DNA of 63,621 nt, counting the filler. It is 6 parts of 6 records of this genome, joined end to end, with 100 filler letters (N's around TTAATTAATTAA, not from the genome) between each part and the next. Parts side by side here need not be neighbours in the genome. Positions count along the whole stretch, not along the records: positions 29,330 to 51,500 come from DRR378314_1290; 5 more parts are not named here. The stretch is one strand, 5' to 3'. Of this stretch, positions 1 through 63,621 are shown piece by piece (positions within the stretch are counted from its first letter, which is position 1; every line of letters starts with the position of its first letter). The position numbers and the translations under genes are program-made. The notes under the pieces are model-generated. The model made no database searches and had not been told where the DNA came from. It saw only the letters and a list, made by a program, of their open reading frames with translations.

Positions 1-47
1 GGACGGGCCCACCCGATCCCGGCGCGGGCTCTCTGGAGAGGTCGTAC

Positions 48-686
48 TCAGTCTGGCCGCTTGGTAACGGGGAACTCGCAGAGGTCGGCGATGAGGCACT
101 CGCCGCATTTGGGTTTGCGCGCCACGCAGGTGTAGCGCCCGTGCAGAATCAGCCAGTGGTGGCAGTCCCGCTTGAACTCTTCCGGCACGGTCCGCATCAG
201 CCGCTGCTCCACCTCCACCACGTTTTTTCCCGGCGCGATGCGCGTCCTGTTCGAGACCCGGAAGATGTGCGTGTCCACGGCGATGGTGGGCTCGCCGAAG
301 GCGGTGTTCAGCACCACGTTGGCGGTTTTGCGCCCGACACCGGGCAGTGCTTCCAGGGCGGCTCTGGAGCGCGGCACTTCGCCGTCGTGCTGCTCAATCA
401 GCTGGTCGCAGAGCTTGATGATGTTGGCGGCCTTGGAGTTAAACAGGCCGATGGTCTTGATGTAGGTTTTGAGGCCGTCCACGCCCAGGGCGCGGATGGC
501 GTGGGGCGTGTTGGCCACCGGGAAGAGTTTTGCGGTGGCTTTGTTGACGCCCACGTCGGTGGCCTGGGCGGACAGCACCACGGCCACCAGCAGCTCGAAC
601 GGCGTGGTGAAATAGAGCTCGGTGGTGGGGTGCGGTCGCTGTTCGCGCAACCGCCGGAAGATTTCGGTGCGTTTTTCGCGATTCAT
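48..686 (-). CDS. nth: Endonuclease III (DNA glycosylase/AP lyase)
   Basis: HhH motif LPGVGRKTA, AVDTH, and C-terminal 4Fe-4S motif C-x6-C-x2-C-x5-C; usual position downstream of the rsx operon. Confidence 0.97.
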   Translation of the reverse strand: MNREKRTEIFRRLREQRPHPTTELYFTTPFELLVAVVLSAQATDVGVNKATAKLFPVANTPHAIRALGVDGLKTYIKTIGLFNSKAANIIKLCDQLIEQHDGEVPRSRAALEALPGVGRKTANVVLNTAFGEPTIAVDTHIFRVSNRTRIAPGKNVVEVEQRLMRTVPEEFKRDCHHWLILHGRYTCVARKPKCGECLIADLCEFPVTKRPD

Positions 687-786
687 GGCGTCGGGTTCGC
701 TGGCGAAAAACGGACAGTATAACGAAGGGGGAACCGGGCGGCGACGCCACCCGGTGGGTGCTGGCGTGGTGCGCTTCCGGGGCGCC

Positions 787-1314
787 TTAGTCGGTCACCA
801 CCCGGCCGTTTTCCACCGGCAGGCGGTCGCCGGGTTCGTTTTCCATGCGCACGGTCTGGGTCTGGCCGTCGAAGCGGTAGGTGACGTTGTAGCCGACCTG
901 TTCGCTGCGGGTTTCCATAATGGTCTGGCAACGCTCTTCGGTGGTGGTGTAGGTGTTGCCTTCCTGGATGCGTTCCTGCGCCTTGTTGCCCGCGTAACCG
1001 CCGGCCACGGCGCCTGCGGCGGTGGCCACGTCCTTGCCGCTGCCGCCACCGAACTGGTGGCCGATAACACCGCCCACCACCGCGCCGATGGCGCTGCCGG
1101 CGATCTGGTGTTTGTCCTTGACCGGTTTCTGCCGCTGCACGGTGACTTGCTCGCAACGCTGGTTGGGTTCCTGCCAGGTTTTGGTGGCGGGCTCCACTTT
1201 GACCACTTCGGCGTAAGGGCCTTCGTCGTTGAGCGCCTGATAGCCGCCGTAACCGACACCGGCGACGGCCACGGTGCCTACCACGGCGAGTGCCACGGTT
1301 GCTGCTGTTTTCAT
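787..1314 (-). CDS. Glycine-zipper 2TM domain protein (YcfJ-like)
   Basis: GSAIGAVVGGVIGHQFGGGSGKDVATAAGAVAGGYAGN glycine zipper, N-terminal hydrophobic anchor, paired Cys; ATG at 1314 preceded by AAGGAG. Confidence 0.88.
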   Translation of the reverse strand: MKTAATVALAVVGTVAVAGVGYGGYQALNDEGPYAEVVKVEPATKTWQEPNQRCEQVTVQRQKPVKDKHQIAGSAIGAVVGGVIGHQFGGGSGKDVATAAGAVAGGYAGNKAQERIQEGNTYTTTEERCQTIMETRSEQVGYNVTYRFDGQTQTVRMENEPGDRLPVENGRVVTD

Positions 1315-1501
1315 AATGGCCTCCTTTCTGATTCTTGGCATGCGCCGATCACTGGCGCGCGCTTTAACGTAGTGGGCGCTATTTTTACCCGGGAAGCCCG
1401 GTGAACGTTGTATAACGCTGTTAAAAGCTCCGTGCTTTTGAACCAGATCACTGGGGCTACGACATTAGAACGGCAACCGTGTTGGCCCGATCACCCGCTT
1501 T

Positions 1502-2215
1502 TCAGCTCACCTTGCCGGTGGTGCGTACCCGCCGGCTGGCGGTGGGCTGGTCCGCTTGCCGGGCCTTGCGGGCGGCATTGAGGCGCCGGTCGATAACGTT
1601 CTTGCCGGCGATGATCAGCCCCAGGCCGATAAAGGCGCCCGGTGGCAGCACCGCGAACAGGAAGCCGGGGTAGTCCGGGAACACTTCCAGGCGCCAGCCG
1701 GAGGCGACGGGGCCTAGCAATAACTGCATGTTATCGAACAGCGTGCCCTGGCCGATCAGCTCGCGCATGCCGCCGAGGATCACCAGGATCACCAGGAAGC
1801 CGGCGCCCATCATGAAGCCGTCCAGCAGCGAGGGCAGCACCGGGTTCTTGCTGGCGAAGGCGTCGGCGCGGCCCAGCACGGTGCAGTTGGTGACGATCAG
1901 GGGAATGAAAATACCCAGGATTTCGTACAGCTCGAAGGTGAAGGCGCGCATCAGCATTTCGATCACCGTCACCAGAGCGGCGATGATCATCACGAAGGCG
2001 GGTAGCCGCACCGCGTCGGTGACATAGCCGCGGATCAGCGACACGGCGCCGTTGGAGCCCATCAGCACCACCAGCGTGGCCAGCCCCAGCCCCAGGGCGT
2101 TGACCACCGTACCGGTGACCGCCAGCAGCGGGCACAGGCCGAGTATCTGCACGGTGGCCGGGTTGTTGTTCCAGAGCCCGTCGAGGGTGATTTTCCGGTA
2201 GTCGGTCTCAGCCAC
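1502..2215 (-). CDS. rsxE: Rnf/Rsx electron transport complex subunit E
   Basis: GLCPLLAVT and FIPLIVTNC motifs, LPPGAF; operon order. Confidence 0.96.
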
Positions 2216-2867
2216 GGCAGGCCTCCCTCATGCTGTCTGGCGCGTCGTCGGTGGCCGGTGCCTGGAACACCTGCTCTTTGTGATCACGGAAATAAAGCAG
2301 GGCGCGGTGCACGGCGCCGACCACGGCGCGCGGGGTGATGGTGGCGCCGGTGAAGCTGTCGAAGCTGCCGCCGTCTTTCTTCACCGCCCAGCCGGCGTCG
2401 TCCGGGTTGGTCAGGGAGCGGCCGTTGAAGGTGGTGATCCAGTCGGATTTGCGCCGTTCTATTTTGTCGCCCAGGCCCGGGGTTTCGTTGTGCGGCGGCA
2501 CCGCCCGCACGCCCAGCACGCGGCCGTCGGTGTCCACACCCACGATCAGATCAATGGCGCCGCCATAGCCGTCGGGGGCGGTGGCTTCGATGACCGCGCC
2601 GGACGGCGCGCCGTCGCGGCGGGCCCGGTAGATATGCTGCGCGCCGTTGCCGAGCAGCGGGTCACGCACTTCAATGCGGTCCGTGATCAGCACATTGTCG
2701 TGACGGTCGTCGGGCATCACCTGGGCCAGAGACGCGATCAGGGCGTTCTGGCGGTTGCACTCCACCCGCGGCAGGGTGGCCTGGTTGGTCAGCGCCAGCG
2801 CGGCGGCGGTGCCGATGGCGAACAGCCCCAGGATCACGGCGTTGCGGGTTATCGCCTGGCGGATCAT
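2208..2867 (-). CDS. rsxG: Rnf/Rsx subunit G (FMN-binding)
   Basis: [15 protein letters not shown], flavinylation motif TGATIT. Confidence 0.96.
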
Positions 2868-3883
2868 GGGTTGGCCCCCTTGTTCGCCTTGCGGTGCCCG
2901 TAGGCGCGCGGCTGGGTGTAGTAATCAATAAACGGCGCCGACAGATTGAGCAGCAGCACCGCGAACGCCACCGCGTCCGGGTAGCCGCCGAAGGTGCGGA
3001 TCACCCAGATCAGCAGGCCGATCAGCAGCGCGTAGATAAACCGGCCCAGGCGGCTGGTGGCGGCGCTCACCGGGTCGGTGGCGATGAAGAACGCGCCCAG
3101 CATGGCGCCGCCGGAAAACAGGTGGAACAGCGGGCCTGCAAAGCGCGCCGCGTCCACCTGGTGGGCGATCAGCGCCGGCAGCGCCAGGCCGGCCAGGAAC
3201 GCCACCGGGATCTGCCAGGTGATGATACGGCGCGCCAGCAGGTAGAGGCCGCCGAGCAGGAACGCCAGATTAACGGTCTCCCAGCCGGGGCCCGCCAGCT
3301 GCCCGGCGAGAATGTCGCGGCCGGCCAGCGCCTCGGCGTCGCCGGCCCAGGTGCGGAAAGTGTCCAGCGGCGTGGCGCCGGTGAAGGCGTCCGCCGGCGC
3401 CTGGCCGAGGAACAGGGCGAGGCTGTCCGCCGGGGCGGGCGCCTCGCCGGGCGCGATCCACTGGGTCATCGCCACCGGGAAAGAGATCAGCAACAGCACA
3501 TAGCCGATCATCGCCGGGTTGAACGGGTTCATGCCCAGACCGCCATAGAGCTGCTTGGCCACCACGATGGCGAAGCCGACGCCGATCAGGGTCAGCCACC
3601 AGGGCGCGGTGGGCGGCAGCGCCAGGCCCAGCAGCACGGCGGTGACCACCGCGCTCCAGTCCTTCAGATAAAACGCCACCGGCTTGCCCCGGGCGCGCAG
3701 GAACAGGGCCTCGCAGACCACCGCCACCAGCACCGCCCAGAGCACGTTGAGCAGGCTGCCCAGGCCGAACTGCCAGACCAGCGCCGCCAGGCCGGGCAGG
3801 GTGGCATAGACCACCTGGCGCATGACGGCGCCGGTGTCGGTGTGCCGGCTGGTGTGCGGGGAAGGGGCGTTGATCAGGCTCAT
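2864..3883 (-). CDS. rsxD: Rnf/Rsx subunit D
   Basis: KQLYGGLGMNPFNPAM, TGATPL FMN site, FIATDPVS. Confidence 0.96.
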   Translation of the reverse strand: MSLINAPSPHTSRHTDTGAVMRQVVYATLPGLAALVWQFGLGSLLNVLWAVLVAVVCEALFLRARGKPVAFYLKDWSAVVTAVLLGLALPPTAPWWLTLIGVGFAIVVAKQLYGGLGMNPFNPAMIGYVLLLISFPVAMTQWIAPGEAPAPADSLALFLGQAPADAFTGATPLDTFRTWAGDAEALAGRDILAGQLAGPGWETVNLAFLLGGLYLLARRIITWQIPVAFLAGLALPALIAHQVDAARFAGPLFHLFSGGAMLGAFFIATDPVSAATSRLGRFIYALLIGLLIWVIRTFGGYPDAVAFAVLLLNLSAPFIDYYTQPRAYGHRKANKGANP

Positions 3884-6372
3884 TCTTCCACCAGCCCCTG
3901 TTCTTCCACGGCGGTTTTCAGCGCCAGGCGGGTCAGTTGCGCGTGTTCTTGCAAAGCGTCCAATTCCGAATTCAGGGTTTCCAGGGTGTCCGCGTCGGAG
4001 GTGTCGCGGCGCCGCTCCAGCTCGTCGGCCTTGTCGCGCAGGGCGCTTTCCGCCCGGGCCGCGTCCAGCTTCAGGGTTTTCAGGTCCTTGCCGGTGTGGG
4101 CGAGGATATCCGCCTTGGCCTGCTCCACCAGCGCGTCCAGGGCGTCGCGGCAGTGGTCCGCCTTGGCTTTCAGTTTCTCCACCTTGGCGTGCATGGCGGC
4201 GAGGGCCTCATCGCTCTCCTGGCCGGCGCGCTCGGCCCGTTCCACCGCGGCGTGGGCTTCCTTGTACTGTTTGTGCGCCATGTTGTAGGCGGTTTTCAGG
4301 GCTTTCAGGCGCTTCTGGCGCTTGGCGGCGGCCTGGTCATCCCCAGCGGCCTTGGGCGCGGCCCCGGCGGCGGCCGGTTTCTCCGCCGCGGTGTCCTTGT
4401 CCTGCGTCGACGGCGCCGGCGCGGCGGGGGCGGCCGCCGGCCCCTGGGCCGCCTTGGCGTCGCGCAACTCGGCCTTCAGGCGGTCCGCCTCCGCTTTCAG
4501 CTGGTCGGCCCGGGCGCGCAATTCGGCGGCGTCGTCCGCTTCCTCGGCTTCGGCGGTCTTGGCGGCTTTCACCGCCGCCTTGTAGGCGCTGGAGGCCTCG
4601 CCCACTGCTTTCTTCAGGTCCGCCAGGGCGGTGGATTCGGCGGGCGCCGCCGTCGGCGCCGGGGCCGCGGCCTTGGCGTCGCGCAGGGCCGCCTTGGCCC
4701 GGTCCGCTTCCGCCTTGAGGCTGTCCGCCCGGGCGCGCAGCTCGGCGGCGTTGTCCGCTTCCTGGGCTTCGGCGGTCTTGGCCGCTTTCACCGCCGCTTT
4801 GTAGGCGCTGGACGCCTGGCCCACTTCCTTCTTCAGCGCCGCCAGCTTTTCGTCGCCGGCGCCGCTGTCGGTCGCCGCTTCCTGCTTCTTGCGGTTGGCC
4901 TCCAGACGGGCGCGGCGGCGGGCTTCCTTCTCCGCCTGTTCCCGTTCCAGCCGGGCCTGGCGGGCCTCGAAACGCTCCCGGGCGCGGTCCGCCTTGATCT
5001 GCTCGGCGGTCTGGGTGCGGATTTCCCCCTTGGCGTAGCGGTAGTACTGCACCAGCGGAATATGGCTGGGGCACACATAGGCGCAGGCGCCGCACTCGAT
5101 GCAGTCCATCAGGTTGTGGTGCTGGGCGCGCTCGAAGTCGTCGGTCTTGGCGTACCAGTAGAGCTGTTGCGGCAGCAGGTTGGCCGGGCACACCTCGGCG
5201 CAGGCGCCGCAGCGGATGCACGCCTGCTCCGGCGGCGGTTCCGGCAGCTCCTCGGCGCTGGCGGCGATCACGCAGTTGCTGGTCTTGACCACCGGCACCG
5301 ACGGATCGTGCAGCGTAAAGCCCATCATCGGGCCGCCCATGACCAGACGGCCGAGCCGCTCCTTGTCGACGCCGGCGTGGTGCAGCAGGTCGGCCACCGG
5401 GGTGCCCAGCCACACTTCGTAGTTGCCGGGGCGTGCCACGGCATCGCCGGTGACGGTGGTGATGCGTGACAGCAGCGGCTCGCCGTCGTGCACCGCGCGT
5501 TTCACCGCCCAGGCGGTGCCCACGTTCTGGCACACCACGCCGCACTGGGCGGGGATGCTGCCGCTGGGCACCTCCTTGCCGGTGAGCAGCTGGATCAGCT
5601 GTTTTTCGCCGCCGGAAGGGTACTTGGTGGGCACCACGCGGATTTCCACGTCGCTGTCCGCGCAGGCGGCGCGTAGGGCGTCGATGGCTTCGGGCTTGTT
5701 GTCCTCGATGCCGATCAGGGTGTCGTGGGGATTGAGCAGGTACTGCAGAATCTGAATGCCGAGCACGATCTCGTCCGCCCGTTCGCGCATCAGGCGGTCG
5801 TCGGCGGTGATGTAGGGCTCGCACTCCACCGCGTTGATGATCAGTTGCTCCACACGCTGATGGTCGCCCAGGTTCACCTTGACGCTGGTGGGGAAGCCGG
5901 CGCCGCCCAGGCCCGCCACACCGGCGTCGCGCAGCAGGGCGATCAGTTTGCCCGGCCCCAGCCGGGTGTGGTCGGCCACCGGCCGGCGCTCCGCCCAGCG
6001 GTCCTCGCCGTCCGGCTCCAGCACGATGCAGAGCGCGTCCATGCCGGAGGGGTGCTGAATCGGGCGCGGCCCCAGGGCCACCACGGTGCCGGAGGTGGGC
6101 GCGTGCAGGGCGGCGCTGACGGCGCCGGCGGGCTCGGCCAGCATCTGTCCCTTCAATACCCGGTCGCCCACCGCCACGATGGGCCGGGCCGGGGCGCCCA
6201 GATGCATATTCAGCGGCAGCACCAGCTGCGCCGGCCTTGGCCCCGGCGCGATCGGCGCCCGGTTGGACACGGTTTTGTGTTCGGCGGGGTGCACGCCGCC
6301 GGGGAAATCATAGGTCGGCGCGCGCCGCGCACCGGGTAGCAGACGCTGGAACAGGGACAGGTTCGCTCTCAC
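3880..6372 (-). CDS. rsxC: Rnf/Rsx subunit C with long Ala/Lys-rich repeated C-terminal extension
   Basis: [19 protein letters not shown], two CxxCxxCxxxCP ferredoxin motifs. Confidence 0.96.
4450..4845 (-). repeat. Two near-identical ~60-aa helical repeats (219-bp period) in the rsxC tail
   Basis: [49 protein letters not shown] vs [59 protein letters not shown] recurs at 4582 and 4801. Confidence 0.9.
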
Positions 6373-6953
6373 AGGTTCACCACCTCAATGCGCTGTTCCG
6401 GGCGGCGGCCGATGCCGGCGGGCCGGTCCCAGGTCCAGGTGGCCAGGGTCACCGGGCGCTCGATCATGTCGATGCAGTCCACCGGACAGGGGTCCACGCA
6501 CAGGTCGCAGCCGGTGCACTCGTCGGCGATCACCGTGTGCATCTGCTTGGCGGCGCCGACGATGGCGTCCACCGGGCAGGCCTGAATGCACTTGGTGCAG
6601 CCGATGCATTCGTCCTCGCGGATGTAGGCCACGCGCTCCACGCTGGCGTCCTCGGCGCCCTCGTTATCCAGCGGCAGCACCTCGCGGCCGAGCAGGTCGG
6701 CGAGCGCTTCCACGGTGGTTTCGCCGCCGGGCGGGCAGCGGTTGTGCTCTTCGCCCTCGGCGATGGCCTCGGCGTAGGGGCGGCAGCCGGGGTGGCCGCA
6801 CTGGCCGCACTGGGTTTGCGGCAGCAGGGCGTCGATCTGCTCGACGATGGGGTCGCCTTCCACTTTGAATTTCTCGGAGGCGTAGCCGAGCACGGCGCCG
6901 AACAGCGCCGCCAGCCCGAGCAGGGCGGCGATGGCGATCAGTACCGTGGTCAT
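6369..6953 (-). CDS. rsxB: Rnf/Rsx subunit B (ferredoxin)
   Basis: [46 protein letters not shown]. Confidence 0.97.
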
Positions 6954-7534
6954 AACTTGATCAGCCCGGAAAAGCCCATGAACGCCAGAGACATCAGCCC
7001 GGCGGTGATCAGACCGATACTGGGGCCGCGAAAGGCCTCGGGCACATCGGCCACGGCGATCCGCTCACGCATGGCGGCGAACAGAATCAGTACCAGCGAA
7101 AAACCCAGGGCGGCACCCAGGCCGTAGGTCAGGGAACTCATAAAGGTGGCGTCGCTCTGACGCACATTGAGCAGCGCCACGCCCAGCACCGCGCAGTTGG
7201 AGGTGATCAGCGGCAGGAACACGCCCAGCACCCGGTACAGCAGCGGGCTGGCTTTCTTGACGAACATCTCGGTGAACTGCACCGCCACCGCGATCACCAG
7301 AATAAAGCTGATGGTGCGCAGGTATTCCAGCTCGAACGGCACCAGGATATAGGCCCAGGTGAGGTAGGCGAGCACCGACGACAGGGTCAGCACGAAGGTG
7401 GTCGCCAGCGACATGCCCATGGCGGTCTCCACCTTATTGGAGACGCCCATGAACGGGCACAGGCCGAGGAACTGCACCAGAACGAAGTTGTTCACCAGCA
7501 CTGCGCTGATCAGGATGAGGAGGTATTCAGTCAT
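6950..7534 (-). CDS. rsxA: Rnf/Rsx subunit A
   Basis: [31 protein letters not shown]. Confidence 0.97.
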
Positions 7535-7764
7535 CAATTAGGGTCGGTTCGAGCTTGGGAACGGCGAGTTTAGCAAAATTTTCCGTTTCCGAGGTGTCCC
7601 GCTGGACCCCGCGTCATGACTCGGCTGCACAGCCGTGACCCGGGGGTCGGAGGAGGCCGTCCGGTGAAGCCTGGGGAACCGGGGGTGACGTCGCGTTGCC
7701 TGATCCGGTAGCGTGACCCGTTCACGAATTGACACCATGTGCATACAACGTCTGGGAGATCTCT

Positions 7765-8226
7765 ATGACGAGCTTAAAGCAAATGAGCCTGATGGTCCTG
7801 TTGGCCCTCGGTCTCAGTGCCACCGCCACCGCTCAGCAAGCGGCCCCCGGCCAGCAGCAGGGCGATCAGGTGGACCAGCTGGATCGAATGGTCGATCTGA
7901 ACGACGACCAGAAGCAGGAACTGCGGGAAATGATCAAGGATTCCGAAGGCAAGATCACCGAGATGCGTAAGGAAGCGCAGCAGCTGCAACAGGCTCTGAG
8001 CGACCAGATCGGTCCGGACTATGACGAAGGCGAAATCCGCGATAACGCGGAAGAGCTGGGCGAGCTGACCGGCGATGTGACCGCCGAGAGCGTGCTTCTG
8101 CAGGCCCGTATCCAGGACACGCTTACCGAAGAGCAGCGTGCCACCCTGGAAAAGCGTGCTCAGCAGCAGCGTGAGCAGATGCGCAAGATGCAGGAACAGA
8201 TGCGTCAGCAGCAGGGCGGTCAGTAA
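7765..8226 (+). CDS. Spy/CpxP-family periplasmic chaperone-like protein
   Basis: Signal peptide ending ATA-Q, LNDDQ and LTEEQ (LTxxQ) motifs, Gln/Met-rich helical tail; GGAGA RBS. Confidence 0.82.
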   Translation: MTSLKQMSLMVLLALGLSATATAQQAAPGQQQGDQVDQLDRMVDLNDDQKQELREMIKDSEGKITEMRKEAQQLQQALSDQIGPDYDEGEIRDNAEELGELTGDVTAESVLLQARIQDTLTEEQRATLEKRAQQQREQMRKMQEQMRQQQGGQ

Positions 8227-8268
8227 ACCCCCTGTCCGTTCGGCGCCCCGCGCGGGCGCCACGGAACC

Positions 8269-8300
8269 AAAAACCGCGGCCTGTTGGTCGCGGTTTTTTT
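8269..8300. terminator. Bidirectional rho-independent terminator
   Basis: AAAAACCGCGGCC-TGTT-GGTCGCGGTTTTTTT hairpin with A/T tails between convergent genes. Confidence 0.85.
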
Positions 8301-8341
8301 ATTTCACCATGACTCCATAATATCCAGGATGTGAAACGCGC

Positions 8342-9364
8342 TCACGTTCCGGACAACTTGCGGTACTCCCCGGGCGCCTGCCCGAACCACCGCCGGAACG
8401 CACGGGTGAAACTGGCCGTGTCGCCGTAGCCGAGCTGCGGCGCGATCTCGTCGAGCTTCATCTGGGTGTCTTGCAGCAACTGCACGGCCAGTTGCCGGCG
8501 CTCCGTTTCGACGATGTCGCGGAAGCTGGTGCCTTCTTCTTCAAGCCTGCGCCGCAGGCTGCGCGGCGCCATGGCGATGTGCTGCGCGACTTCTTCGATT
8601 GACGCGGCCAGGTCCAGCGGCCCCAGGATGAGCTGGCGGACCTGACCGGCCACGCCGCCGACCTGGCGCCGCTTGAGCTGGGCGCGACACTGGTCCTCCA
8701 ACAGGCGCACCAGGTGGGCGTCGTACATTGGCAATGGGATCTCGACATCCTCCCGCCGCAGCACAATGGCGTTGCGAGCGCTGCCATAGCGTGGCGCAAT
8801 ACCGCACAAGGCCTCGATGCGCGCGACGTGCGCCGGTGCCGGCGCCGGCCCTTCATACTCCAGACCACGCTCGCGAATACCGGACAGGCTGAGTTCCGTG
8901 AGTAGATTGACCGTGGTACCGGTATCACGCTCCAGCAGAAACTGGCGCAGGTGCTGCGGAATGGCGCCGGGATCGGCGCAAAAAGCGAGCTCGCGTTCGT
9001 CGATCTCCGACCAGAAGCGACAGTAAGCCGTGCTCAACGGCAGGTAGCGCAGAGATCGCTCGATCCCCTCGCGCAGCGTGCGACTGGTGCGCAGCGCGAA
9101 TCCCCAGGTGCCGAACGTGGCGACGTTGTATTGCATGCCCAGTTCGAAGCCCAGCGCCGGCGCCTGCGGCAGCGCCAGGATCAGGTTCTCGATCAGGCGC
9201 ATTTCCTGCTCGCGCGAGATCAGCACATCCGCGTCGCGCAGCTTTGCCTCGGTGATGTCGGTACCCAGCAGACAGGTCTCGGCGTCGACGTCGTAACGCG
9301 CCGCGAAGTTGACCATCACCTGGGCAATGGCGATCGGATGTAGAACACTCGTCTGCGCTGACAT
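8342..9364 (-). CDS. AraC-family regulator (OruR-like N-terminal domain); alternative start at 9394
   Basis: C-terminal HTH APRSLRRRLEEEGTSF...LGYGDTASFTRAFRRWFG. Confidence 0.92.
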   Translation of the reverse strand: MSAQTSVLHPIAIAQVMVNFAARYDVDAETCLLGTDITEAKLRDADVLISREQEMRLIENLILALPQAPALGFELGMQYNVATFGTWGFALRTSRTLREGIERSLRYLPLSTAYCRFWSEIDERELAFCADPGAIPQHLRQFLLERDTGTTVNLLTELSLSGIRERGLEYEGPAPAPAHVARIEALCGIAPRYGSARNAIVLRREDVEIPLPMYDAHLVRLLEDQCRAQLKRRQVGGVAGQVRQLILGPLDLAASIEEVAQHIAMAPRSLRRRLEEEGTSFRDIVETERRQLAVQLLQDTQMKLDEIAPQLGYGDTASFTRAFRRWFGQAPGEYRKLSGT

Positions 9365-9492
9365 GCCCTTTACGGAGATACGCTTCTCCTCCATCTGGCC
9401 GGATATGCCCTGCCGAAGGCCGGCAATGCGCTGTTGCCCATCGCCGGCGGCCTCTAGCTTGGAGGCTCGTCAACGTGAACTCGGAGTGACCC

Positions 9493-10374
9493 ATGGAGCA
9501 GGACCTGAGTGTGCTGAACAAGCAGGCAATTGCCATCTCGAAGAAGTATACAGGGGGACTAGCGTGGCCAACAGTTCTCCTGGTGGCGCTCGTGCTGATT
9601 GCCTTTGTCGCCAACCTCTGGCTGTTCGCGGCCGGCCAGGTTCCGCTTTGGGCAGCGGCGCTGATCTATGCCGCACTGACGTATATGTCGTACACGCCGC
9701 TGCACGAGGCCGCCCACGGCAATATCCACGGCAGCCACAAGCGGTTGCAATGGCTCAACGATCTCTGTGGTTACCTCGTCGCGCCGCTGATCATGGTTCC
9801 CTACTCCACGCATAAGGTGGAGCACTTCACCCACCATCGTTATACCAACCAGCCGGACAAGGACCCGGACTTCATCGTCAGCGGTATGCGTCACGGCTTT
9901 CTGGCCTTCATCGTCTACGGCTTCAAGTTTTTGTGGACGCAGAACACCTTCCTGTTCCGCGACCACTGGGCGACGATGCCGCGGCGCGAGCGTGCCATCT
10001 ACTTCGCCGAAGTGGCGCTGGCGATCGGTTGGCGCCTGGCTTTCCTGGCGCTTTTCCCGACCGTGTCGACCCTCGTGTTACTGATCGCAGGCTTTCTGCC
10101 CGGCGGCTTATTCACCGCCTATTGGTTCGCCTACCGCCCGCACCTGCCGTACGAAGAGCCGGCGCGTTATCGAAACACCAACAGCCTGATCATGCCCGTC
10201 TGGATGAAACCCCTCGAGTGGTTCTGGCTCGGCCAGAACCTGCACTCGATCCACCACGCGTTTCCCCGCGTGCCGTTCTATCACTACCACGCGCTGTTCC
10301 GCGAAATCGAGCCGGTCATGCGCGCGCATGGCGCGCCGGTGATCGGCATCTTTAATCGCAGGCCGGCGCCTTAG
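9493..10374 (+). CDS. Membrane fatty-acid desaturase/hydroxylase family protein
   Basis: Three His boxes HEAAH, HFTHH and HSIHH plus several TM segments. Confidence 0.9.
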
Positions 10375-11930
10375 CGCACCTCCATGCCGGGCTGGGCACC
10401 GTCGTCCGGGCTGAGCAGGAAGATGTCATCGCCGCCGGGGCCGGCGGCCAGCACCATGCCTTCGGAAACGCCAAACTTCATCTTGCGCGGCGCCAGGTTG
10501 GACACCAGCACCACCATGCGGCCTTCCAGGTCTTCCGGGCGGTATTTGCTTTTGATGCCGGCGAACACATTGCGCTCGCCCAGTTCGCCCACGTCCAGGG
10601 TCAGCTGCAGCAGTTTGTCGGCACCTTCCACCGGCGCCGCCTTGGCGATGCGGGCGGCGCGCAACTTGACCTTGAGGAAGTCGTCGATGGTGATGGTGTC
10701 GTCTTCCTCCTCGGGCGTGTCCTGGGCCGCCGCTTCCCCGGCGGAGGCCGCCGGGTTGGTGTCGCGGGAATCGGCCAGCATCGCTTCGATGTGCGCCATG
10801 TCCACCCGTGACAGCAGCGGCTTGAACTTGTTGATCGGGTGGTCGAGCAACAGGGTGCCGGCGTCCGCCCAGGTCAGCGGCGGGATATCCAGGAAGGCCT
10901 CGGCGCGTTCCGCCAGACCCGGCAGTACCGGTTTCAGGTACAGCACCAGCAGGCGGAATACGTTCAGCGCGGTGGTACAGATCGCCAGCACTTCCTGTTC
11001 CTTGCCGTCCTCTTTGGCCAGGCTCCAGGGCGCCTTGTCGGCGATGTAGCCGTTGGCGTGGTCCGCCAGGCTCATGATCTCGCGCATCGCCTTGCTGAAT
11101 TCACGCTGTTCGTAGAAGGCGGCGATGCGGCTCGCCGCTTCCTGGGCTTCGCGGGCCAGCAGCGGGTTGTCCAGATCGTCGCCGAGCCGGCCGCCGAATT
11201 TCTTGACGAAGTTGCCGGTGCGGCTGGCGATGTTGACCACCTTGCCGACCAGATCCGTGTTCACGCGCTGGGCGAAGTCTTCCAGGTTGAGGTCGAAATC
11301 ATCCACCCGGCTGTTCAGCTTGGCGGCGAAGTAGTAGCGCAGATACTCCGGATCCAGATGATCCAAGTAGGTGCGCGCCATGATGAAGGTGCCCCGGGAT
11401 TTGGACATCTTGGCGCCGTTCACGGTGACGAAGCCGTGGCTGAAGATGGCGGTGGGTTTGCGCAGGCCGGCGCCGTCGAGCATGGCCGGCCAGAACAGAC
11501 CGTGGAAATTGATGATGTCCTTACCAATGAAGTGGTACAGCTCGGCGTCGGAATCCGCTTTCCAGTAGTCGTCGAAGTTGATGCCTTCGCGCTCGCAAAG
11601 ATTCTGGAAGCTGGCCATGTAGCCCACCGGCGCGTCCATCCACACGTAGAAATACTTACCGGGATAGCCGGGGATTTCGAAGCCGAAGTAGGGCGCTTCC
11701 CGGGAGATGTCCCAGGGCTGCAGGTCTTCCATCCACTCCTGCAGCTTGTTGGCCACGCCTTCCTGCAGCGAGCCGGAACGGGTCCATTCACGCAGCAGCG
11801 GCTCGAACTTGGGCAGGTCGAAGAACAGCTGGGTGGTTTCTTTCTCCACCGGGGTGGCGCCGCTCACCGCGGAGTAGGGGTCGATCAGCTCCGACGGCGA
11901 ATAGGTGGCGCCGCAGGCCTCGCAGTTGTC
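10371..11930 (-). CDS. metG: Methionine--tRNA ligase, 5'-truncated by contig end
   Basis: [19 protein letters not shown]-terminal tRNA-binding domain ([12 protein letters not shown]). Confidence 0.97.
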
Positions 11931-12030
11931 NNNNNNNNNNNNNNNNNNNNNNNNNNNNNNNNNNNNNNNNNNNNTTAATTAATTAANNNNNNNNNNNNNN
12001 NNNNNNNNNNNNNNNNNNNNNNNNNNNNNN
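11931..12030. other. Artificial contig spacer
   Basis: Ns flanking TTAATTAATTAA (stops in all frames); composition changes across it. Confidence 0.97.
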
Positions 12031-14025
12031 GGGCACAGATTTCCACTGCGGCGTGTAGGCGTTGTGAAGGACGGTGTGTGCGGAAGGTGGTGGCTGTGGC
12101 TGCCCTGCCAGAAACACATCGTCTCCCGCGCTGGTCTCGGTCGGTCTGTTGCGGCCAATTTGGCTGTGCCCCTTCGTTCGAGCTGCGGCGGGTGGCCGCG
12201 GCCCGAATACGGACCAGCCTCTCGCTGACGAAAAGCGAAGGCGCAGTGGGACGATCGGAACAATTGCTAGCCTGGTGCCCATGACACGGGTTTCCATAGC
12301 TGCGCACTGCATGGTTCGGATTCTAGGCTGCTTCCAAGGTGTAAAAGAGCGCGCTTTGAAGCAAACGAAGAGAATTTGATGCGGCGGGTTCTTTCGCTGG
12401 CGCCATTTGGCGCTTCCGTCTGGCAAACGCCGCGCCTCTGCGCGAGCCTCAGGCGTGCCCTGTAGTCCAAACAGCTCTGCTGTGTCCTCCAACACACCTG
12501 TCGCGTCGTTCGCCAGGGTATCAAGAAGATTTGCCGTTCAATTTCGTTGGATGCAATGGTATAAGAGATAAAGTAGTTTCTTTCTTGAGAAGTTGTGTCG
12601 CGTGCGATCGGTTGTGCGTGCAACTGCCACCGGAGAGTTGTGCTGTCCGCGCTCAGCCACAGAGCGCGCGCGAAGCTGAAATGTGCCAGGGGCCGTCGAA
12701 GCCGCATGCGGGTAGTGTTCACGGCCTGGGCGGCTGAATCGCCTCTCCGTTGCCTTCCAGCGCCTGCGGAAGCTTCGTCCACGCACCCAGATTCTCCCCT
12801 TCCTCTACGGGTGAAGAAAGATACATTGTAGGCGAGCTGTTTGAGCGCGTGTCCTCGTAAACTACGGCATGGCAGCCGTTGGTCGCAACGGCTTTGCACG
12901 TGTTGAAAAAGGGAGCCGTGCGCAGGAACCGGCTCGTACCGAGGCGGGCTTTCTTGCTACCCAGGGGGGCCCCGGCGAGCCTTGCAGTCCCGGGCGTCAC
13001 CTGCGAGCGGCTTTTGGCGCGAGGCGCCTGTTGCCCAGGGCGCGCAACCTGAAAGCTTGTGGGCGGGGCGGCGCATTTGCATGGAAAGGCAGAATCCCTT
13101 CCCGTAGCGATTGCTGTTTGCAGCGCACCGTGAGTGCCCCTCAAATGGGATCCGCTGGGAGGCACTCGGCTTCACGGTGTGTCCACGTGGTGCGCCACGG
13201 CAGGCTGCGCGTGCGCGAACGGAATCTTCTCCCCCCCTGTCCAGCAAGGTTGCAGGCTCCTGGGCTTCACGGACGCCGCGTTGCTGAGCCTGACGCCTGC
13301 TTTCTTTTCCACTGCTTCGTACGCGGGCGAACGCACACCAGACGATATCAGCTTGCATGTCTAGTACAATGTGGTGGGAGCGACACACAGGTAGTGTCTT
13401 GCGCACTTGCTTGCCGGTTGTGCGCTCGCAGGCGAGCGACACTTGCGCAGTGGCGCGGCACCTGCGGTGTTAACGCACGGGATCTCCAGTTGCCAGGGGG
13501 GCATTTGCGGAGCGCTTCCTCTTCGCAGCGACTCGCAAGGTTCTGTCCCACGCGTGCCACATTGTTCACGATGCTCTCATTGAAAGTGAGCGGATGTGCA
13601 TGTGCCTGTGTTTTACATGCGTTGTGTGCAATATTTTCCTCGCTGGCGAAATTCTGAACCAGGCAGTGGGCCCTTGTAGGCCTTGCGCTGACGTGCTTGC
13701 TGACGTGCTGGCTGTGAATCAGCCACGGGGGCTGGAACGCCCGCGAAATACGTCGCGCTTGATTCCCCCCTCCTCCAAGCACAGCGTGAGCTAAACAACC
13801 CGCTTTTCTGCAAGTTTCCGGGTCGATAGTTGCTATTGCTCGCGAAGCAGCGCGCCCGCGAGAAGCGTTTCGTGGTAGGCGATTTTCTCCCACGCTGGCG
13901 GAGCGCAAGGATACTGTTGTTGCGGATCTGGCGATACAAAGAGTGGCCGGGATATGGCTTTCCTCACGCTTTCTTTCGCGTGTTAATTTTTGCACCAATT
14001 TTTCTTTTTGATTGATGCTGTGCAG

Positions 14026-17000
14026 GTATACGCCCAGCTGTTGCTGCGGCGCCGCGCGCGGGCTTGCATGCCCCTGCCCCTCGCCGTCCTTTGGGTTCCA
14101 CAGCGGAGCTGGCAGAGGAGAAAGCCACCCCGTCCTCTCTGTGGCAAAGTGATGCGCTGACCGCGTGTGAAGCGACAACGCCTCCTCAGCGGGGATATCC
14201 TATGATGGCACCTATGCAATCTGCGTCCATGTCGCCATTGTACCAGATTGCCACGTCCGTTCCACAGTACCGCTACCCTGGAGTCTACTACCACGTACCA
14301 CAACCGCCGTCGCGCTTGCAGCAGGCAAGCATGCAGAGCGATGGGACTTCGAGCGCCGCATACTCGCGCGTGGCACCGTCGCACGAGACGGGCTCATCTG
14401 TGGAAGCCGCGCCAGCGCCGAAGCGCCAGCGTTTGCCAAGCCCAACGATGGGATCGTCTCTCCAAGCAACACCGCTGTCGTCAGCGAAGTATGAGGCGCC
14501 GCATTCGGAGGTCAGTGGGCAGTGCCTCTCATTTTCTGTGCTCGGTCGTTTCGTGTTGCAAGCCTGGCGTTCCCGTTTAGTTGCAGCGGCGACCTCCCCC
14601 CCCTTGCGCATTGTTGCTAGGTTACTTTCTTCGTGTCTTACCAGCACCTGTTTTTACATTTCAAAGCTCCGAGGCATTTCATGGAGCATGTGTGACGTGC
14701 GCAAAGAAACTAAGATCATCTTCATTGCGGCCTGTATACCTTTTCTGAGCCTCTGTGTGTGCACGCGCGCGGGGAAGTGCTGGCGGCTCACGCGTGCAAA
14801 CGGTTCTGGTGCGCGCCCCCCGGGCGACTTGCACGCCCGTGCAATACTTCCCGTGCACGAATAGGCTACTCCGGAAAGCGAGACGCGAACTGCCCACGCA
14901 TCTTCGCACCATTACGGATTCTATGATATGCGATCGGTCGAGCACGCACACATTCACGGAATGCGCGCACAAAGCCACGCTTCCGCTCCTTATGGTATGG
15001 TTTTTTGCTGCTGCGGCAAGCGTTGCTCTGTTTTTGTTTGTTTGTTTTGTTTTCGTAGCAATGCGTGCAGGTCGGTCACCTCGGCTTCCCCCCTCCCTGC
15101 CCGCTCTTTGCGACGCTCGACAGCCGTCAGACTCGAGTCTGCCTCTGCACGCTGCTCTTCGTATTATTATTTATTTGACCCGCAATTGTTGATCGTGCTG
15201 CCAGTGGAGCTACATCGTGCTGTCTCATAGTTTGTCTGCTGTTATTGCTGCGCTGTGTATCGCAACGATGGATTGCATATGCAACGCGTGTTCTGCATCC
15301 ATGCGGCTTTGTGCAGCTGCTCCGCAATGGAAGCACAAACCTTTGTCGAGGGGGAAACGTTTGTGCTCGCCTGCCGCTGGTAGGCCCGCCCGCGCGAGGA
15401 GATTGAGTGTGAAGAAGTTAGAAATGCGCGCGTGTTTCTTTCATACTTCTGTCCTCTCTGTGCGCGTTGTGCGATAAATGCTGCTTGTGCTCGGGCTCTT
15501 CTAAGCATTTCGCTATTTCTGCTTCCCTTGCTCCCTGCGCCCTGCGCTGTGCAGGAATGTACTTTCCTGGATCGGGCCCGCGCATGGCAGAGCCGGCGAA
15601 CGCGGTATTTGCGTATCCACAGCCGAGCGGTGGACACTCTTCGTACTACGGTCTTCCAGGCGTTCCTTCAGGGTATCCGATGATGCATCCCCGCGATATG
15701 CCTGGGGCGGCGCCCGGCAGCGCGCGAGTTCCTATGGGGGCGCCGAAGCTTGCGAGCGAGCGTACTCCTACGGAGCAGACGGCAGCGAGCCTTTCCTCGG
15801 GTGCGTCTCGCTCAGCTAAGCTCGCGCTGCGCATCAGGCGCAGACAGCACGGCGGCATCCTCGTCCCCGAAAATGTCCGCTGGCATTTCAGGGTTTGTGT
15901 AAGAAGCCCTGCGTATAATTTTCTTGTATTGCAATGGGAGCGTGGGCAAAGCGGCGAAGTTTTTCCGACACGCCCGCAAAGCTTGGCGCTTGTTGAACGC
16001 CTTGGCGGTGCCCCTATCCCCGGCACGTCCCGAATTGGAATGGTGCAGCATCGCTGTTGCCCTATTGCAGCTGATTGAGGTGACAGCGTCGTACTTTTGC
16101 GGATCTTTTTACTACTACTCTATTTGCTGGTCGTTAACCGTGGCTGTCCCTATGGATTGCTACCTGCGTGATCCTTATTCGTACGTTTTGCAGGCGGAAA
16201 GTCGCACAGTGGTGTACAGGCTTCAACCGCGTCGAGCGGCTCGAGTGAGCTCAACGGGCGAGCACCTCTCTCGGATACACATCCTCATGTCACCATCCAG
16301 TGGCACCCGAGCAAGAACAAGGGCTTGCGCGATCGTCGTGGCGCCCTACTCACGCCTGATTTGGTGTCAGCGGGGAGCCAGCGACGTGTGTGGTGGCTGT
16401 GTGAGTACGGCCACGAGTGGGAAGCACGGATCAACCATCGGACGAACGCGCGCGAGCCGCGCGGCTGCCCAACGTGCGCAGGCAAGCGCCGCCGGGACGA
16501 GACGCTCACGAAGACTCATCCAGAGATTGCCGCCGAGTGGGATACGGAAAGGAATGCGAACATAACAGACAGATGGGGGAAGCCAGTCGGTCCCGACAAT
16601 GTAACGGCGGGATCGGGCCGCCGCGTATGGTGGTTATGCAGCCAGTCGCATAGCTGGGAGTGCACTGTGTACCACCGCACTGCTCGGCGAAATCCGCGCA
16701 CGTACGTTTGCCGCGCGATTGTGCGCTAGCCACAAGCTGGAGAAGCAAAGACGTGTTCCACTGGATGCGTTGCTGCAAAGTCTGGTAGGGTTTTGCTTCT
16801 TTCATTCCTTCTTCGTTTCGTTCTTTCTTTCTTATATAGGTAGCACCGGGCTTCGCCATGGTCGTGCCGGCGCTGCTTGTCGTTCTGCATTGTGCCAGTC
16901 TTTCCTGGTCCCACCAGCAAACCGCTTCGTTGTGCACCACTCGCGCGCGTTTGCTCACACACAGGATTCGGTGATTCACCGCTGCGGCTGGCCTGCTGCG

Positions 17001-17078
17001 TGTAGGTGCCCCTTTTGCCGGCTGAACCGGCGCGCGGACGAGTTTGACGCGGTTCTGTGCCAGACAACGGACTCGTAA
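14026..17078 (+). CDS. Spliced eukaryotic gene: low-complexity Pro/Ser/Ala N-terminus plus two DUF4379-type zinc-ribbon domains (5' end unresolved)
   Basis: In-phase GT-AG exons 14026-14510, 14865-14994, 15555-15800, 16194-16701, 17006-17078; motifs THPHVTIQWHPSKN...SAGSQRRVWWLCEYGHEW...GCPTC and THPEIAAEWDTERN...TAGSGRRVWWLCSQSHSW...TCPFC. Confidence 0.78.
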
Positions 17079-17430
17079 GCAAATTAGCCACGATGCTCCG
17101 TTGCCGCGCAACTTCTTCGACGAGCTGTCGACCTGTAGGCAGATCTATATTTTTTTGCAGAGAAAGTAATAATAAATTCCTTTCTACGAATCTTCCGCTG
17201 CACCGTGATTGGCCGGGACTTGTGCGCTAAATTAAGAATGTATTGGTGAGCGTCCGCAGTGACGCCTTCCTTTGCAAAGCAAGCTGTTCCATTGCACAAC
17301 AGTGCCGCCAAAGGCAGCTCAGGCGGGCACACGCGGCCCCGCGCCTTGCGCTTGCGGGAGCTGCGTCGACGCGCAAGGTCTCACGTAGCGCCTGTCCCTG
17401 GCCCGCCCCTCTGCTGCAAACGCGTCGCTA

Positions 17431-19734
17431 TCAGAACTGCTCGAGCCACTCCGTAAGATACGCGCACGACTCGGGGCAAACGACGCCGCCCGGTCGGCAC
17501 TTGTGCGACACTGGGCACACACTGCAGGGAGCGTCAGTGTACGCATTGGTGAACGGGAGGCTGAACACGCGCAGCTCGTACAAGACTTCCGACCCACGTT
17601 TTGTCTGCATCCGGAAAATGAAACCAGAGGATCGCCCGTTGCAAGTAAGATCTCTGCAAATCCTGGGCGCACTCGTGCCAAAAGATCGCCTCAGCCTCGC
17701 ACACGGCTCTCCTTAGTCACGCCTGACGGTCGCCTGGCAGCGCAAGGAGCACCATTTCGGCTCTTGCAAGCGCGTACCTTCCAGAGAGCGCCCTCCTGCG
17801 CTACGGCATCGAGCATGTTCGCCACTTCCTCCTTTGTCGTGTGGTCTTTTGCCACTCCAGCCTCACGCGTGTGTTGATAAATCTCAGCAGCACTCGCTGC
17901 AGAGTTCTGTGTTGGGAACAGGGACAGCGCGATGGTGTACAATAACGTCAGAGCACGCGACGACGATGGCCATCTATACGCCCTCAGATAACCGGAGTCC
18001 TCGTGTCCGCTTCCTGCTGCGCGCCGTGGGGGCGGCTCTACAGCAAAAAAACTCGTGGAAGCACATGCGCTCTTTCCCTCGCCTAATCGCTTGTCTTGAA
18101 ACGCATGACACAGCTGCGCACACGACCAGAATGCTCTGAATCGGCATGTGGACACTCATTTCAACTCAGTAGCGTGTCGTCCAGCTCTCTAGCATTCGAA
18201 TGAAAACAGACGGCTTGCCAATCGTCAAGAAGGACGAGGAAATCGTACCCGCATCGTAAGAAAGTTCATGGCGCACTCCTCCATCGATGAGTGATATATG
18301 TCATCGAACAACCCCGTCTCGCGATCATAAAATGAGCCGCCCGTAATCTCACGGGAAGGTTCGAGGTGGAACAGCATATACAGTTTCTTGTTCTTGTTCT
18401 GCAAATCGCCACGCGCAGGAGCACAGGAATCGCGACAGAACTCAGGCGAGCGCGACGCGTCGAGATAGCAGCAGCTTGCCAAGAGCCGTTTCGCTCCGAA
18501 TCGCAGCAGCTGACGGACACGTCGCGATGGTGTCGAGTACATAGATATACGTACATTGATGGACTTGACTGCTTTGATCAGGCTGCGACCTTCGAGCAGC
18601 TTCAGAGCCTTTGTGACAATCGAGTTCTGCAGCCCGGTTCGAAGGCGAAGGTCGCGCACCCATATCCCTGTGCAACACGAACGACACGGGGAAAGCAAGG
18701 CCAGGTGAGATCGGCAGCTTTCGAGCGCACAGGACTCTCATTGGTACATGTACGTCTAAACCATCACTCTGTCATTGTGATGTGAGGCATAGGTAGCCAC
18801 GAACCGTTATTTGCCGCCGTTTCAACCGCGTAGTACACGACTTTCTCCTCGCTGCTTAACTCGCTTAGCCTGAGCGCAGCGCGTGCGCGTCAGCACAAAC
18901 GGGAAGAACGCCAACCAAACGGCACGGCAGCAAAAACCAGGAGTGAGATTTCCATCGACAAGTGTCAGCACACATTTTCAAAGTACACGCATATTAAGAG
19001 GCTTGTGAGCGAAGCAGGAAGTTCGACACTACAAAAGCGCACCTTCGAGCCAGTTCCTCGGAAACGAGGCGGAAACACAAGCCCGCCTGGTCGCGATACA
19101 TGTCCAGCCTGCCGGCCTGCAGCAGCGTGTTCACGGCGCGAAGCACATCTTCGCGCGGAGCTCCCACCGTTTCGCTCGTCAGGTCTTCTTGCGAAACGAT
19201 ATTCTACAAAAGCGCCAGGAGAAACAGAAATAAACGATGGTAAATGCTCGAATATTTACGACGCAAAAGATTTTTTCCAGGACATGCACCAAGAATTATG
19301 CATCAGAGGGATTGCGCTCGGCAGCGCCCGCACTCGCTCCACGCGCACAGACGGCTCCAAGACACCAAACACAGCAGTGTCAGTCGCGCCGAAACGCTAA
19401 TCCAGTTCTTTGCACTCGCACCAAATCTCTGCAAACTAATCAAATCCTTTCGGATGATGTGTAAAGTATCGACGCGAAACAGTGGCAGCGAAGCGTGCCC
19501 GCGCTTGTCAACACGCAAGGGAACGCGAGCGCACGAGCCGGGAACGGGAAAGCGGAAGCCGAAGGAAGCGCTCGAGCGCATGTCTGAGCCTTGCTGCATC
19601 TGCACTCCTGCGCGGGAAACTTCTTCCCTTTTGTCTATTTCTGGCAGCCACCACAAACGTACTGTATTCTTCTGTTTGAACAATGCTAAGATTGCGCGCT
19701 CAGCAGCGCTATCGGCTGTCATCCCGTCGGCCAT
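17431..19734 (-). CDS. POLR3F: RNA polymerase III subunit RPC34/RPC6, 7 exons
   Basis: Exons 19663-19734, 19043-19203, 18805-18869, 18555-18667, 18249-18398, 17778-17906, 17431-17604 splice in frame; GIWVRDLR...KALKLLEGRSLIKAVKS...KKLYMLFHLEPSREITGG; C-terminal PCSVCPVSHKC...PESCAYLTEWL. Confidence 0.92.
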
Positions 19735-20298
19735 TGCTGTCACTCACTTGCGCGCGGCAACAGTGCCAGCGGTATGGCTGCAGCCCCAAGAGTCGCAGTG
19801 GCCCTGCCAGTCTCGCGCGAGCACGAGCAAAGTTCCAAACGAAGCAATGTTGTGATACAATCGAGAAATGCTTCTGTTGATCCTTTGATCTATTGCGGTA
19901 GAACAAGTCCTGTGCGCGCGAGCGCGCTGCCTATCCCTCCTCGGCAACGGAGGCGCTCGCGCAAACACGTGCACGCAGACAAAGTTTGGGCAGTCGCAGC
20001 AGAGCACCGCGCTCCCGCTCACAAGGACGAATGCAGGCAAACCCTGCCCTACTGCCTCCTACAGCGTGATTTATCCACTAGTGTTCACGGCCGGTATATT
20101 GCTGGAACATATGTTACAGGGTTTCTCTCACGTCCCCCTATTGTGCTGCAAGACGCGCCATGCCCGCAGGCCTCGGGCTGCTGAGCAATCACGCGAGTTC
20201 TCGCAAGCACAGCAACGCTGCTGGAGCAACCGGCGTGCTGTCTGCAGGAGCCGCACCTCACGCTGCTGGGCTCTTAGCCGCGTACCATACCGCAAGTC

Positions 20299-21856
20299 AT
20301 GCGTGCGCTCAAGTACCATGAGCAGAAACTGCTCAAAAAGGTATTGTTGAAGGGCTCGCGCCGCGGCCAGTTTCCTTGTTTGCTTGCCTTGCTCGTCGCT
20401 GGCCACGCAGCACTGCGCCGTGTTTGCACACAGAGGCATACGTGGGGGGTATGCGCTGCGAGTGCTACTCGTGGCTTCCACCTCCTTCGGCCCAGCGCGC
20501 CTCTCGTTTCCTAAAGTGCAAGGCCTGGCCCTATTCGTTGGTTTGTTTGGGATGTTCTGCAGGTTGATTTCTTGAACTGGAAACGGGAAGATAACTTGCG
20601 CGAGGTGAAGATATTGCGTCGCTATCACGTACAGGATCGCGAGGACTACCGCAAGTTGCGTACGCGTGTGGCTCGCACCTATCCGAATCGACTCTCCTCT
20701 GCGCGTGTGGGCTCAGCGTCGCAAGTTCTGCTGATGCCGCCATGCGATGGGTTGGATTACCGGAGTATGGTTGCTATATCCACGGCATGACCGTATGGAA
20801 CTTGTTTGCACTCGTCTGCCGCAGCCACACCTGTGGCCGCGAGGCTGAAGCTATGGTGCTTGACCGCGCGCTGGCGTGTACGCGAGCCGTGTTAGCCACG
20901 CTTCCCCGTGCCGTCGCGCTCTGACGTCCAGTGCTCGCTCGTCGGTCCTTGGACAATACAGGTACAATAAGATCGTAGGCATGGTCTCCAAAATGGTTAC
21001 GATGTTGAAGAAACTCAGTGCGAATGACGAATTCCGAAGCGAGCACACCGAGCTGCTGCTTGAGAAAATGTACGCCCCGCACGTGTCGCTCCACAGTGCA
21101 CCGGTCGGCGACATAGCTTGTCTTGCTTTTGACTGCGTGACGCCGTGCTGGATGTATACACGTCTGACCGTCCGGCAATGCACGTGCCCGCCGTGCAATT
21201 CCTCGCAGGTACAACATGGGGATCATATCATCAAAGAAAGGACTCTCCGTGTGCGACAAAGTTTCTGCCTCATCGTTTTGCAGGTATCGTGCACGCTGGC
21301 CTGACACATGTCCCGCGGTGCTACCCGCAAACGCCCTCGGCGACTTTCGATGTGTGTGCGCGGTAGAGTGGACGCGCGTGCACGTGCTGCTGTTTGCGGC
21401 CCTCTGTCTTGCGTTCGCATTCTTTTTTTGAGGTGTTACCACTACTTTTCTCCCTTGATACTCCAGGCGGAGACTTCCGGTCGTACTCGTGCGCCTCAAA
21501 TTCGCGGAGACGCTGCGAGAGGCCGTTGCATTTGTGGAGCAAGGTACGCGCTGCTAATGCTGAAGCCTTCGTGCACGTGCGTGTTGTCGCGGTCTCTTGC
21601 TTCTTCATCGTCCGCGGAGCGCTTCCCTCTCCTACTGTGTCCCGCTTCGTGTAACCCGGAAGGAATGTGCGGCGTTTGTCTGCGTCGTACTCGGTGTTTC
21701 TCAGGCCATATACGCGTGGGTCCCGAGGTTGTGACGGACCCTGCGTTCCTGGTGACCCGGAATATGGAGGACTATATCACCTGGGTTGATTCGTCCAAGA
21801 TCAAACGCAAGGTGATGAAGTACAACGACAAGCTCGACGACTATGATCTTCTGTAG
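20299..21856 (+). CDS. IMP3: U3 snoRNP protein IMP3, 6 exons
   Basis: Spliced [21 protein letters not shown]...|...SSFCR|RRLPVV...|[36 protein letters not shown]. Confidence 0.95.
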
Positions 21857-21948
21857 TTACTCAACGTATGTATTGCACGATTGTATAGTGTGTACGAGAA
21901 TTGTGGAAGTGTACAATGAATGGATACAGTAGCGCCTGCCGTGGCACA

Positions 21949-23336
21949 CTATGCGCCGGTGCCAGACTCCGGCTTGGCGCGCTCGACTGCTGCGCCATTG
22001 TCTTCCGCGTCCGTGCGCACTGCGGTGATGGTCTCTACGTCCAGTCGAAAAGGCCCCTCTTTGCGGTCCATAAGAGCGATGCCGAGGGCAGTCACCTTGC
22101 CTGCATTCAGTTTTCCTATCGGTCCAGGCATTCGCAAAGGGTACAAGATGAGCAGCATTCGTATAGGATCATGCTATCGCTCCTGCAGCCCAAGCCTGGA
22201 CCTCCGCACGCAGTGGAGCGCCCAGGACGACGTGCAACGCCCGCAAGGCGACACACGGCCAATGGCGCACCTTCTGGCTGCACAAACCCGTTGTGAGTCT
22301 GCACAAAATCGCGAAACGGAATCTGCACGGTACAAACCACGGAGCGATGAATATGACCATTTCGCTGCACCGGATAACGAACGGAAGAAACGGCTGTTTG
22401 GTAACGCGAGCCTGTAGCGCGAAGAACGTGGAGTGCGCGCATACCCGAACTGTTGTCCACTTGTCGCTGTCCGTGTACATGAACGCCTGGAACAGGCTCC
22501 AGCCGTCGAGGAACCAGCTGTCGCAGTGCAAGTTACAAACGTAAGTTCGTCCGTCGCCGCGCACTCGTAGATCAATAGCGTCGAATTCGTCAAGGTCGAG
22601 TACGTTGCTCTCCTGCACAAGCAAGCGCGCGTCACGCGCGGTCGGGAAACGCGGCGAAGCGTTGGCTTGCGGTTGTTGCGACGCGGTGCAGCTGCGGGAA
22701 ACGGACCGCAGCGCGCTGGCGCAGCTAGCGCTGTAGGTCGCTTTCTTGCTCGGCACTTCCCGAAACTCAACGTACGGTCTTGAACATTGCGGACGCAAAA
22801 CCACTTCGCTTCATCTTGCCAGTGCATGCCAACGACATATGGCCGTGAAATCGAGCTGCGAGCGGGCGACCACGGCGGTAAAGAATACGCACTGATCAGG
22901 AGCAGAGCTGCATTGCGTGCGTGCATGCGCAGCGGAGAACGCTCCGGCAAGCCACGCCGGCTGTGATTGTAAAGGAGACTGCCCTTTCTTCCCGTCCTCG
23001 GTCGCTGCGCCAGAGTCTACGCGTATGATCACTATCATTTTAGAACGTATGGAACGCACCTGCACCGGACACAGACTCGAAATGCGCGGTGGAAAAACCT
23101 GCGCGCTCGCGCGAAACAAACACACACGTGTGGGCCTGGATGAGTGCACATATGAGCACGAGCGCGCCGCAGGGGCAAGAAGCGCCTGTCAAGGAGACTC
23201 TCATGCACGGACCCTTTCTTCAGCGTACCTCCTACTTGCCTGTCCGTAATAACATGCCATTGTTCCAAAACTTGCGGAGTTTTGCCAAAGTTGAAGAGGG
23301 GTCGCGCGGCATCGCGTTCAACGCTAAGCGAAAGCG
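21949..23336 (-). CDS. NDUFAF1: Complex I intermediate-associated protein CIA30/NDUFAF1 family, spliced, 5' incomplete
   Basis: Exon peptides PLFNF...WHVITDRQVGG, GFSTAHF, ARFHGHMS...RSGFAS, LRVRGDGRTYVCNL, WTTVR|IPFRDFV, ALGIALMDRKEGPFRLDV. Confidence 0.85.
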
Positions 23337-23394
23337 CTGTAGAAGGAGCGCAGGAAGCACAGTGAGGAGATGCGCAGTCAGGTTCAGAAATCAC

Positions 23395-23494
23395 NNNNNN
23401 NNNNNNNNNNNNNNNNNNNNNNNNNNNNNNNNNNNNNNTTAATTAATTAANNNNNNNNNNNNNNNNNNNNNNNNNNNNNNNNNNNNNNNNNNNN
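23395..23494. other. Artificial contig spacer
   Basis: Ns plus TTAATTAATTAA. Confidence 0.97.
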
Positions 23495-23519
23495 TTTCGC
23501 TTGCAAGCAAGCTCCCACA
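23495..23519 (-). repeat. REP-like palindrome, copy 1 (at contig end)
   Basis: Minus strand reads TGTGGGA-GCTTGC-TT-GCAAGC-GAAA; near-identical copy at 28646. Confidence 0.7.
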
Positions 23520-23525
23520 AGTCGC

Positions 23526-23705
23526 CTAATGCTGGCCGCTGGGGCGTGAGCGACGAAGTGCCGCCGCCTGCCGGCGCTCGGCGCGTTGCCGCCACCACTT
23601 CTGGACGCGGCGCTCAAAGGCGTTGAGCAGGCCCAGCGGCGGCATTGCCGGCATGTACAGTTGCGGGTCCGGGTAGTCGCGTTGGATGCGTGGCTTCTGT
23701 TGCAT
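23526..23705 (-). CDS. Small Arg-rich protein, DUF1127-like, divergent from LysR
   Basis: AAGGAGAG RBS before ATG 23705; KWWRQRAERRQ helix; lacks the LxDIG end of DUF1127. Confidence 0.55.
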   Translation of the reverse strand: MQQKPRIQRDYPDPQLYMPAMPPLGLLNAFERRVQKWWRQRAERRQAAALRRSRPSGQH

Positions 23706-23823
23706 GGCTCTCTCCTTCATGACGGTCTCCTTGATCGGTCGTCGACCGGGCACCGCCCCGGCCTATGGAAGAAAGCATGCAGGCTTCACATTGTTAACTC
23801 CAACGAAAAGAATTACATTACCC

Positions 23824-23840
23824 GTTCAGAAATATTGAAC
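23824..23840. promoter_or_regulatory. Putative LysR binding site (T-N11-A)
   Basis: GTTCA-GAAATAT-TGAAC inverted repeat in the AT-rich divergent promoter. Confidence 0.6.
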
Positions 23841-23856
23841 GATCGGAGAGCCCGCC

Positions 23857-24756
23857 ATGACCGTCGCCAAGGCCCGGCCGGAGAACGCCTCGCTGCCCCT
23901 TCTCGACACCGACACCCTGCGTACCTTCGTGGCCATCGCCGAGAACGGCAGCTTCACCCGCGCCGCCCACCAGGTGTTCCGCACCCCTTCCGCGTTGAGC
24001 ATGCAGATCAAACGCCTGGAGGAGACCCTGGGCCAGAGCCTGTTCATACGCGAGGCGCGCCGGGTGTCCCTGACGCCGGAGGGCGAAGTGCTGCTCGGCT
24101 ACGGACGCCGGCTGCTCAAGCTCAACGAGGAAGCGGTGGGCCGGTTTCTGGCGCCGTCCCTGGAAGGCAGCGTGCGCCTGGGCACGCCGGACGATGTGGG
24201 CACCCGGGTGCTGCCCCAGGTGCTGACCCGCTTCGCGCGCTCGCACCCGGCGGTGCAGGTGAACGTCAACGCCGGGCGCAGCGTCGACCTGCTGAAACGG
24301 CTGGACGACGGCGAGCTGGATCTGGCGCTGGTGACCCTGGGCCACAGCGACCTGAGCGCCAAACGCGGCGAGGTGGTGCACACCGAGCCGCTGGTCTGGG
24401 CCGGCCGCGACGGCGGCGTGGCGGTGCAGCGCTCGCCGCTGCCGCTGTCATTGGCCAACCACGGCTGTGCCTGGCGGGAGATGGCGCTGGGCGCGCTGGA
24501 TAAGGCGGAAATCAGCTACCGGGTGGCGTATAACAGCGAGCACTGCGCCGGCCAGGAAGCGGCCATGCTGGCCGACCTGGCGGTGGCGCCCTTCCCCGCC
24601 AGCCTGGTGCAGCCGCCGCTGCGCGTGCTGGGCCCGGAAAACGGCCTGCCCGCCCTGGGTGATTACCAGATCGCGCTGGTGCGCCGCGACGGCTCCGGCC
24701 CCGCCGCCGAGGCGCTGGCGGAACAGGTGGTGCAAACCTTCCGCGAGCGGCGCTGA
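23857..24756 (+). CDS. LysR-family transcriptional regulator (LrhA-like)
   Basis: LRTFVAIAENGSFTRAA...PSALSMQIKRLEE HTH plus substrate-binding domain. Confidence 0.95.
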   Translation: MTVAKARPENASLPLLDTDTLRTFVAIAENGSFTRAAHQVFRTPSALSMQIKRLEETLGQSLFIREARRVSLTPEGEVLLGYGRRLLKLNEEAVGRFLAPSLEGSVRLGTPDDVGTRVLPQVLTRFARSHPAVQVNVNAGRSVDLLKRLDDGELDLALVTLGHSDLSAKRGEVVHTEPLVWAGRDGGVAVQRSPLPLSLANHGCAWREMALGALDKAEISYRVAYNSEHCAGQEAAMLADLAVAPFPASLVQPPLRVLGPENGLPALGDYQIALVRRDGSGPAAEALAEQVVQTFRERR

Positions 24757-24774
24757 CACGCGCCGCCCCGGAAC

Positions 24775-26316
24775 TCAGGGGTCGAGCTCTTCCTTGCCCT
24801 TCCAGACCAGGCTGTACAGGTCCTTGCGGCGGTCACGGATATTGGTGACCGAGCCTTCGCTGTGCAGCAGCTTGAGCTTTTCCAGGTCGATGTCGGCGAA
24901 CAGCAGCATCTCGGTGTTGGGCACCGACTCGCTGATGGTGCCGTCGTGGGGGAAGTAAAAATCACTGGGCGAGAACACCGCGGACTGGGCGTACTGAATG
25001 TCCACGTTGTCGACGCGCGGCAGGTTCCCGACGCTGCCGGAAATCGCCACGTAGCATTCGTTCTCGATCGCCCGCGCCTGGGCGCAATGACGCACCCGCA
25101 GGTAGCCGTTCTTGGTGTCGGTCCAGAACGGCACGAACAGAATCTCCATGCCCTGCTCGGCGAGCAGCCGGCCCAGCTCCGGGAATTCCACGTCGTAGCA
25201 GATCAGAATGCCGATGCGGCCGGCGTCGGTGTCGAAAATACGCAGGCCGTCACCGCCCTGGATCGCCCAGTCCTTGCGCTCGTGGGGGGTGATGTGAATC
25301 TTCTTCTGCTGCTCCACCGAGCCGTCGCGGCGCATCAGATAGGCGACGTTGTAAATGCGCCCGTCCTCTTCCAGCGGCATGGAGCCGCCGATGATGTTGA
25401 TGTTGTAGCTCACCGCCATGTCCGCCATGGCGTCGCGGATTTCCTCGGTGAAGCTGGCCAGGTATCGCACCGCTTCCACGGAATTGAGGTCGGTCTTGAG
25501 GCCCATCAGCGGCGCGCTGAAGAATTCCGGCAACACGGCGAAATCGGCCCGGTAATCGGACAGCGAATCGATGAAGAACTCCACCTGGCTGAGCAGGTCT
25601 TCCACCGAGCGCGCGCTGCGCATGCGGCGCTGCACCACGCCCAGGCGCACCACCGAGCGGCGCGGCCAGTCGCCGTCGTCCTCCGGCTGATAGAGGATAT
25701 TGTCCCACTCCAGCAGGGTGGCGTAGCCGCGCGAGCTTTCGTCCTCGGGCAGGTACTTCACCAGCAGGCGCTTGACGTCGAAACCGTTGGACAGCTGGAA
25801 GGTCAGAATCGGATCGTAAATGGTGCGGGCTTCCACTTCGGCGATGTACTCGGTCACCGTCATCTTGTCCGCGTAGTTGGTGTAGCCGGGCAGACGGCCG
25901 CCGGCCAGAATCGCCCGCAGGTTTTCTTCCCGGCACAGATCCTTGCGCGCCTCATAGAGCCGCCGGCCCAGGCGGTAACCCCGGTACTCGGGGTCCACGA
26001 ACACGTCCAGGCCGTACAGCGCATCGCCCTTGCGGCTGTGCGAGCGCACCTTGTCGTCGGTGATCAGGTCTTCGTAGCGGTGCGGGTTGGAGAACCGGTC
26101 GTAGCTCACCTTTACCGTCAACGCCGTGGCGATCAGCGTGCCGTTGTCCTCGATCACCAACTGCCCTTCCGGGAACAACCGGATCAGGGTGGCAATGGTT
26201 TCCTCGGGCCAGGCACCGCCGATGTCGTGGTACACCTGATCCATCAACCGGGCCAGCGCCGGGTAGTCTTCCAGGGTCAGTTGCCGCAGACGCAGGCGAG
26301 TGCTTTCTTCAGCCAT
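24775..26316 (-). CDS. Bifunctional GNAT acetyltransferase / carbon-nitrogen hydrolase
   Basis: GNAT motif A VDPEYRGYRLGRRL; nitrilase triad E (LPEFF), K (QKKIH), C (ICYDVEFPE). Confidence 0.92.
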   Translation of the reverse strand: MAEESTRLRLRQLTLEDYPALARLMDQVYHDIGGAWPEETIATLIRLFPEGQLVIEDNGTLIATALTVKVSYDRFSNPHRYEDLITDDKVRSHSRKGDALYGLDVFVDPEYRGYRLGRRLYEARKDLCREENLRAILAGGRLPGYTNYADKMTVTEYIAEVEARTIYDPILTFQLSNGFDVKRLLVKYLPEDESSRGYATLLEWDNILYQPEDDGDWPRRSVVRLGVVQRRMRSARSVEDLLSQVEFFIDSLSDYRADFAVLPEFFSAPLMGLKTDLNSVEAVRYLASFTEEIRDAMADMAVSYNINIIGGSMPLEEDGRIYNVAYLMRRDGSVEQQKKIHITPHERKDWAIQGGDGLRIFDTDAGRIGILICYDVEFPELGRLLAEQGMEILFVPFWTDTKNGYLRVRHCAQARAIENECYVAISGSVGNLPRVDNVDIQYAQSAVFSPSDFYFPHDGTISESVPNTEMLLFADIDLEKLKLLHSEGSVTNIRDRRKDLYSLVWKGKEELDP

Positions 26317-26346
26317 GGATCTCTCCAGTGAAGGAACCGGCGGTTC

Positions 26347-26721
26347 CTAGGAATTAAGGGGTGGAAACGGGATTACCCACTGGCAATCACGGTTGTGCAG
26401 CGCATCCAGGCTGCTAGCGTACAGCGCCACGCCATCCGGGCGTATGAACATGGCGGCGCCGGAACGCAGGCCGATAAAACCGGACACCTGCTCGACCACA
26501 TAGCCGTCCGGCTCTTCGAACTCGCAGCGCAGCGCCTCGGGAATCGGCTCGTAGCCGACCAGACCATTGGCGAGCGGGTCTTCCACGGCGCGCCGGTCAC
26601 GGTACAGACCCACCGCGTCGGCGCCGATCAGCAGCACCATGCCCTGGTGGAAATGCAGCAAATTGACAGGTCCCCGGGCCGGCAGGGAAAGTGTTTCCTG
26701 CCTTGAGATGATGGTATCCAT
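26347..26721 (-). CDS. Hypothetical 124-aa protein with internal duplication
   Basis: GGAG RBS before ATG 26721; fills the gap between cobB and the GNAT-nitrilase. Confidence 0.65.
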   Translation of the reverse strand: MDTIISRQETLSLPARGPVNLLHFHQGMVLLIGADAVGLYRDRRAVEDPLANGLVGYEPIPEALRCEFEEPDGYVVEQVSGFIGLRSGAAMFIRPDGVALYASSLDALHNRDCQWVIPFPPLNS

Positions 26722-26763
26722 AACACTCCACGGTAACGAAGAAGACAGGCGGAGGCAGCAGCC

Positions 26764-27492
26764 ATGCAGGAAAGGATTGTAATACTTACCGGCGCCGGAA
26801 TCTCGGCGGAATCCGGTATCAATACGTTTCGCGACGCCGGCGGCCTGTGGGAAAACCACCGCATCGAGGACGTGGCCACCCCGGAAGCCTTCCAGCGCGA
26901 TCCGCATGGCGTGCAAAGCTTCTACAACCGCCGCCGTGAACAATTGCGTGACCCGGCGATCCAGCCCAATGCCGCCCACCGGGCCCTGGCCGAGCTGGAG
27001 CAGGCGCTGCCCGGCCAGGTGCTGGTGGTGACCCAGAACGTGGACGACCTGCACGAGCGCGCCGGCAGCCGGAACGTCATCCACATGCACGGCGAGCTGC
27101 TCAAGGCGCGCTGCCAGAGCACCGATACCCTGGTGCCCGCCGACCGCGATCTGGACCCGGCCCTGAGCTGCACCGTGTGCGGCGCCGCCGGCTGCCTGCG
27201 CCCCCATGTGGTGTGGTTCGGTGAAATGCCCCTGGAGATGGAGCGCATCTACGCCACCCTGGCCGGCTGCGAGCGTTTTATCAGCATCGGCACCAGCGGC
27301 AACGTCTACCCGGCCGCCGGCTTCGTGGCGGAAGCGCGGGCCAGCGGCGCGCACACCACCGAACTCAACCTGGAGCCCTCGGAGCAGCTCACCGCGTTCC
27401 ACGAACACCGTCACGGGCGCGCCACCGAGCTGGTGCCCGCCTATGTCCGCGAACTGCTCAGCGATACCAGCGCCACTCTATCCCGGCAATAG
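26764..27492 (+). CDS. cobB: NAD-dependent protein deacylase (sirtuin)
   Basis: GAGISAESGI, QNVDDLH, HMHG, PHVVWFGE, GTSGNVYPAA; YxxR (YNRR) class III signature. Confidence 0.96.
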   Translation: MQERIVILTGAGISAESGINTFRDAGGLWENHRIEDVATPEAFQRDPHGVQSFYNRRREQLRDPAIQPNAAHRALAELEQALPGQVLVVTQNVDDLHERAGSRNVIHMHGELLKARCQSTDTLVPADRDLDPALSCTVCGAAGCLRPHVVWFGEMPLEMERIYATLAGCERFISIGTSGNVYPAAGFVAEARASGAHTTELNLEPSEQLTAFHEHRHGRATELVPAYVRELLSDTSATLSRQ

Positions 27493-27565
27493 GCTGATTC
27501 CTGCAACGGATTCGGCTAGACTGCCAAAATCCGTCGACACCGAAATAACAGGCATAGCCAGACTC

Positions 27566-28639
27566 ATGAGCCAGAAGCAATTAGACGATCTCAACATCGA
27601 ATCCCAGGAGGTGCTGATCACCCCCCGGGCCCTGAAGGAAAAGCTGCCGCTCAGCGAAGCGGCGGCGGAAACCGTATTCCAGGGTCGCCAGCAGATCCGC
27701 GACATCCTCGACCGCAAGGATCCGCGCCTGTTCGTGGTGATCGGCCCCTGCTCCATCCATGACCCGAAAGCGGCCATGGAATACGCCGAGCGGCTCAAGA
27801 AGCTGGCCGCCGAGGTGGACGACGCCCTGTTTCTGGTACTGCGCGTGTACTTCGAAAAGCCGCGCACCACGGTGGGCTGGAAGGGTCTGATCAACGACCC
27901 TTACATGAACGACTCCTTCAAAGTGCAGGACGGCCTGCACATTGCCCGCAAGCTGCTGCTGGACGTGGCCGAGCTGGGCCTGCCGGCGGCCACCGAGGCG
28001 CTCGACCCGACCACCCCGCAGTACATGCAGGACCTGATCTCCTGGTCGGCGATCGGCGCGCGCACCACCGAATCCCAGACCCACCGGGAGATGTCTTCCG
28101 GCCTGTCCGGCCCGGTGGGCTTCAAGAACGGCACCGACGGCAGCCTGGACGTGGCGGTCAACGCCATGCTCAGCGTCAAGCACCCGCACCGTTTCCTGGG
28201 CATCGACCCGGACGGCCGCGTGGCGCTGACCACCACCAAGGGCAACCCCTACGCCCATGTGGTGCTGCGCGGCGGCGGCGGCAAACCCAACTACGATTCG
28301 GTGTCCGTGGCCCTGGCGGAGAGCGCTCTGGAGAAAGCCGGTGTGTCCACCAACATCATGGTGGATTGCTCCCACGCCAACTCCAACAAGGACCCGAACC
28401 TGCAGCCGCTGGTGATGGAAAACATCGGCAACCAGATTCTGGAAGGCAACAAGTCGATTGTCGGCCTGATGGTGGAATCCCACCTCAAGGGCGGCAACCA
28501 GAAGCTGCCGGCCAATCTGGACGATCTGGAATACGGCGTGTCGGTGACCGACGGCTGCATCGCCTGGGACACCACCGAGCAGAGCATCCGCGATCTCGCC
28601 GACAAGGTGCGCGACACCCTGCCCCGCCGGAATCAGTAG
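27566..28639 (+). CDS. DAHP synthase class I-alpha (AroF/G/H family)
   Basis: GPCSIHD, RVYFEKPRTTVGWKG, IGARTTESQTHRE, DCSHANS. Confidence 0.96.
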   Translation: MSQKQLDDLNIESQEVLITPRALKEKLPLSEAAAETVFQGRQQIRDILDRKDPRLFVVIGPCSIHDPKAAMEYAERLKKLAAEVDDALFLVLRVYFEKPRTTVGWKGLINDPYMNDSFKVQDGLHIARKLLLDVAELGLPAATEALDPTTPQYMQDLISWSAIGARTTESQTHREMSSGLSGPVGFKNGTDGSLDVAVNAMLSVKHPHRFLGIDPDGRVALTTTKGNPYAHVVLRGGGGKPNYDSVSVALAESALEKAGVSTNIMVDCSHANSNKDPNLQPLVMENIGNQILEGNKSIVGLMVESHLKGGNQKLPANLDDLEYGVSVTDGCIAWDTTEQSIRDLADKVRDTLPRRNQ

Positions 28640-28645
28640 CCAGCC

Positions 28646-28671
28646 TTTCGCTTGCAAGGCAAGCTGCCACA
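28646..28671 (-). repeat. REP-like palindrome, copy 2
   Basis: TTTCGCTTGCAAGGCAAGCTGCCACA, nearly identical to 23495-23519. Confidence 0.7.
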
Positions 28672-28710
28672 AAAAAAGCCCCGGCCATTCGGCCGGGGCT
28701 TTTTTGTTTT
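28671..28710. terminator. Bidirectional rho-independent terminator
   Basis: AAAAAAAGCCCCGGCC-ATTC-GGCCGGGGCTTTTTT. Confidence 0.92.
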
Positions 28711-28764
28711 CGGGGACCGGCCCCCGCCGCGAACGGCGGGACACCGATCAAACCGTGGTTGCCG

Positions 28765-29229
28765 TTACGGCGCCAGACCGCCGAGCAGGTCCGGCAGGCC
28801 GGTCAGCAGTTCGGGCAGGTTCTGCCCCGCTTCCAGCAAACATTCGAACGGCAGGGTCGGGCTGAGGCCGCCGGCGCCGGCTTCCGGGCACAGCTGCCCG
28901 GTCACCGGATCAGCGGAGCCTTCACCGCCTTCACCGCCGCCCAGGCCGCCGAGCAGGTCCTGGAGCTGGCTCAGGCTACCGCCGGCTTCCATCAGGCAGT
29001 CCAGCGGCGTGGTCGGACCCACTTCGTCTTCCAGTGCCAGCGGGCAGATCTGCGCCAGGCCGTCGCTCAAACCCGGGATTTCCGGGATGCCGCCGGTGCC
29101 GCCGTCGCCACCGGGGGCGCCGGGCAGGTTGCCCAGGGCTTCGGTGAAGCAGGCCGCCGGATCAAGCTGCTCGGCGCCGGAGGCCGCCGGGCACAGCGCG
29201 TCGGTGAGCGGGTTGCTGCCGCCCAGGCC
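28765..29229 (-). CDS. Gly-rich protein with Cys-pair repeats, 5'-truncated
   Basis: Open frame to the contig end with GC3-rich codons; three CP-x12-14-C[FL]xEA units. Confidence 0.75.
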   Translation of the reverse strand, partial: GLGGSNPLTDALCPAASGAEQLDPAACFTEALGNLPGAPGGDGGTGGIPEIPGLSDGLAQICPLALEDEVGPTTPLDCLMEAGGSLSQLQDLLGGLGGGEGGEGSADPVTGQLCPEAGAGGLSPTLPFECLLEAGQNLPELLTGLPDLLGGLAP

Positions 29230-29329
29230 NNNNNNNNNNNNNNNNNNNNNNNNNNNNNNNNNNNNNNNNNNNNTTAATTAATTAANNNNNNNNNNNNNNN
29301 NNNNNNNNNNNNNNNNNNNNNNNNNNNNN
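29230..29329. other. Artificial contig spacer
   Basis: Ns plus TTAATTAATTAA. Confidence 0.97.
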
Positions 29330-29558
29330 AGCTAATTGTGTTTATCAAACTAAACAAAAGTCAAAGAAGGACAATTACTTAGTGCAGATGTGTCCTTTAT
29401 CTTGACAATCTTTTCAATCTTCTTGTAAGCCGTCCTATGTCATCAATCACTTTTCAATAGGTGCCAGCCATGACAATGATTCCCCGAAGGCCAAATTTCT
29501 GAACATCCAAGCCTATTAGGTCCATATTGTGCCCAGAAATACAATAAGAACGAGGTGG

Positions 29559-29585
29559 TGATGACATTTTTAAAAGGGTTCGATA
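29559..29585 (+). promoter_or_regulatory. Putative ECF-sigma promoter, copy 1
   Basis: TGATGACA-TTTTTAAAAGGGTT-CGATA (14-nt spacer), 33 nt before ATG 29619. Confidence 0.72.
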
Positions 29586-29618
29586 TATGGGTATATATGA
29601 AACCTTAAACCATCGATT

Positions 29619-30851
29619 ATGAGAACACCGTCTTTTTTTGGGTATGGTCGGCTGTTGCCCGTCTTACTCTTAACATTGTTGATTTCCTGTAGTTCTGGGG
29701 ATGGAGAGGCACCACCCGAGCCCAACAGCAATCCAAACCAAAACCTTGATCCTGAACCGGAGCCTGAGCCCGAACCCGAACCCGTAACACAAAATGATAT
29801 CGGTGTGGTCGATGACGCAGTATCCGGATTTATGGCCCAGTATGGAGTCCCCGGGGCCGCCTTGGCCGTCAGCGTGGAGGAAAAAATGGTCTATTCCAAA
29901 GGATACGGCAAGGCCAATGTGGAGAACGATATCGATGTGTCGCCGGATCACCTTTTTCGGATAGCCAGTATCTCAAAGGTGTTTACGGCAACGGCCATAC
30001 TAAAGCTTGTAGATGATGGCTTGGTGTCCCTGGATGAACCTGTCTTCGGCCCCGAGGGTATATTGGGGGGTGATTTTGGGACAGCGGTTCTCACCGAGGA
30101 TGAACTCGACATTACCGTGGATGACCTCTTGTTGCATGCTTCAGGCGGTTGGGGCACATCCACCGGGGGAGATCCCATTGACTACCAGCCCAATCTTGGG
30201 GCTTCCGATTTTATCGAGTATGTATTGAACAACTGGTCGCTGAGCAATGCCCCGGGAGAGGTGTTCAGCTATAGCAACATGGGATATTGGCTTTTGGCTC
30301 GAATCATTGAGGAAAGGTCCGGTGAACCCTATGAAGCATACCTCAAAGGGCTGCTTTCACCCTTGGGGATAAACTCGTTTGAGGTAACGAACTTTCGGGA
30401 GGATGACCTGGGGGCAAATGAAGTACATTATTATGGCGCAGAGGGCGATGCACCATACATTTTCACGATTGCCTCGAGAAGGGATGGAGATGCCGGTGTT
30501 GTGATCAGTGCGCCAGATTTGCTACGATTTTTGTGCGCCATCGATGGGGCACCGGAGAGACCCGATCTATTGACCTCTGGTTCAACAGCATTATTGTCCG
30601 AGACCACCGAACTGTCCAATCTGGGCAGGGGTCTAGCCGTGTGGCCGGAACAGCAATTGACCTATTTTACGGGAAGTCTTCCGGGAAACCGTTCGTGGAT
30701 GATGATCGCTGAAAATGGACATACCGCCACCATTGTTTTGAACATGAGAAGGACGGATACCTCGGCTTTCGATAACGACCTGCAATCCCTCCTATTGAAT
30801 ATCGTGAAGGATGGAAACATTCCATGGCAAACCGATTTGAACCAGTTCTAG
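29619..30851 (+). CDS. Serine hydrolase (beta-lactamase class C-like) lipoprotein
   Basis: Lipobox LISC, (PE)n linker, SxxK (SISK), YSN motif. Confidence 0.9.
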   Translation: MRTPSFFGYGRLLPVLLLTLLISCSSGDGEAPPEPNSNPNQNLDPEPEPEPEPEPVTQNDIGVVDDAVSGFMAQYGVPGAALAVSVEEKMVYSKGYGKANVENDIDVSPDHLFRIASISKVFTATAILKLVDDGLVSLDEPVFGPEGILGGDFGTAVLTEDELDITVDDLLLHASGGWGTSTGGDPIDYQPNLGASDFIEYVLNNWSLSNAPGEVFSYSNMGYWLLARIIEERSGEPYEAYLKGLLSPLGINSFEVTNFREDDLGANEVHYYGAEGDAPYIFTIASRRDGDAGVVISAPDLLRFLCAIDGAPERPDLLTSGSTALLSETTELSNLGRGLAVWPEQQLTYFTGSLPGNRSWMMIAENGHTATIVLNMRRTDTSAFDNDLQSLLLNIVKDGNIPWQTDLNQF

Positions 30852-30874
30852 GTGGTTCGTTCAAAACCCATATT

Positions 30875-32134
30875 ATGACTACAAAAACCTTAAAAATTAA
30901 ACACAGCCTTATGAAAAGACCAATGCTAATGGTGATTTCCTGTCTCTTGATCGTTTCCTGTTGGGGAAGATATAGTACCAATGCAGACGAAGTGGATGCC
31001 GAAGAAACCGGATATTTCGATAGGACCATTGATGAGGAGTTGGAAGATGATACGCTGGATGGCCGGGAATACGGGCTGTCTTCAGCGCTTGCACCTTCAA
31101 GCTCCACCAAAACACATCAACTAATAGATGCCCGGACAGGCCTTGTAGTGAACAGTACCGAATATCCCTCCAATTGGAATGTGATTTCCAAGCCTTCCTA
31201 TACCATTGATCAAAAGCTGCCCACTTTTTTGATACAGATCACGGGCCCGGACCACTTGAATAGTTTCAATACCCCCATTGCATATCATGTCGATTACCAA
31301 GACCCACAAATGGCCCAATTGATGTACAATACCCCCTATGGTAAAATGATCAGACACTTGGCCAGTCCCCAACAGATTTTCAACGAGGAGGTAAAGGGCC
31401 GTATGGCCAAGAGTGGTTTTGAATATCTGGGGGATCGTGAACAGCCCGAAGTGACACGGTACCTCAGGAACAAGATCGCCTCCAAATCAGGGATGGACAC
31501 GGCCCTATCGATCTACAATACCGAGTGGAAAAATTCCAAGGGCCAAAAGGCCATGACAAGTGTTTCGGTCATAAGCATGGAACAGCCGACCATATCCGGC
31601 AACATGATGGTCTGGTTCTATACGGTCAATTACACCTTTGTGGATGAATCTGCATATGAAAAGACACTTGAACTGATGAAGGCGGCCACCTTCAGCTATA
31701 GGGAAAACCCACAATGGGAAGAATATGTGAACCGATTGGGGCAGCAAAGGGCACGGGAAAATCAAAGAAGGGCACAATTGGCAGCCGCCCAGCATCAAAA
31801 CAGGATGCAGGCAAGGTGGAGCGCTTTCAATGCACATCAGGACAAAATGAAGGGGATTTGGGCCGCCCAGGATGCCAACCATGCTTCCTTTATGAACCGG
31901 AATTTTGGTGCAGGCAGCGATACGGGCCAACGCCAGTTCATCAATATGATCAATGAAGAGGAAACGGTGTACAATCCGCTTACCGGAAACAATTATCAAG
32001 TGAACGCAGGCTCCACGGAGTATTGGATGGACAGTGATGGGAATTACATCCGCAACGATGATCTATTCTATACCCCAAATGGGGACATCAATCTCAATAA
32101 CCGCGAATGGGTCAGGGTCGAGAACGCCCATTGA
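30875..32134 (+). CDS. Hypothetical, probable lipoprotein
   Basis: Long ORF, lipobox-like IVSC, Gln/Ala-rich coiled segment, C-terminal YNPLTGNNYQV...YWMDSDGNYI region; start may be 30911. Confidence 0.8.
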   Translation: MTTKTLKIKHSLMKRPMLMVISCLLIVSCWGRYSTNADEVDAEETGYFDRTIDEELEDDTLDGREYGLSSALAPSSSTKTHQLIDARTGLVVNSTEYPSNWNVISKPSYTIDQKLPTFLIQITGPDHLNSFNTPIAYHVDYQDPQMAQLMYNTPYGKMIRHLASPQQIFNEEVKGRMAKSGFEYLGDREQPEVTRYLRNKIASKSGMDTALSIYNTEWKNSKGQKAMTSVSVISMEQPTISGNMMVWFYTVNYTFVDESAYEKTLELMKAATFSYRENPQWEEYVNRLGQQRARENQRRAQLAAAQHQNRMQARWSAFNAHQDKMKGIWAAQDANHASFMNRNFGAGSDTGQRQFINMINEEETVYNPLTGNNYQVNAGSTEYWMDSDGNYIRNDDLFYTPNGDINLNNREWVRVENAH

Positions 32135-32158
32135 TGACATTTTTGAATAACCACGATA
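32132..32158 (+). promoter_or_regulatory. Putative ECF-sigma promoter, copy 2
   Basis: TGATGACA-TTTTTGAATAACCA-CGATA (14-nt spacer), 26 nt before ATG 32185. Confidence 0.72.
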
Positions 32159-32184
32159 TGTAATAAACCTCTAAACTCAAAGCA

Positions 32185-32565
32185 ATGAAACATGTTAAAA
32201 TAATTTATGTGATCCTTGTCCTTGCTGTTGGCCTATCCTGTTCAACTGATAACGGCAATGAATCCCAAGAACAGGCCATCTTCGCAGGAAATTGGTCAGG
32301 AACCTATACGGGGGGTGACAGCGGCACTTGGACCGCAACCATCGACTCGAACGGCTCGGTGGAGGGGGAGGCCTTTTCCAATAATATGCAACAATCCCTT
32401 CCCTTGAACGGCAGTATTGATACCTCTGGGGATTTCAGGGCCACGGTGGGTTCGGCGATGAACGGTGCAACATTTAAAGGTGCCTTTGCCTCAAATCGGG
32501 GCAGTGGCACATGGGAGAACAACACGGACCAAATTTCAGGTAGTTGGACAGGAACCAAGGATTAA
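32185..32565 (+). CDS. Small beta-rich lipoprotein
   Basis: Lipobox GLSC; repeated GxW motifs (GNWSG, SGTWT, SGTWE, SGSWT). Confidence 0.85.
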   Translation: MKHVKIIYVILVLAVGLSCSTDNGNESQEQAIFAGNWSGTYTGGDSGTWTATIDSNGSVEGEAFSNNMQQSLPLNGSIDTSGDFRATVGSAMNGATFKGAFASNRGSGTWENNTDQISGSWTGTKD

Positions 32566-32598
32566 TTAAAAACGAGAACCGAATATAATACACCAAAT

Positions 32599-34848
32599 AT
32601 GAAAATTCCATATCAAAAAATTGTAATTGCATGGTTTGTTTTGGCGCTAACCATGGCTTGTAGCTCCAATGACAACGGGACCGACCCAATGACCGATGAT
32701 GATTTCTCACAGACAGATGACGATCCTACACCTACAGACGATGACCCTGGCAACGGTGAAGGCTATGAAATGGCGGATGTTCAAGTGTTGTTGCCCGAAA
32801 ATGCGGATGTAGATCTTACCAATGCCACATTGGCATCAATGGGTGCCGATTCCGATGTAGATGCCAGTGGGATGGGGAAATTGCCGTTGAACAGTGGTTC
32901 CGTTGAATCGGGATATCTGCTGGATGCGGACAACCACGTTTTACTTGCAGGTTTTATTTCGGAAGACAGGAAGGAAGTCTCCGTCGAGACCACTGCCGAA
33001 CTGATGGTATACTATGCACTGGGTTATCACTTATTGCCCGAGAGTGGAAAAAGTGCTTTTTTGAAAAGTATAGGGCAAGTTCCTGGATTCCCAAATTTTG
33101 TGGGAGAAATTCGAACATTGTTCAAGAACAACCCCCTTATGTACAGCGAAGGGGGTTATGAAGCGTCATTGCAGGCTTTCTTGAATCAAATAACGGCAAA
33201 ACATTCGGGGGGGCTCGAAAACCGGATTTTTTTCAATGATGAAAATACCAAAAGCGGAGTGACATTATCAAGTGTCGATTCCACTAGGATAAAGTTGCAA
33301 AATTCCCTGGCAAGAAGGTCCAGGGTCGTCATTTACAAGAAGAGCTACAAGAATAGAAGCGGAGATCTTTTTGAGATACCAAATTATACCTCAAGTACCT
33401 TTGCCAATTTTAAATTGGAGTCTGGCGGCTCCAACGCCATACAGGAACTGGAAGTGGGGAACTCGCTCCAACAGATAAATGCGCAACAGGCATCCATAGA
33501 CAATGCGATAGCAACAGATCCCATCCTTTTGCCGGTAGACCCAGACACTGAATTGGTGGCCGAATATGAAGTGGTCGTCATCGGTTCTGGTCAACGCAAC
33601 ATCGAAGTTAGGGACATGACCGCCGAAGAACTGGAAATCTATACCGAAATCAATAAGGAGACCTATGTCATCGATTATTTTTTGCCCACCTTGCTTGATG
33701 TGGGCGGCAACAAATCATTGCTGCCACCATTTGGAAGTGACAAGGAAAATGCGCTTTACAATGCGGTACTTCCTGTTCTTGAACAATATCCCGATGTGAT
33801 TGATGCGGTGGTGGAGAACGAGTTCAAGGAAGCCACTGAAATCTTTCTTCCCGCTCTGTATGAAGATGTCCGTTTGAGCAATGACCTAAGGGCCCTATTA
33901 ACGGATGTGTACGCCATATTGTCCGGCAACGGAGACTTTCCGAATACGTTCATACAGACCCAAGAGTTGATCGAAACAGGTTATGAAAGAACAAAGTACA
34001 TTTTGGCCACAATCGATAAAAATATCAAGGCAACCAATTATTACGCCAATTTCAACGGTCTACGTACGACAGCCTTCAATTTTGAACGTTGGGAGGTCAA
34101 GTCCATCGATGCCGTGGTGGAGCTGCAACAGGACAACGTTTCGCTCTGTCTGGGCGAGGCAACGGAACTGCGTGCAAGCGCAATTACCGATTATGACCCG
34201 GAAGTGGAGGACTTTGAATTCCATTGGAGCACTTCGAACGATTTTGGGGGAAGGGTCCAGGACATTGGCGGCGACCCCAACAATTTTGGAGCCTCCATTG
34301 TCACGACCAATAATTTTGTGTCCTATATCAGTACCGCACTTGATTCAGAATTGGGCGGAGGGGACAATCTGGAGACCGTCACCGTGATATTGTATTTCCG
34401 AAACAAGAATACGGACGAACTCACCGAGGCCGGGCGGGACACTATGACCGTGAACAACAAAAAGGGTTGTGAGTCCTTTACGGCATCTTTCGTAAGACAG
34501 CCCAATTTCAGGGAAATCTCAAGCTCGAGTCTACTTTGTTCGGGTGGTCCAGAGTACCAGGCATTTAGCCCCATACCATACGCTGCTGATTTTCCCGCGG
34601 TGGAGAATGCGGTCGGCTATAGGGTCATCATTACCGCGAGCAATGGTGCGGTAAACCCGGAACGGGTTCTGGACCAGAACCAACTAGAGGATATTGGAAA
34701 TGGGATGTTGCGTTATCATTCAGGTGTTGGCAGTATCGTGATTTTTAATAGTTGCAATGCAGGTGAGGCCGAGGCCTATGCACAGCAGTTGGTCGACAAT
34801 ATCAATGTGGAACCCTCTACCATGGAAATCACACCCATTTTTAATTAG
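32599..34848 (+). CDS. Large hypothetical lipoprotein (749 aa)
   Basis: Lipobox TMAC followed by an acidic D/T/P linker. Confidence 0.85.
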   Translation: MKIPYQKIVIAWFVLALTMACSSNDNGTDPMTDDDFSQTDDDPTPTDDDPGNGEGYEMADVQVLLPENADVDLTNATLASMGADSDVDASGMGKLPLNSGSVESGYLLDADNHVLLAGFISEDRKEVSVETTAELMVYYALGYHLLPESGKSAFLKSIGQVPGFPNFVGEIRTLFKNNPLMYSEGGYEASLQAFLNQITAKHSGGLENRIFFNDENTKSGVTLSSVDSTRIKLQNSLARRSRVVIYKKSYKNRSGDLFEIPNYTSSTFANFKLESGGSNAIQELEVGNSLQQINAQQASIDNAIATDPILLPVDPDTELVAEYEVVVIGSGQRNIEVRDMTAEELEIYTEINKETYVIDYFLPTLLDVGGNKSLLPPFGSDKENALYNAVLPVLEQYPDVIDAVVENEFKEATEIFLPALYEDVRLSNDLRALLTDVYAILSGNGDFPNTFIQTQELIETGYERTKYILATIDKNIKATNYYANFNGLRTTAFNFERWEVKSIDAVVELQQDNVSLCLGEATELRASAITDYDPEVEDFEFHWSTSNDFGGRVQDIGGDPNNFGASIVTTNNFVSYISTALDSELGGGDNLETVTVILYFRNKNTDELTEAGRDTMTVNNKKGCESFTASFVRQPNFREISSSSLLCSGGPEYQAFSPIPYAADFPAVENAVGYRVIITASNGAVNPERVLDQNQLEDIGNGMLRYHSGVGSIVIFNSCNAGEAEAYAQQLVDNINVEPSTMEITPIFN

Positions 34849-34940
34849 AACTTGTACTTTGTCGATGAAACCGTGCACCGGACTTTTAAATTACCCAAAA
34901 AGATGAATTTTTGTAAATTCCCCATACTTTCAATTGAAGT

Positions 34941-35507
34941 ATGGGGAAAACCTTGCAGACAACAAATAACCCACAGGTCACCGCATTCAAAAAAAATGAC
35001 AGGCAGGCCATGCAAGAGGTATATGAACATACGTTTCCAAAATTTAGGAGCCACGTCTTCAGGAACAGTGGGGATGAAGCGGAGGCGAAGGATGTTTTTC
35101 AAGACGCCTTTGTTGCTTGCTGGAGAAATATCAAGGATGACAAGTTTGACGGCGCAGGAAGTGTTGAAGGCTACCTGTACACCATAGCTAGGAACAAATG
35201 GACCGATCACTTGCGTTCCGCTCGGTTCAGAAAAACCGTGGGATCGGAGGGCCTTTCCAAAGTGGTGCAAGAAGTGGGCGATGATTCCGGTGGGGAGCTG
35301 GACGATAAAAGGGAAACCATGCTTAAGGCATTGGATCAACTGGGAGATGCCTGTCAACGGCTTTTGGGTCTTTTTTATTACGAGAGAAAGACAATGAAGC
35401 AGGTGGCCAAGGACCTTGGCATTGCGGCCACATCTGCCAGAAATAAAAAATATAGGTGCATGGAACGTTTGCGTTCGCTTGCGGAACATATAACAAGAAA
35501 TGGATAG
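34941..35507 (+). CDS. ECF sigma-70 family RNA polymerase sigma factor
   Basis: Region 2 EAKDVFQDAF...YLYTIARNKW; region 4 LGDACQRLL...MKQVAKDLG...ARNKKYRC. Confidence 0.93.
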   Translation: MGKTLQTTNNPQVTAFKKNDRQAMQEVYEHTFPKFRSHVFRNSGDEAEAKDVFQDAFVACWRNIKDDKFDGAGSVEGYLYTIARNKWTDHLRSARFRKTVGSEGLSKVVQEVGDDSGGELDDKRETMLKALDQLGDACQRLLGLFYYERKTMKQVAKDLGIAATSARNKKYRCMERLRSLAEHITRNG

Positions 35508-36237
35508 GGAAGAAGCATATTGGACAAGGGAGGAGCAAGAGCTGTTCGAAAGTTGTCTTTTGGACCAGATGACACCTGCGGAAAAAGCCGGTTTTGAGTC
35601 AAGGATGGCCTCGGACCCGACGCTCAAGGCCAAGTTTTTGGAATTTAAGGCCCTTTTCGGAGCTATTGAAGAGGCTGGACTCCGCCTTGCCATGGACCAT
35701 TTTCACGAGGGAGTTCAAGACGATGCAAAAGAAAGGCGACTTTCCACTGCCTCTAGAACGGTATATCGCATGGCAGCAGCAATAGCTGTGTTGATGACCT
35801 TGGGGGGCATATGGTATTTTTATTATCCCAATGCCAATGAAAGGCTCTTTGCTGCATATTACACCCCCGACCCGGGACTGCCAACGGTCATGGGCAACAG
35901 TGACAACTATATGTTTTACGAAGCCATGGTGGACTATAAACAAGAGGATTATGGTACCGCCCTTCAAAAGTGGAAAGGCCTATTGCCGGGGAAAATGGAC
36001 AATGACACGCTCAATTATTTTATGGGATCGGCCCATTTGGCCAAGGGTGAGGCCGATAAGGCCATCAGGTTTTTTGACCGTGTGCTGGTGCACGACAGCA
36101 CCCCCTTTCGGAGCGAGGCGGCTTTTTACAAAGGCCTGGCCCACCTTAAAATGAACGAGGTGCGGGAGGCGCTCAAAAGTCTGGAGCATACCTCGGATGA
36201 CAGGGCAAGGGAATTGGCACAAAAACTCAAGGACTGA
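35500..36237 (+). CDS. Anti-sigma-like single-pass membrane protein with C-terminal TPR
   Basis: Overlaps the sigma stop; N-terminal LLDQMTPAEKAGFESRMASDP helix bundle, TM AAAIAVLMTLGGIWYF, TPR helices (YFMGSAHL, FYKGLAHL). Confidence 0.82.
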   Translation: MDREEAYWTREEQELFESCLLDQMTPAEKAGFESRMASDPTLKAKFLEFKALFGAIEEAGLRLAMDHFHEGVQDDAKERRLSTASRTVYRMAAAIAVLMTLGGIWYFYYPNANERLFAAYYTPDPGLPTVMGNSDNYMFYEAMVDYKQEDYGTALQKWKGLLPGKMDNDTLNYFMGSAHLAKGEADKAIRFFDRVLVHDSTPFRSEAAFYKGLAHLKMNEVREALKSLEHTSDDRARELAQKLKD

Positions 36238-36243
36238 TCTGGC

Positions 36244-39200
36244 ATGGGCAAAGGGTGGGTATATATATTTTTTGGGCTTGCCCTTTTCTTGCAGACGGGC
36301 CTATATGCGCAACATAGGCATCCGGTGCTGAAACAGCTGGACAGCCTTATCTCAGTGGATGGGTTTGATGCTGCACAGCATATCATTGGAGAGGTCATTT
36401 CGGGGGAAACAACATACCCGTTCCTCAATGAGGGCCGATTGGTCTATCCCCTTGCCAAGTCGGAATTTCTATTGGACCCGGAGACGGAATTCCCAAAGGC
36501 GCAGGAACTGTTGAAAATGATCCGATCGAACCATAAGGCGGATTCCACGGCATATGAGGCACTCTTGGGACTGGGGCTGGCGCATATCGATCAAGGGAGC
36601 GCGGTTCAGGCCAAAGCGTACATCACCCAAGCCAATCGATTGGCCGTTGGCCTTGAGGATGCACAAAGAATGGTGGCCTCGGAATTTCATCTGAGCGAGG
36701 TGGGCTTGAAACTTGGGGACATGAACCAATTGATGGAACGGACCAACAGGGCCCTGCAGTTGATGGGGGAACATCCAGGAACACAGTTCCCTTTGGCACC
36801 CAGGATATTGAATTACAAGGGATCGCTGATGTACTTTACGGCGAAGCCCGACAGTGCCGACTATTATTTTGAAAAGGCCATCCAGAGCATTGACACTTTG
36901 AACACCGATCCGGAACAGCGGTATTACCTGCCCGGTACCATTTATGGTAACTGGACCATGCTCAAACAGAGCGAGAATGATTTGGAGAAAGCGATGGCAC
37001 TTACCTTAAAGAGCATTGCAAATTTCAATGCATTCCTGAAAGGAACCCATAACCATCCCTTGACGGAAAAGGTACGCTTCAACCTGTCGATCTCCTATCG
37101 AAATTTGGGCAGTCTGTACAATGATTTCGGCGATAAGGAAAAGGCCATCCAAGTGGCCACTTTGGGCTATCACCATGCCAAAAAGCACTTTCTTCCCAAC
37201 ACGGTACAATATTTCAGTGCCGTATTGATGATGGGGGAGGCACACCTCTATGGGGAAGAACAGCAAAAGGCTCGAAAGTACCTCCAAGAGGCCGAGGCAT
37301 CATTGCAGGAGATACCGGGGGACAACTGGGCCTATGCCGCCAACCTGTATTACACCTTGGCGGATCTTGATAAAAGAACGGGGGATCTCCCAAGTGCCAT
37401 TGCGCACTACGAAAGAACATTGGAGGCCTACGGCAACAGCAATTCCGAGGAGTTTAGCCAGAACAGTATCTATGCGAGGGCGAATTTGGCCCAAAGCCTT
37501 GCCGAGAACGGACAGTTTGGCAAAGCGCAGGACCTTTTGGAAGAGACATATGCCAAGGTGCTCGCCAGCTATGGACAGTGGAGCCATCTGTCCAAAATGT
37601 TACAGCTTACCAAGGTGAGGATGTTCTTTTTAAAGGGTGATTTCGAACAAGCCATCCAGCTCTGTGAGGGTTTGTTGGAGGCCCGTGGCGATCAGGACCT
37701 GCAGAACAGGCCCTATCTATGGGGTGAACGGACCGAAATTCTGTTATATCTGGCCAAGTCGAAATTGGGATTGGGTCCCCATTCCCAAAACCAGCTTGAG
37801 GCAGTGGGGAAAATCCTTGATCGGGCCATATCTCTGGTGGAAAAGCGCAAATCCCTGGTCACCTCCCAGGAAGGGGTGGCCAATTTGATCGAAAGCAGTC
37901 GAGAAACCTTCGATCTGGGTAAAAAGGTCTATCTGAAGCTATATGACCAAACCGGGGACAAGGCCCATCTTGAAAAGGTCATGGCCCTTCATGAGTCCTC
38001 GATCTACAACCGTATAAGGGCGCGCTTGAACCTAAGGGGGAATGAAATGATCCCAAAAGAAGTTCGGGAACGGGAAGGTCGGTTGCGAGAGGAAATAAAT
38101 ACTTTTTTTGATGTTGGAGATGACGAAACACAGTTCAATGTGGCCATCTGGGATTCCCTCAACAGGGCATGGCAGGACCATATGCGTTTCCTTCAAAAGG
38201 AGCATCCGAAGTACTATGGGATGCGGTACGCTTCCATAGTGGAACCCTTGCGGGACTTGGAGAGGCAAGTTCCGCCGAACACCACACTGGTGCGTTACTT
38301 CTCGGATGGTGATGATCATTATGCCTACGTTTACCATGGGGGGGAGGCCGAGTTGATGGCATTGGGGCAATACGACGCAGCTTGTATATCCACCATTTCG
38401 GACTACGGGGCTGTCGGGGAAGAGCTTTTTGATTGCCTTTATGAGCTCTACCAAAGATTGTGGAGGCCTTTGGAAGGTCTTGTCCAGACAGAACAGGTCA
38501 TCATCTTTCCCGATGGGGAGCTCTTCAACCTGGCCTTTGAACTGCTCACTCCAAAAAGGATACAATCCCATAGGGAATTGGCAACAAGCAGTTTGCTGGC
38601 CAAACATATCCTTTCGTACAACTACAGTCTGTTCATGCTGGGCGAAAACAAGAAGGTCGTGGGGTACAAGGACGACTTCATTGCCTTTGCCCCTGAGTTT
38701 GACCAAGAAATGAAGACCCGGTATCAAATGTCGATTGCCGATTCGTTGTTTTTGGACAAAACCTATCTGACCCTTTTGCCGCAACCGTTCAGCACCGCAT
38801 TAGTGAAAAAATTCAGCCGGAGATTTGACGGAAGTTCATTTTTGAACGAAAGGGCCTCCAAACCCTTGTTTATCCAAAATGCCAATGAACACAAGATCAT
38901 TCATATTGGGACCCATGCCGAATCCAATAATGTGAGTCCCGAACTTTCACGCCTGGTATTCGCCAAGAATGTCTCAAACCCTTCGGATATCAACGACAAT
39001 TACCTATACACCTATGAAATCTACAACCAAGATCTCGGGTCCAATTTGGCCATACTGACGGCCTGTGAGACAGGAAAGCCGACCTACCAGCCTGGGGAGG
39101 GGATGATATCATTGGCACATGCGTTTAACTATGCGGGCAGTGAAAGTGTGCTGACCAGCCTTTGGCAAATCGATGAAGAATCGAGCAGCCAATTGTTGGA

Positions 39201-39474
39201 AAGCTTTTACGGCCACTTGATGGAGGGCAGACGCAAGGATGAGGCCCTTCGCTTGGCCAAACTGGAGTATCTGGCTCATGCGGAAGGTCGTACCCTGCAT
39301 CCACAATATTGGGCGGGACTGGTCTTGATGGGGGACACCTCACCCATACACTTTACCCAAGATAAACTTTGGCCTTTTGGAATCTTAGTTGGGTCATTGC
39401 TATTTATTTTGTTGGTTTTTTTTCTGGTAAAAAAGAAAAGCTCCCCAAAGGGAGCTGATCCAAACAAGAGCTAA
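36244..39474 (+). CDS. TPR-CHAT (caspase-like) protease with signal peptide and C-terminal membrane anchor
   Basis: Signal peptide ending LYA-Q; TPRs; CHAT motifs IIFPDGEL..LAFELL, IIHIGTHA (His), LTACETG (Cys), SLWQIDE, HPQYWAG; TM GILVGSLLFILLVFFLV-KKK. Confidence 0.92.
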   Translation: MGKGWVYIFFGLALFLQTGLYAQHRHPVLKQLDSLISVDGFDAAQHIIGEVISGETTYPFLNEGRLVYPLAKSEFLLDPETEFPKAQELLKMIRSNHKADSTAYEALLGLGLAHIDQGSAVQAKAYITQANRLAVGLEDAQRMVASEFHLSEVGLKLGDMNQLMERTNRALQLMGEHPGTQFPLAPRILNYKGSLMYFTAKPDSADYYFEKAIQSIDTLNTDPEQRYYLPGTIYGNWTMLKQSENDLEKAMALTLKSIANFNAFLKGTHNHPLTEKVRFNLSISYRNLGSLYNDFGDKEKAIQVATLGYHHAKKHFLPNTVQYFSAVLMMGEAHLYGEEQQKARKYLQEAEASLQEIPGDNWAYAANLYYTLADLDKRTGDLPSAIAHYERTLEAYGNSNSEEFSQNSIYARANLAQSLAENGQFGKAQDLLEETYAKVLASYGQWSHLSKMLQLTKVRMFFLKGDFEQAIQLCEGLLEARGDQDLQNRPYLWGERTEILLYLAKSKLGLGPHSQNQLEAVGKILDRAISLVEKRKSLVTSQEGVANLIESSRETFDLGKKVYLKLYDQTGDKAHLEKVMALHESSIYNRIRARLNLRGNEMIPKEVREREGRLREEINTFFDVGDDETQFNVAIWDSLNRAWQDHMRFLQKEHPKYYGMRYASIVEPLRDLERQVPPNTTLVRYFSDGDDHYAYVYHGGEAELMALGQYDAACISTISDYGAVGEELFDCLYELYQRLWRPLEGLVQTEQVIIFPDGELFNLAFELLTPKRIQSHRELATSSLLAKHILSYNYSLFMLGENKKVVGYKDDFIAFAPEFDQEMKTRYQMSIADSLFLDKTYLTLLPQPFSTALVKKFSRRFDGSSFLNERASKPLFIQNANEHKIIHIGTHAESNNVSPELSRLVFAKNVSNPSDINDNYLYTYEIYNQDLGSNLAILTACETGKPTYQPGEGMISLAHAFNYAGSESVLTSLWQIDEESSSQLLESFYGHLMEGRRKDEALRLAKLEYLAHAEGRTLHPQYWAGLVLMGDTSPIHFTQDKLWPFGILVGSLLFILLVFFLVKKKSSPKGADPNKS

Positions 39475-39495
39475 TTAATATTGCTGAAAACTATT

Positions 39496-40266
39496 TTATC
39501 CCTGGTTGTTGGGGACATTGGGATTGTTGTCGTCGGGATCCTCGTTGGCGGGGACTCCGTCATTGTCATTGTCCACAAAAGTGCCGTCCCTCCCCACGAA
39601 GAGCTGGAAATTTATGGGCAGGAAAGTGTCCATGACCTGATCATTGTACTCATTGCTCGGGGCCGACGTGACCGAAATGGCAGAAAATGTGCCGCCGGCA
39701 AGATAGGTGGACCTTACCCAGACCTGGGCGGTTATGCCATTGAAACGGAGCAAGCGGGCCTCGAATTGGGAGGGTATCCCCTCGAAGGAGTTGTTGGCCG
39801 AGCTGATGCACAATACATCGGGGGTGCCATTGAAACCGTAGTGGGCGAACACCCCATTGATCTCATTGGCTATGATGGACCTGGCGGCGACCTGTCCTTG
39901 GAGTTGTGTGTTCGGAATCCATCGAAATACTACGGCATTGTCGTTGCGCACGAGATTGACACCAAGTGTCCCAGTCTGAGCATCGGTCAACTCAAAGGCA
40001 GAAAACCCTTGGGGATAGACAAATCCGATAAGGGGGTGCTGACTATGGACAAACTGTCCGCCCGGATTGTTCACTGTTGGCACTTGGGACAAGGGGGCCG
40101 GAATGGAATTGGCAAACTCCCAATAGATGCCGGTGAGCCCGGGGGCATTTTCACAAAGGCCCTGAGGCTCGGCATTGGCCAGGCCATTGTTGGAATCTGA
40201 ATCTGAACTGCAGCCAAATAGGCATAGGGCAATCGTTGAGAGGAATAGGGTTGGAATACGTTTCAT
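39496..40266 (-). CDS. Hypothetical lipoprotein with C-terminal Asp-rich (TSP3-like) motif
   Basis: MKRIPTLFLSTIALCLFG-C lipobox; DNDNDGVPANEDPDDNNP. Confidence 0.85.
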   Translation of the reverse strand: MKRIPTLFLSTIALCLFGCSSDSDSNNGLANAEPQGLCENAPGLTGIYWEFANSIPAPLSQVPTVNNPGGQFVHSQHPLIGFVYPQGFSAFELTDAQTGTLGVNLVRNDNAVVFRWIPNTQLQGQVAARSIIANEINGVFAHYGFNGTPDVLCISSANNSFEGIPSQFEARLLRFNGITAQVWVRSTYLAGGTFSAISVTSAPSNEYNDQVMDTFLPINFQLFVGRDGTFVDNDNDGVPANEDPDDNNPNVPNNQG

Positions 40267-40286
40267 GATATGTTTCTTTTTCCTAG

Positions 40287-40313
40287 TATCGAGGAAAAGG
40301 GGAAATGTCATCA
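40287..40313 (-). promoter_or_regulatory. Putative ECF-sigma promoter, copy 3
   Basis: Minus strand TGATGACA-TTTCCCCTTTTCCT-CGATA (14-nt spacer), 20 nt before ATG 40266. Confidence 0.72.
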
Positions 40314-40577
40314 GGATAGCTTTGGAAAAGAAGAAATGGGGCGGGATGATGGATTTTATGCTCACCGAATAGGTCACCTAATTGTTGGGAATAGGATTGT
40401 TGAACAGTTATTAATTTCATAAGTCATGTTAAGCATAAGTATTACTATGTTCAGCATAGATTTAATTGTTCAATTAATCTGTTCAATAGTCAGCTTTGGT
40501 TGGAGGTACGATTATACCGTAAATTGCCTCTGGTCAATAGTTCAAATAGGGATCTAGAAAGATAAGTATACCATATA

Positions 40578-40737
40578 TTACTGTTTTAGCAGTAATTTTT
40601 AATTTTTGTACTAGTTTAACTAGAGAGCTTGGTAATAACAATCAAAATTACTGTTATAGCGGTAAAATTAATAATATTAATTACTTTTTAAACCTATTTG
40701 ATAAATAAAACACTTATATTTACCGTTAAAACGGTAA
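40578..40737. promoter_or_regulatory. Three 18-bp palindromic operators upstream of hipB
   Basis: TTACTG-TTTTAG-CAGTAA (40578-40595), TTACTG-TTATAG-CGGTAA (40648-40665), TTACCG-TTAAAA-CGGTAA (40720-40737). Confidence 0.8.
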
Positions 40738-40740
40738 TAT

Positions 40741-40950
40741 ATGGTTGATTTAGGTTTACTGGTCAAAAAGCATCGCAAGAAAGCGGGGCTGACACAGCTT
40801 GAACTGGCCAATTTGGCCGGTATAGGTAAGACAACCGTCTTTGATATCGAAAAAAACAAGGAGACTGTTCGTTGGAGCAACATCCTTGCCGTGCTCCAGG
40901 TATTGAACATAGAAGTGGAATTTAAAAGCCCATTGACTGAAAACGGATGA
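40741..40950 (+). CDS. hipB: HipB-like XRE HTH antitoxin/regulator
   Basis: RKKAGLTQLELANLAGIGKTTVFDIEKNK; first gene of an overlapping triad. Confidence 0.88.
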   Translation: MVDLGLLVKKHRKKAGLTQLELANLAGIGKTTVFDIEKNKETVRWSNILAVLQVLNIEVEFKSPLTENG

Positions 40951-41261
40951 GAAAGGCAGTAGTATATGCCCATGGAAAAAGGGCGGGTATTTTAACGGAA
41001 ATCTCTCCTCGGGAGTATATGTTTACATATGATGATGATTACAGTGGTCAGGCGATTTCATTGACCATGCCCGTTGATCAAAAGGAATTCAGTTTCAATG
41101 GGTTCCCTCCCTTTTTTGAAGGATTGTTGCCTGAAGGTATCATGTTGGAAGGACTACTTAGGATTTCCAAAATTGACCACAATGATTATTTCTCCCAATT
41201 AATGGCCACCGGTGCTGATTTGGTAGGCGCAGTAACTGTAAAACCTATGGAAGATGAATAG
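40947..41261 (+). CDS. hipS: HipA N-terminal domain protein (HipS-like antitoxin)
   Basis: AGILTE..YMFTYD..ISLTMP..PPFFEGLLPEG..GADLVGAV. Confidence 0.88.
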   Translation: MRKAVVYAHGKRAGILTEISPREYMFTYDDDYSGQAISLTMPVDQKEFSFNGFPPFFEGLLPEGIMLEGLLRISKIDHNDYFSQLMATGADLVGAVTVKPMEDE

Positions 41262-42177
41262 GTGCCCTATCACATATGAACCCTGTGGTACGGCAAAATA
41301 TAGTAAAAAAGGTCTCAAAATGATTGCTGCCAAGTTAACTGGTTTAAATGATTTGCCCTATACAGCATCCGAATTACGGAGAGAGGCGGCAAACAGGGCG
41401 AAGAAATTATCCATACAGGGGGTACAGCCTAAATTAAGTGCTAGTATTTCCGTAGTCGAACAAGAATTTAAAGTAGTGGACCAATTCGGAACCTATATCA
41501 TAAAACCTCAAAATGATATTTTTCCGGAATTACCGGAGAATGAGGACCTGACCATGCGCATGGCCATGTTCCTCGGTATAAATGTGCCCTTTCATGGAAT
41601 GGTTTATGGCAAGGATGGCAGTCTGTCCTATTTTATCAAGCGTTTTGACAGATATGGTAAAGGGAAAAAATATGCAACGGAAGATTTTGCCCAATTGACT
41701 GGAAATACCAGGGATACCAAGTATCGTTTTAGTATGGAGAAATTGGTACCCGTTATCGAAGAATTTTGTACGTTTCCTGTGGTTGAGAAAGTGGAATTCT
41801 TCAAGAGAATAGTTTTTTGTTTTGTGACTGGAAATGAGGATATGCACCTTAAAAACTTTTCTCTAATTACAAAGAATGGCAAAACGACGCTGGCACCTGC
41901 TTACGATTTGTTGAACTCCTCCATTGCGATCAAAAACCCTGAAGAAGAAATTGCATTGACCCTGAAAGGAAAAAAAAGTAATTTAAAAGCATTGGATTTT
42001 ACGGATTATTATGCAAGGGAGCGATTGCAATTGAACGAAAAAACCATTGAATCCATACTTCAGGACATGTTTAAGGCAAAACAGAAATGGGAGGAGCTCA
42101 TATCGATTTCTTTTCTATCCGATGACATGAAAGAAAAGTATTCCAAAATACTGGAACATCGGTTGAAAATGTTTTAA
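41254..42177 (+). CDS. hipT: HipA-family kinase toxin (HipT-like)
   Basis: Gly-loop SIQGVQPK, YIIKP, ENE, KRFDR, GNEDMHLKNFS, LAPAYD. Confidence 0.92.
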   Translation: MNRCPITYEPCGTAKYSKKGLKMIAAKLTGLNDLPYTASELRREAANRAKKLSIQGVQPKLSASISVVEQEFKVVDQFGTYIIKPQNDIFPELPENEDLTMRMAMFLGINVPFHGMVYGKDGSLSYFIKRFDRYGKGKKYATEDFAQLTGNTRDTKYRFSMEKLVPVIEEFCTFPVVEKVEFFKRIVFCFVTGNEDMHLKNFSLITKNGKTTLAPAYDLLNSSIAIKNPEEEIALTLKGKKSNLKALDFTDYYARERLQLNEKTIESILQDMFKAKQKWEELISISFLSDDMKEKYSKILEHRLKMF

Positions 42178-42654
42178 CGATTCGTTTATTGGTGTCTTAA
42201 GATCAAATCGATGTACTTTCCAATGAAGTATTTTATCCATACATACAACTTCATATTGTCATTTCACGATTGGATAATCGGATTTTTTCCGATTATGTAT
42301 GATTTTTTTGACAACTGCATTGAATTGGTTGCAAGTGTGTATCAGTCAGGATTTATTTGATGTATTGGAAAATAAAGGTGACATTTTGGTAAATAAACCT
42401 CCCATTTTGGTTTGATGAATTACCATATACACGACAAAAACCTGTCACATCCCTATGAAAAAACAGTCCTTTTCAATAAGATTATGACTTGATATTACCC
42501 AATAAAAGGAAACTATCGTATGGTGGTTTGACGAATTGGATTATTTTGTGGGATAGGAAATTCGCAAATTGGAACCATTTTCTCTGTATAAAGAAAGGTC
42601 GTTTTCCTGCATTCCAATTTGGTTGAAGAAAACTATGGTGCTTATTTTGATGCT

Positions 42655-43722
42655 ATGTCGTTTATATTTGTCTTATTGGTTATACAGGGGCTACAGGCTC
42701 TTGTCTTAACTGGTTTTTTACTTTTTACAAACAGAGGGAAAAGAGCTAGCAATATCTATTTAGCTGGTTTTCTTTTGACTCTTGTCATTGAAATTACATA
42801 TTCTGTAGTATCTGCACACACTTCTTTTTATATTGTAGCACCTGCATATTTGGGTTTTTTTTATGGCCCCTTTCTTTTCTTTTATATTGACTCATTGGAT
42901 TACACTAATACCAATCAAGAGGTAAAGTGGAAGATTCATGTGATACCTGGAATTTGTTTTGTTTTGGCCGTGGTTATTGGAAAATCTTCAATTCTTTTTG
43001 AAGGACTCCTTGCATTGTGCTTCGCATATTATTTCATCATATCATTTTATACGTTTCAAAAAACCAAGCAAACTTTAAAACGTAACTATTCGAATTTAGA
43101 TCTTGTGGATATTGGTTGGCTCATCAATTTTTTGTTGCCCTTCATTCCCTTGGTTGTCATCGATACAATTGCGTTTTTATTTCATTGGTTCGAATCTGAC
43201 CTATCCATTGTTTTCATCTATGTTCAAGCGTTGATCTTTCTTTTTATCGTCAATTATCTCACCATTGCCGGATGGATAAAAAAAAACTCATTTATGGGCA
43301 TTTATGAAAACATGGACGAACTGCCATTAAAGGATGGGGTTACTGCAAGAAGTTATAAGGAAGACTTTGATAAAGAACAATTGGATGAATTTGCTAGCAG
43401 GATATCTGAACAGGTTGATTCCAACGAATTGTTCAAAAACCCCGAGATTAATATACAGTTATTGGCTGAAGAAGTAAGCATCAGCCCTAGGCAGGTCTCA
43501 CACACCATTAATCTTTATTTCCACACCAATTTTTCCGATTTCATCAATGGGCGAAGATTGAGCTATGCAAAAAAACAGCTAGAGGCGTTCACTAATGAAG
43601 AGAAGAATATATCACAAATCATATTTGAATCCGGTTTTAATTCGAAGTCGAGCTTTTATACCTATTTCAAAAGGAACGAGGGATGTTCGCCCAAAGAGTA
43701 TCGAATCAATAACTCACGTTAG
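42655..43722 (+). CDS. Multi-TM AraC-family regulator
   Basis: Hydrophobic N-terminal helices; NFSDFINGRR...SGFNSKSSFYTYFK HTH; alternative TTG start 42619. Confidence 0.9.
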   Translation: MSFIFVLLVIQGLQALVLTGFLLFTNRGKRASNIYLAGFLLTLVIEITYSVVSAHTSFYIVAPAYLGFFYGPFLFFYIDSLDYTNTNQEVKWKIHVIPGICFVLAVVIGKSSILFEGLLALCFAYYFIISFYTFQKTKQTLKRNYSNLDLVDIGWLINFLLPFIPLVVIDTIAFLFHWFESDLSIVFIYVQALIFLFIVNYLTIAGWIKKNSFMGIYENMDELPLKDGVTARSYKEDFDKEQLDEFASRISEQVDSNELFKNPEINIQLLAEEVSISPRQVSHTINLYFHTNFSDFINGRRLSYAKKQLEAFTNEEKNISQIIFESGFNSKSSFYTYFKRNEGCSPKEYRINNSR

Positions 43723-44023
43723 CCATACATTACAAAATTTGTAGAAACCCTTACTGCAAACAGAAATTGATTTTCTTCGATGCTACCTATCAATAAGGAA
43801 ACGACTATGGCTTGATCTTCCTGCTTTTTTCAGTACTGTCATAGGTTTGGAAATCCATTCAAGATCATGAACCAGAAACAATTTTTCAGATCACCGGGTA
43901 AACTTTACCTTAATTTTAGCCTGTCCATGCTTTTCAGGGCACTGGGATTTTTTCCATTGGTATAAGTGTCACGGAGCCACTGAATTGAAGAGGCGTTTAA
44001 TCATCATCTAAAAAAACATCAAA

Positions 44024-45487
44024 ATGAAAAGAGTCTTTGCATTTCTAATTGTACCGTTCCTTACTAGCTGTATGGGAAAAGACAATTCTGGTATAACTGA
44101 TAACATCGAAAGAAAGAAAAATGCGCTACAATTCCTGTCCAAGGATAGCGATACCATTTCGCTCAATCAGCTTTTGAATGAGCGAGGGTTGAAGAGCTTG
44201 AGTATAGCCGTATTCGAAAACTATGAAATTCTTTGGTCCGAGGCTGTAGGGGTCAAATTCGATTCAATTCCCATAGACGTGAATACGGCATATTCAACGG
44301 CTTCAATTTCAAAGCCCATTACGGCTACATTATGCGCGATTTTGGAGGATAAGGGTTTGATCGATCTTGATGCCCCGGTAAACACCTATTTGAAAAGATG
44401 GCAATTGCCCCAAAATGAATTCACAAAAGATGTGGATGTCACCCTTGCCCATCTGTTAAGTCATACGGCAGGAACCACGCAAGGTGGATTCACTGATTTT
44501 TACCACGGGTATACCATTCCTACTATCCTTGAATCCATTAAGGGAAATATTCCTGGCAATGATGCTGTTTCCATTACTTTCGAACCTGGTACCGACTGGA
44601 GGTACAGCGGTGGTGGATATACCATAGCCATGATGGCTTTGGAGGATCACTTTAACAAATCATTGGCCGATTTGGCACATGAATTCATTTTTGGTCCAAT
44701 GGGTCTTAAAAACACCACAATGAAACAGCCGAATGAAGAGGGGTTCCTCAAAAATGTGGCAAAAGCACATGACGAACAAGGGAATGTTGTGGGGACTGGC
44801 ATTCCTATTACTCCTCAAGTATCGGCCTCCGGCTTATGGTCGACTCCGACCGAAATGGCCTTGATTTTGATCGAGATTCAAAAGGCCTTGAACGGAAAGG
44901 GATCAGATTTGATTTCCGAGAAAGTGGCCAAAAGGATAACCGCTATTGAAACCATTCAAGGGATGAGAGGTTGGAGTTTGGGTTGGGAACGTATGAATTC
45001 GTTTGGTAATCAGGATTGGTTTTCCCATGGAGGTGCCAATACGGGGGTAGGAGGCCATGTTTATGCAACCATGGAAGGAGGAAATGGAGTGGTCATGTTA
45101 GCCAATGGACCGAACAATGTTAGAATTCCGGTAACGGAAATGCTTTTGCAGAATATTGTTGAAACACATGATTGGGGATACTCGCTGCCTTGGATGAATA
45201 AAGAGGAGTTACCTGAACATCTAATCTCGAAAATACAAGGTCGATATAAGGACATCAAGTTTGGGCCCGTGATCGAAATCAAAGAGGAGGACGGAAGACT
45301 ATATATCCCCATGGCTTGGGGAGGATTAAGGTATAATTTGGTCTATATAGGAGAAAACACCTTTGTCATGAATGAAATGTCAGGGAAGTTCAAATTTAAT
45401 TTGGACAGTGACCCTTTGAAAATTAAATTTTTACGGGAGGATGGCGACCGTATACTTGCCTTTGATATGTTCGAAAAAGTAGAATAG
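44024..45487 (+). CDS. Serine hydrolase (AmpC-like) lipoprotein
   Basis: Lipobox LTSC, SISK, LLSHTAG, YSGGGY, HGG. Confidence 0.92.
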   Translation: MKRVFAFLIVPFLTSCMGKDNSGITDNIERKKNALQFLSKDSDTISLNQLLNERGLKSLSIAVFENYEILWSEAVGVKFDSIPIDVNTAYSTASISKPITATLCAILEDKGLIDLDAPVNTYLKRWQLPQNEFTKDVDVTLAHLLSHTAGTTQGGFTDFYHGYTIPTILESIKGNIPGNDAVSITFEPGTDWRYSGGGYTIAMMALEDHFNKSLADLAHEFIFGPMGLKNTTMKQPNEEGFLKNVAKAHDEQGNVVGTGIPITPQVSASGLWSTPTEMALILIEIQKALNGKGSDLISEKVAKRITAIETIQGMRGWSLGWERMNSFGNQDWFSHGGANTGVGGHVYATMEGGNGVVMLANGPNNVRIPVTEMLLQNIVETHDWGYSLPWMNKEELPEHLISKIQGRYKDIKFGPVIEIKEEDGRLYIPMAWGGLRYNLVYIGENTFVMNEMSGKFKFNLDSDPLKIKFLREDGDRILAFDMFEKVE

Positions 45488-45561
45488 TCAATTGTCCATT
45501 ACGTTTAGACCTCGATGTCATTGCAACGTCATTCCATATTCATTCCATAATACAATCAATC

Positions 45562-47970
45562 ATGAAGTTTTTTCTTTTGCTCATGGGTTTTTTCCTATGC
45601 CAGATTTCCCTTGCCCAAATCAAAGTGAGCGGAACCGTTACGGATGAAAAGGGCGATCCTTTACCGTATGCCAACGTCATTGTCTATGAAAGGATAGACA
45701 CCTTGATCGTAATGGGCACCATCACGGATGATGAGGGAAAATTTGCATTGGATATAAAGGAGCCTAGGGCGTATCGAGTAGAATTATCATCACTGGGATA
45801 CGAAACGAGATCATTCATAATTTCTGAATCCACGGATTTAGGAACTGTATTGTTAGTGGCCTCACAGGTACAATTGGACGAAATCGAAGTAATTGGCAGC
45901 AAACCCTTGTTGCAACGAAAGAACAATAAGCTGATTCTCAATGTTGGTGACAATGTTGCCAATTTGGGTAACTCCATGTTGGAGATTCTTCAAAAATCCC
46001 CGGGCGTCATGGTAGATCAAAACAACACTATTCTACTTAATGGTCGCAGTGGGGTTAGGGTCTTTGTTGACGGAAAGGATACCCGGTTGAGCGGTAACGC
46101 ATTGGGCGATTTACTGAACAATATCAGGTCGACCGCGATTGATCATATAGAAATTATCCAGAATCCTTCAGCAAAGTACGAAGCACAGGGCAATGCTGGG
46201 ATTATCAACATCATTACGAAAAAGGGGAAGTTGCAGGGAACCAATGGCAGCATAACAATGTCATCTGGGTTTGGCAGGTATTTCAGGCTTGAAAATAGTT
46301 TGAATATAAATCATAGGAGAGAGCGATATAATATTTATGGCCAGTATACATTGGCCAAAAGGGACGAATGGTTGAAGGTTGAAATCGATAGGCTCTTCCT
46401 AAATGAAAACAACAATATCAGATCCAGGGTGAGATTGGACAATGTGTTCAAAACGCCCAATGAAAGTCATTCACTGAAAGTTGGGTTCGATTATGGAGGA
46501 AATGATGGACTTCGTTTTGGATTTCAAATGTCAGGCCTGTTCAATGACGAGCAACAAAATGGCATAAGTCTAATCGGTACATCTGATAGGGAAAATAAAC
46601 TGGTCCTTGATCAGGAAACGAACTCGAACAATGCTACCTACTGGGATAGCTACACCGGAAATGGTTACTCCCAATATGCTTTCAAAAATGGTTCCACATT
46701 GGATTTCGATGTTGACCTTGCCCATTATCGTAACCAAATCGATCAAAACTTCGTTTCCTCCTTGTTGAATCTTGAAAATGGAACGTTCCGAGAAAATAGA
46801 CAGACCGGTGTTATTGGAACCCGTCTGCAAATCCTTGGTTTAAGCTCGGATTATAAGACTTTACCGAATGATTTTTCACAAATTCAAACGGGCTATAAAT
46901 TTGTTGGTGCCAACTCCTCGAACAGTGTACGCTATAACGATTTTGTGGCTGGGCAGGATGCGCCAGTGGGCAGTGTGAGCAACTCTTTTGAATATGTGGA
47001 ACATATCCATGGCATATATGTTAATTACAGTAATCAGCGGAAAAAATGGGGGCTCGATATTGGATTGCGCAGTGAATATACAGACACCCAAGGGGCCCAG
47101 CATTCATCTGACGTAAGGATTAAGCGCTCCTACCTTGACTTGTTTCCTAGCATGTCAGTGAATCATTCCATAGGCGAAGAACAAGATTTGGCCTTTTCTA
47201 TTGGAAGAAGGATCGATCGGCCGGTTTATCATCAATTGAATCCCTTTAGACTCAATATAGACACCAATACCTTTACAACTGGGGAACCAAATTTGAGACC
47301 GCAATATACGTGGTCCACAGAAACAAGTTATAATGTCAAAGGGAAGTATTTCATTTCGCTGTCCTATGCCGTCACCACAGATTTTATAACAGAAGCTGCG
47401 ATACAGGATGAAAGCCGTCAAGAAGTCTTGCTAAAACCCATCAATATAGATGATGTAAAAACCATTTCCTTAAACATGAACGTCCCCCTGAAGCTGGGCC
47501 AATGGCTGCAATCCAATATTAACGTTTCGAGTTCATGGAGCAAGTTTACCGGTGTGATATCGGGTGCAAAATTGGATAGATGGGCTCCAAGAGTCAATGT
47601 AAACTCCAGCACCAATTTTAGTTGTGGAAATGGCTATAAACTCTTTGTCAATACCTTTCATTTGTTTTCCCATTATTCCGGAATAACGGAATTGGAAACA
47701 ATCTCTTCCATCTCCTTTGGAGCTCGGAAGTCCTTTTTGAAAGGTCGAGCTGATGTAAGTATAAATGTCAATGACCTATTTTGGAACCAATATCCAGTTG
47801 GACAGACAGATTTTGCACTGTTGATCGATAATTTTAGGAGCTATCGTGATACAAGATATATCATGATGGGGCTAACCTATAAGTTTGGAAACGCTTCTAT
47901 CGCTTCGGAAAGGAAACGCAGGTCACAGATTCAAAAAGAAAAGGATAGGGCAAGGCAACAACGATTATGA
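45562..47970 (+). CDS. TonB-dependent-receptor-like outer membrane beta-barrel protein
   Basis: Signal peptide SLA-Q, carboxypeptidase-regulatory-like domain, plug IEIIQNPSAKYEAQGNAGIINIIT, RIDRP..QLNPF, GEPNLRP. Confidence 0.9.
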   Translation: MKFFLLLMGFFLCQISLAQIKVSGTVTDEKGDPLPYANVIVYERIDTLIVMGTITDDEGKFALDIKEPRAYRVELSSLGYETRSFIISESTDLGTVLLVASQVQLDEIEVIGSKPLLQRKNNKLILNVGDNVANLGNSMLEILQKSPGVMVDQNNTILLNGRSGVRVFVDGKDTRLSGNALGDLLNNIRSTAIDHIEIIQNPSAKYEAQGNAGIINIITKKGKLQGTNGSITMSSGFGRYFRLENSLNINHRRERYNIYGQYTLAKRDEWLKVEIDRLFLNENNNIRSRVRLDNVFKTPNESHSLKVGFDYGGNDGLRFGFQMSGLFNDEQQNGISLIGTSDRENKLVLDQETNSNNATYWDSYTGNGYSQYAFKNGSTLDFDVDLAHYRNQIDQNFVSSLLNLENGTFRENRQTGVIGTRLQILGLSSDYKTLPNDFSQIQTGYKFVGANSSNSVRYNDFVAGQDAPVGSVSNSFEYVEHIHGIYVNYSNQRKKWGLDIGLRSEYTDTQGAQHSSDVRIKRSYLDLFPSMSVNHSIGEEQDLAFSIGRRIDRPVYHQLNPFRLNIDTNTFTTGEPNLRPQYTWSTETSYNVKGKYFISLSYAVTTDFITEAAIQDESRQEVLLKPINIDDVKTISLNMNVPLKLGQWLQSNINVSSSWSKFTGVISGAKLDRWAPRVNVNSSTNFSCGNGYKLFVNTFHLFSHYSGITELETISSISFGARKSFLKGRADVSINVNDLFWNQYPVGQTDFALLIDNFRSYRDTRYIMMGLTYKFGNASIASERKRRSQIQKEKDRARQQRL

Positions 47971-48244
47971 TCGACGTACCATACCATTATATATCTTTAA
48001 AATGGATCCCTTAAAAAGTACAAAATCATGAATTCGGAACCTTTTTCATTCATTTGTTGTAACTGTGAGGTGTATTTATGGTCATGTAAACAAAGGGATA
48101 TTTAGTGTACCCTTGCTAAAAGCACGAGCTTGGAAAATTATATTGCTTTAATATAAGTACCTTTAAAGTAAGCATAAATTGAAATAAAATAGATTAGGAT
48201 AGCCATTTGCCTATTCAAATCTTGAGAACAAATTGCAGTTGCCA

Positions 48245-49348
48245 ATGACCTTTCAAATCCTATTGGAGTTTTCTTCCGCCAGTATTTTACTTTTTGTCGG
48301 TTGCTATATGATCATTATTCGCAACAAAAAGAACATAGGGGTCCTTTACTTGGGACTATTTATGGGGTTGCTCGGGATACATTATTTCTACCGTTTGGTA
48401 GCGCCCGTTTTTCCTGTGCTCAATACAATTAATGAACAGTTGGAATTGTTGTCTTTGTTGATGCATCTCTTCTGTGTTCTATTGTTTCTATTTACTTATC
48501 ATTATTTGTGGAGGGAAAAGGTTTTTCAAAAAAAAACAGCATGGATTTTTTGGTTGTTCGCCCCACCGGCCATTACCCTCATGATTGAAAATATATACAC
48601 GCTCAATCTTGATGACTTAAGGGATTTTATCAATTTAGGGCTTGCCATATTTATTATCGTTTATAACTTATCCATTATACGAACCAAAAAAACACAACGT
48701 TTGGAGGCTTCGCTTTTGGTCCATGTGAACGTTTCTTTTCTGCTTATGATGATTGTTTGGTCCCTGGTATTGATTAACCGATATATCTCTTTAGTGGAAG
48801 AGTCTTATGTCATCTATCTTTTTTTGGCAATCCAATTGTATTTGGTATATGGAGTGGTTTTTTATGCCATGTCAAATCCCTTTCTTTTCAAAAGTCCATC
48901 ATATGGAACCAACCCTATGAGGCCTGAACAGCTTATCAATCCAAATGTCCAAGAGGAGGAGAAATACAGGAACTCCAAACTGAGTCAGTTTGAGATAAAG
49001 AAACTGGCAAAGGTCATATCGGATGAAATAGATAATAATAATTTGTACTTAAAGCCGGACTTGACCATGGATGAGGTGGGTGAGCGATTGGATTTATCCC
49101 CAAGGGTCGTCTCGCAAGTCATCAATACCACCTTTGAAAGCAATTTTTCGGAATTTGTGAATTCTTATCGAATTGACCATGCCAAAGGACTGCTGTCAAA
49201 GTCTGATAAAGAGTTGAGCATTAAAGAAATCATGTATATGTCCGGTTTCAATTCAAAATCCAATTTTTACGGTTTGTTCAAAAGAAAAATTGGAATGACG
49301 CCCAGTTCTTATAGAAAAGAGCGGAAAGACGTCTCAAGAAGTTACTAA
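48245..49348 (+). CDS. Multi-TM AraC-family regulator
   Basis: TM-rich N-terminus; KYRNSKL, NFSEFVNSYRI, SGFNSKSNFY. Confidence 0.9.
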   Translation: MTFQILLEFSSASILLFVGCYMIIIRNKKNIGVLYLGLFMGLLGIHYFYRLVAPVFPVLNTINEQLELLSLLMHLFCVLLFLFTYHYLWREKVFQKKTAWIFWLFAPPAITLMIENIYTLNLDDLRDFINLGLAIFIIVYNLSIIRTKKTQRLEASLLVHVNVSFLLMMIVWSLVLINRYISLVEESYVIYLFLAIQLYLVYGVVFYAMSNPFLFKSPSYGTNPMRPEQLINPNVQEEEKYRNSKLSQFEIKKLAKVISDEIDNNNLYLKPDLTMDEVGERLDLSPRVVSQVINTTFESNFSEFVNSYRIDHAKGLLSKSDKELSIKEIMYMSGFNSKSNFYGLFKRKIGMTPSSYRKERKDVSRSY

Positions 49349-49896
49349 GTAGGATTGAATGCACAACTTGCAATAATCGATGAAAATCTTCAATGGCAAG
49401 AAGCATGGCTGCCATTCGATACAAAAAAGAAAAGTGGAGAAAGGGGACTAATCCAAAAATAATGAAGAGCTAAGTAGCTAATATTATTCATCTCCACTTG
49501 ACTGATACAAATAAAATACTCGATGTCCTTACCTTCAAATCGTAATTATCCCATATCATGATATAAGACAGCTTTATTGTTTTTCTCGGGATATGTGGCT
49601 CTTCAAACGCCATATTGGGAGCCTGAAAAGTTTCTACTTGGTGATTTGGCAAATTCGTTGCTCCATCGGAATCTGAATGATTTTAATGATCGTGACCCAG
49701 CAATCGGGTCATAAATTAGTTCTAAAACATAATTCTGGACTTTTTAAAGCCGCTGAAAATTAAAATATGCCCATACGGTTGGTATTTTAGTGTATCCGTT
49801 AATTTTTGATGGGTACTCTTTATAGTCAAAACCCTTTGGTGTTAAGGAGTGTGCGAAAAAGGCTGAATCATCATAAAACGTTTAAGTTCAACAGTT

Positions 49897-50439
49897 ATGT
49901 TTTCTAATATCTTACTTTCAATCATTGTTGTGTTATTATGCTCGATAGTGATGTATTTGAAATCCCTCGCAAAAAAAATCAAGCTTAATCAAGCAGAGAA
50001 CATCGAAATGGAAGAAGCGCCACAATTGGCGAGAATCCGATTGAAAAGCCATATTGTGGGTAAAAATGGAATTTCCAAAGAATTGGCCGAAGAAATCAAA
50101 AATAGGATTGTAACCGAATTGGAGGTAAACGAGCATTATACCAACTCAAACTTCAAATTGGAGGACTTGTCCAAAGTGATTGGACTTCCGAAACATCAAA
50201 CATCCAAGATAATCAATCAGGAATTTGGAATGGACTTCAACTCGCTCATCAACAAGTACCGAATCGAAAGGGCGAGAGAGTTGTTCATGTCCCTTAGCGA
50301 TTTTCAGATAAGTGATGTAATGTACGATGTGGGATTCAACAACTCCACTACCTTTAACAGAGCCTTCAAAAAGTACACCGATAACTTGACCCCTACCGAT
50401 TTTTTGACCATTCAGGGCGCGATGTATCAAAATTCATAA
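49897..50439 (+). CDS. Short AraC HTH protein with a single N-terminal TM
   Basis: DFNSLINKYRI, VGFNNSTTFNRAFKK. Confidence 0.85.
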   Translation: MFSNILLSIIVVLLCSIVMYLKSLAKKIKLNQAENIEMEEAPQLARIRLKSHIVGKNGISKELAEEIKNRIVTELEVNEHYTNSNFKLEDLSKVIGLPKHQTSKIINQEFGMDFNSLINKYRIERARELFMSLSDFQISDVMYDVGFNNSTTFNRAFKKYTDNLTPTDFLTIQGAMYQNS

Positions 50440-50834
50440 CTTCTTTGGTATCTGTGGTTTGGTTCCCATTACCATCAATGGTATTCCGTGTGATGGGTAC
50501 TTGCCGATACCCGCCCATAGATATAGATAGACTTGTTTTATCATCTTACATGGGCATATGTGGGATGGATTCATTTATGGCCTCCTCAATCCAATGACAT
50601 GTCACCAGTCAACATATTGTAAAAATATAAACAACGAATTGCAATTCGTTAACCCTTCCTCGTTGAATATCCCATTCTTTACGGTGCAATTGTAAAGGTT
50701 GGGTGGTGAGAAACCCTACCATAGAAATGAAACTTCAGTTTTGTTCTCATTGGTAAATTATTTGATTTAGCGATCCACTTTTCTTTACCGCCCTCCTTTC
50801 TCAATTGCTTAACTCTAACTAAAACTCAAAATTT

Positions 50835-51500
50835 ATGAAACAGAAACTCAGACTTCTGTCCTTGTTGTTTTTGGTTGCCATCAGTGGCCAAACATTTGGA
50901 CAGGAAAAAAGCATCACAGGTACAGTCACGGATGCCGCAGGGATACCGTTGCCTGGGGTGAACATCGTTGTGGAAGGCACCAGTACGGGTACCCAAACGG
51001 ATTTTGATGGTAATTATGCCATAGGTGCCACAGAGGGGCAATCATTGCTTTTTACCTACATCGGCCAAAAGCAGGAACGACGCAGAGTGGGAGCGAGTAA
51101 CGTCATCAATGTACAAATGGAGGAGGACGCACAAGCTCTGGAAGAAGTGGTTGTGACCGCCCAAGGTATCAAACGGGAGAAAAAGGCACTGGGGTATTCG
51201 GTGACCTCCGTAGGTGCCGATCAATTAGAGAACCGATCGGAAGGTGACGTAGCTAGGGTGCTTAACGGTAAGGCCGCGGGAGTGCAGATTACCTCCGCCG
51301 GTGGTACATCCGGTTCCGGTACCAACGTTACCATTCGGGGTTTCAGCTCTTTTAGCGGAAGTAACCAGGCCCTCTTCATTGTGGATGGGGTACCTTTCAG
51401 CAATGACAATAACTCACCAGGGAGTATAGACGGTAATTCAGCAAATGATTTCTTGGACGGTAACCCGGCGCCATCACGTTTCTTGGACCTTGACCCGAAC
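50835..51500 (+). CDS. SusC/RagA-family TonB-linked outer membrane protein, 3'-truncated
   Basis: GTQTDFDGNY, LEEVVVTAQGIKREKKALGYSV, IRG...NQALFIVDGVP. Confidence 0.93.
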
Positions 51501-51600
51501 NNNNNNNNNNNNNNNNNNNNNNNNNNNNNNNNNNNNNNNNNNNNTTAATTAATTAANNNNNNNNNNNNNNNNNNNNNNNNNNNNNNNNNNNNNNNNNNNN
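51501..51600. other. Artificial contig spacer
   Basis: Ns plus TTAATTAATTAA. Confidence 0.97.
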
Positions 51601-51649
51601 TTTTTTGCGCCAGGACAGTCCTTCTCGAGAAGTGTTCCGCGTGTCCTGG

Positions 51650-53262
51650 ATGGAAGTCGTAGGCGCAGAATCCCGCGAAAATGCAATACGCGCACAGCTG
51701 CAAGAAGTGTTTTCAATTTTCGATCCCGATGGCCAGGGGAGCATCGACGTGCGGTATGGATCACTCGTGCTTGATGTTGCAAAGCTCTTTAAGCAGCCAA
51801 AGCTCCTGAAAGCCGAGGGCGCGCTTCTATTCAGAACGATTCTTCTTCGTGCCGTGGCTTTCTTTTGTCTCCGTTGATGCGTGAACACTCGGTTGTTTTA
51901 TTAGCTCGGAGGGCTCGTGGTACATATATGCTCAATGATCTGCACGCCTGCACTCCTCGTTCTTACAATCTGCCTTCGAGCAGCGAAGTGGGAACGATTC
52001 TTCGGGCGGTTGGGTTAGCACCAAGTGAAGAGCAGCTGCATTTCATGCTCGCCGAGGTGCGTAACGCGGGAGATTCGGGACTCTGCAAGGAAAACCTTCC
52101 AGTAATCATTCCTTCCCGCACATGCATCATCAATACCGTAGCTGTATGGGAAGCGCCGACAGCGATTGTGTTGCGCTCGACAGCCCGCCAGCGGGAGGAA
52201 AAAGTCGGGCTCAGACGCGAGTGCCGAAAGGGAAAGACGAGCACCAAGTATGCCCTCAACTCGCCACTTTGTCTTCGACTACCAACTAAAGTGGCCTTTC
52301 TTTCATTACCAATAATAATCCCGGTGCAGATTACTGAGGATGAACCATCAAACAACGCGCGCTACGAAAAGATTGAGAGGCTGGCGCTCCGCTACCTCTT
52401 ATCCCAGGAGAATGAGGCGGGGAGAGAACCGGAGGAGACCATCGTGGCCGCGTTCAAGGTACTGCGCCACACTATTCACTGTTGCGTATCGTTTCGCCGG
52501 CTACATGGCTCCACAATTCTTCCTCACAATGAAGTTTTAGATGTGAATTCCAGTAGTGCAAGCAATGAACTGGTTCGAGCAGAGTTGCCGATGCACAGCA
52601 TTTGAAAGGGGGGGGAGGACCGGGATTCGCGTGACGCTGTTACGCGCAAGGCCTTCTTGTCGGTAGCGAGGCACGAAATGCGAAAAAGAAGGGAGAAAAA
52701 GAAACGCGGTAGAGCCTCGGTTCATGTACCATGCCTAGCTATTCCACACAATATTCATGCTCCTTATCCGCGCCTCTGATCGCATCTGTGAGGTGGCACC
52801 ACGACTTTCTTGTCTGAAGGCGTTGTAATATCAAACCAGCACGACTTGCAAAGCGCGCAATTGACAGGCTGGCCGTCATCGCACTCATCGGAAGTTGTTT
52901 GGAGCGGAGGCGGGGTCAGTTGTTTTCTGTAAAATATTAATCTCACGCAGAAGCTTTGTAGCACGCAAATCATCTTTGGGGAACAGTGTTCTGCTAGTAT
53001 AAAAATTCTTTTACGAACGTGCGTCAATGTCGCCGTGCGTGCACATGGTTTCACAAAATGGCCGCCCAAACGAACTGTGCAGGCACTTGACACAGAGGGG
53101 CAGGGATATATTTCGCCGGAGGCGCTTCGCGCTGCGCTTACCACAGAAGGCGAGCGTCTCTCGCCTGAAGAAATTGAAGAAATGCTAACTGCTGCTGTTG
53201 ATCCCGCTAGCTCAAAGGTCTACTATGAAGACTTCGCCGAACTGATGGCAGGAACTTCGTAG
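51650..53262 (+). CDS. DRC8: Calmodulin-like EF-hand protein, dynein regulatory complex subunit 8-like, 4 exons
   Basis: Exons 51650-51753, 51984-52056, 52330-52458, 53083-53262; IDVREVGTILRAVGLAPSE..EDEP..RYEK..EGERLSPEEIEEMLTAAVDP resembles EFCAB2/DRC8 more than calmodulin. Confidence 0.8.
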
Positions 53263-54869
53263 GGAGGGAAATGCGCGTTCGTTCCGCCATGCCAAGGTCG
53301 GCGACTATACCATCTCTGAGTGCTCTACTGTGCAATCGGGTGCGGGCAGAAGGGGAGAGCAGATTACTATGCAGCTATGTGATACATGTACGGTTTGGTA
53401 GAGATGTTACGTACTGACATTTTGTACACTTGAAAGACATTGTGCACTGATGGAGCTGCGCATTGGAAAACATTGCAAAGAGGAGCCCTTGCCACCGAGT
53501 TGCCTCTATGCTTAGGCTTGGCAATGTGTCCGCGGCTACGGTCGCTTTGATTCTGATAAGTGCTACCCAGGAGATCATGCAAGGCAAAGAACGAAGGATG
53601 CGATACCGATTTGTGGAATACATGTTCTTATTGTGAGCGCACATTGCCCGTCTGGGCGGCGTTCCCTAGTCTTGCTGCCGCACGATACAGGCGATTTCAT
53701 TGCACAGCGGGCCTCCATAGCAAACGTCTGAGCGACCGCAGTGTGCAGATCATGGGCAGCGAAACCTTCCAAAAAATACTGCAGTGGTGCGTTTTGGATT
53801 GATTGTGCATATGGAATCCGACTCCTTTCGCTGCCGGCGCTGCCTGGTGCAGTCGACGTCGTTCCTTACAGTAGACACCGAGTAGAGGCAGTGGGCTGAG
53901 CGCGTACCCGAGCCTGAAGCACCTCAGTAACTTCGACCGCTCTGAGGCGTATTGCGCTACCTGACGGAGCACCCGCTGGTGTGAATTTGATGTAGACGTA
54001 CTGTGTTTTCCCCTTAGATCGCTTCCATAGAGCGAGGACAAAAGCGCTATGGAGCAACACTTCGGGGCTTCCGTTGCGGGGTGGCGGAAGCCACGCAGAG
54101 CAGCTTTGTCCACGGGCGCGCAAGCACAGTCCAGCATAAGTGCGAGATAGTGCTCGAATGGGCCGAGGTAGGCAGAGTACGTGCGCGCGTGGTTGGACAG
54201 GATCGCCCTATTCCACGGCGCGAGCTGCTGCTGCATATCGCACCACGCGCGCGGCTCTTCTCCGCCACTCGCACCTAGAACGGCTGCCAGCCGGGGTCAC
54301 TTCCCCAAGGTGCGGAAAGGGTGCAAATGGTGGCACGAAACCCCGTTTCATTGTACTGATAGCCTTTCTTACAAGTATATCAATATGTTCAGGAATGTAT
54401 ATTCGCACGCACATCCGCCACGTGCACGTTGCAGCTGCGGATTGCCTGTTCATCTTTCGTGGAGGAACAGGCGAAGATCGAGCACAATGCGCAACTATTG
54501 GGATTTACACTGCACACGCGTAGACACCTCCCTTTCTATGCAAACAGCTGCCAACGCACAAGACTTTGGGTTTCATGTGAATCAGTTTGTTCTTACCATG
54601 TACGCTCTTGCATAAATGTATTTGTACCATTCTTCGTAATTTGCGTGCCAGTATTTAGGATTTCGTCTGTTGTGGACGTGGAGAAACGAACGTGTGCGTG
54701 CAGCGCAGAGTCTCTAGTTGGCGCACCGTTCGCGACTTTCTTGCACGTGCGCCTCTGGAAGCTGCGTCGCCGCGAAAGGCGTACGTGTGTTGATCATCGG
54801 TACACGCTCTTTCGCGCATGAGAATTGGTATCGAATTCTTGGACTGTATGATAGTTAAATATTGATTGG

Positions 54870-57800
54870 ATGGACCACCTGGGAATACGCGGTGGAGTGC
54901 GCTTTGCGAACGCAAATCACGATGAAAGTCACGGCTCGCTCGGTTCTGCACGCACGCCATCGCCAGTCAAGCGCAACAGTGCGCTACGGGCAGTCGATAC
55001 TCCGGCGCAAATCGACCGCCTTCATGACGAGCTGGAAGCCAAGCGCCGTGACCTCCAAGCTGTCCGAGAGCAAATGGACGAGCTATCGATTTTACTGAAA
55101 TCGCCACAGCCTCGCCAGTCAAGAACCAGCGTACGTGGAATCACAGCGACGCTGATGCTCTAGTAGATGTATTCGCGATCGCATTTCACGCCTGTACCTC
55201 TTCTTGCCTTGACGTTCTGTGGCTTGCCGCACGTTTTTGCTCGCTATTACTCGCGCATCGCAGCTGCCGTACGATACTCGAGTCTGTATGTGCATAGTTT
55301 TCCGGCAAGTCGTTCTTTTTCTACTACGGTGGTACTTGCACGTACTATATTTCTTTTTGTAACAACATGCTGTTCACAAAGTCTTGTTTGTTCATTTTTC
55401 TACACCAATGCAGCATCCAATCGACGAAGGATATGAACGCCGCAAAGGCGGCAACGAGAGTTCAGAGCTGCTACAAAGTCGGTGGCCGTCTTCCCAAGCG
55501 GAGCACCTTTCCCATCAAGGTTCACCGGATCCTTATCGCAGCTTTTCTTCCGACCAAACACAGCAGCTGTCGTCGATCTCTCCGGATCGATCGCAAGCAG
55601 GCTTGTCCTCGATGCCGTTTGGCGGCCGCGACGTGCCTTCTAGCGCGTGGCGCGCGCGTGCTCATCTACTGCAGGAAGAGCTAGACAGGGTCTCGCGTCG
55701 AGCCTCTGAGTATGCGCAAGCAGCCGCGCAGTGGCGCAATCAGTCATCACTCTTGGCAAGCGAAAAAGGGGATCAAACGTTTGGCCGCGAAGCGGTGATG
55801 CGTCTTAAGAAGCAAAATGAGGATGCACAGCGGCAAAAGGAAGAGGCGGAACGGCAGGTTCAGGAGTTTCGCGACGAGCTTGGACGCGCACGCAGTGCAC
55901 AGCAAGACCTCGAGCGCAGTATGGCAGAGCTCCGCTACGTACAAGAAGAATTACTTCACAACGCAAGCATCGAGGATACAACTGTAGCTCTCAAGTACGC
56001 TTTGAAGTGACGAGGTCGCTGCCGTGGTGGCGTTCCGCACAAAGGCTCTGACTAGCACGACGTTTGTGTTCTCCGATGGCAAGCGTTTCTTTTCTTCCGT
56101 GCAAGCGCTCCCCAGCGCGTTGCCTTTGCTTGGCGATCGCCGTGTGCTGCACCTGGCGTTTCATCGCTCCCCTGCGCAAGTGCTTTGCTTTAGTAGCCCT
56201 TCTGTCAGATAACACAGCTAGCAGGACATTTTATCTTCGGATGATGCAACGCACTGGTACGGTGTGCTCGAGAGAAGCTGTAATGGCAATTTGTAGGTTG
56301 GAGCTGTGTTTTGGAACTCTGCTCCTTGCCGCGCGCTTCATTTATGTAGGTTCCCTGTCGCTGCTCGCTAAGTTGATTGCGTTAGTTGCAAATCACAGGG
56401 TCTGCGTTATTCCATTGAGTAGGCAAGTTGCTATCAGATGGTAGATGTCATAGTGAGATTCTGCGCATGTACTGGCCATTGGTTTTCGCCATCTCTTTGC
56501 TGCGCAAGATTTTCATGGGTAGATGTGCCGGGGAGAGGTTATGAGGTTGAGGACAAGTTAGGAGGGAGAGGCGGGTCGCCAATTCATAGTCAGGTCTTCT
56601 TCCGGTACATGCTTTGGCGACGGCATCGCGTGTATGCAATGTGTTGTATCGCACAAGTGCGACTTGTGCTCCATCCATCTGCTTTTCGTTGTTTGATACG
56701 CGTGTCGAGCTGCCGTATTGTTTAGACAGCACACGCACGCGCACTCACATATGGTATGGGAGCATGTGACGATATATTTATAATTGCTACTCGTTTCGTT
56801 GCCCGTGCACGTGTTGCAGAAACGAACTGGTTGCGTCGCAGGATGAAGTGAGCACGCTTCGGTCCGAACTGTCGTCCGAGTACAGCATTGCTCGGACTAA
56901 AGAGGTACAGCTTGAACGCGATCGTGCTCTTTCGGCTCTTGAATCCTCACGCAGTGAAGCGAACAAGCTTCGAGATGAATTGGAAGCGTTGCGTAGCAAG
57001 CGAAACATTTCAAAGCGGACTGTAGCGCGCAGTACTTCTCCTGGGAGGCGGATGAGCCAGTCCCCCGCTCGTGCACGTCCAACCGGAGCCGCATTCTCAC
57101 CACAAACGGAGAACTCGGATGACGAGCTCCTGCTTCGCTCGACGTACGAGAATGGTAGTTCTGCATATAAGCCACCGAAAGTACACTGTATGACGCGTGG
57201 TGTTCAGACAGAGGAAGATTGGGCGGAGTTGTGCGCTGACGCGGCGCAAGCGCAGACCGGCCGCGAAGCGCTACTGCGTACCGAGCTTGATGAGGCGTCT
57301 GCGATGCTAAAGAAGGCGGATAGGAAATGGCGCAGGTATTATGAAGAAGCGGTGTCCTTGCGAACCACAATGCAACGATACGACAAAGAAATCGCCGAAA
57401 AGGAGAATGCGGCGCGAGAAGCAGAGAAGGCTCGCTCGGTAGCTCAAGAGTCCGCTAGCGCTGCGAAAAGCAAAGGTGAGAAAGCCGCTCGCGAGTTGAG
57501 CCTTCGCAAGGCGGATATTCGTCGTCTGAAAGACGAAGTGGAGCGCCTACAGCGCGACCTTTCTGACGCCAAGGCACGTGAAAATGACAACAGTGCACGC
57601 CTCAACAAGTCCACTTCTGTTGCAGCGCGCGCTTCAATTGAAGTTCGCCGCGCAAAAATGGACGCCGAGCGACTGCAACGCCGTGAAACAGAGCTCCAGC
57701 AACAGCTGTCGTCTGCAGAAGAGCGAAGCGCAGCGCTACGCTCCACTGTGGCAGAATTGCGCGAGCAGCTGAAGCAGATGCGAGAGAAATATGACACTGA

Positions 57801-58119
57801 AGTGGCACATTGGCGTGCAGCGTGTGACAAACTTGCGGAACAGCGCGCAGCCGCCTTGGCGACCACGGAAGCGGAAACGCACAACCGCAGTCGCTCAGAG
57901 AGCAGCTCTGCAGCTCTGCAGCAACGGATAGCGGAGCTTGAGCAAGGGCGCGCCACTCTCAGGGCTGAGCTTTCCTCTCTCCGTGCCGAAGTCAAACGCC
58001 GGAGCGACTTGCATGAGCAAGAGAAGACACAGTGGACAAAAGATCGCGACTCCCTTTTGGCGAAAGCGAAAGATTTCTCCGACAAGGACAGGAGACTGGT
58101 GCTTCTTTCTGAAGAGCGT
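54870..58119 (+). CDS. Long coiled-coil protein, spliced, 3'-truncated
   Basis: In-phase exons 54870-55130, 55414-55994, 56820->58119; E/R/A/K/Q-rich heptads. Confidence 0.75.
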
Positions 58120-58219
58120 NNNNNNNNNNNNNNNNNNNNNNNNNNNNNNNNNNNNNNNNNNNNTTAATTAATTAANNNNNNNNNNNNNNNNNNNNNNNNN
58201 NNNNNNNNNNNNNNNNNNN
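58120..58219. other. Artificial contig spacer
   Basis: Ns plus TTAATTAATTAA. Confidence 0.97.
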
Positions 58220-58591
58220 TCAATATGTGTGTAAAAGTATTCTCGTGTATTGGACACAATGTGTATTACGCGCTGTAGGTCTGATTTGGGCAGTCGTGCT
58301 GTCGATGATCGAAACATCAGCACGAATGCGCTGTCGCGCGCAATTCCGAGGTTCTCCTTCTGAGCTGCAGCGGGTCCGCACTTCGCAAGCGCTGCTTTAG
58401 TTTCGACAACACTTTTTCTTTGTTGCCCAAGCAGGTGCTCTGGTTTCGTACCTCGCGCTCTTTTCTCTCTCTCTCTCTCTCTCCAGGGCAGACAGTTGTA
58501 CCTGCGTATTCTTGCTCTTGATTGATACCAAAAAATCCACGTACCTTTCATTGGTTTCCCTCCGGTCGGCACTGAAGGAACGCGCAAAGGA

Positions 58592-61192
58592 ATGGCTTCG
58601 TTCGGCGGTGCGTTGCGCGGTGGCGTGCGCTCCAGCGCGCGGATCGTCGTTGTGGTCGCTCGGTCCTCTGCACAGGCGCAGCGCGCGTTTTACGCTCGCA
58701 CACTGCCCTGCTCTCCGGAGCGAGATGTCGACGCTCCTCGCTCGTTCTAGCGACACACGGCACGGAAAACAATTGACTATGGTGTGAGAAGAGTTTCACG
58801 TGCGTAGGCTGGTTGGCCTTGGTAACGTTCCCGGCGATTTGTACGTGTGCGTTCCTGCTGTGGTCGTCCCGGTGTGTGCAGACTACGCAGGCGACGGCGG
58901 CATGGGCGGCTTTGGCGGCGCGTCCAACTTTAGCGGAGGCGGGTTCATGAATTCTCCGGGAATGGGTGACTCTCCTAGCGGTGACAAGGTGCGTAAAAAC
59001 GTGCACTGGCCTTGCAGTATCCAGGTTGAAGAACATTTCCGCGGTGGGAGCGGCGAAGACCCGTAGGCCTGTCCTCGTGCACGGCGCTCAGCTGCGGTCG
59101 CCGCTGCTTTCACCAAGCGCACAGCCTGCTCGGCGCAAGTGCGCCAGCTGCCCCTTTGCCGCGCGCACCTTGTTGCCCATGTGTCAGATTGCGCCGGACT
59201 ATCGCTCTGGGTAGCATTGTGGAGCAAACATCGATTCTCTAATGTGCTGCTTCATGTTCCTGCGTGCGGTGTCGTACAGAAACGCTCTGGAGCGCAGCAC
59301 CAGACGCTTCGGCCTGTGACGATCCGTCAGATTCTTCAGGCCGAGCAGCCGAACCCGGATGAGTCGTTCGTGGTGGACGGGAGAGATCTTGAGCACGTAC
59401 GTTGTTTTTGTTCCCCCCCCTCGCGCCACCGTCCCCCTCATTTCAGCCATATAACAGGGTTTGTAAATCCGTGAGTACTTGCGTGACATTCTTTTTCTTC
59501 CATGAATTCACCCTGCTGAATGCGGATTCTCACTGCTGTTGCCGCAGGTCACTGTCGTTGCGATGATCAAGGACGTGAATGAGCAGAACACCGCGGTCAA
59601 CCTCTTGCTTAACGACGGCACAGGTATGGGCGGGGCAGCTAGTGCATGTGCACTGGAGCAGATTTGCATGATAGTAGCGTCTGTAGCATGCGGTGTATCC
59701 GAGTGCGTGTGCGAAAGGACGTATGTCTCGTTTTGATGCGCAATCGATGTGATGCGAACATATGACCACGCAGCGTCACTGCCAGTCGGTGCGCGCGCAC
59801 AGCGGGCGCCTGCCCTTTTGCACAGTTGCTCGCATTGCGTCGCTGCATGTGGATGGGCACGCACGCTGGCAACGGACTCTTGCGCGACTGGTGCGGTTTG
59901 GTGTGCAAGGGCGTCTCCATGTCCTCCTGCTTGCATATGACAACGAACCGGTGCTTTGCCGGTATTGGTTTCTCTCCTTGCTGCTGGGTGTTCCGAGCAG
60001 GCGCGATCGACGCGCGCCTGTGGATCGACGCTGCCGATGAAACCGTGCCTGTACAGCGCGAAGATTGGGTCCAAGGCATCTATGTGCGCGTGTTCGGCCA
60101 CATCCGCTCGTTTGGTGATCGCCGCACACTGGTTATATTCAGCCTGCGCAGGATCAACGACTTCAACGAGATCACGTATCACATGACAGAGTGTCTGTAC
60201 CATGTGTTGAAACCTGCCGGAGCCGGGCAGCCAAAGGTCGAGGTGTGTTGCGCGGTCCTGTGTCGCCAGGGGATTGTGGTGCGTGCACGCGCGTCGTCCG
60301 TTTTCCGACGGCTACTTGCAAGAATGACACAGTGCGTACACACGGAGAGGCATTCATACGCGCGTGTATGTATTTCTTACGTCGACTTGGCAATTGTGCG
60401 CGCGGGGTTTTGCTGCCTGCAGGGTGGGGCACCAATGTTTGGCGGCGGTAGTGGCGGAGGATTCGGCGGCGGCGCGGGGCTGATATCTGGCGCTGCGAGC
60501 CATTTCTCGCATCCCCAGCAGCAAATCATGAATGTGATTCAGCAGGTACGTTTGTACTCAGCTTCTCCCATGCTATCATATTACAGCTGTTGTTGCCTGC
60601 TTGTTGTGGTGCGCGATCGCCAATTGCTGCCCTTCGCATGCGAGGGAATATGACGACTGCGGCTTTCCAGTCTCTGCGAAACACCACCGTGTGCAAGATG
60701 CGCTTCCAGCTCTTAGTTTTTTTCTTCTTCGCGCTGCGTGTGCGCACTATCTTACGTTTACCATTTTATGATCTATTTCTTTTTATATTTTGAATAGAAC
60801 CACTCCGAACACGGCGCGTCGTTGGACGATGTGTGTATGGCTCTGCAAGGGGTCCTTGCTCGCGATCAGATCCGGTGCGTTCTTGATGCGATGCTGCTCG
60901 CTCGCCTTCTCGGCCTATTGCGAGGGATCGTCGAGCTGTTCACTGCCTGAGTTGGAAACTGGTCTGTACGATTGCGTCTAAGTGCGGATGAAAGAGATGC
61001 GGTTGGAACGCAGGAAAGGAGAGTGTAGGGTGGGGCGTTTGGTGTGCTTGTGCGCGCCAGCACCTGACTCTGACGGCGCTCTCTATCGCGGCGGTCGCGG
61101 TCCTGTGGCGCAGGTCGGAGATTGAGAATCTTCAAGGCGAAGGGCACCTGTACACAACTATCGATGATGACCACTTCCGCACGACATCGTGA
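58592..61192 (+). CDS. RPA2: Replication protein A 32-kDa subunit, 8 exons
   Basis: Exons 58592-58607, 58882-58988, 59280-59396, 59548-59623, 60001-60242, 60423-60545, 60798-60874, 61114-61192; GGGFMNSP, LRPVTIRQI, NDGTG, YVRVFGHI, DFNEITYH, EGHLYTTIDDDHF. Confidence 0.94.
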
Positions 61193-61583
61193 ACGATGGC
61201 AGAAGGCAGCGTTAGTTCCCGGGAATGTGTTGTGTGATGGCTTGGGTTTCTCGTGGGCAGTCCTTGTGCGAATACAAAGCCTCTTCCCCCGCTTTCTATT
61301 CTTGGTTGCTCGCGCTGCCGCTTCGCTTTCTCTGCCCCGCCCCACTGGGTGGCCAGAAGGAGGAGACATGCATGCGCACAGTGCTATTTGGCGCGGCACG
61401 GGGATGCAGGTCAAGCATTCACAAGGTACATTCATTTGTTCATACAGTCGGCAGTCTCATTCGGCACTGGGCGCGGGAGCGGCTTCTCGTGGACGCACAT
61501 ACTGTACACTGTCGCAGCCACGATTCACGCCAAGCGTACGCGGCGTGCGCGCGCGCTGCCAGTCAAGCGGCCTTGCGCCTACG

Positions 61584-63333
61584 CTACATCTTGCGAGTCT
61601 CTTCAATATATTCCTGCACTGCCTCGTACACCCATGGTCCCATGTAAAACTCGGATTTTCGCACCGCCTGCAACAGCGTAAAAAGGCGAGGACACACGTT
61701 GGCACGGAGGCAACGTGCACAACCAAACCATTGTATCAGCAGGCAGATCGTCACAAACGGCGGAGACGAGAATAGAAGCAAAGAGTGCACGGCAATGCAA
61801 AATCAATCGCGACAATAGCAGCGGGGGATCTCACACACTGCCACCCGGGCAACAGGTTGGCGGCTCCTTTTTTTGTGGGAAAACAATGTGGAACGTAGAG
61901 TACATGTTCAAGTCGGATGTACGGCGTTCCGAGTGTCGTCTAGCTTTGCCGGCTGCCAAGACCGCGGAGACGGCACAGCCTCGATCGTGCTTCGCACCGC
62001 AGCGAATGCGCATACCTCTCGCTCGCGATCGCTGATAACTTCCTCGGCACCGGCATCTTCAATCGCACGCGCGTGCGCACGAAGCAAGTCATTCAGGCCT
62101 GGGACGGGATCTTCTGCGAATCGCTCCAAAAACTCACGACGACGGTCATGGTGGCGTATGCGATCGACAAGAATCGAAATCTGCCTCGTCGAAGGCGGAC
62201 ATACCCGGCAAGTCGCAAACGAAACGTCGAACGCCAACATCAGCGACATACACAGGGCCGGCGTAAGCAAAACTAAAAAAAAAACTTAGAAGCACGACTA
62301 TCCTGCACCGACTTCAAGAGCGGTTAAGAGTGCACGATCTGGTATGTTCTAAGGGCACACCGTGTTACTTTTAGCGGGGACTACACGAAGGGAACTCGCT
62401 TCCCTCCTCAGCCTGCGGCCGGTGTGGTACTACTAGATCGCCGCAGGAATGCACTCGGGTCATGTCTCGCACCTCGTCATCTAAGATTTGCATATCGCGC
62501 GCCGCGTTCGGATGCTCCTCAAAGGCGTAAGGATGCGGCACATCGGTTGGAAGCTCCGAGGGCTTTGGTGTCTCGATCTCCACGCGCATCTCGTACACCT
62601 CGTGCAGTGAGCTCGTGTCGGTTGACATTCTACGCAAAGGCGAAAGTGAAATACGACGAGCCGAGCAATCGCGATGCATAAGCCGCCAGGCTTTCTGGAG
62701 GTAGGACGCGTGGCTTACGGGCGTCACCAAACACCGCGGCACAGAAATGATGAACGGCTCGTCATCTTTACTCGCAAAGGAAGACTAGCGCACAAACCTG
62801 CTCGGTACACTGAAAACTCAACGGCAGAAACTTCACGGGCAGCGCACGTTCTTTCGTTCACCCATGGAGTGAACTGAAAGTCTCATCTGATGAGCACATC
62901 AATTTTGCAATGTGCTATACAATTCATTGTACAGGAGAGAGGATCAAAAAGCTCTGCTCGCCGTGGAAAGTACGAATTCGCGCGCAATGGAAAATTTGTG
63001 GCGTACACACAGCACAGTCTCATGCCATTGTGCATCTATTGCGCCGGAAAGGAAACAAGTCTGACACAAAGCAGGATGGAGCAGGGCTTACGAACGCCAT
63101 ACTCGCTATGGATTCGCGTGGTGTAATTGCCGTCGCACGCGTCGACTAGTGCACAATAGGCTAGCTTCGTACCTTACAGTGTACGGAATCAAAAGCGGAG
63201 GAAGCGGCTGCAAGTGGCCCTCGATCAGGTCGGCAAGGTCTCGCATTGGAACGCGGTTACAGCCGAAGACCTCCGCCATGCGTTTGTCGCAGTTGACGGT
63301 CGTACGATCTTCTGGATCCTGAAGCTTGTTGAC
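61584..63333 (-). CDS. SMARCD: SWI/SNF subunit BAF60/SMARCD/Swp73 (SWIB domain), spliced, 5' incomplete
   Basis: Exons 63173-63333, 62473-62629, 62016-62180, 61584-61667; NKLQDPEDRTTVNCDKRMAEVF, RRREFLERFAEDPV, RKSEFYMGPWVYEAV. Confidence 0.88.
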
Positions 63334-63621
63334 CTACAGAGGGGCAGGGTTTGCAGTCGCGTAAATGTGAGATACAGCATCTGATCAAGGACACATCCCG
63401 GTGCCCCACTCTTGCATGCAACGACTCCGGTGATGCTTGATTCAACGTATAGCGCATCCCGCCCCGTGGGCTGCAGACGACGCCATCCACGCAACGTGAG
63501 TGGAAGCGCAGTTTCAGGGAAATTCCACGAGCCAGACGGCGGCGTACACGATGTCGAAGGCACCTCGATAAGACACCTAATGTCCACGTTGCGTATGTAA
63601 GGGAGACGAAGACCAAAAAAA

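Follow-up and report, generated by a model that had tools for sequence, protein, structure and literature searches.

The three copies of a bipartite motif present in the 63,621-nucleotide stretch of DNA analysed here (the window) are, judging from sequence, very probably promoters read by the neighbouring ECF sigma factor. We consider it highly likely, for the explanation as a whole, that they are the cognate promoters of this sigma factor and drive three transcription units, release of the sigma factor being proposed to depend on a CHAT protease. The -35 element would be TGATGACA(TTTT) and the -10 element CGAT(A/G/T), 14 nt apart, with transcription probably starting ~9 nt past CGAT.

The window is made of several contigs joined via N44-TTAATTAATTAA-N44 spacers, and the locus lies within the piece at 29330-51500 (Table 1). 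The initial annotation had described three exact TGATGACATTT-N11-CGATA copies and had noticed none elsewhere in the contig, and a pattern scan of the whole window agreed: TGATGACATTTNNNNNNNNNNNCGATA matched exactly three times, compared with a mean of 0.00 and a maximum of 0 in 100 dinucleotide-preserving shuffles. The shorter pattern TGACA-N14-CGATA returned the same three window sites only (shuffle mean 0.10, maximum 1). The copies were also said to lie 20-33 nt upstream of lipoprotein starts and to point at them, and they do: 33, 26 and 20 nt separate CGATA from the ATG for copies 1, 2 and 3, and all three downstream products carry a lipobox (LLISC, VGLSC and LFGC, respectively). Eleven spacer bases vary among the copies, and the flanks are also unconserved. 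The first three bases of copy 2 are the TGA stop codon of the upstream gene. Copies 1 and 3 have orthologous counterparts in a relative locus (L001), at 4627-4653 and 15350-15376, respectively. A fourth TGATGACA octamer, at 29438-29445 on the minus strand, has no CGAT at the right distance. A scan with a sigma-70-type consensus, which is uninformative for a Bacteroidota genome, gave 22 promoter-like sites against 17.5 expected.

Table 1 Features of the locus, in window coordinates.
Feature	Position	Strand	Remarks
Promoter copy 1, TGATGACATTT-N11-CGATA	29559..29585	+	Predicted start ~29593, from the purine 9 nt past CGAT
Serine hydrolase lipoprotein, beta-lactamase/PBP-like, PF00144	29619..30851	+	E 4.4e-54; first gene behind copy 1
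Lipoprotein 'unk436', family unassigned	30911..32134	+	Likely start is the Met before the lipobox; ORF opens at 30824
Promoter copy 2	32132..32158	+	Predicted start ~32166
Small lipoprotein, 126 aa	32185..32565	+	Lipobox; no credible Pfam family
Large lipoprotein, 749 aa	32599..34848	+	No family found; relatives in 14 ORFs of the 80 related loci
ECF (group IV) sigma factor, 188 aa, proposed reader of the motif	34941..35507	+	Sigma70_r2 E 8.3e-14, plus region 4
Anti-sigma factor, 245 aa	35500..36237	+	NF052375 'antisigma' at residues 20-120, E 2.3e-5, below cut-off; TPR
Exported TPR-CHAT (caspase-like) protease, 1076 aa	36244..39474	+	CHAT PF12770, E 1.7e-38
Lipoprotein 'lipo256', 256 aa	39496..40266	-	Gene behind copy 3
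Promoter copy 3, pointing leftwards	40287..40313	-	Predicted start ~40279

The proposed reader has regions 2 and 4 only, in ~190 residues, as an ECF sigma factor does. It matches TIGR02937 at 85.1 bits (cut-off 42.9), and its best relatives of solved structure are SigL, SigW and RpoE. Its named relatives belong to Flavobacteriaceae (Maribacter, Flagellimonas, Muricauda, Pseudozobellia and Tamlana) or are placed at higher Bacteroidota ranks. We compared 80 loci carrying relatives of this sigma factor, 1,448,365 bp in all. The triad of sigma factor, anti-sigma factor and CHAT protein is kept in them, with 83, 80 and 70 ORF matches, respectively.

Because the 80 loci are mutually related, the site counts that follow are not independent events. 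We found 125 sites of the form TGATGACA-N14-CGAT, in 61 of the loci, 16 sites with a spacer of 15 nt and either none or one at each of N10-13 and N16-19; a reversed control pattern gave 0 sites. With N14 or N15 allowed, the motif is present in 71/80 loci, the exact site being missing in the other 9. An ATG ORF start follows within 150 nt for 104 of the 141 sites, and 59 of those 104 starts are 20-39 nt away. Among 122 unique sites, TGATGACA in the -35 part runs on into TTTT, each of these four positions being conserved at 81-90%. The base next to CGAT in the -10 part is A, G or T and in no case C, and 119 of the sites have a purine 9 nt past CGAT. The TTTT, the base next to CGAT and the purine lie outside the pattern selected for, and their conservation further supports the reading as a promoter.

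It is very unlikely that the motif is instead the site of another transcription factor, acting at housekeeping-sigma promoters and found near the ECF gene by accident. The link from sigma factor to DNA is one that we infer, and the octamer holds what looks like an imperfect palindrome (ATGACAT), both of which would suit such a factor. The site, however, is directional and bipartite, with one dominant spacing, a fixed short distance to the start codon and a purine 9 nt past CGAT, which is the geometry of a promoter and not of an operator. The housekeeping promoters of Bacteroidota have a TAnnTTTG-like consensus, and no such element follows CGAT. Moreover, of the DNA-binding proteins only the ECF sigma factor accompanies the motif, and the 80 loci have no further DNA-binding gene in common.

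The closest whole genome compared, that of Flagellimonas okinawensis (4 Mb), contains the pattern three times, all within this locus, and the reversed control once. With one mismatch allowed, there were 26 sites against 5 for the reversed control; among the 23 extra sites, three are copies of a single repeated sequence and one is in the locus. We rejected the latter, which lies inside the CHAT gene, since it spells the conserved residues TSLWxIDE and is explained by coding. We also surveyed 151 Flavobacteriaceae genomes, of which 27 encode this sigma family. Equal frequency in genomes lacking the sigma factor, which the initial annotation had named as evidence against its proposal, was not observed: the motif occurs in 25/27 genomes with the family (85 sites, 3.15 per genome) and in 25/124 without it (31 sites, 0.25 per genome; Fisher p = 1.2e-12), leaving two sigma-positive genomes with no motif. 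Together with the presence in 71/80 loci and the rigid spacing, this distribution supports the claim that the motif is the recognition site of the adjacent ECF sigma. Of the 85 sites, 44 are within 10 kb of the sigma gene and 41 are farther away or on another contig, so either the regulon extends beyond the locus in some species or part of these sites arose by chance.

We also weighed whether another ECF sigma factor, a paralogue with its gene at a different place in the genome, reads these sites as ECF-type promoters. Flavobacteriaceae are rich in such factors, the F. okinawensis genome has two further ECF genes matching the family profile at ~130 bits, and the available part of PMC7826278 gives an average of 22.5 ECF sigmas per Bacteroidetes genome. 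Genomes with only weaker paralogues, however, do not rise above background (7 of 57 have the motif, with 9 sites in all, counted by hand), all 25 motif-bearing sigma-positive genomes have at least one site no farther than 10 kb from the gene of the family itself, and in 21/80 loci one lies no more than 300 nt upstream of the family's own sigma gene. A paralogue thus appears a very unlikely reader. The copies might also derive from a repeated or mobile element, or be there by chance, with no regulatory function. This would accord with 16 identical positions shared within one 11-kb stretch, but we regard it as next to negligible, as spacer and flanks are unconserved, shuffles give 0 matches and the 12 fixed positions are kept at orthologous places where the sigma proteins are only 37-56% identical to that of the window.

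If the motif is the cognate promoter of the ECF sigma factor, copy 2 could also reach the sigma gene by read-through, which the gene arrangement makes plausible: the genes from copy 2 to the sigma gene share one strand and are separated by 33 and 92 nt, and we found no terminator-like sites on the plus strand between 32158 and 34941. In 64/80 related loci, a sigma-strand site is present in the 5 kb preceding the sigma gene, placing the motif upstream of the sigma factor's own operon in those relatives; in the window this would hold only through read-through. No motif lies within 300 nt of the sigma gene in the window, and feedback would therefore depend on read-through across 2.8 kb. Contigs from RNA libraries, ~97% alike to the window and drawn from four runs in two studies, cover 34878-39297 (sigma to CHAT), with small pieces elsewhere, but such contigs tell nothing of start, strand or level, and the libraries may contain DNA. 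Nor can the sparse or absent coverage of the lipoprotein genes be taken as a sign of silence.

The direct targets in the window are lipoproteins. For the serine hydrolase, the best NCBIfam match is of AmpH type, at 68.5 bits and far under the cut-off of 266. In relatives, 'unk436' is the commonest direct target (28 of the 104 sites with a nearby ORF start), and 'lipo256' is preceded by the motif at 21 of the 104. Their ESM Atlas matches are unnamed clusters with no Pfam family, confined to Bacteroidota for 'unk436' and likewise from Bacteroidota for 'lipo256', and Pfam gave nothing credible for these target lipoproteins at E up to 10. The two show no profile similarity to each other beyond the signal peptide. 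Their structural models (pLDDT 83 and 85, respectively) show a weak PsbP/LpqN-like fold for 'unk436' and a weak PsbP/LpqN/DcrB-like fold for 'lipo256'; with TM-scores of 0.19-0.50 among the ten best matches of each, this predicted likeness is a lead only. In relatives, the targets also include T9SS-sorted subtilases, outer-membrane barrels and fibre-like proteins. Such exported targets point to cell-surface remodelling.

The other two members of the triad suggest how the sigma factor might be controlled. The anti-sigma factor is predicted to have a cytoplasmic N-terminal domain, one membrane helix (~88-109) and a periplasmic TPR part. In this predicted topology, the segment PDPGLPTVM (residues 123-131) lies just outside the membrane, and D124, G126, L127, T129 and M131 are invariant in 37 sequences (PDPGLPTxM). 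The hydrophobic ends of the TPR-CHAT protein correspond to an N-terminal signal peptide and a C-terminal membrane helix (~1040-1066). Its H887, H891 and C941 are invariant in 37 sequences and at least 93% conserved in 63 (C-terminal 400 residues), so that by sequence the His/Cys dyad is intact. Among the 60 best of 82 solved-structure matches to the CHAT profile, we saw only TPR proteins.

We predicted the complex of CHAT residues 190-1038 with anti-sigma residues 105-245 from single sequences. Three runs scored 0.70, 0.70 and 0.71, the best of three controls 0.00; in a benchmark, this mark was reached by 51/78 solved complexes and 2/108 mismatched pairs. Between runs, at least 87% of contacts are shared, the partner pLDDT is at least 84, and anti-sigma residues 122 and 125-134 are placed against CHAT residues 889-891 and 939, beside H891 and C941. 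As the craspase/Csx30 complex and the DdvA dimer have been solved, the score could partly reflect likeness to these related assemblies. The prediction supports binding of CHAT to the anti-sigma factor only, and demonstrates neither binding nor cleavage.

From these elements we infer, each in its own right, the reading of the motif by the sigma factor, the start site, the read-through and the cleavage of the anti-sigma factor by CHAT. Copy 1 would drive the serine-hydrolase lipoprotein and 'unk436', copy 3 the 256-aa lipoprotein, and copy 2 two lipoproteins and, via read-through, the sigma factor, anti-sigma factor and CHAT protein, giving positive feedback. In the resting state, the single-pass anti-sigma factor would hold the sigma factor at the inner membrane, and the exported, membrane-anchored TPR-CHAT protein would bind the invariant PDPGLPTxM segment just outside it. 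On an envelope signal, CHAT would cut the anti-sigma factor at this segment (site-1 cleavage), and intramembrane proteolysis would then free the sigma factor.

Rigid spacing between the -35 and -10 elements, the latter containing CG, is typical of ECF promoters. In RpoE/RseA/DegS/RseP and SigW/RsiW, as summarised in PMC10028731 and PMC11506125, an autoregulated ECF sigma factor is held by a single-pass anti-sigma factor that undergoes a site-1 cut on the periplasmic side. The present locus resembles these systems in overall layout, in rigid -35/-10 spacing and in a CG-containing -10 element. It differs in that the proposed site-1 protease is an operon-encoded CHAT protein, not one of the PDZ or PrsW type, and in that the -35 element is TGATGACA whereas theirs is AAC-type.

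The module works like a split form of Myxococcus DdvS/DdvA, yet it is outside the DdvS/DdvA family. In both, a single-pass anti-sigma factor holds an ECF sigma factor, a TPR-CHAT part with a His/Cys dyad lies in the periplasm, and several promoters that depend on the sigma factor (putatively so here) are near the sigma gene, one of them for the sigma operon (through the putative read-through here). For both, the mechanism proposed is CHAT cleavage close to the membrane helix, followed by intramembrane proteolysis. In DdvA, however, the two parts are fused, whereas here the anti-sigma factor (TPR only) and the TPR-CHAT protein are separate genes. DdvA also has a zinc-binding CHCC domain; the N-terminal 87 residues of the present anti-sigma factor appear to lack it, with one Cys (C19) and no HxxxCxxC. 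The regulon there is CBASS and CRISPR-Cas, in contrast to exported lipoproteins here, and in PADLOC 0/8 locus proteins matched. The present family is from Bacteroidota, whereas DdvA-like anti-sigmas are, in the available part of PMC11506125, reported only from Myxococcota and one Comamonas. According to the same part of that paper, DdvA alone among anti-sigma factors with a CHAT domain has been studied, and its protease step is still a hypothesis.

In type III-E craspase (Csx29 TPR-CHAT, Csx30 and CASP-sigma), as described in the available part of PMC10028731, the substrate of the TPR-CHAT protease is a protein that inhibits an ECF-like sigma factor, as we propose here, and CASP-sigma has three binding motifs in its own locus. 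That system is cytoplasmic and switched on by Cas7-11 with target RNA, whereas the present CHAT protein is exported. The sole sequence link is a weak match of CHAT to the Csx29 model (E 8.2e-4, 18 bits, cut-off 300), and no Cas family matched among the scanned proteins of the locus at 27206-43722. Across ECF02-ECF295, the available part of the supplement of PMC7826278 describes CHAT neighbours only for ECF54, in which the sigma factor is likewise encoded near a TPR-CHAT protein. ECF54, however, is from Actinobacteria, has no described anti-sigma factor, has subtilase and carboxypeptidase-regulatory-like neighbours and has the predicted promoter GTATCAG / CTCC, compared with TGATGACA / CGAT here. 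The strings TGACA, GATGAC and CGATA are absent from that supplement, and CHAT from the main text, in the parts available.

Our literature search found nothing on an ECF sigma factor with a CHAT domain in Bacteroidetes and, among the matches listed for TGATGACA with sigma factor, no title on a Bacteroidota ECF promoter. The promoter is ordinary in kind and undescribed in the literature searched. A broader reading, which we offer as possible though somewhat doubtful, is that the module represents a signalling device widespread in Bacteroidota. Its site-1 protease would be a separately encoded CHAT protein, periplasmic and anchored in the membrane, that recognises PDPGLPTxM of the anti-sigma factor, and the freed sigma factor would switch on a few surface and lipoprotein genes via TGATGACA-N14-CGAT. 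With the protease and the anti-sigma factor encoded by different genes, catalytic residues that appear intact and the invariant segment predicted at the active site, a direct test of cleavage is possible. For this ECF sigma family, found in marine Flavobacteriaceae, the promoter assignment provides a regulon map that can be drawn without experiment. If the reading is true, then, as protease and substrate are separate proteins, this would be a feasible and the first setting in which to reconstitute the CHAT-driven anti-sigma cleavage proposed for DdvA and to map the cut site.

The motif TGATGACATTT-N11-CGATA matched exactly at three sites in the window and had no match in any of 100 dinucleotide-preserving shuffles. 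The shorter pattern TGACA-N14-CGATA returned the same three sites only across all 63,621 bases. Each copy ends 20–33 nt before an ATG, the 11 spacer bases differ in each of the three, and all three products (3/3) have a signal peptide and a lipobox at the N-terminus. The initial annotation's three exact copies before lipoprotein starts are therefore confirmed as stated by the pattern scan, the shuffles and the gaps. In copy 2, the −35 element opens with TGA (32132–32134), which is also the stop codon of the preceding gene, so coding end and promoter overlap there.

Features of the sigma/CHAT locus, its surroundings and related loci (L-numbers denote loci fetched around relatives of the window's sigma factor)
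Feature	Position	Strand	Remark
Contig spacers, N44-TTAATTAATTAA-N44	11931–12030; 23395–23494; 29230–29329; 51501–51600; 58120–58219		
TGATGACA octamer	29438–29445	−	faces the contig end; copy 1 lies 114 nt downstream
Motif copy 1	29559–29585	+	33 nt to ATG at 29619
Serine-hydrolase lipoprotein	29619–30851	+	beta-lactamase/PBP-like family, profile match
Lipoprotein 'unk436'	30824–32134	+	no assigned family; likely start 30911
Motif copy 2	32132–32158	+	26 nt to ATG at 32185
126-aa lipoprotein	32185–32565	+	
749-aa lipoprotein	32599–34848	+	
ECF sigma factor	34941–35507	+	
Anti-sigma-like protein	35500–36237	+	TPR repeats
TPR-CHAT protein	36244–39474	+	1076 aa
Motif look-alike in CHAT gene	39152–39173		
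256-aa lipoprotein	39496–40266	−	
Motif copy 3	40287–40313	−	20 nt to ATG at 40266
AT-rich gap	40558–40757		past copy 3
ATTACTGTTTTAGCAGTAA palindromes	40577–40595; 40647–40665		
Related palindrome	within 40708–40757		read from an inverted-repeat arm
HipA-like N-terminal domain ORF	40947–41261		upstream gap carries palindromes
HipA-like C-terminal domain ORF	41254–42177		overlaps N-terminal ORF
L001, look-alike in CHAT gene	14209–14235		
L007, divergent motif pair	5922–5948; 5961–5987	−; +	
L062, tandem genes	14511–19421		3′ of CHAT gene
L024, tandem genes	14549–17678		3′ of CHAT gene
L014, motif inside sigma gene	10366–10392		
L020, motif inside sigma gene	10327–10353		
15 further loci, motif inside sigma gene			L015, L017, L019, L021, L023, L025, L026, L032, L033, L036, L042, L050, L053, L054, L058

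As the spacers reveal, the window is made of separate contigs strung together, and its pieces are not to be taken as neighbours. The motif copies lie in the piece 29330–51500. G+C differs strongly among the pieces (0.35–0.71); it is about 0.64 ahead of the spacer that precedes the motif piece and drops to about 0.48 beyond it. Named relatives of the sigma protein belong to Flavobacteriaceae or to higher Bacteroidota ranks, the closest (96% identity) being from Flagellimonas okinawensis and an Allomuricauda genome bin. Past copy 3, the repeated palindromes precede a HipA-like kinase (40947–42177) split into two ORFs, and may serve as operators for a toxin-antitoxin-like unit.

We searched 80 loci (1,448,365 bp) around relatives 37–96% identical to the window's sigma factor. 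These loci are mutually related, so that site counts do not equal independent events: TGATGACA-N14-CGAT occurred 125 times in 61 of the 80 loci, the N15 form 16 times, spacings of 10–13 and 16–19 zero or one time each, and a reversed-pattern control not at all. At least one site was present in 71 of the 80 loci. Sites on the same strand as the sigma gene lay within 5 kb upstream of it in 64 loci and within 300 nt in 21. An ATG-initiated ORF of at least 50 aa began within 150 nt downstream of 104 of 141 sites, at 20–39 nt for 59 of the 104. Conservation extended to positions on which we had not selected: the four bases following the octamer are each T in 81–90% of the 122 unique sites. The base after CGAT is never C (0/122), and the ninth past CGAT is a purine in 119 of the 122, which plausibly marks the transcription start. 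The fixed motif positions persist across the 80 loci, and spacers and flanks have diverged completely.

Other occurrences of the elements were also seen. The fourth octamer of the window, on the opposite strand to copy 1, has AGAAG in place of a CGAT at 14–15 nt. Several relatives carry full motifs as divergent back-to-back pairs (L007, L008, L047, L048, L062 and L073). A look-alike with one mismatch (TGTTGACA...CGATG) lies inside the CHAT gene in relatives; it is probably explained by coding for the conserved CHAT residues TSLWxIDE.

The motif is also specific at the genome scale. In the 4-Mb genome of the closest relative, the 12-position pattern occurs three times, always in the sigma/CHAT locus, and the reversed control once. 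We then sorted 151 Flavobacteriaceae genomes by sigma profile, taking at least 178 bits as the family (n = 27) and keeping weaker ECF paralogues apart; two genomes scored in between, at 146–155 bits. The initial annotation had named the adjacent ECF sigma factor as reader of the motif. That assignment survived the comparison of motif frequencies, which were unequal with and without the sigma factor: 25 of 27 family genomes carry the motif (85 sites, 3.15 per genome) versus 25 of 124 others (31 sites, 0.25 per genome; Fisher p = 1.2e-12), and the refutation from equal frequency thus fails. By hand count, the reversed control gave 16 sites in all 151 genomes, and genomes with only a weaker paralogue gave 9 sites in 7 of 57. 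Each of the 25 motif-bearing family genomes has at least one site no more than 10 kb from its sigma gene; this holds for 44 of the 85 sites, and the other 41 are farther off or on other contigs. The TTT extension, read by eye, is present in 47 of the 85 family sites versus 2 of the 31 elsewhere. On this sequence evidence, the motif is very likely the cognate promoter of the ECF sigma factor, which would be an ordinary type of promoter.

What does this promoter control? For the 104 sites that have an ORF start close by, the gene directly behind belongs to the 'unk436' family in 28 cases, the 256-aa lipoprotein family in 21, the serine-hydrolase lipoproteins in 9, the 749-aa family in 4 and the 126-aa family in 2; the sigma gene itself follows in 13, with 8 more at 159–250 nt. 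The remaining 27 are other genes, most of them with a signal-peptide-like hydrophobic N-terminus by eye. A Pfam scan of 23 of these (four were omitted as close copies or very short) found a T9SS sorting domain in six, two of them with a subtilase domain, YadA-head plus phage-depolymerase-like domains in two, outer-membrane barrels in two, a Peptidase_S74 domain in one and an fn3 lipoprotein in one; 11 matched no Pfam family. The 'unk436' and 256-aa lipoprotein families likewise had no Pfam match and fall in unnamed Bacteroidota clusters; their models (pLDDT 83 and 85) weakly resemble PsbP/LpqN/DcrB-type envelope proteins. None of the eight locus proteins matched known defence families. Together these families and domains, and the lack of defence matches, point to a regulon of exported or surface proteins. 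In some relatives (L062, L024), two or three tandem genes past the CHAT gene each have their own motif copy, with near-identical spacers, and encode secreted products that combine YadA-head repeats with a phage-depolymerase-like domain at the C-terminus.

The genes for sigma, anti-sigma and CHAT stay together across the 80 loci (83, 80 and 70 ORF hits, respectively). For the anti-sigma protein, the prediction is an N-terminal domain in the cytoplasm, a single hydrophobic helix (about 88–109) and a TPR part in the periplasm. Since the CHAT protein starts with a signal peptide and ends in a helix followed by lysines, its TPR-CHAT body should face the periplasm. In 37 sequences, CHAT H887, H891 and C941 are invariant, as are D124, G126, L127, T129 and M131 of the anti-sigma protein, where PDPGLPTxM directly follows the membrane helix. 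We predicted the complex of CHAT 190–1038 with anti-sigma 105–245 alongside three controls. It scored 0.70, 0.70 and 0.71, the best control 0.00; in the benchmark, 51 of 78 solved complexes attained this mark, as did 2 of 108 mismatched pairs. At least 87% of contacts were shared between runs, with partner pLDDT of at least 84. Confident contacts joined anti-sigma 122 and 125–134 to CHAT 843–850, 889–891, 939, 975–979 and 1014–1022, placing the invariant anti-sigma segment beside the CHAT His and Cys residues. Part of the score may be recall of solved related assemblies (craspase with Csx30, the DdvA dimer); against this, the best 60 of 82 matches of the CHAT profile to solved structures were TPR proteins only. 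The modelling supports binding of the anti-sigma segment by CHAT. Of the overall picture, the predicted docking of that segment at the active site is the most interesting element and the least certain. In the proposed switch, an envelope signal would lead the CHAT protease to make the site-1 cut in the anti-sigma protein, expected at or beside PDPGLPTVM (residues 123–131), intramembrane proteolysis would follow, and the freed sigma factor would read the three promoters.

Among studied systems, DdvS/DdvA of Myxococcus xanthus (PMC11506125) comes closest, and the present module works in a similar way. There, a single protein combines the anti-sigma factor with the periplasmic TPR-CHAT domain, the island contains four promoters dependent on DdvS, and the proposed, not yet demonstrated, mechanism is autoproteolysis by CHAT with subsequent cleavage by RseP. 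In contrast, the present anti-sigma and TPR-CHAT proteins are encoded by two separate genes, the anti-sigma has no zinc motif, and the controlled genes encode lipoproteins, not CBASS or CRISPR systems; on these three points membership in DdvS/DdvA failed. A second parallel is type III-E craspase, whose TPR-CHAT protease cuts Csx30, an inhibitor of an ECF-like sigma with three motifs in its own locus (PMC10028731); it is cytoplasmic and RNA-guided. In the text searched of the Casas-Pastor et al. ECF classification, the one group described with CHAT neighbours is actinobacterial ECF54, with the predicted promoter GTATCAG / CTCC; its supplementary text, in a possibly incomplete copy, contains no TGACA or GATGAC promoter string. 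The literature searched appears to contain no description of this consensus, this sigma family or the split CHAT layout.

The initial annotation also suggested that transcription from copy 2 could run on into the sigma gene. From 32185 to 39474 every gene is on the + strand, the gaps measure 33 and 92 nt, and a search of that strand for terminator-like sites found none between copy 2 and the sigma gene, which makes such positive feedback plausible. The window's sigma gene has no internal motif copy. One clade (Winogradskyella, Psychroserpens, Leeuwenhoekiella and relatives) carries an exact motif inside the sigma gene, with 185–191 nt remaining to the sigma stop codon and about 193 nt to the start of the anti-sigma gene. 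It is present in all 17 loci with a sigma factor sharing 57.6% or more identity with the L020 protein, the borderline L071 and L070 (57.5–58.8%), which lack it, excepted. L027, outside the clade, has an internal site at a different position in the sigma gene. The intragenic motif may be an internal promoter for the anti-sigma and CHAT genes; if it feeds them, it would provide negative feedback.
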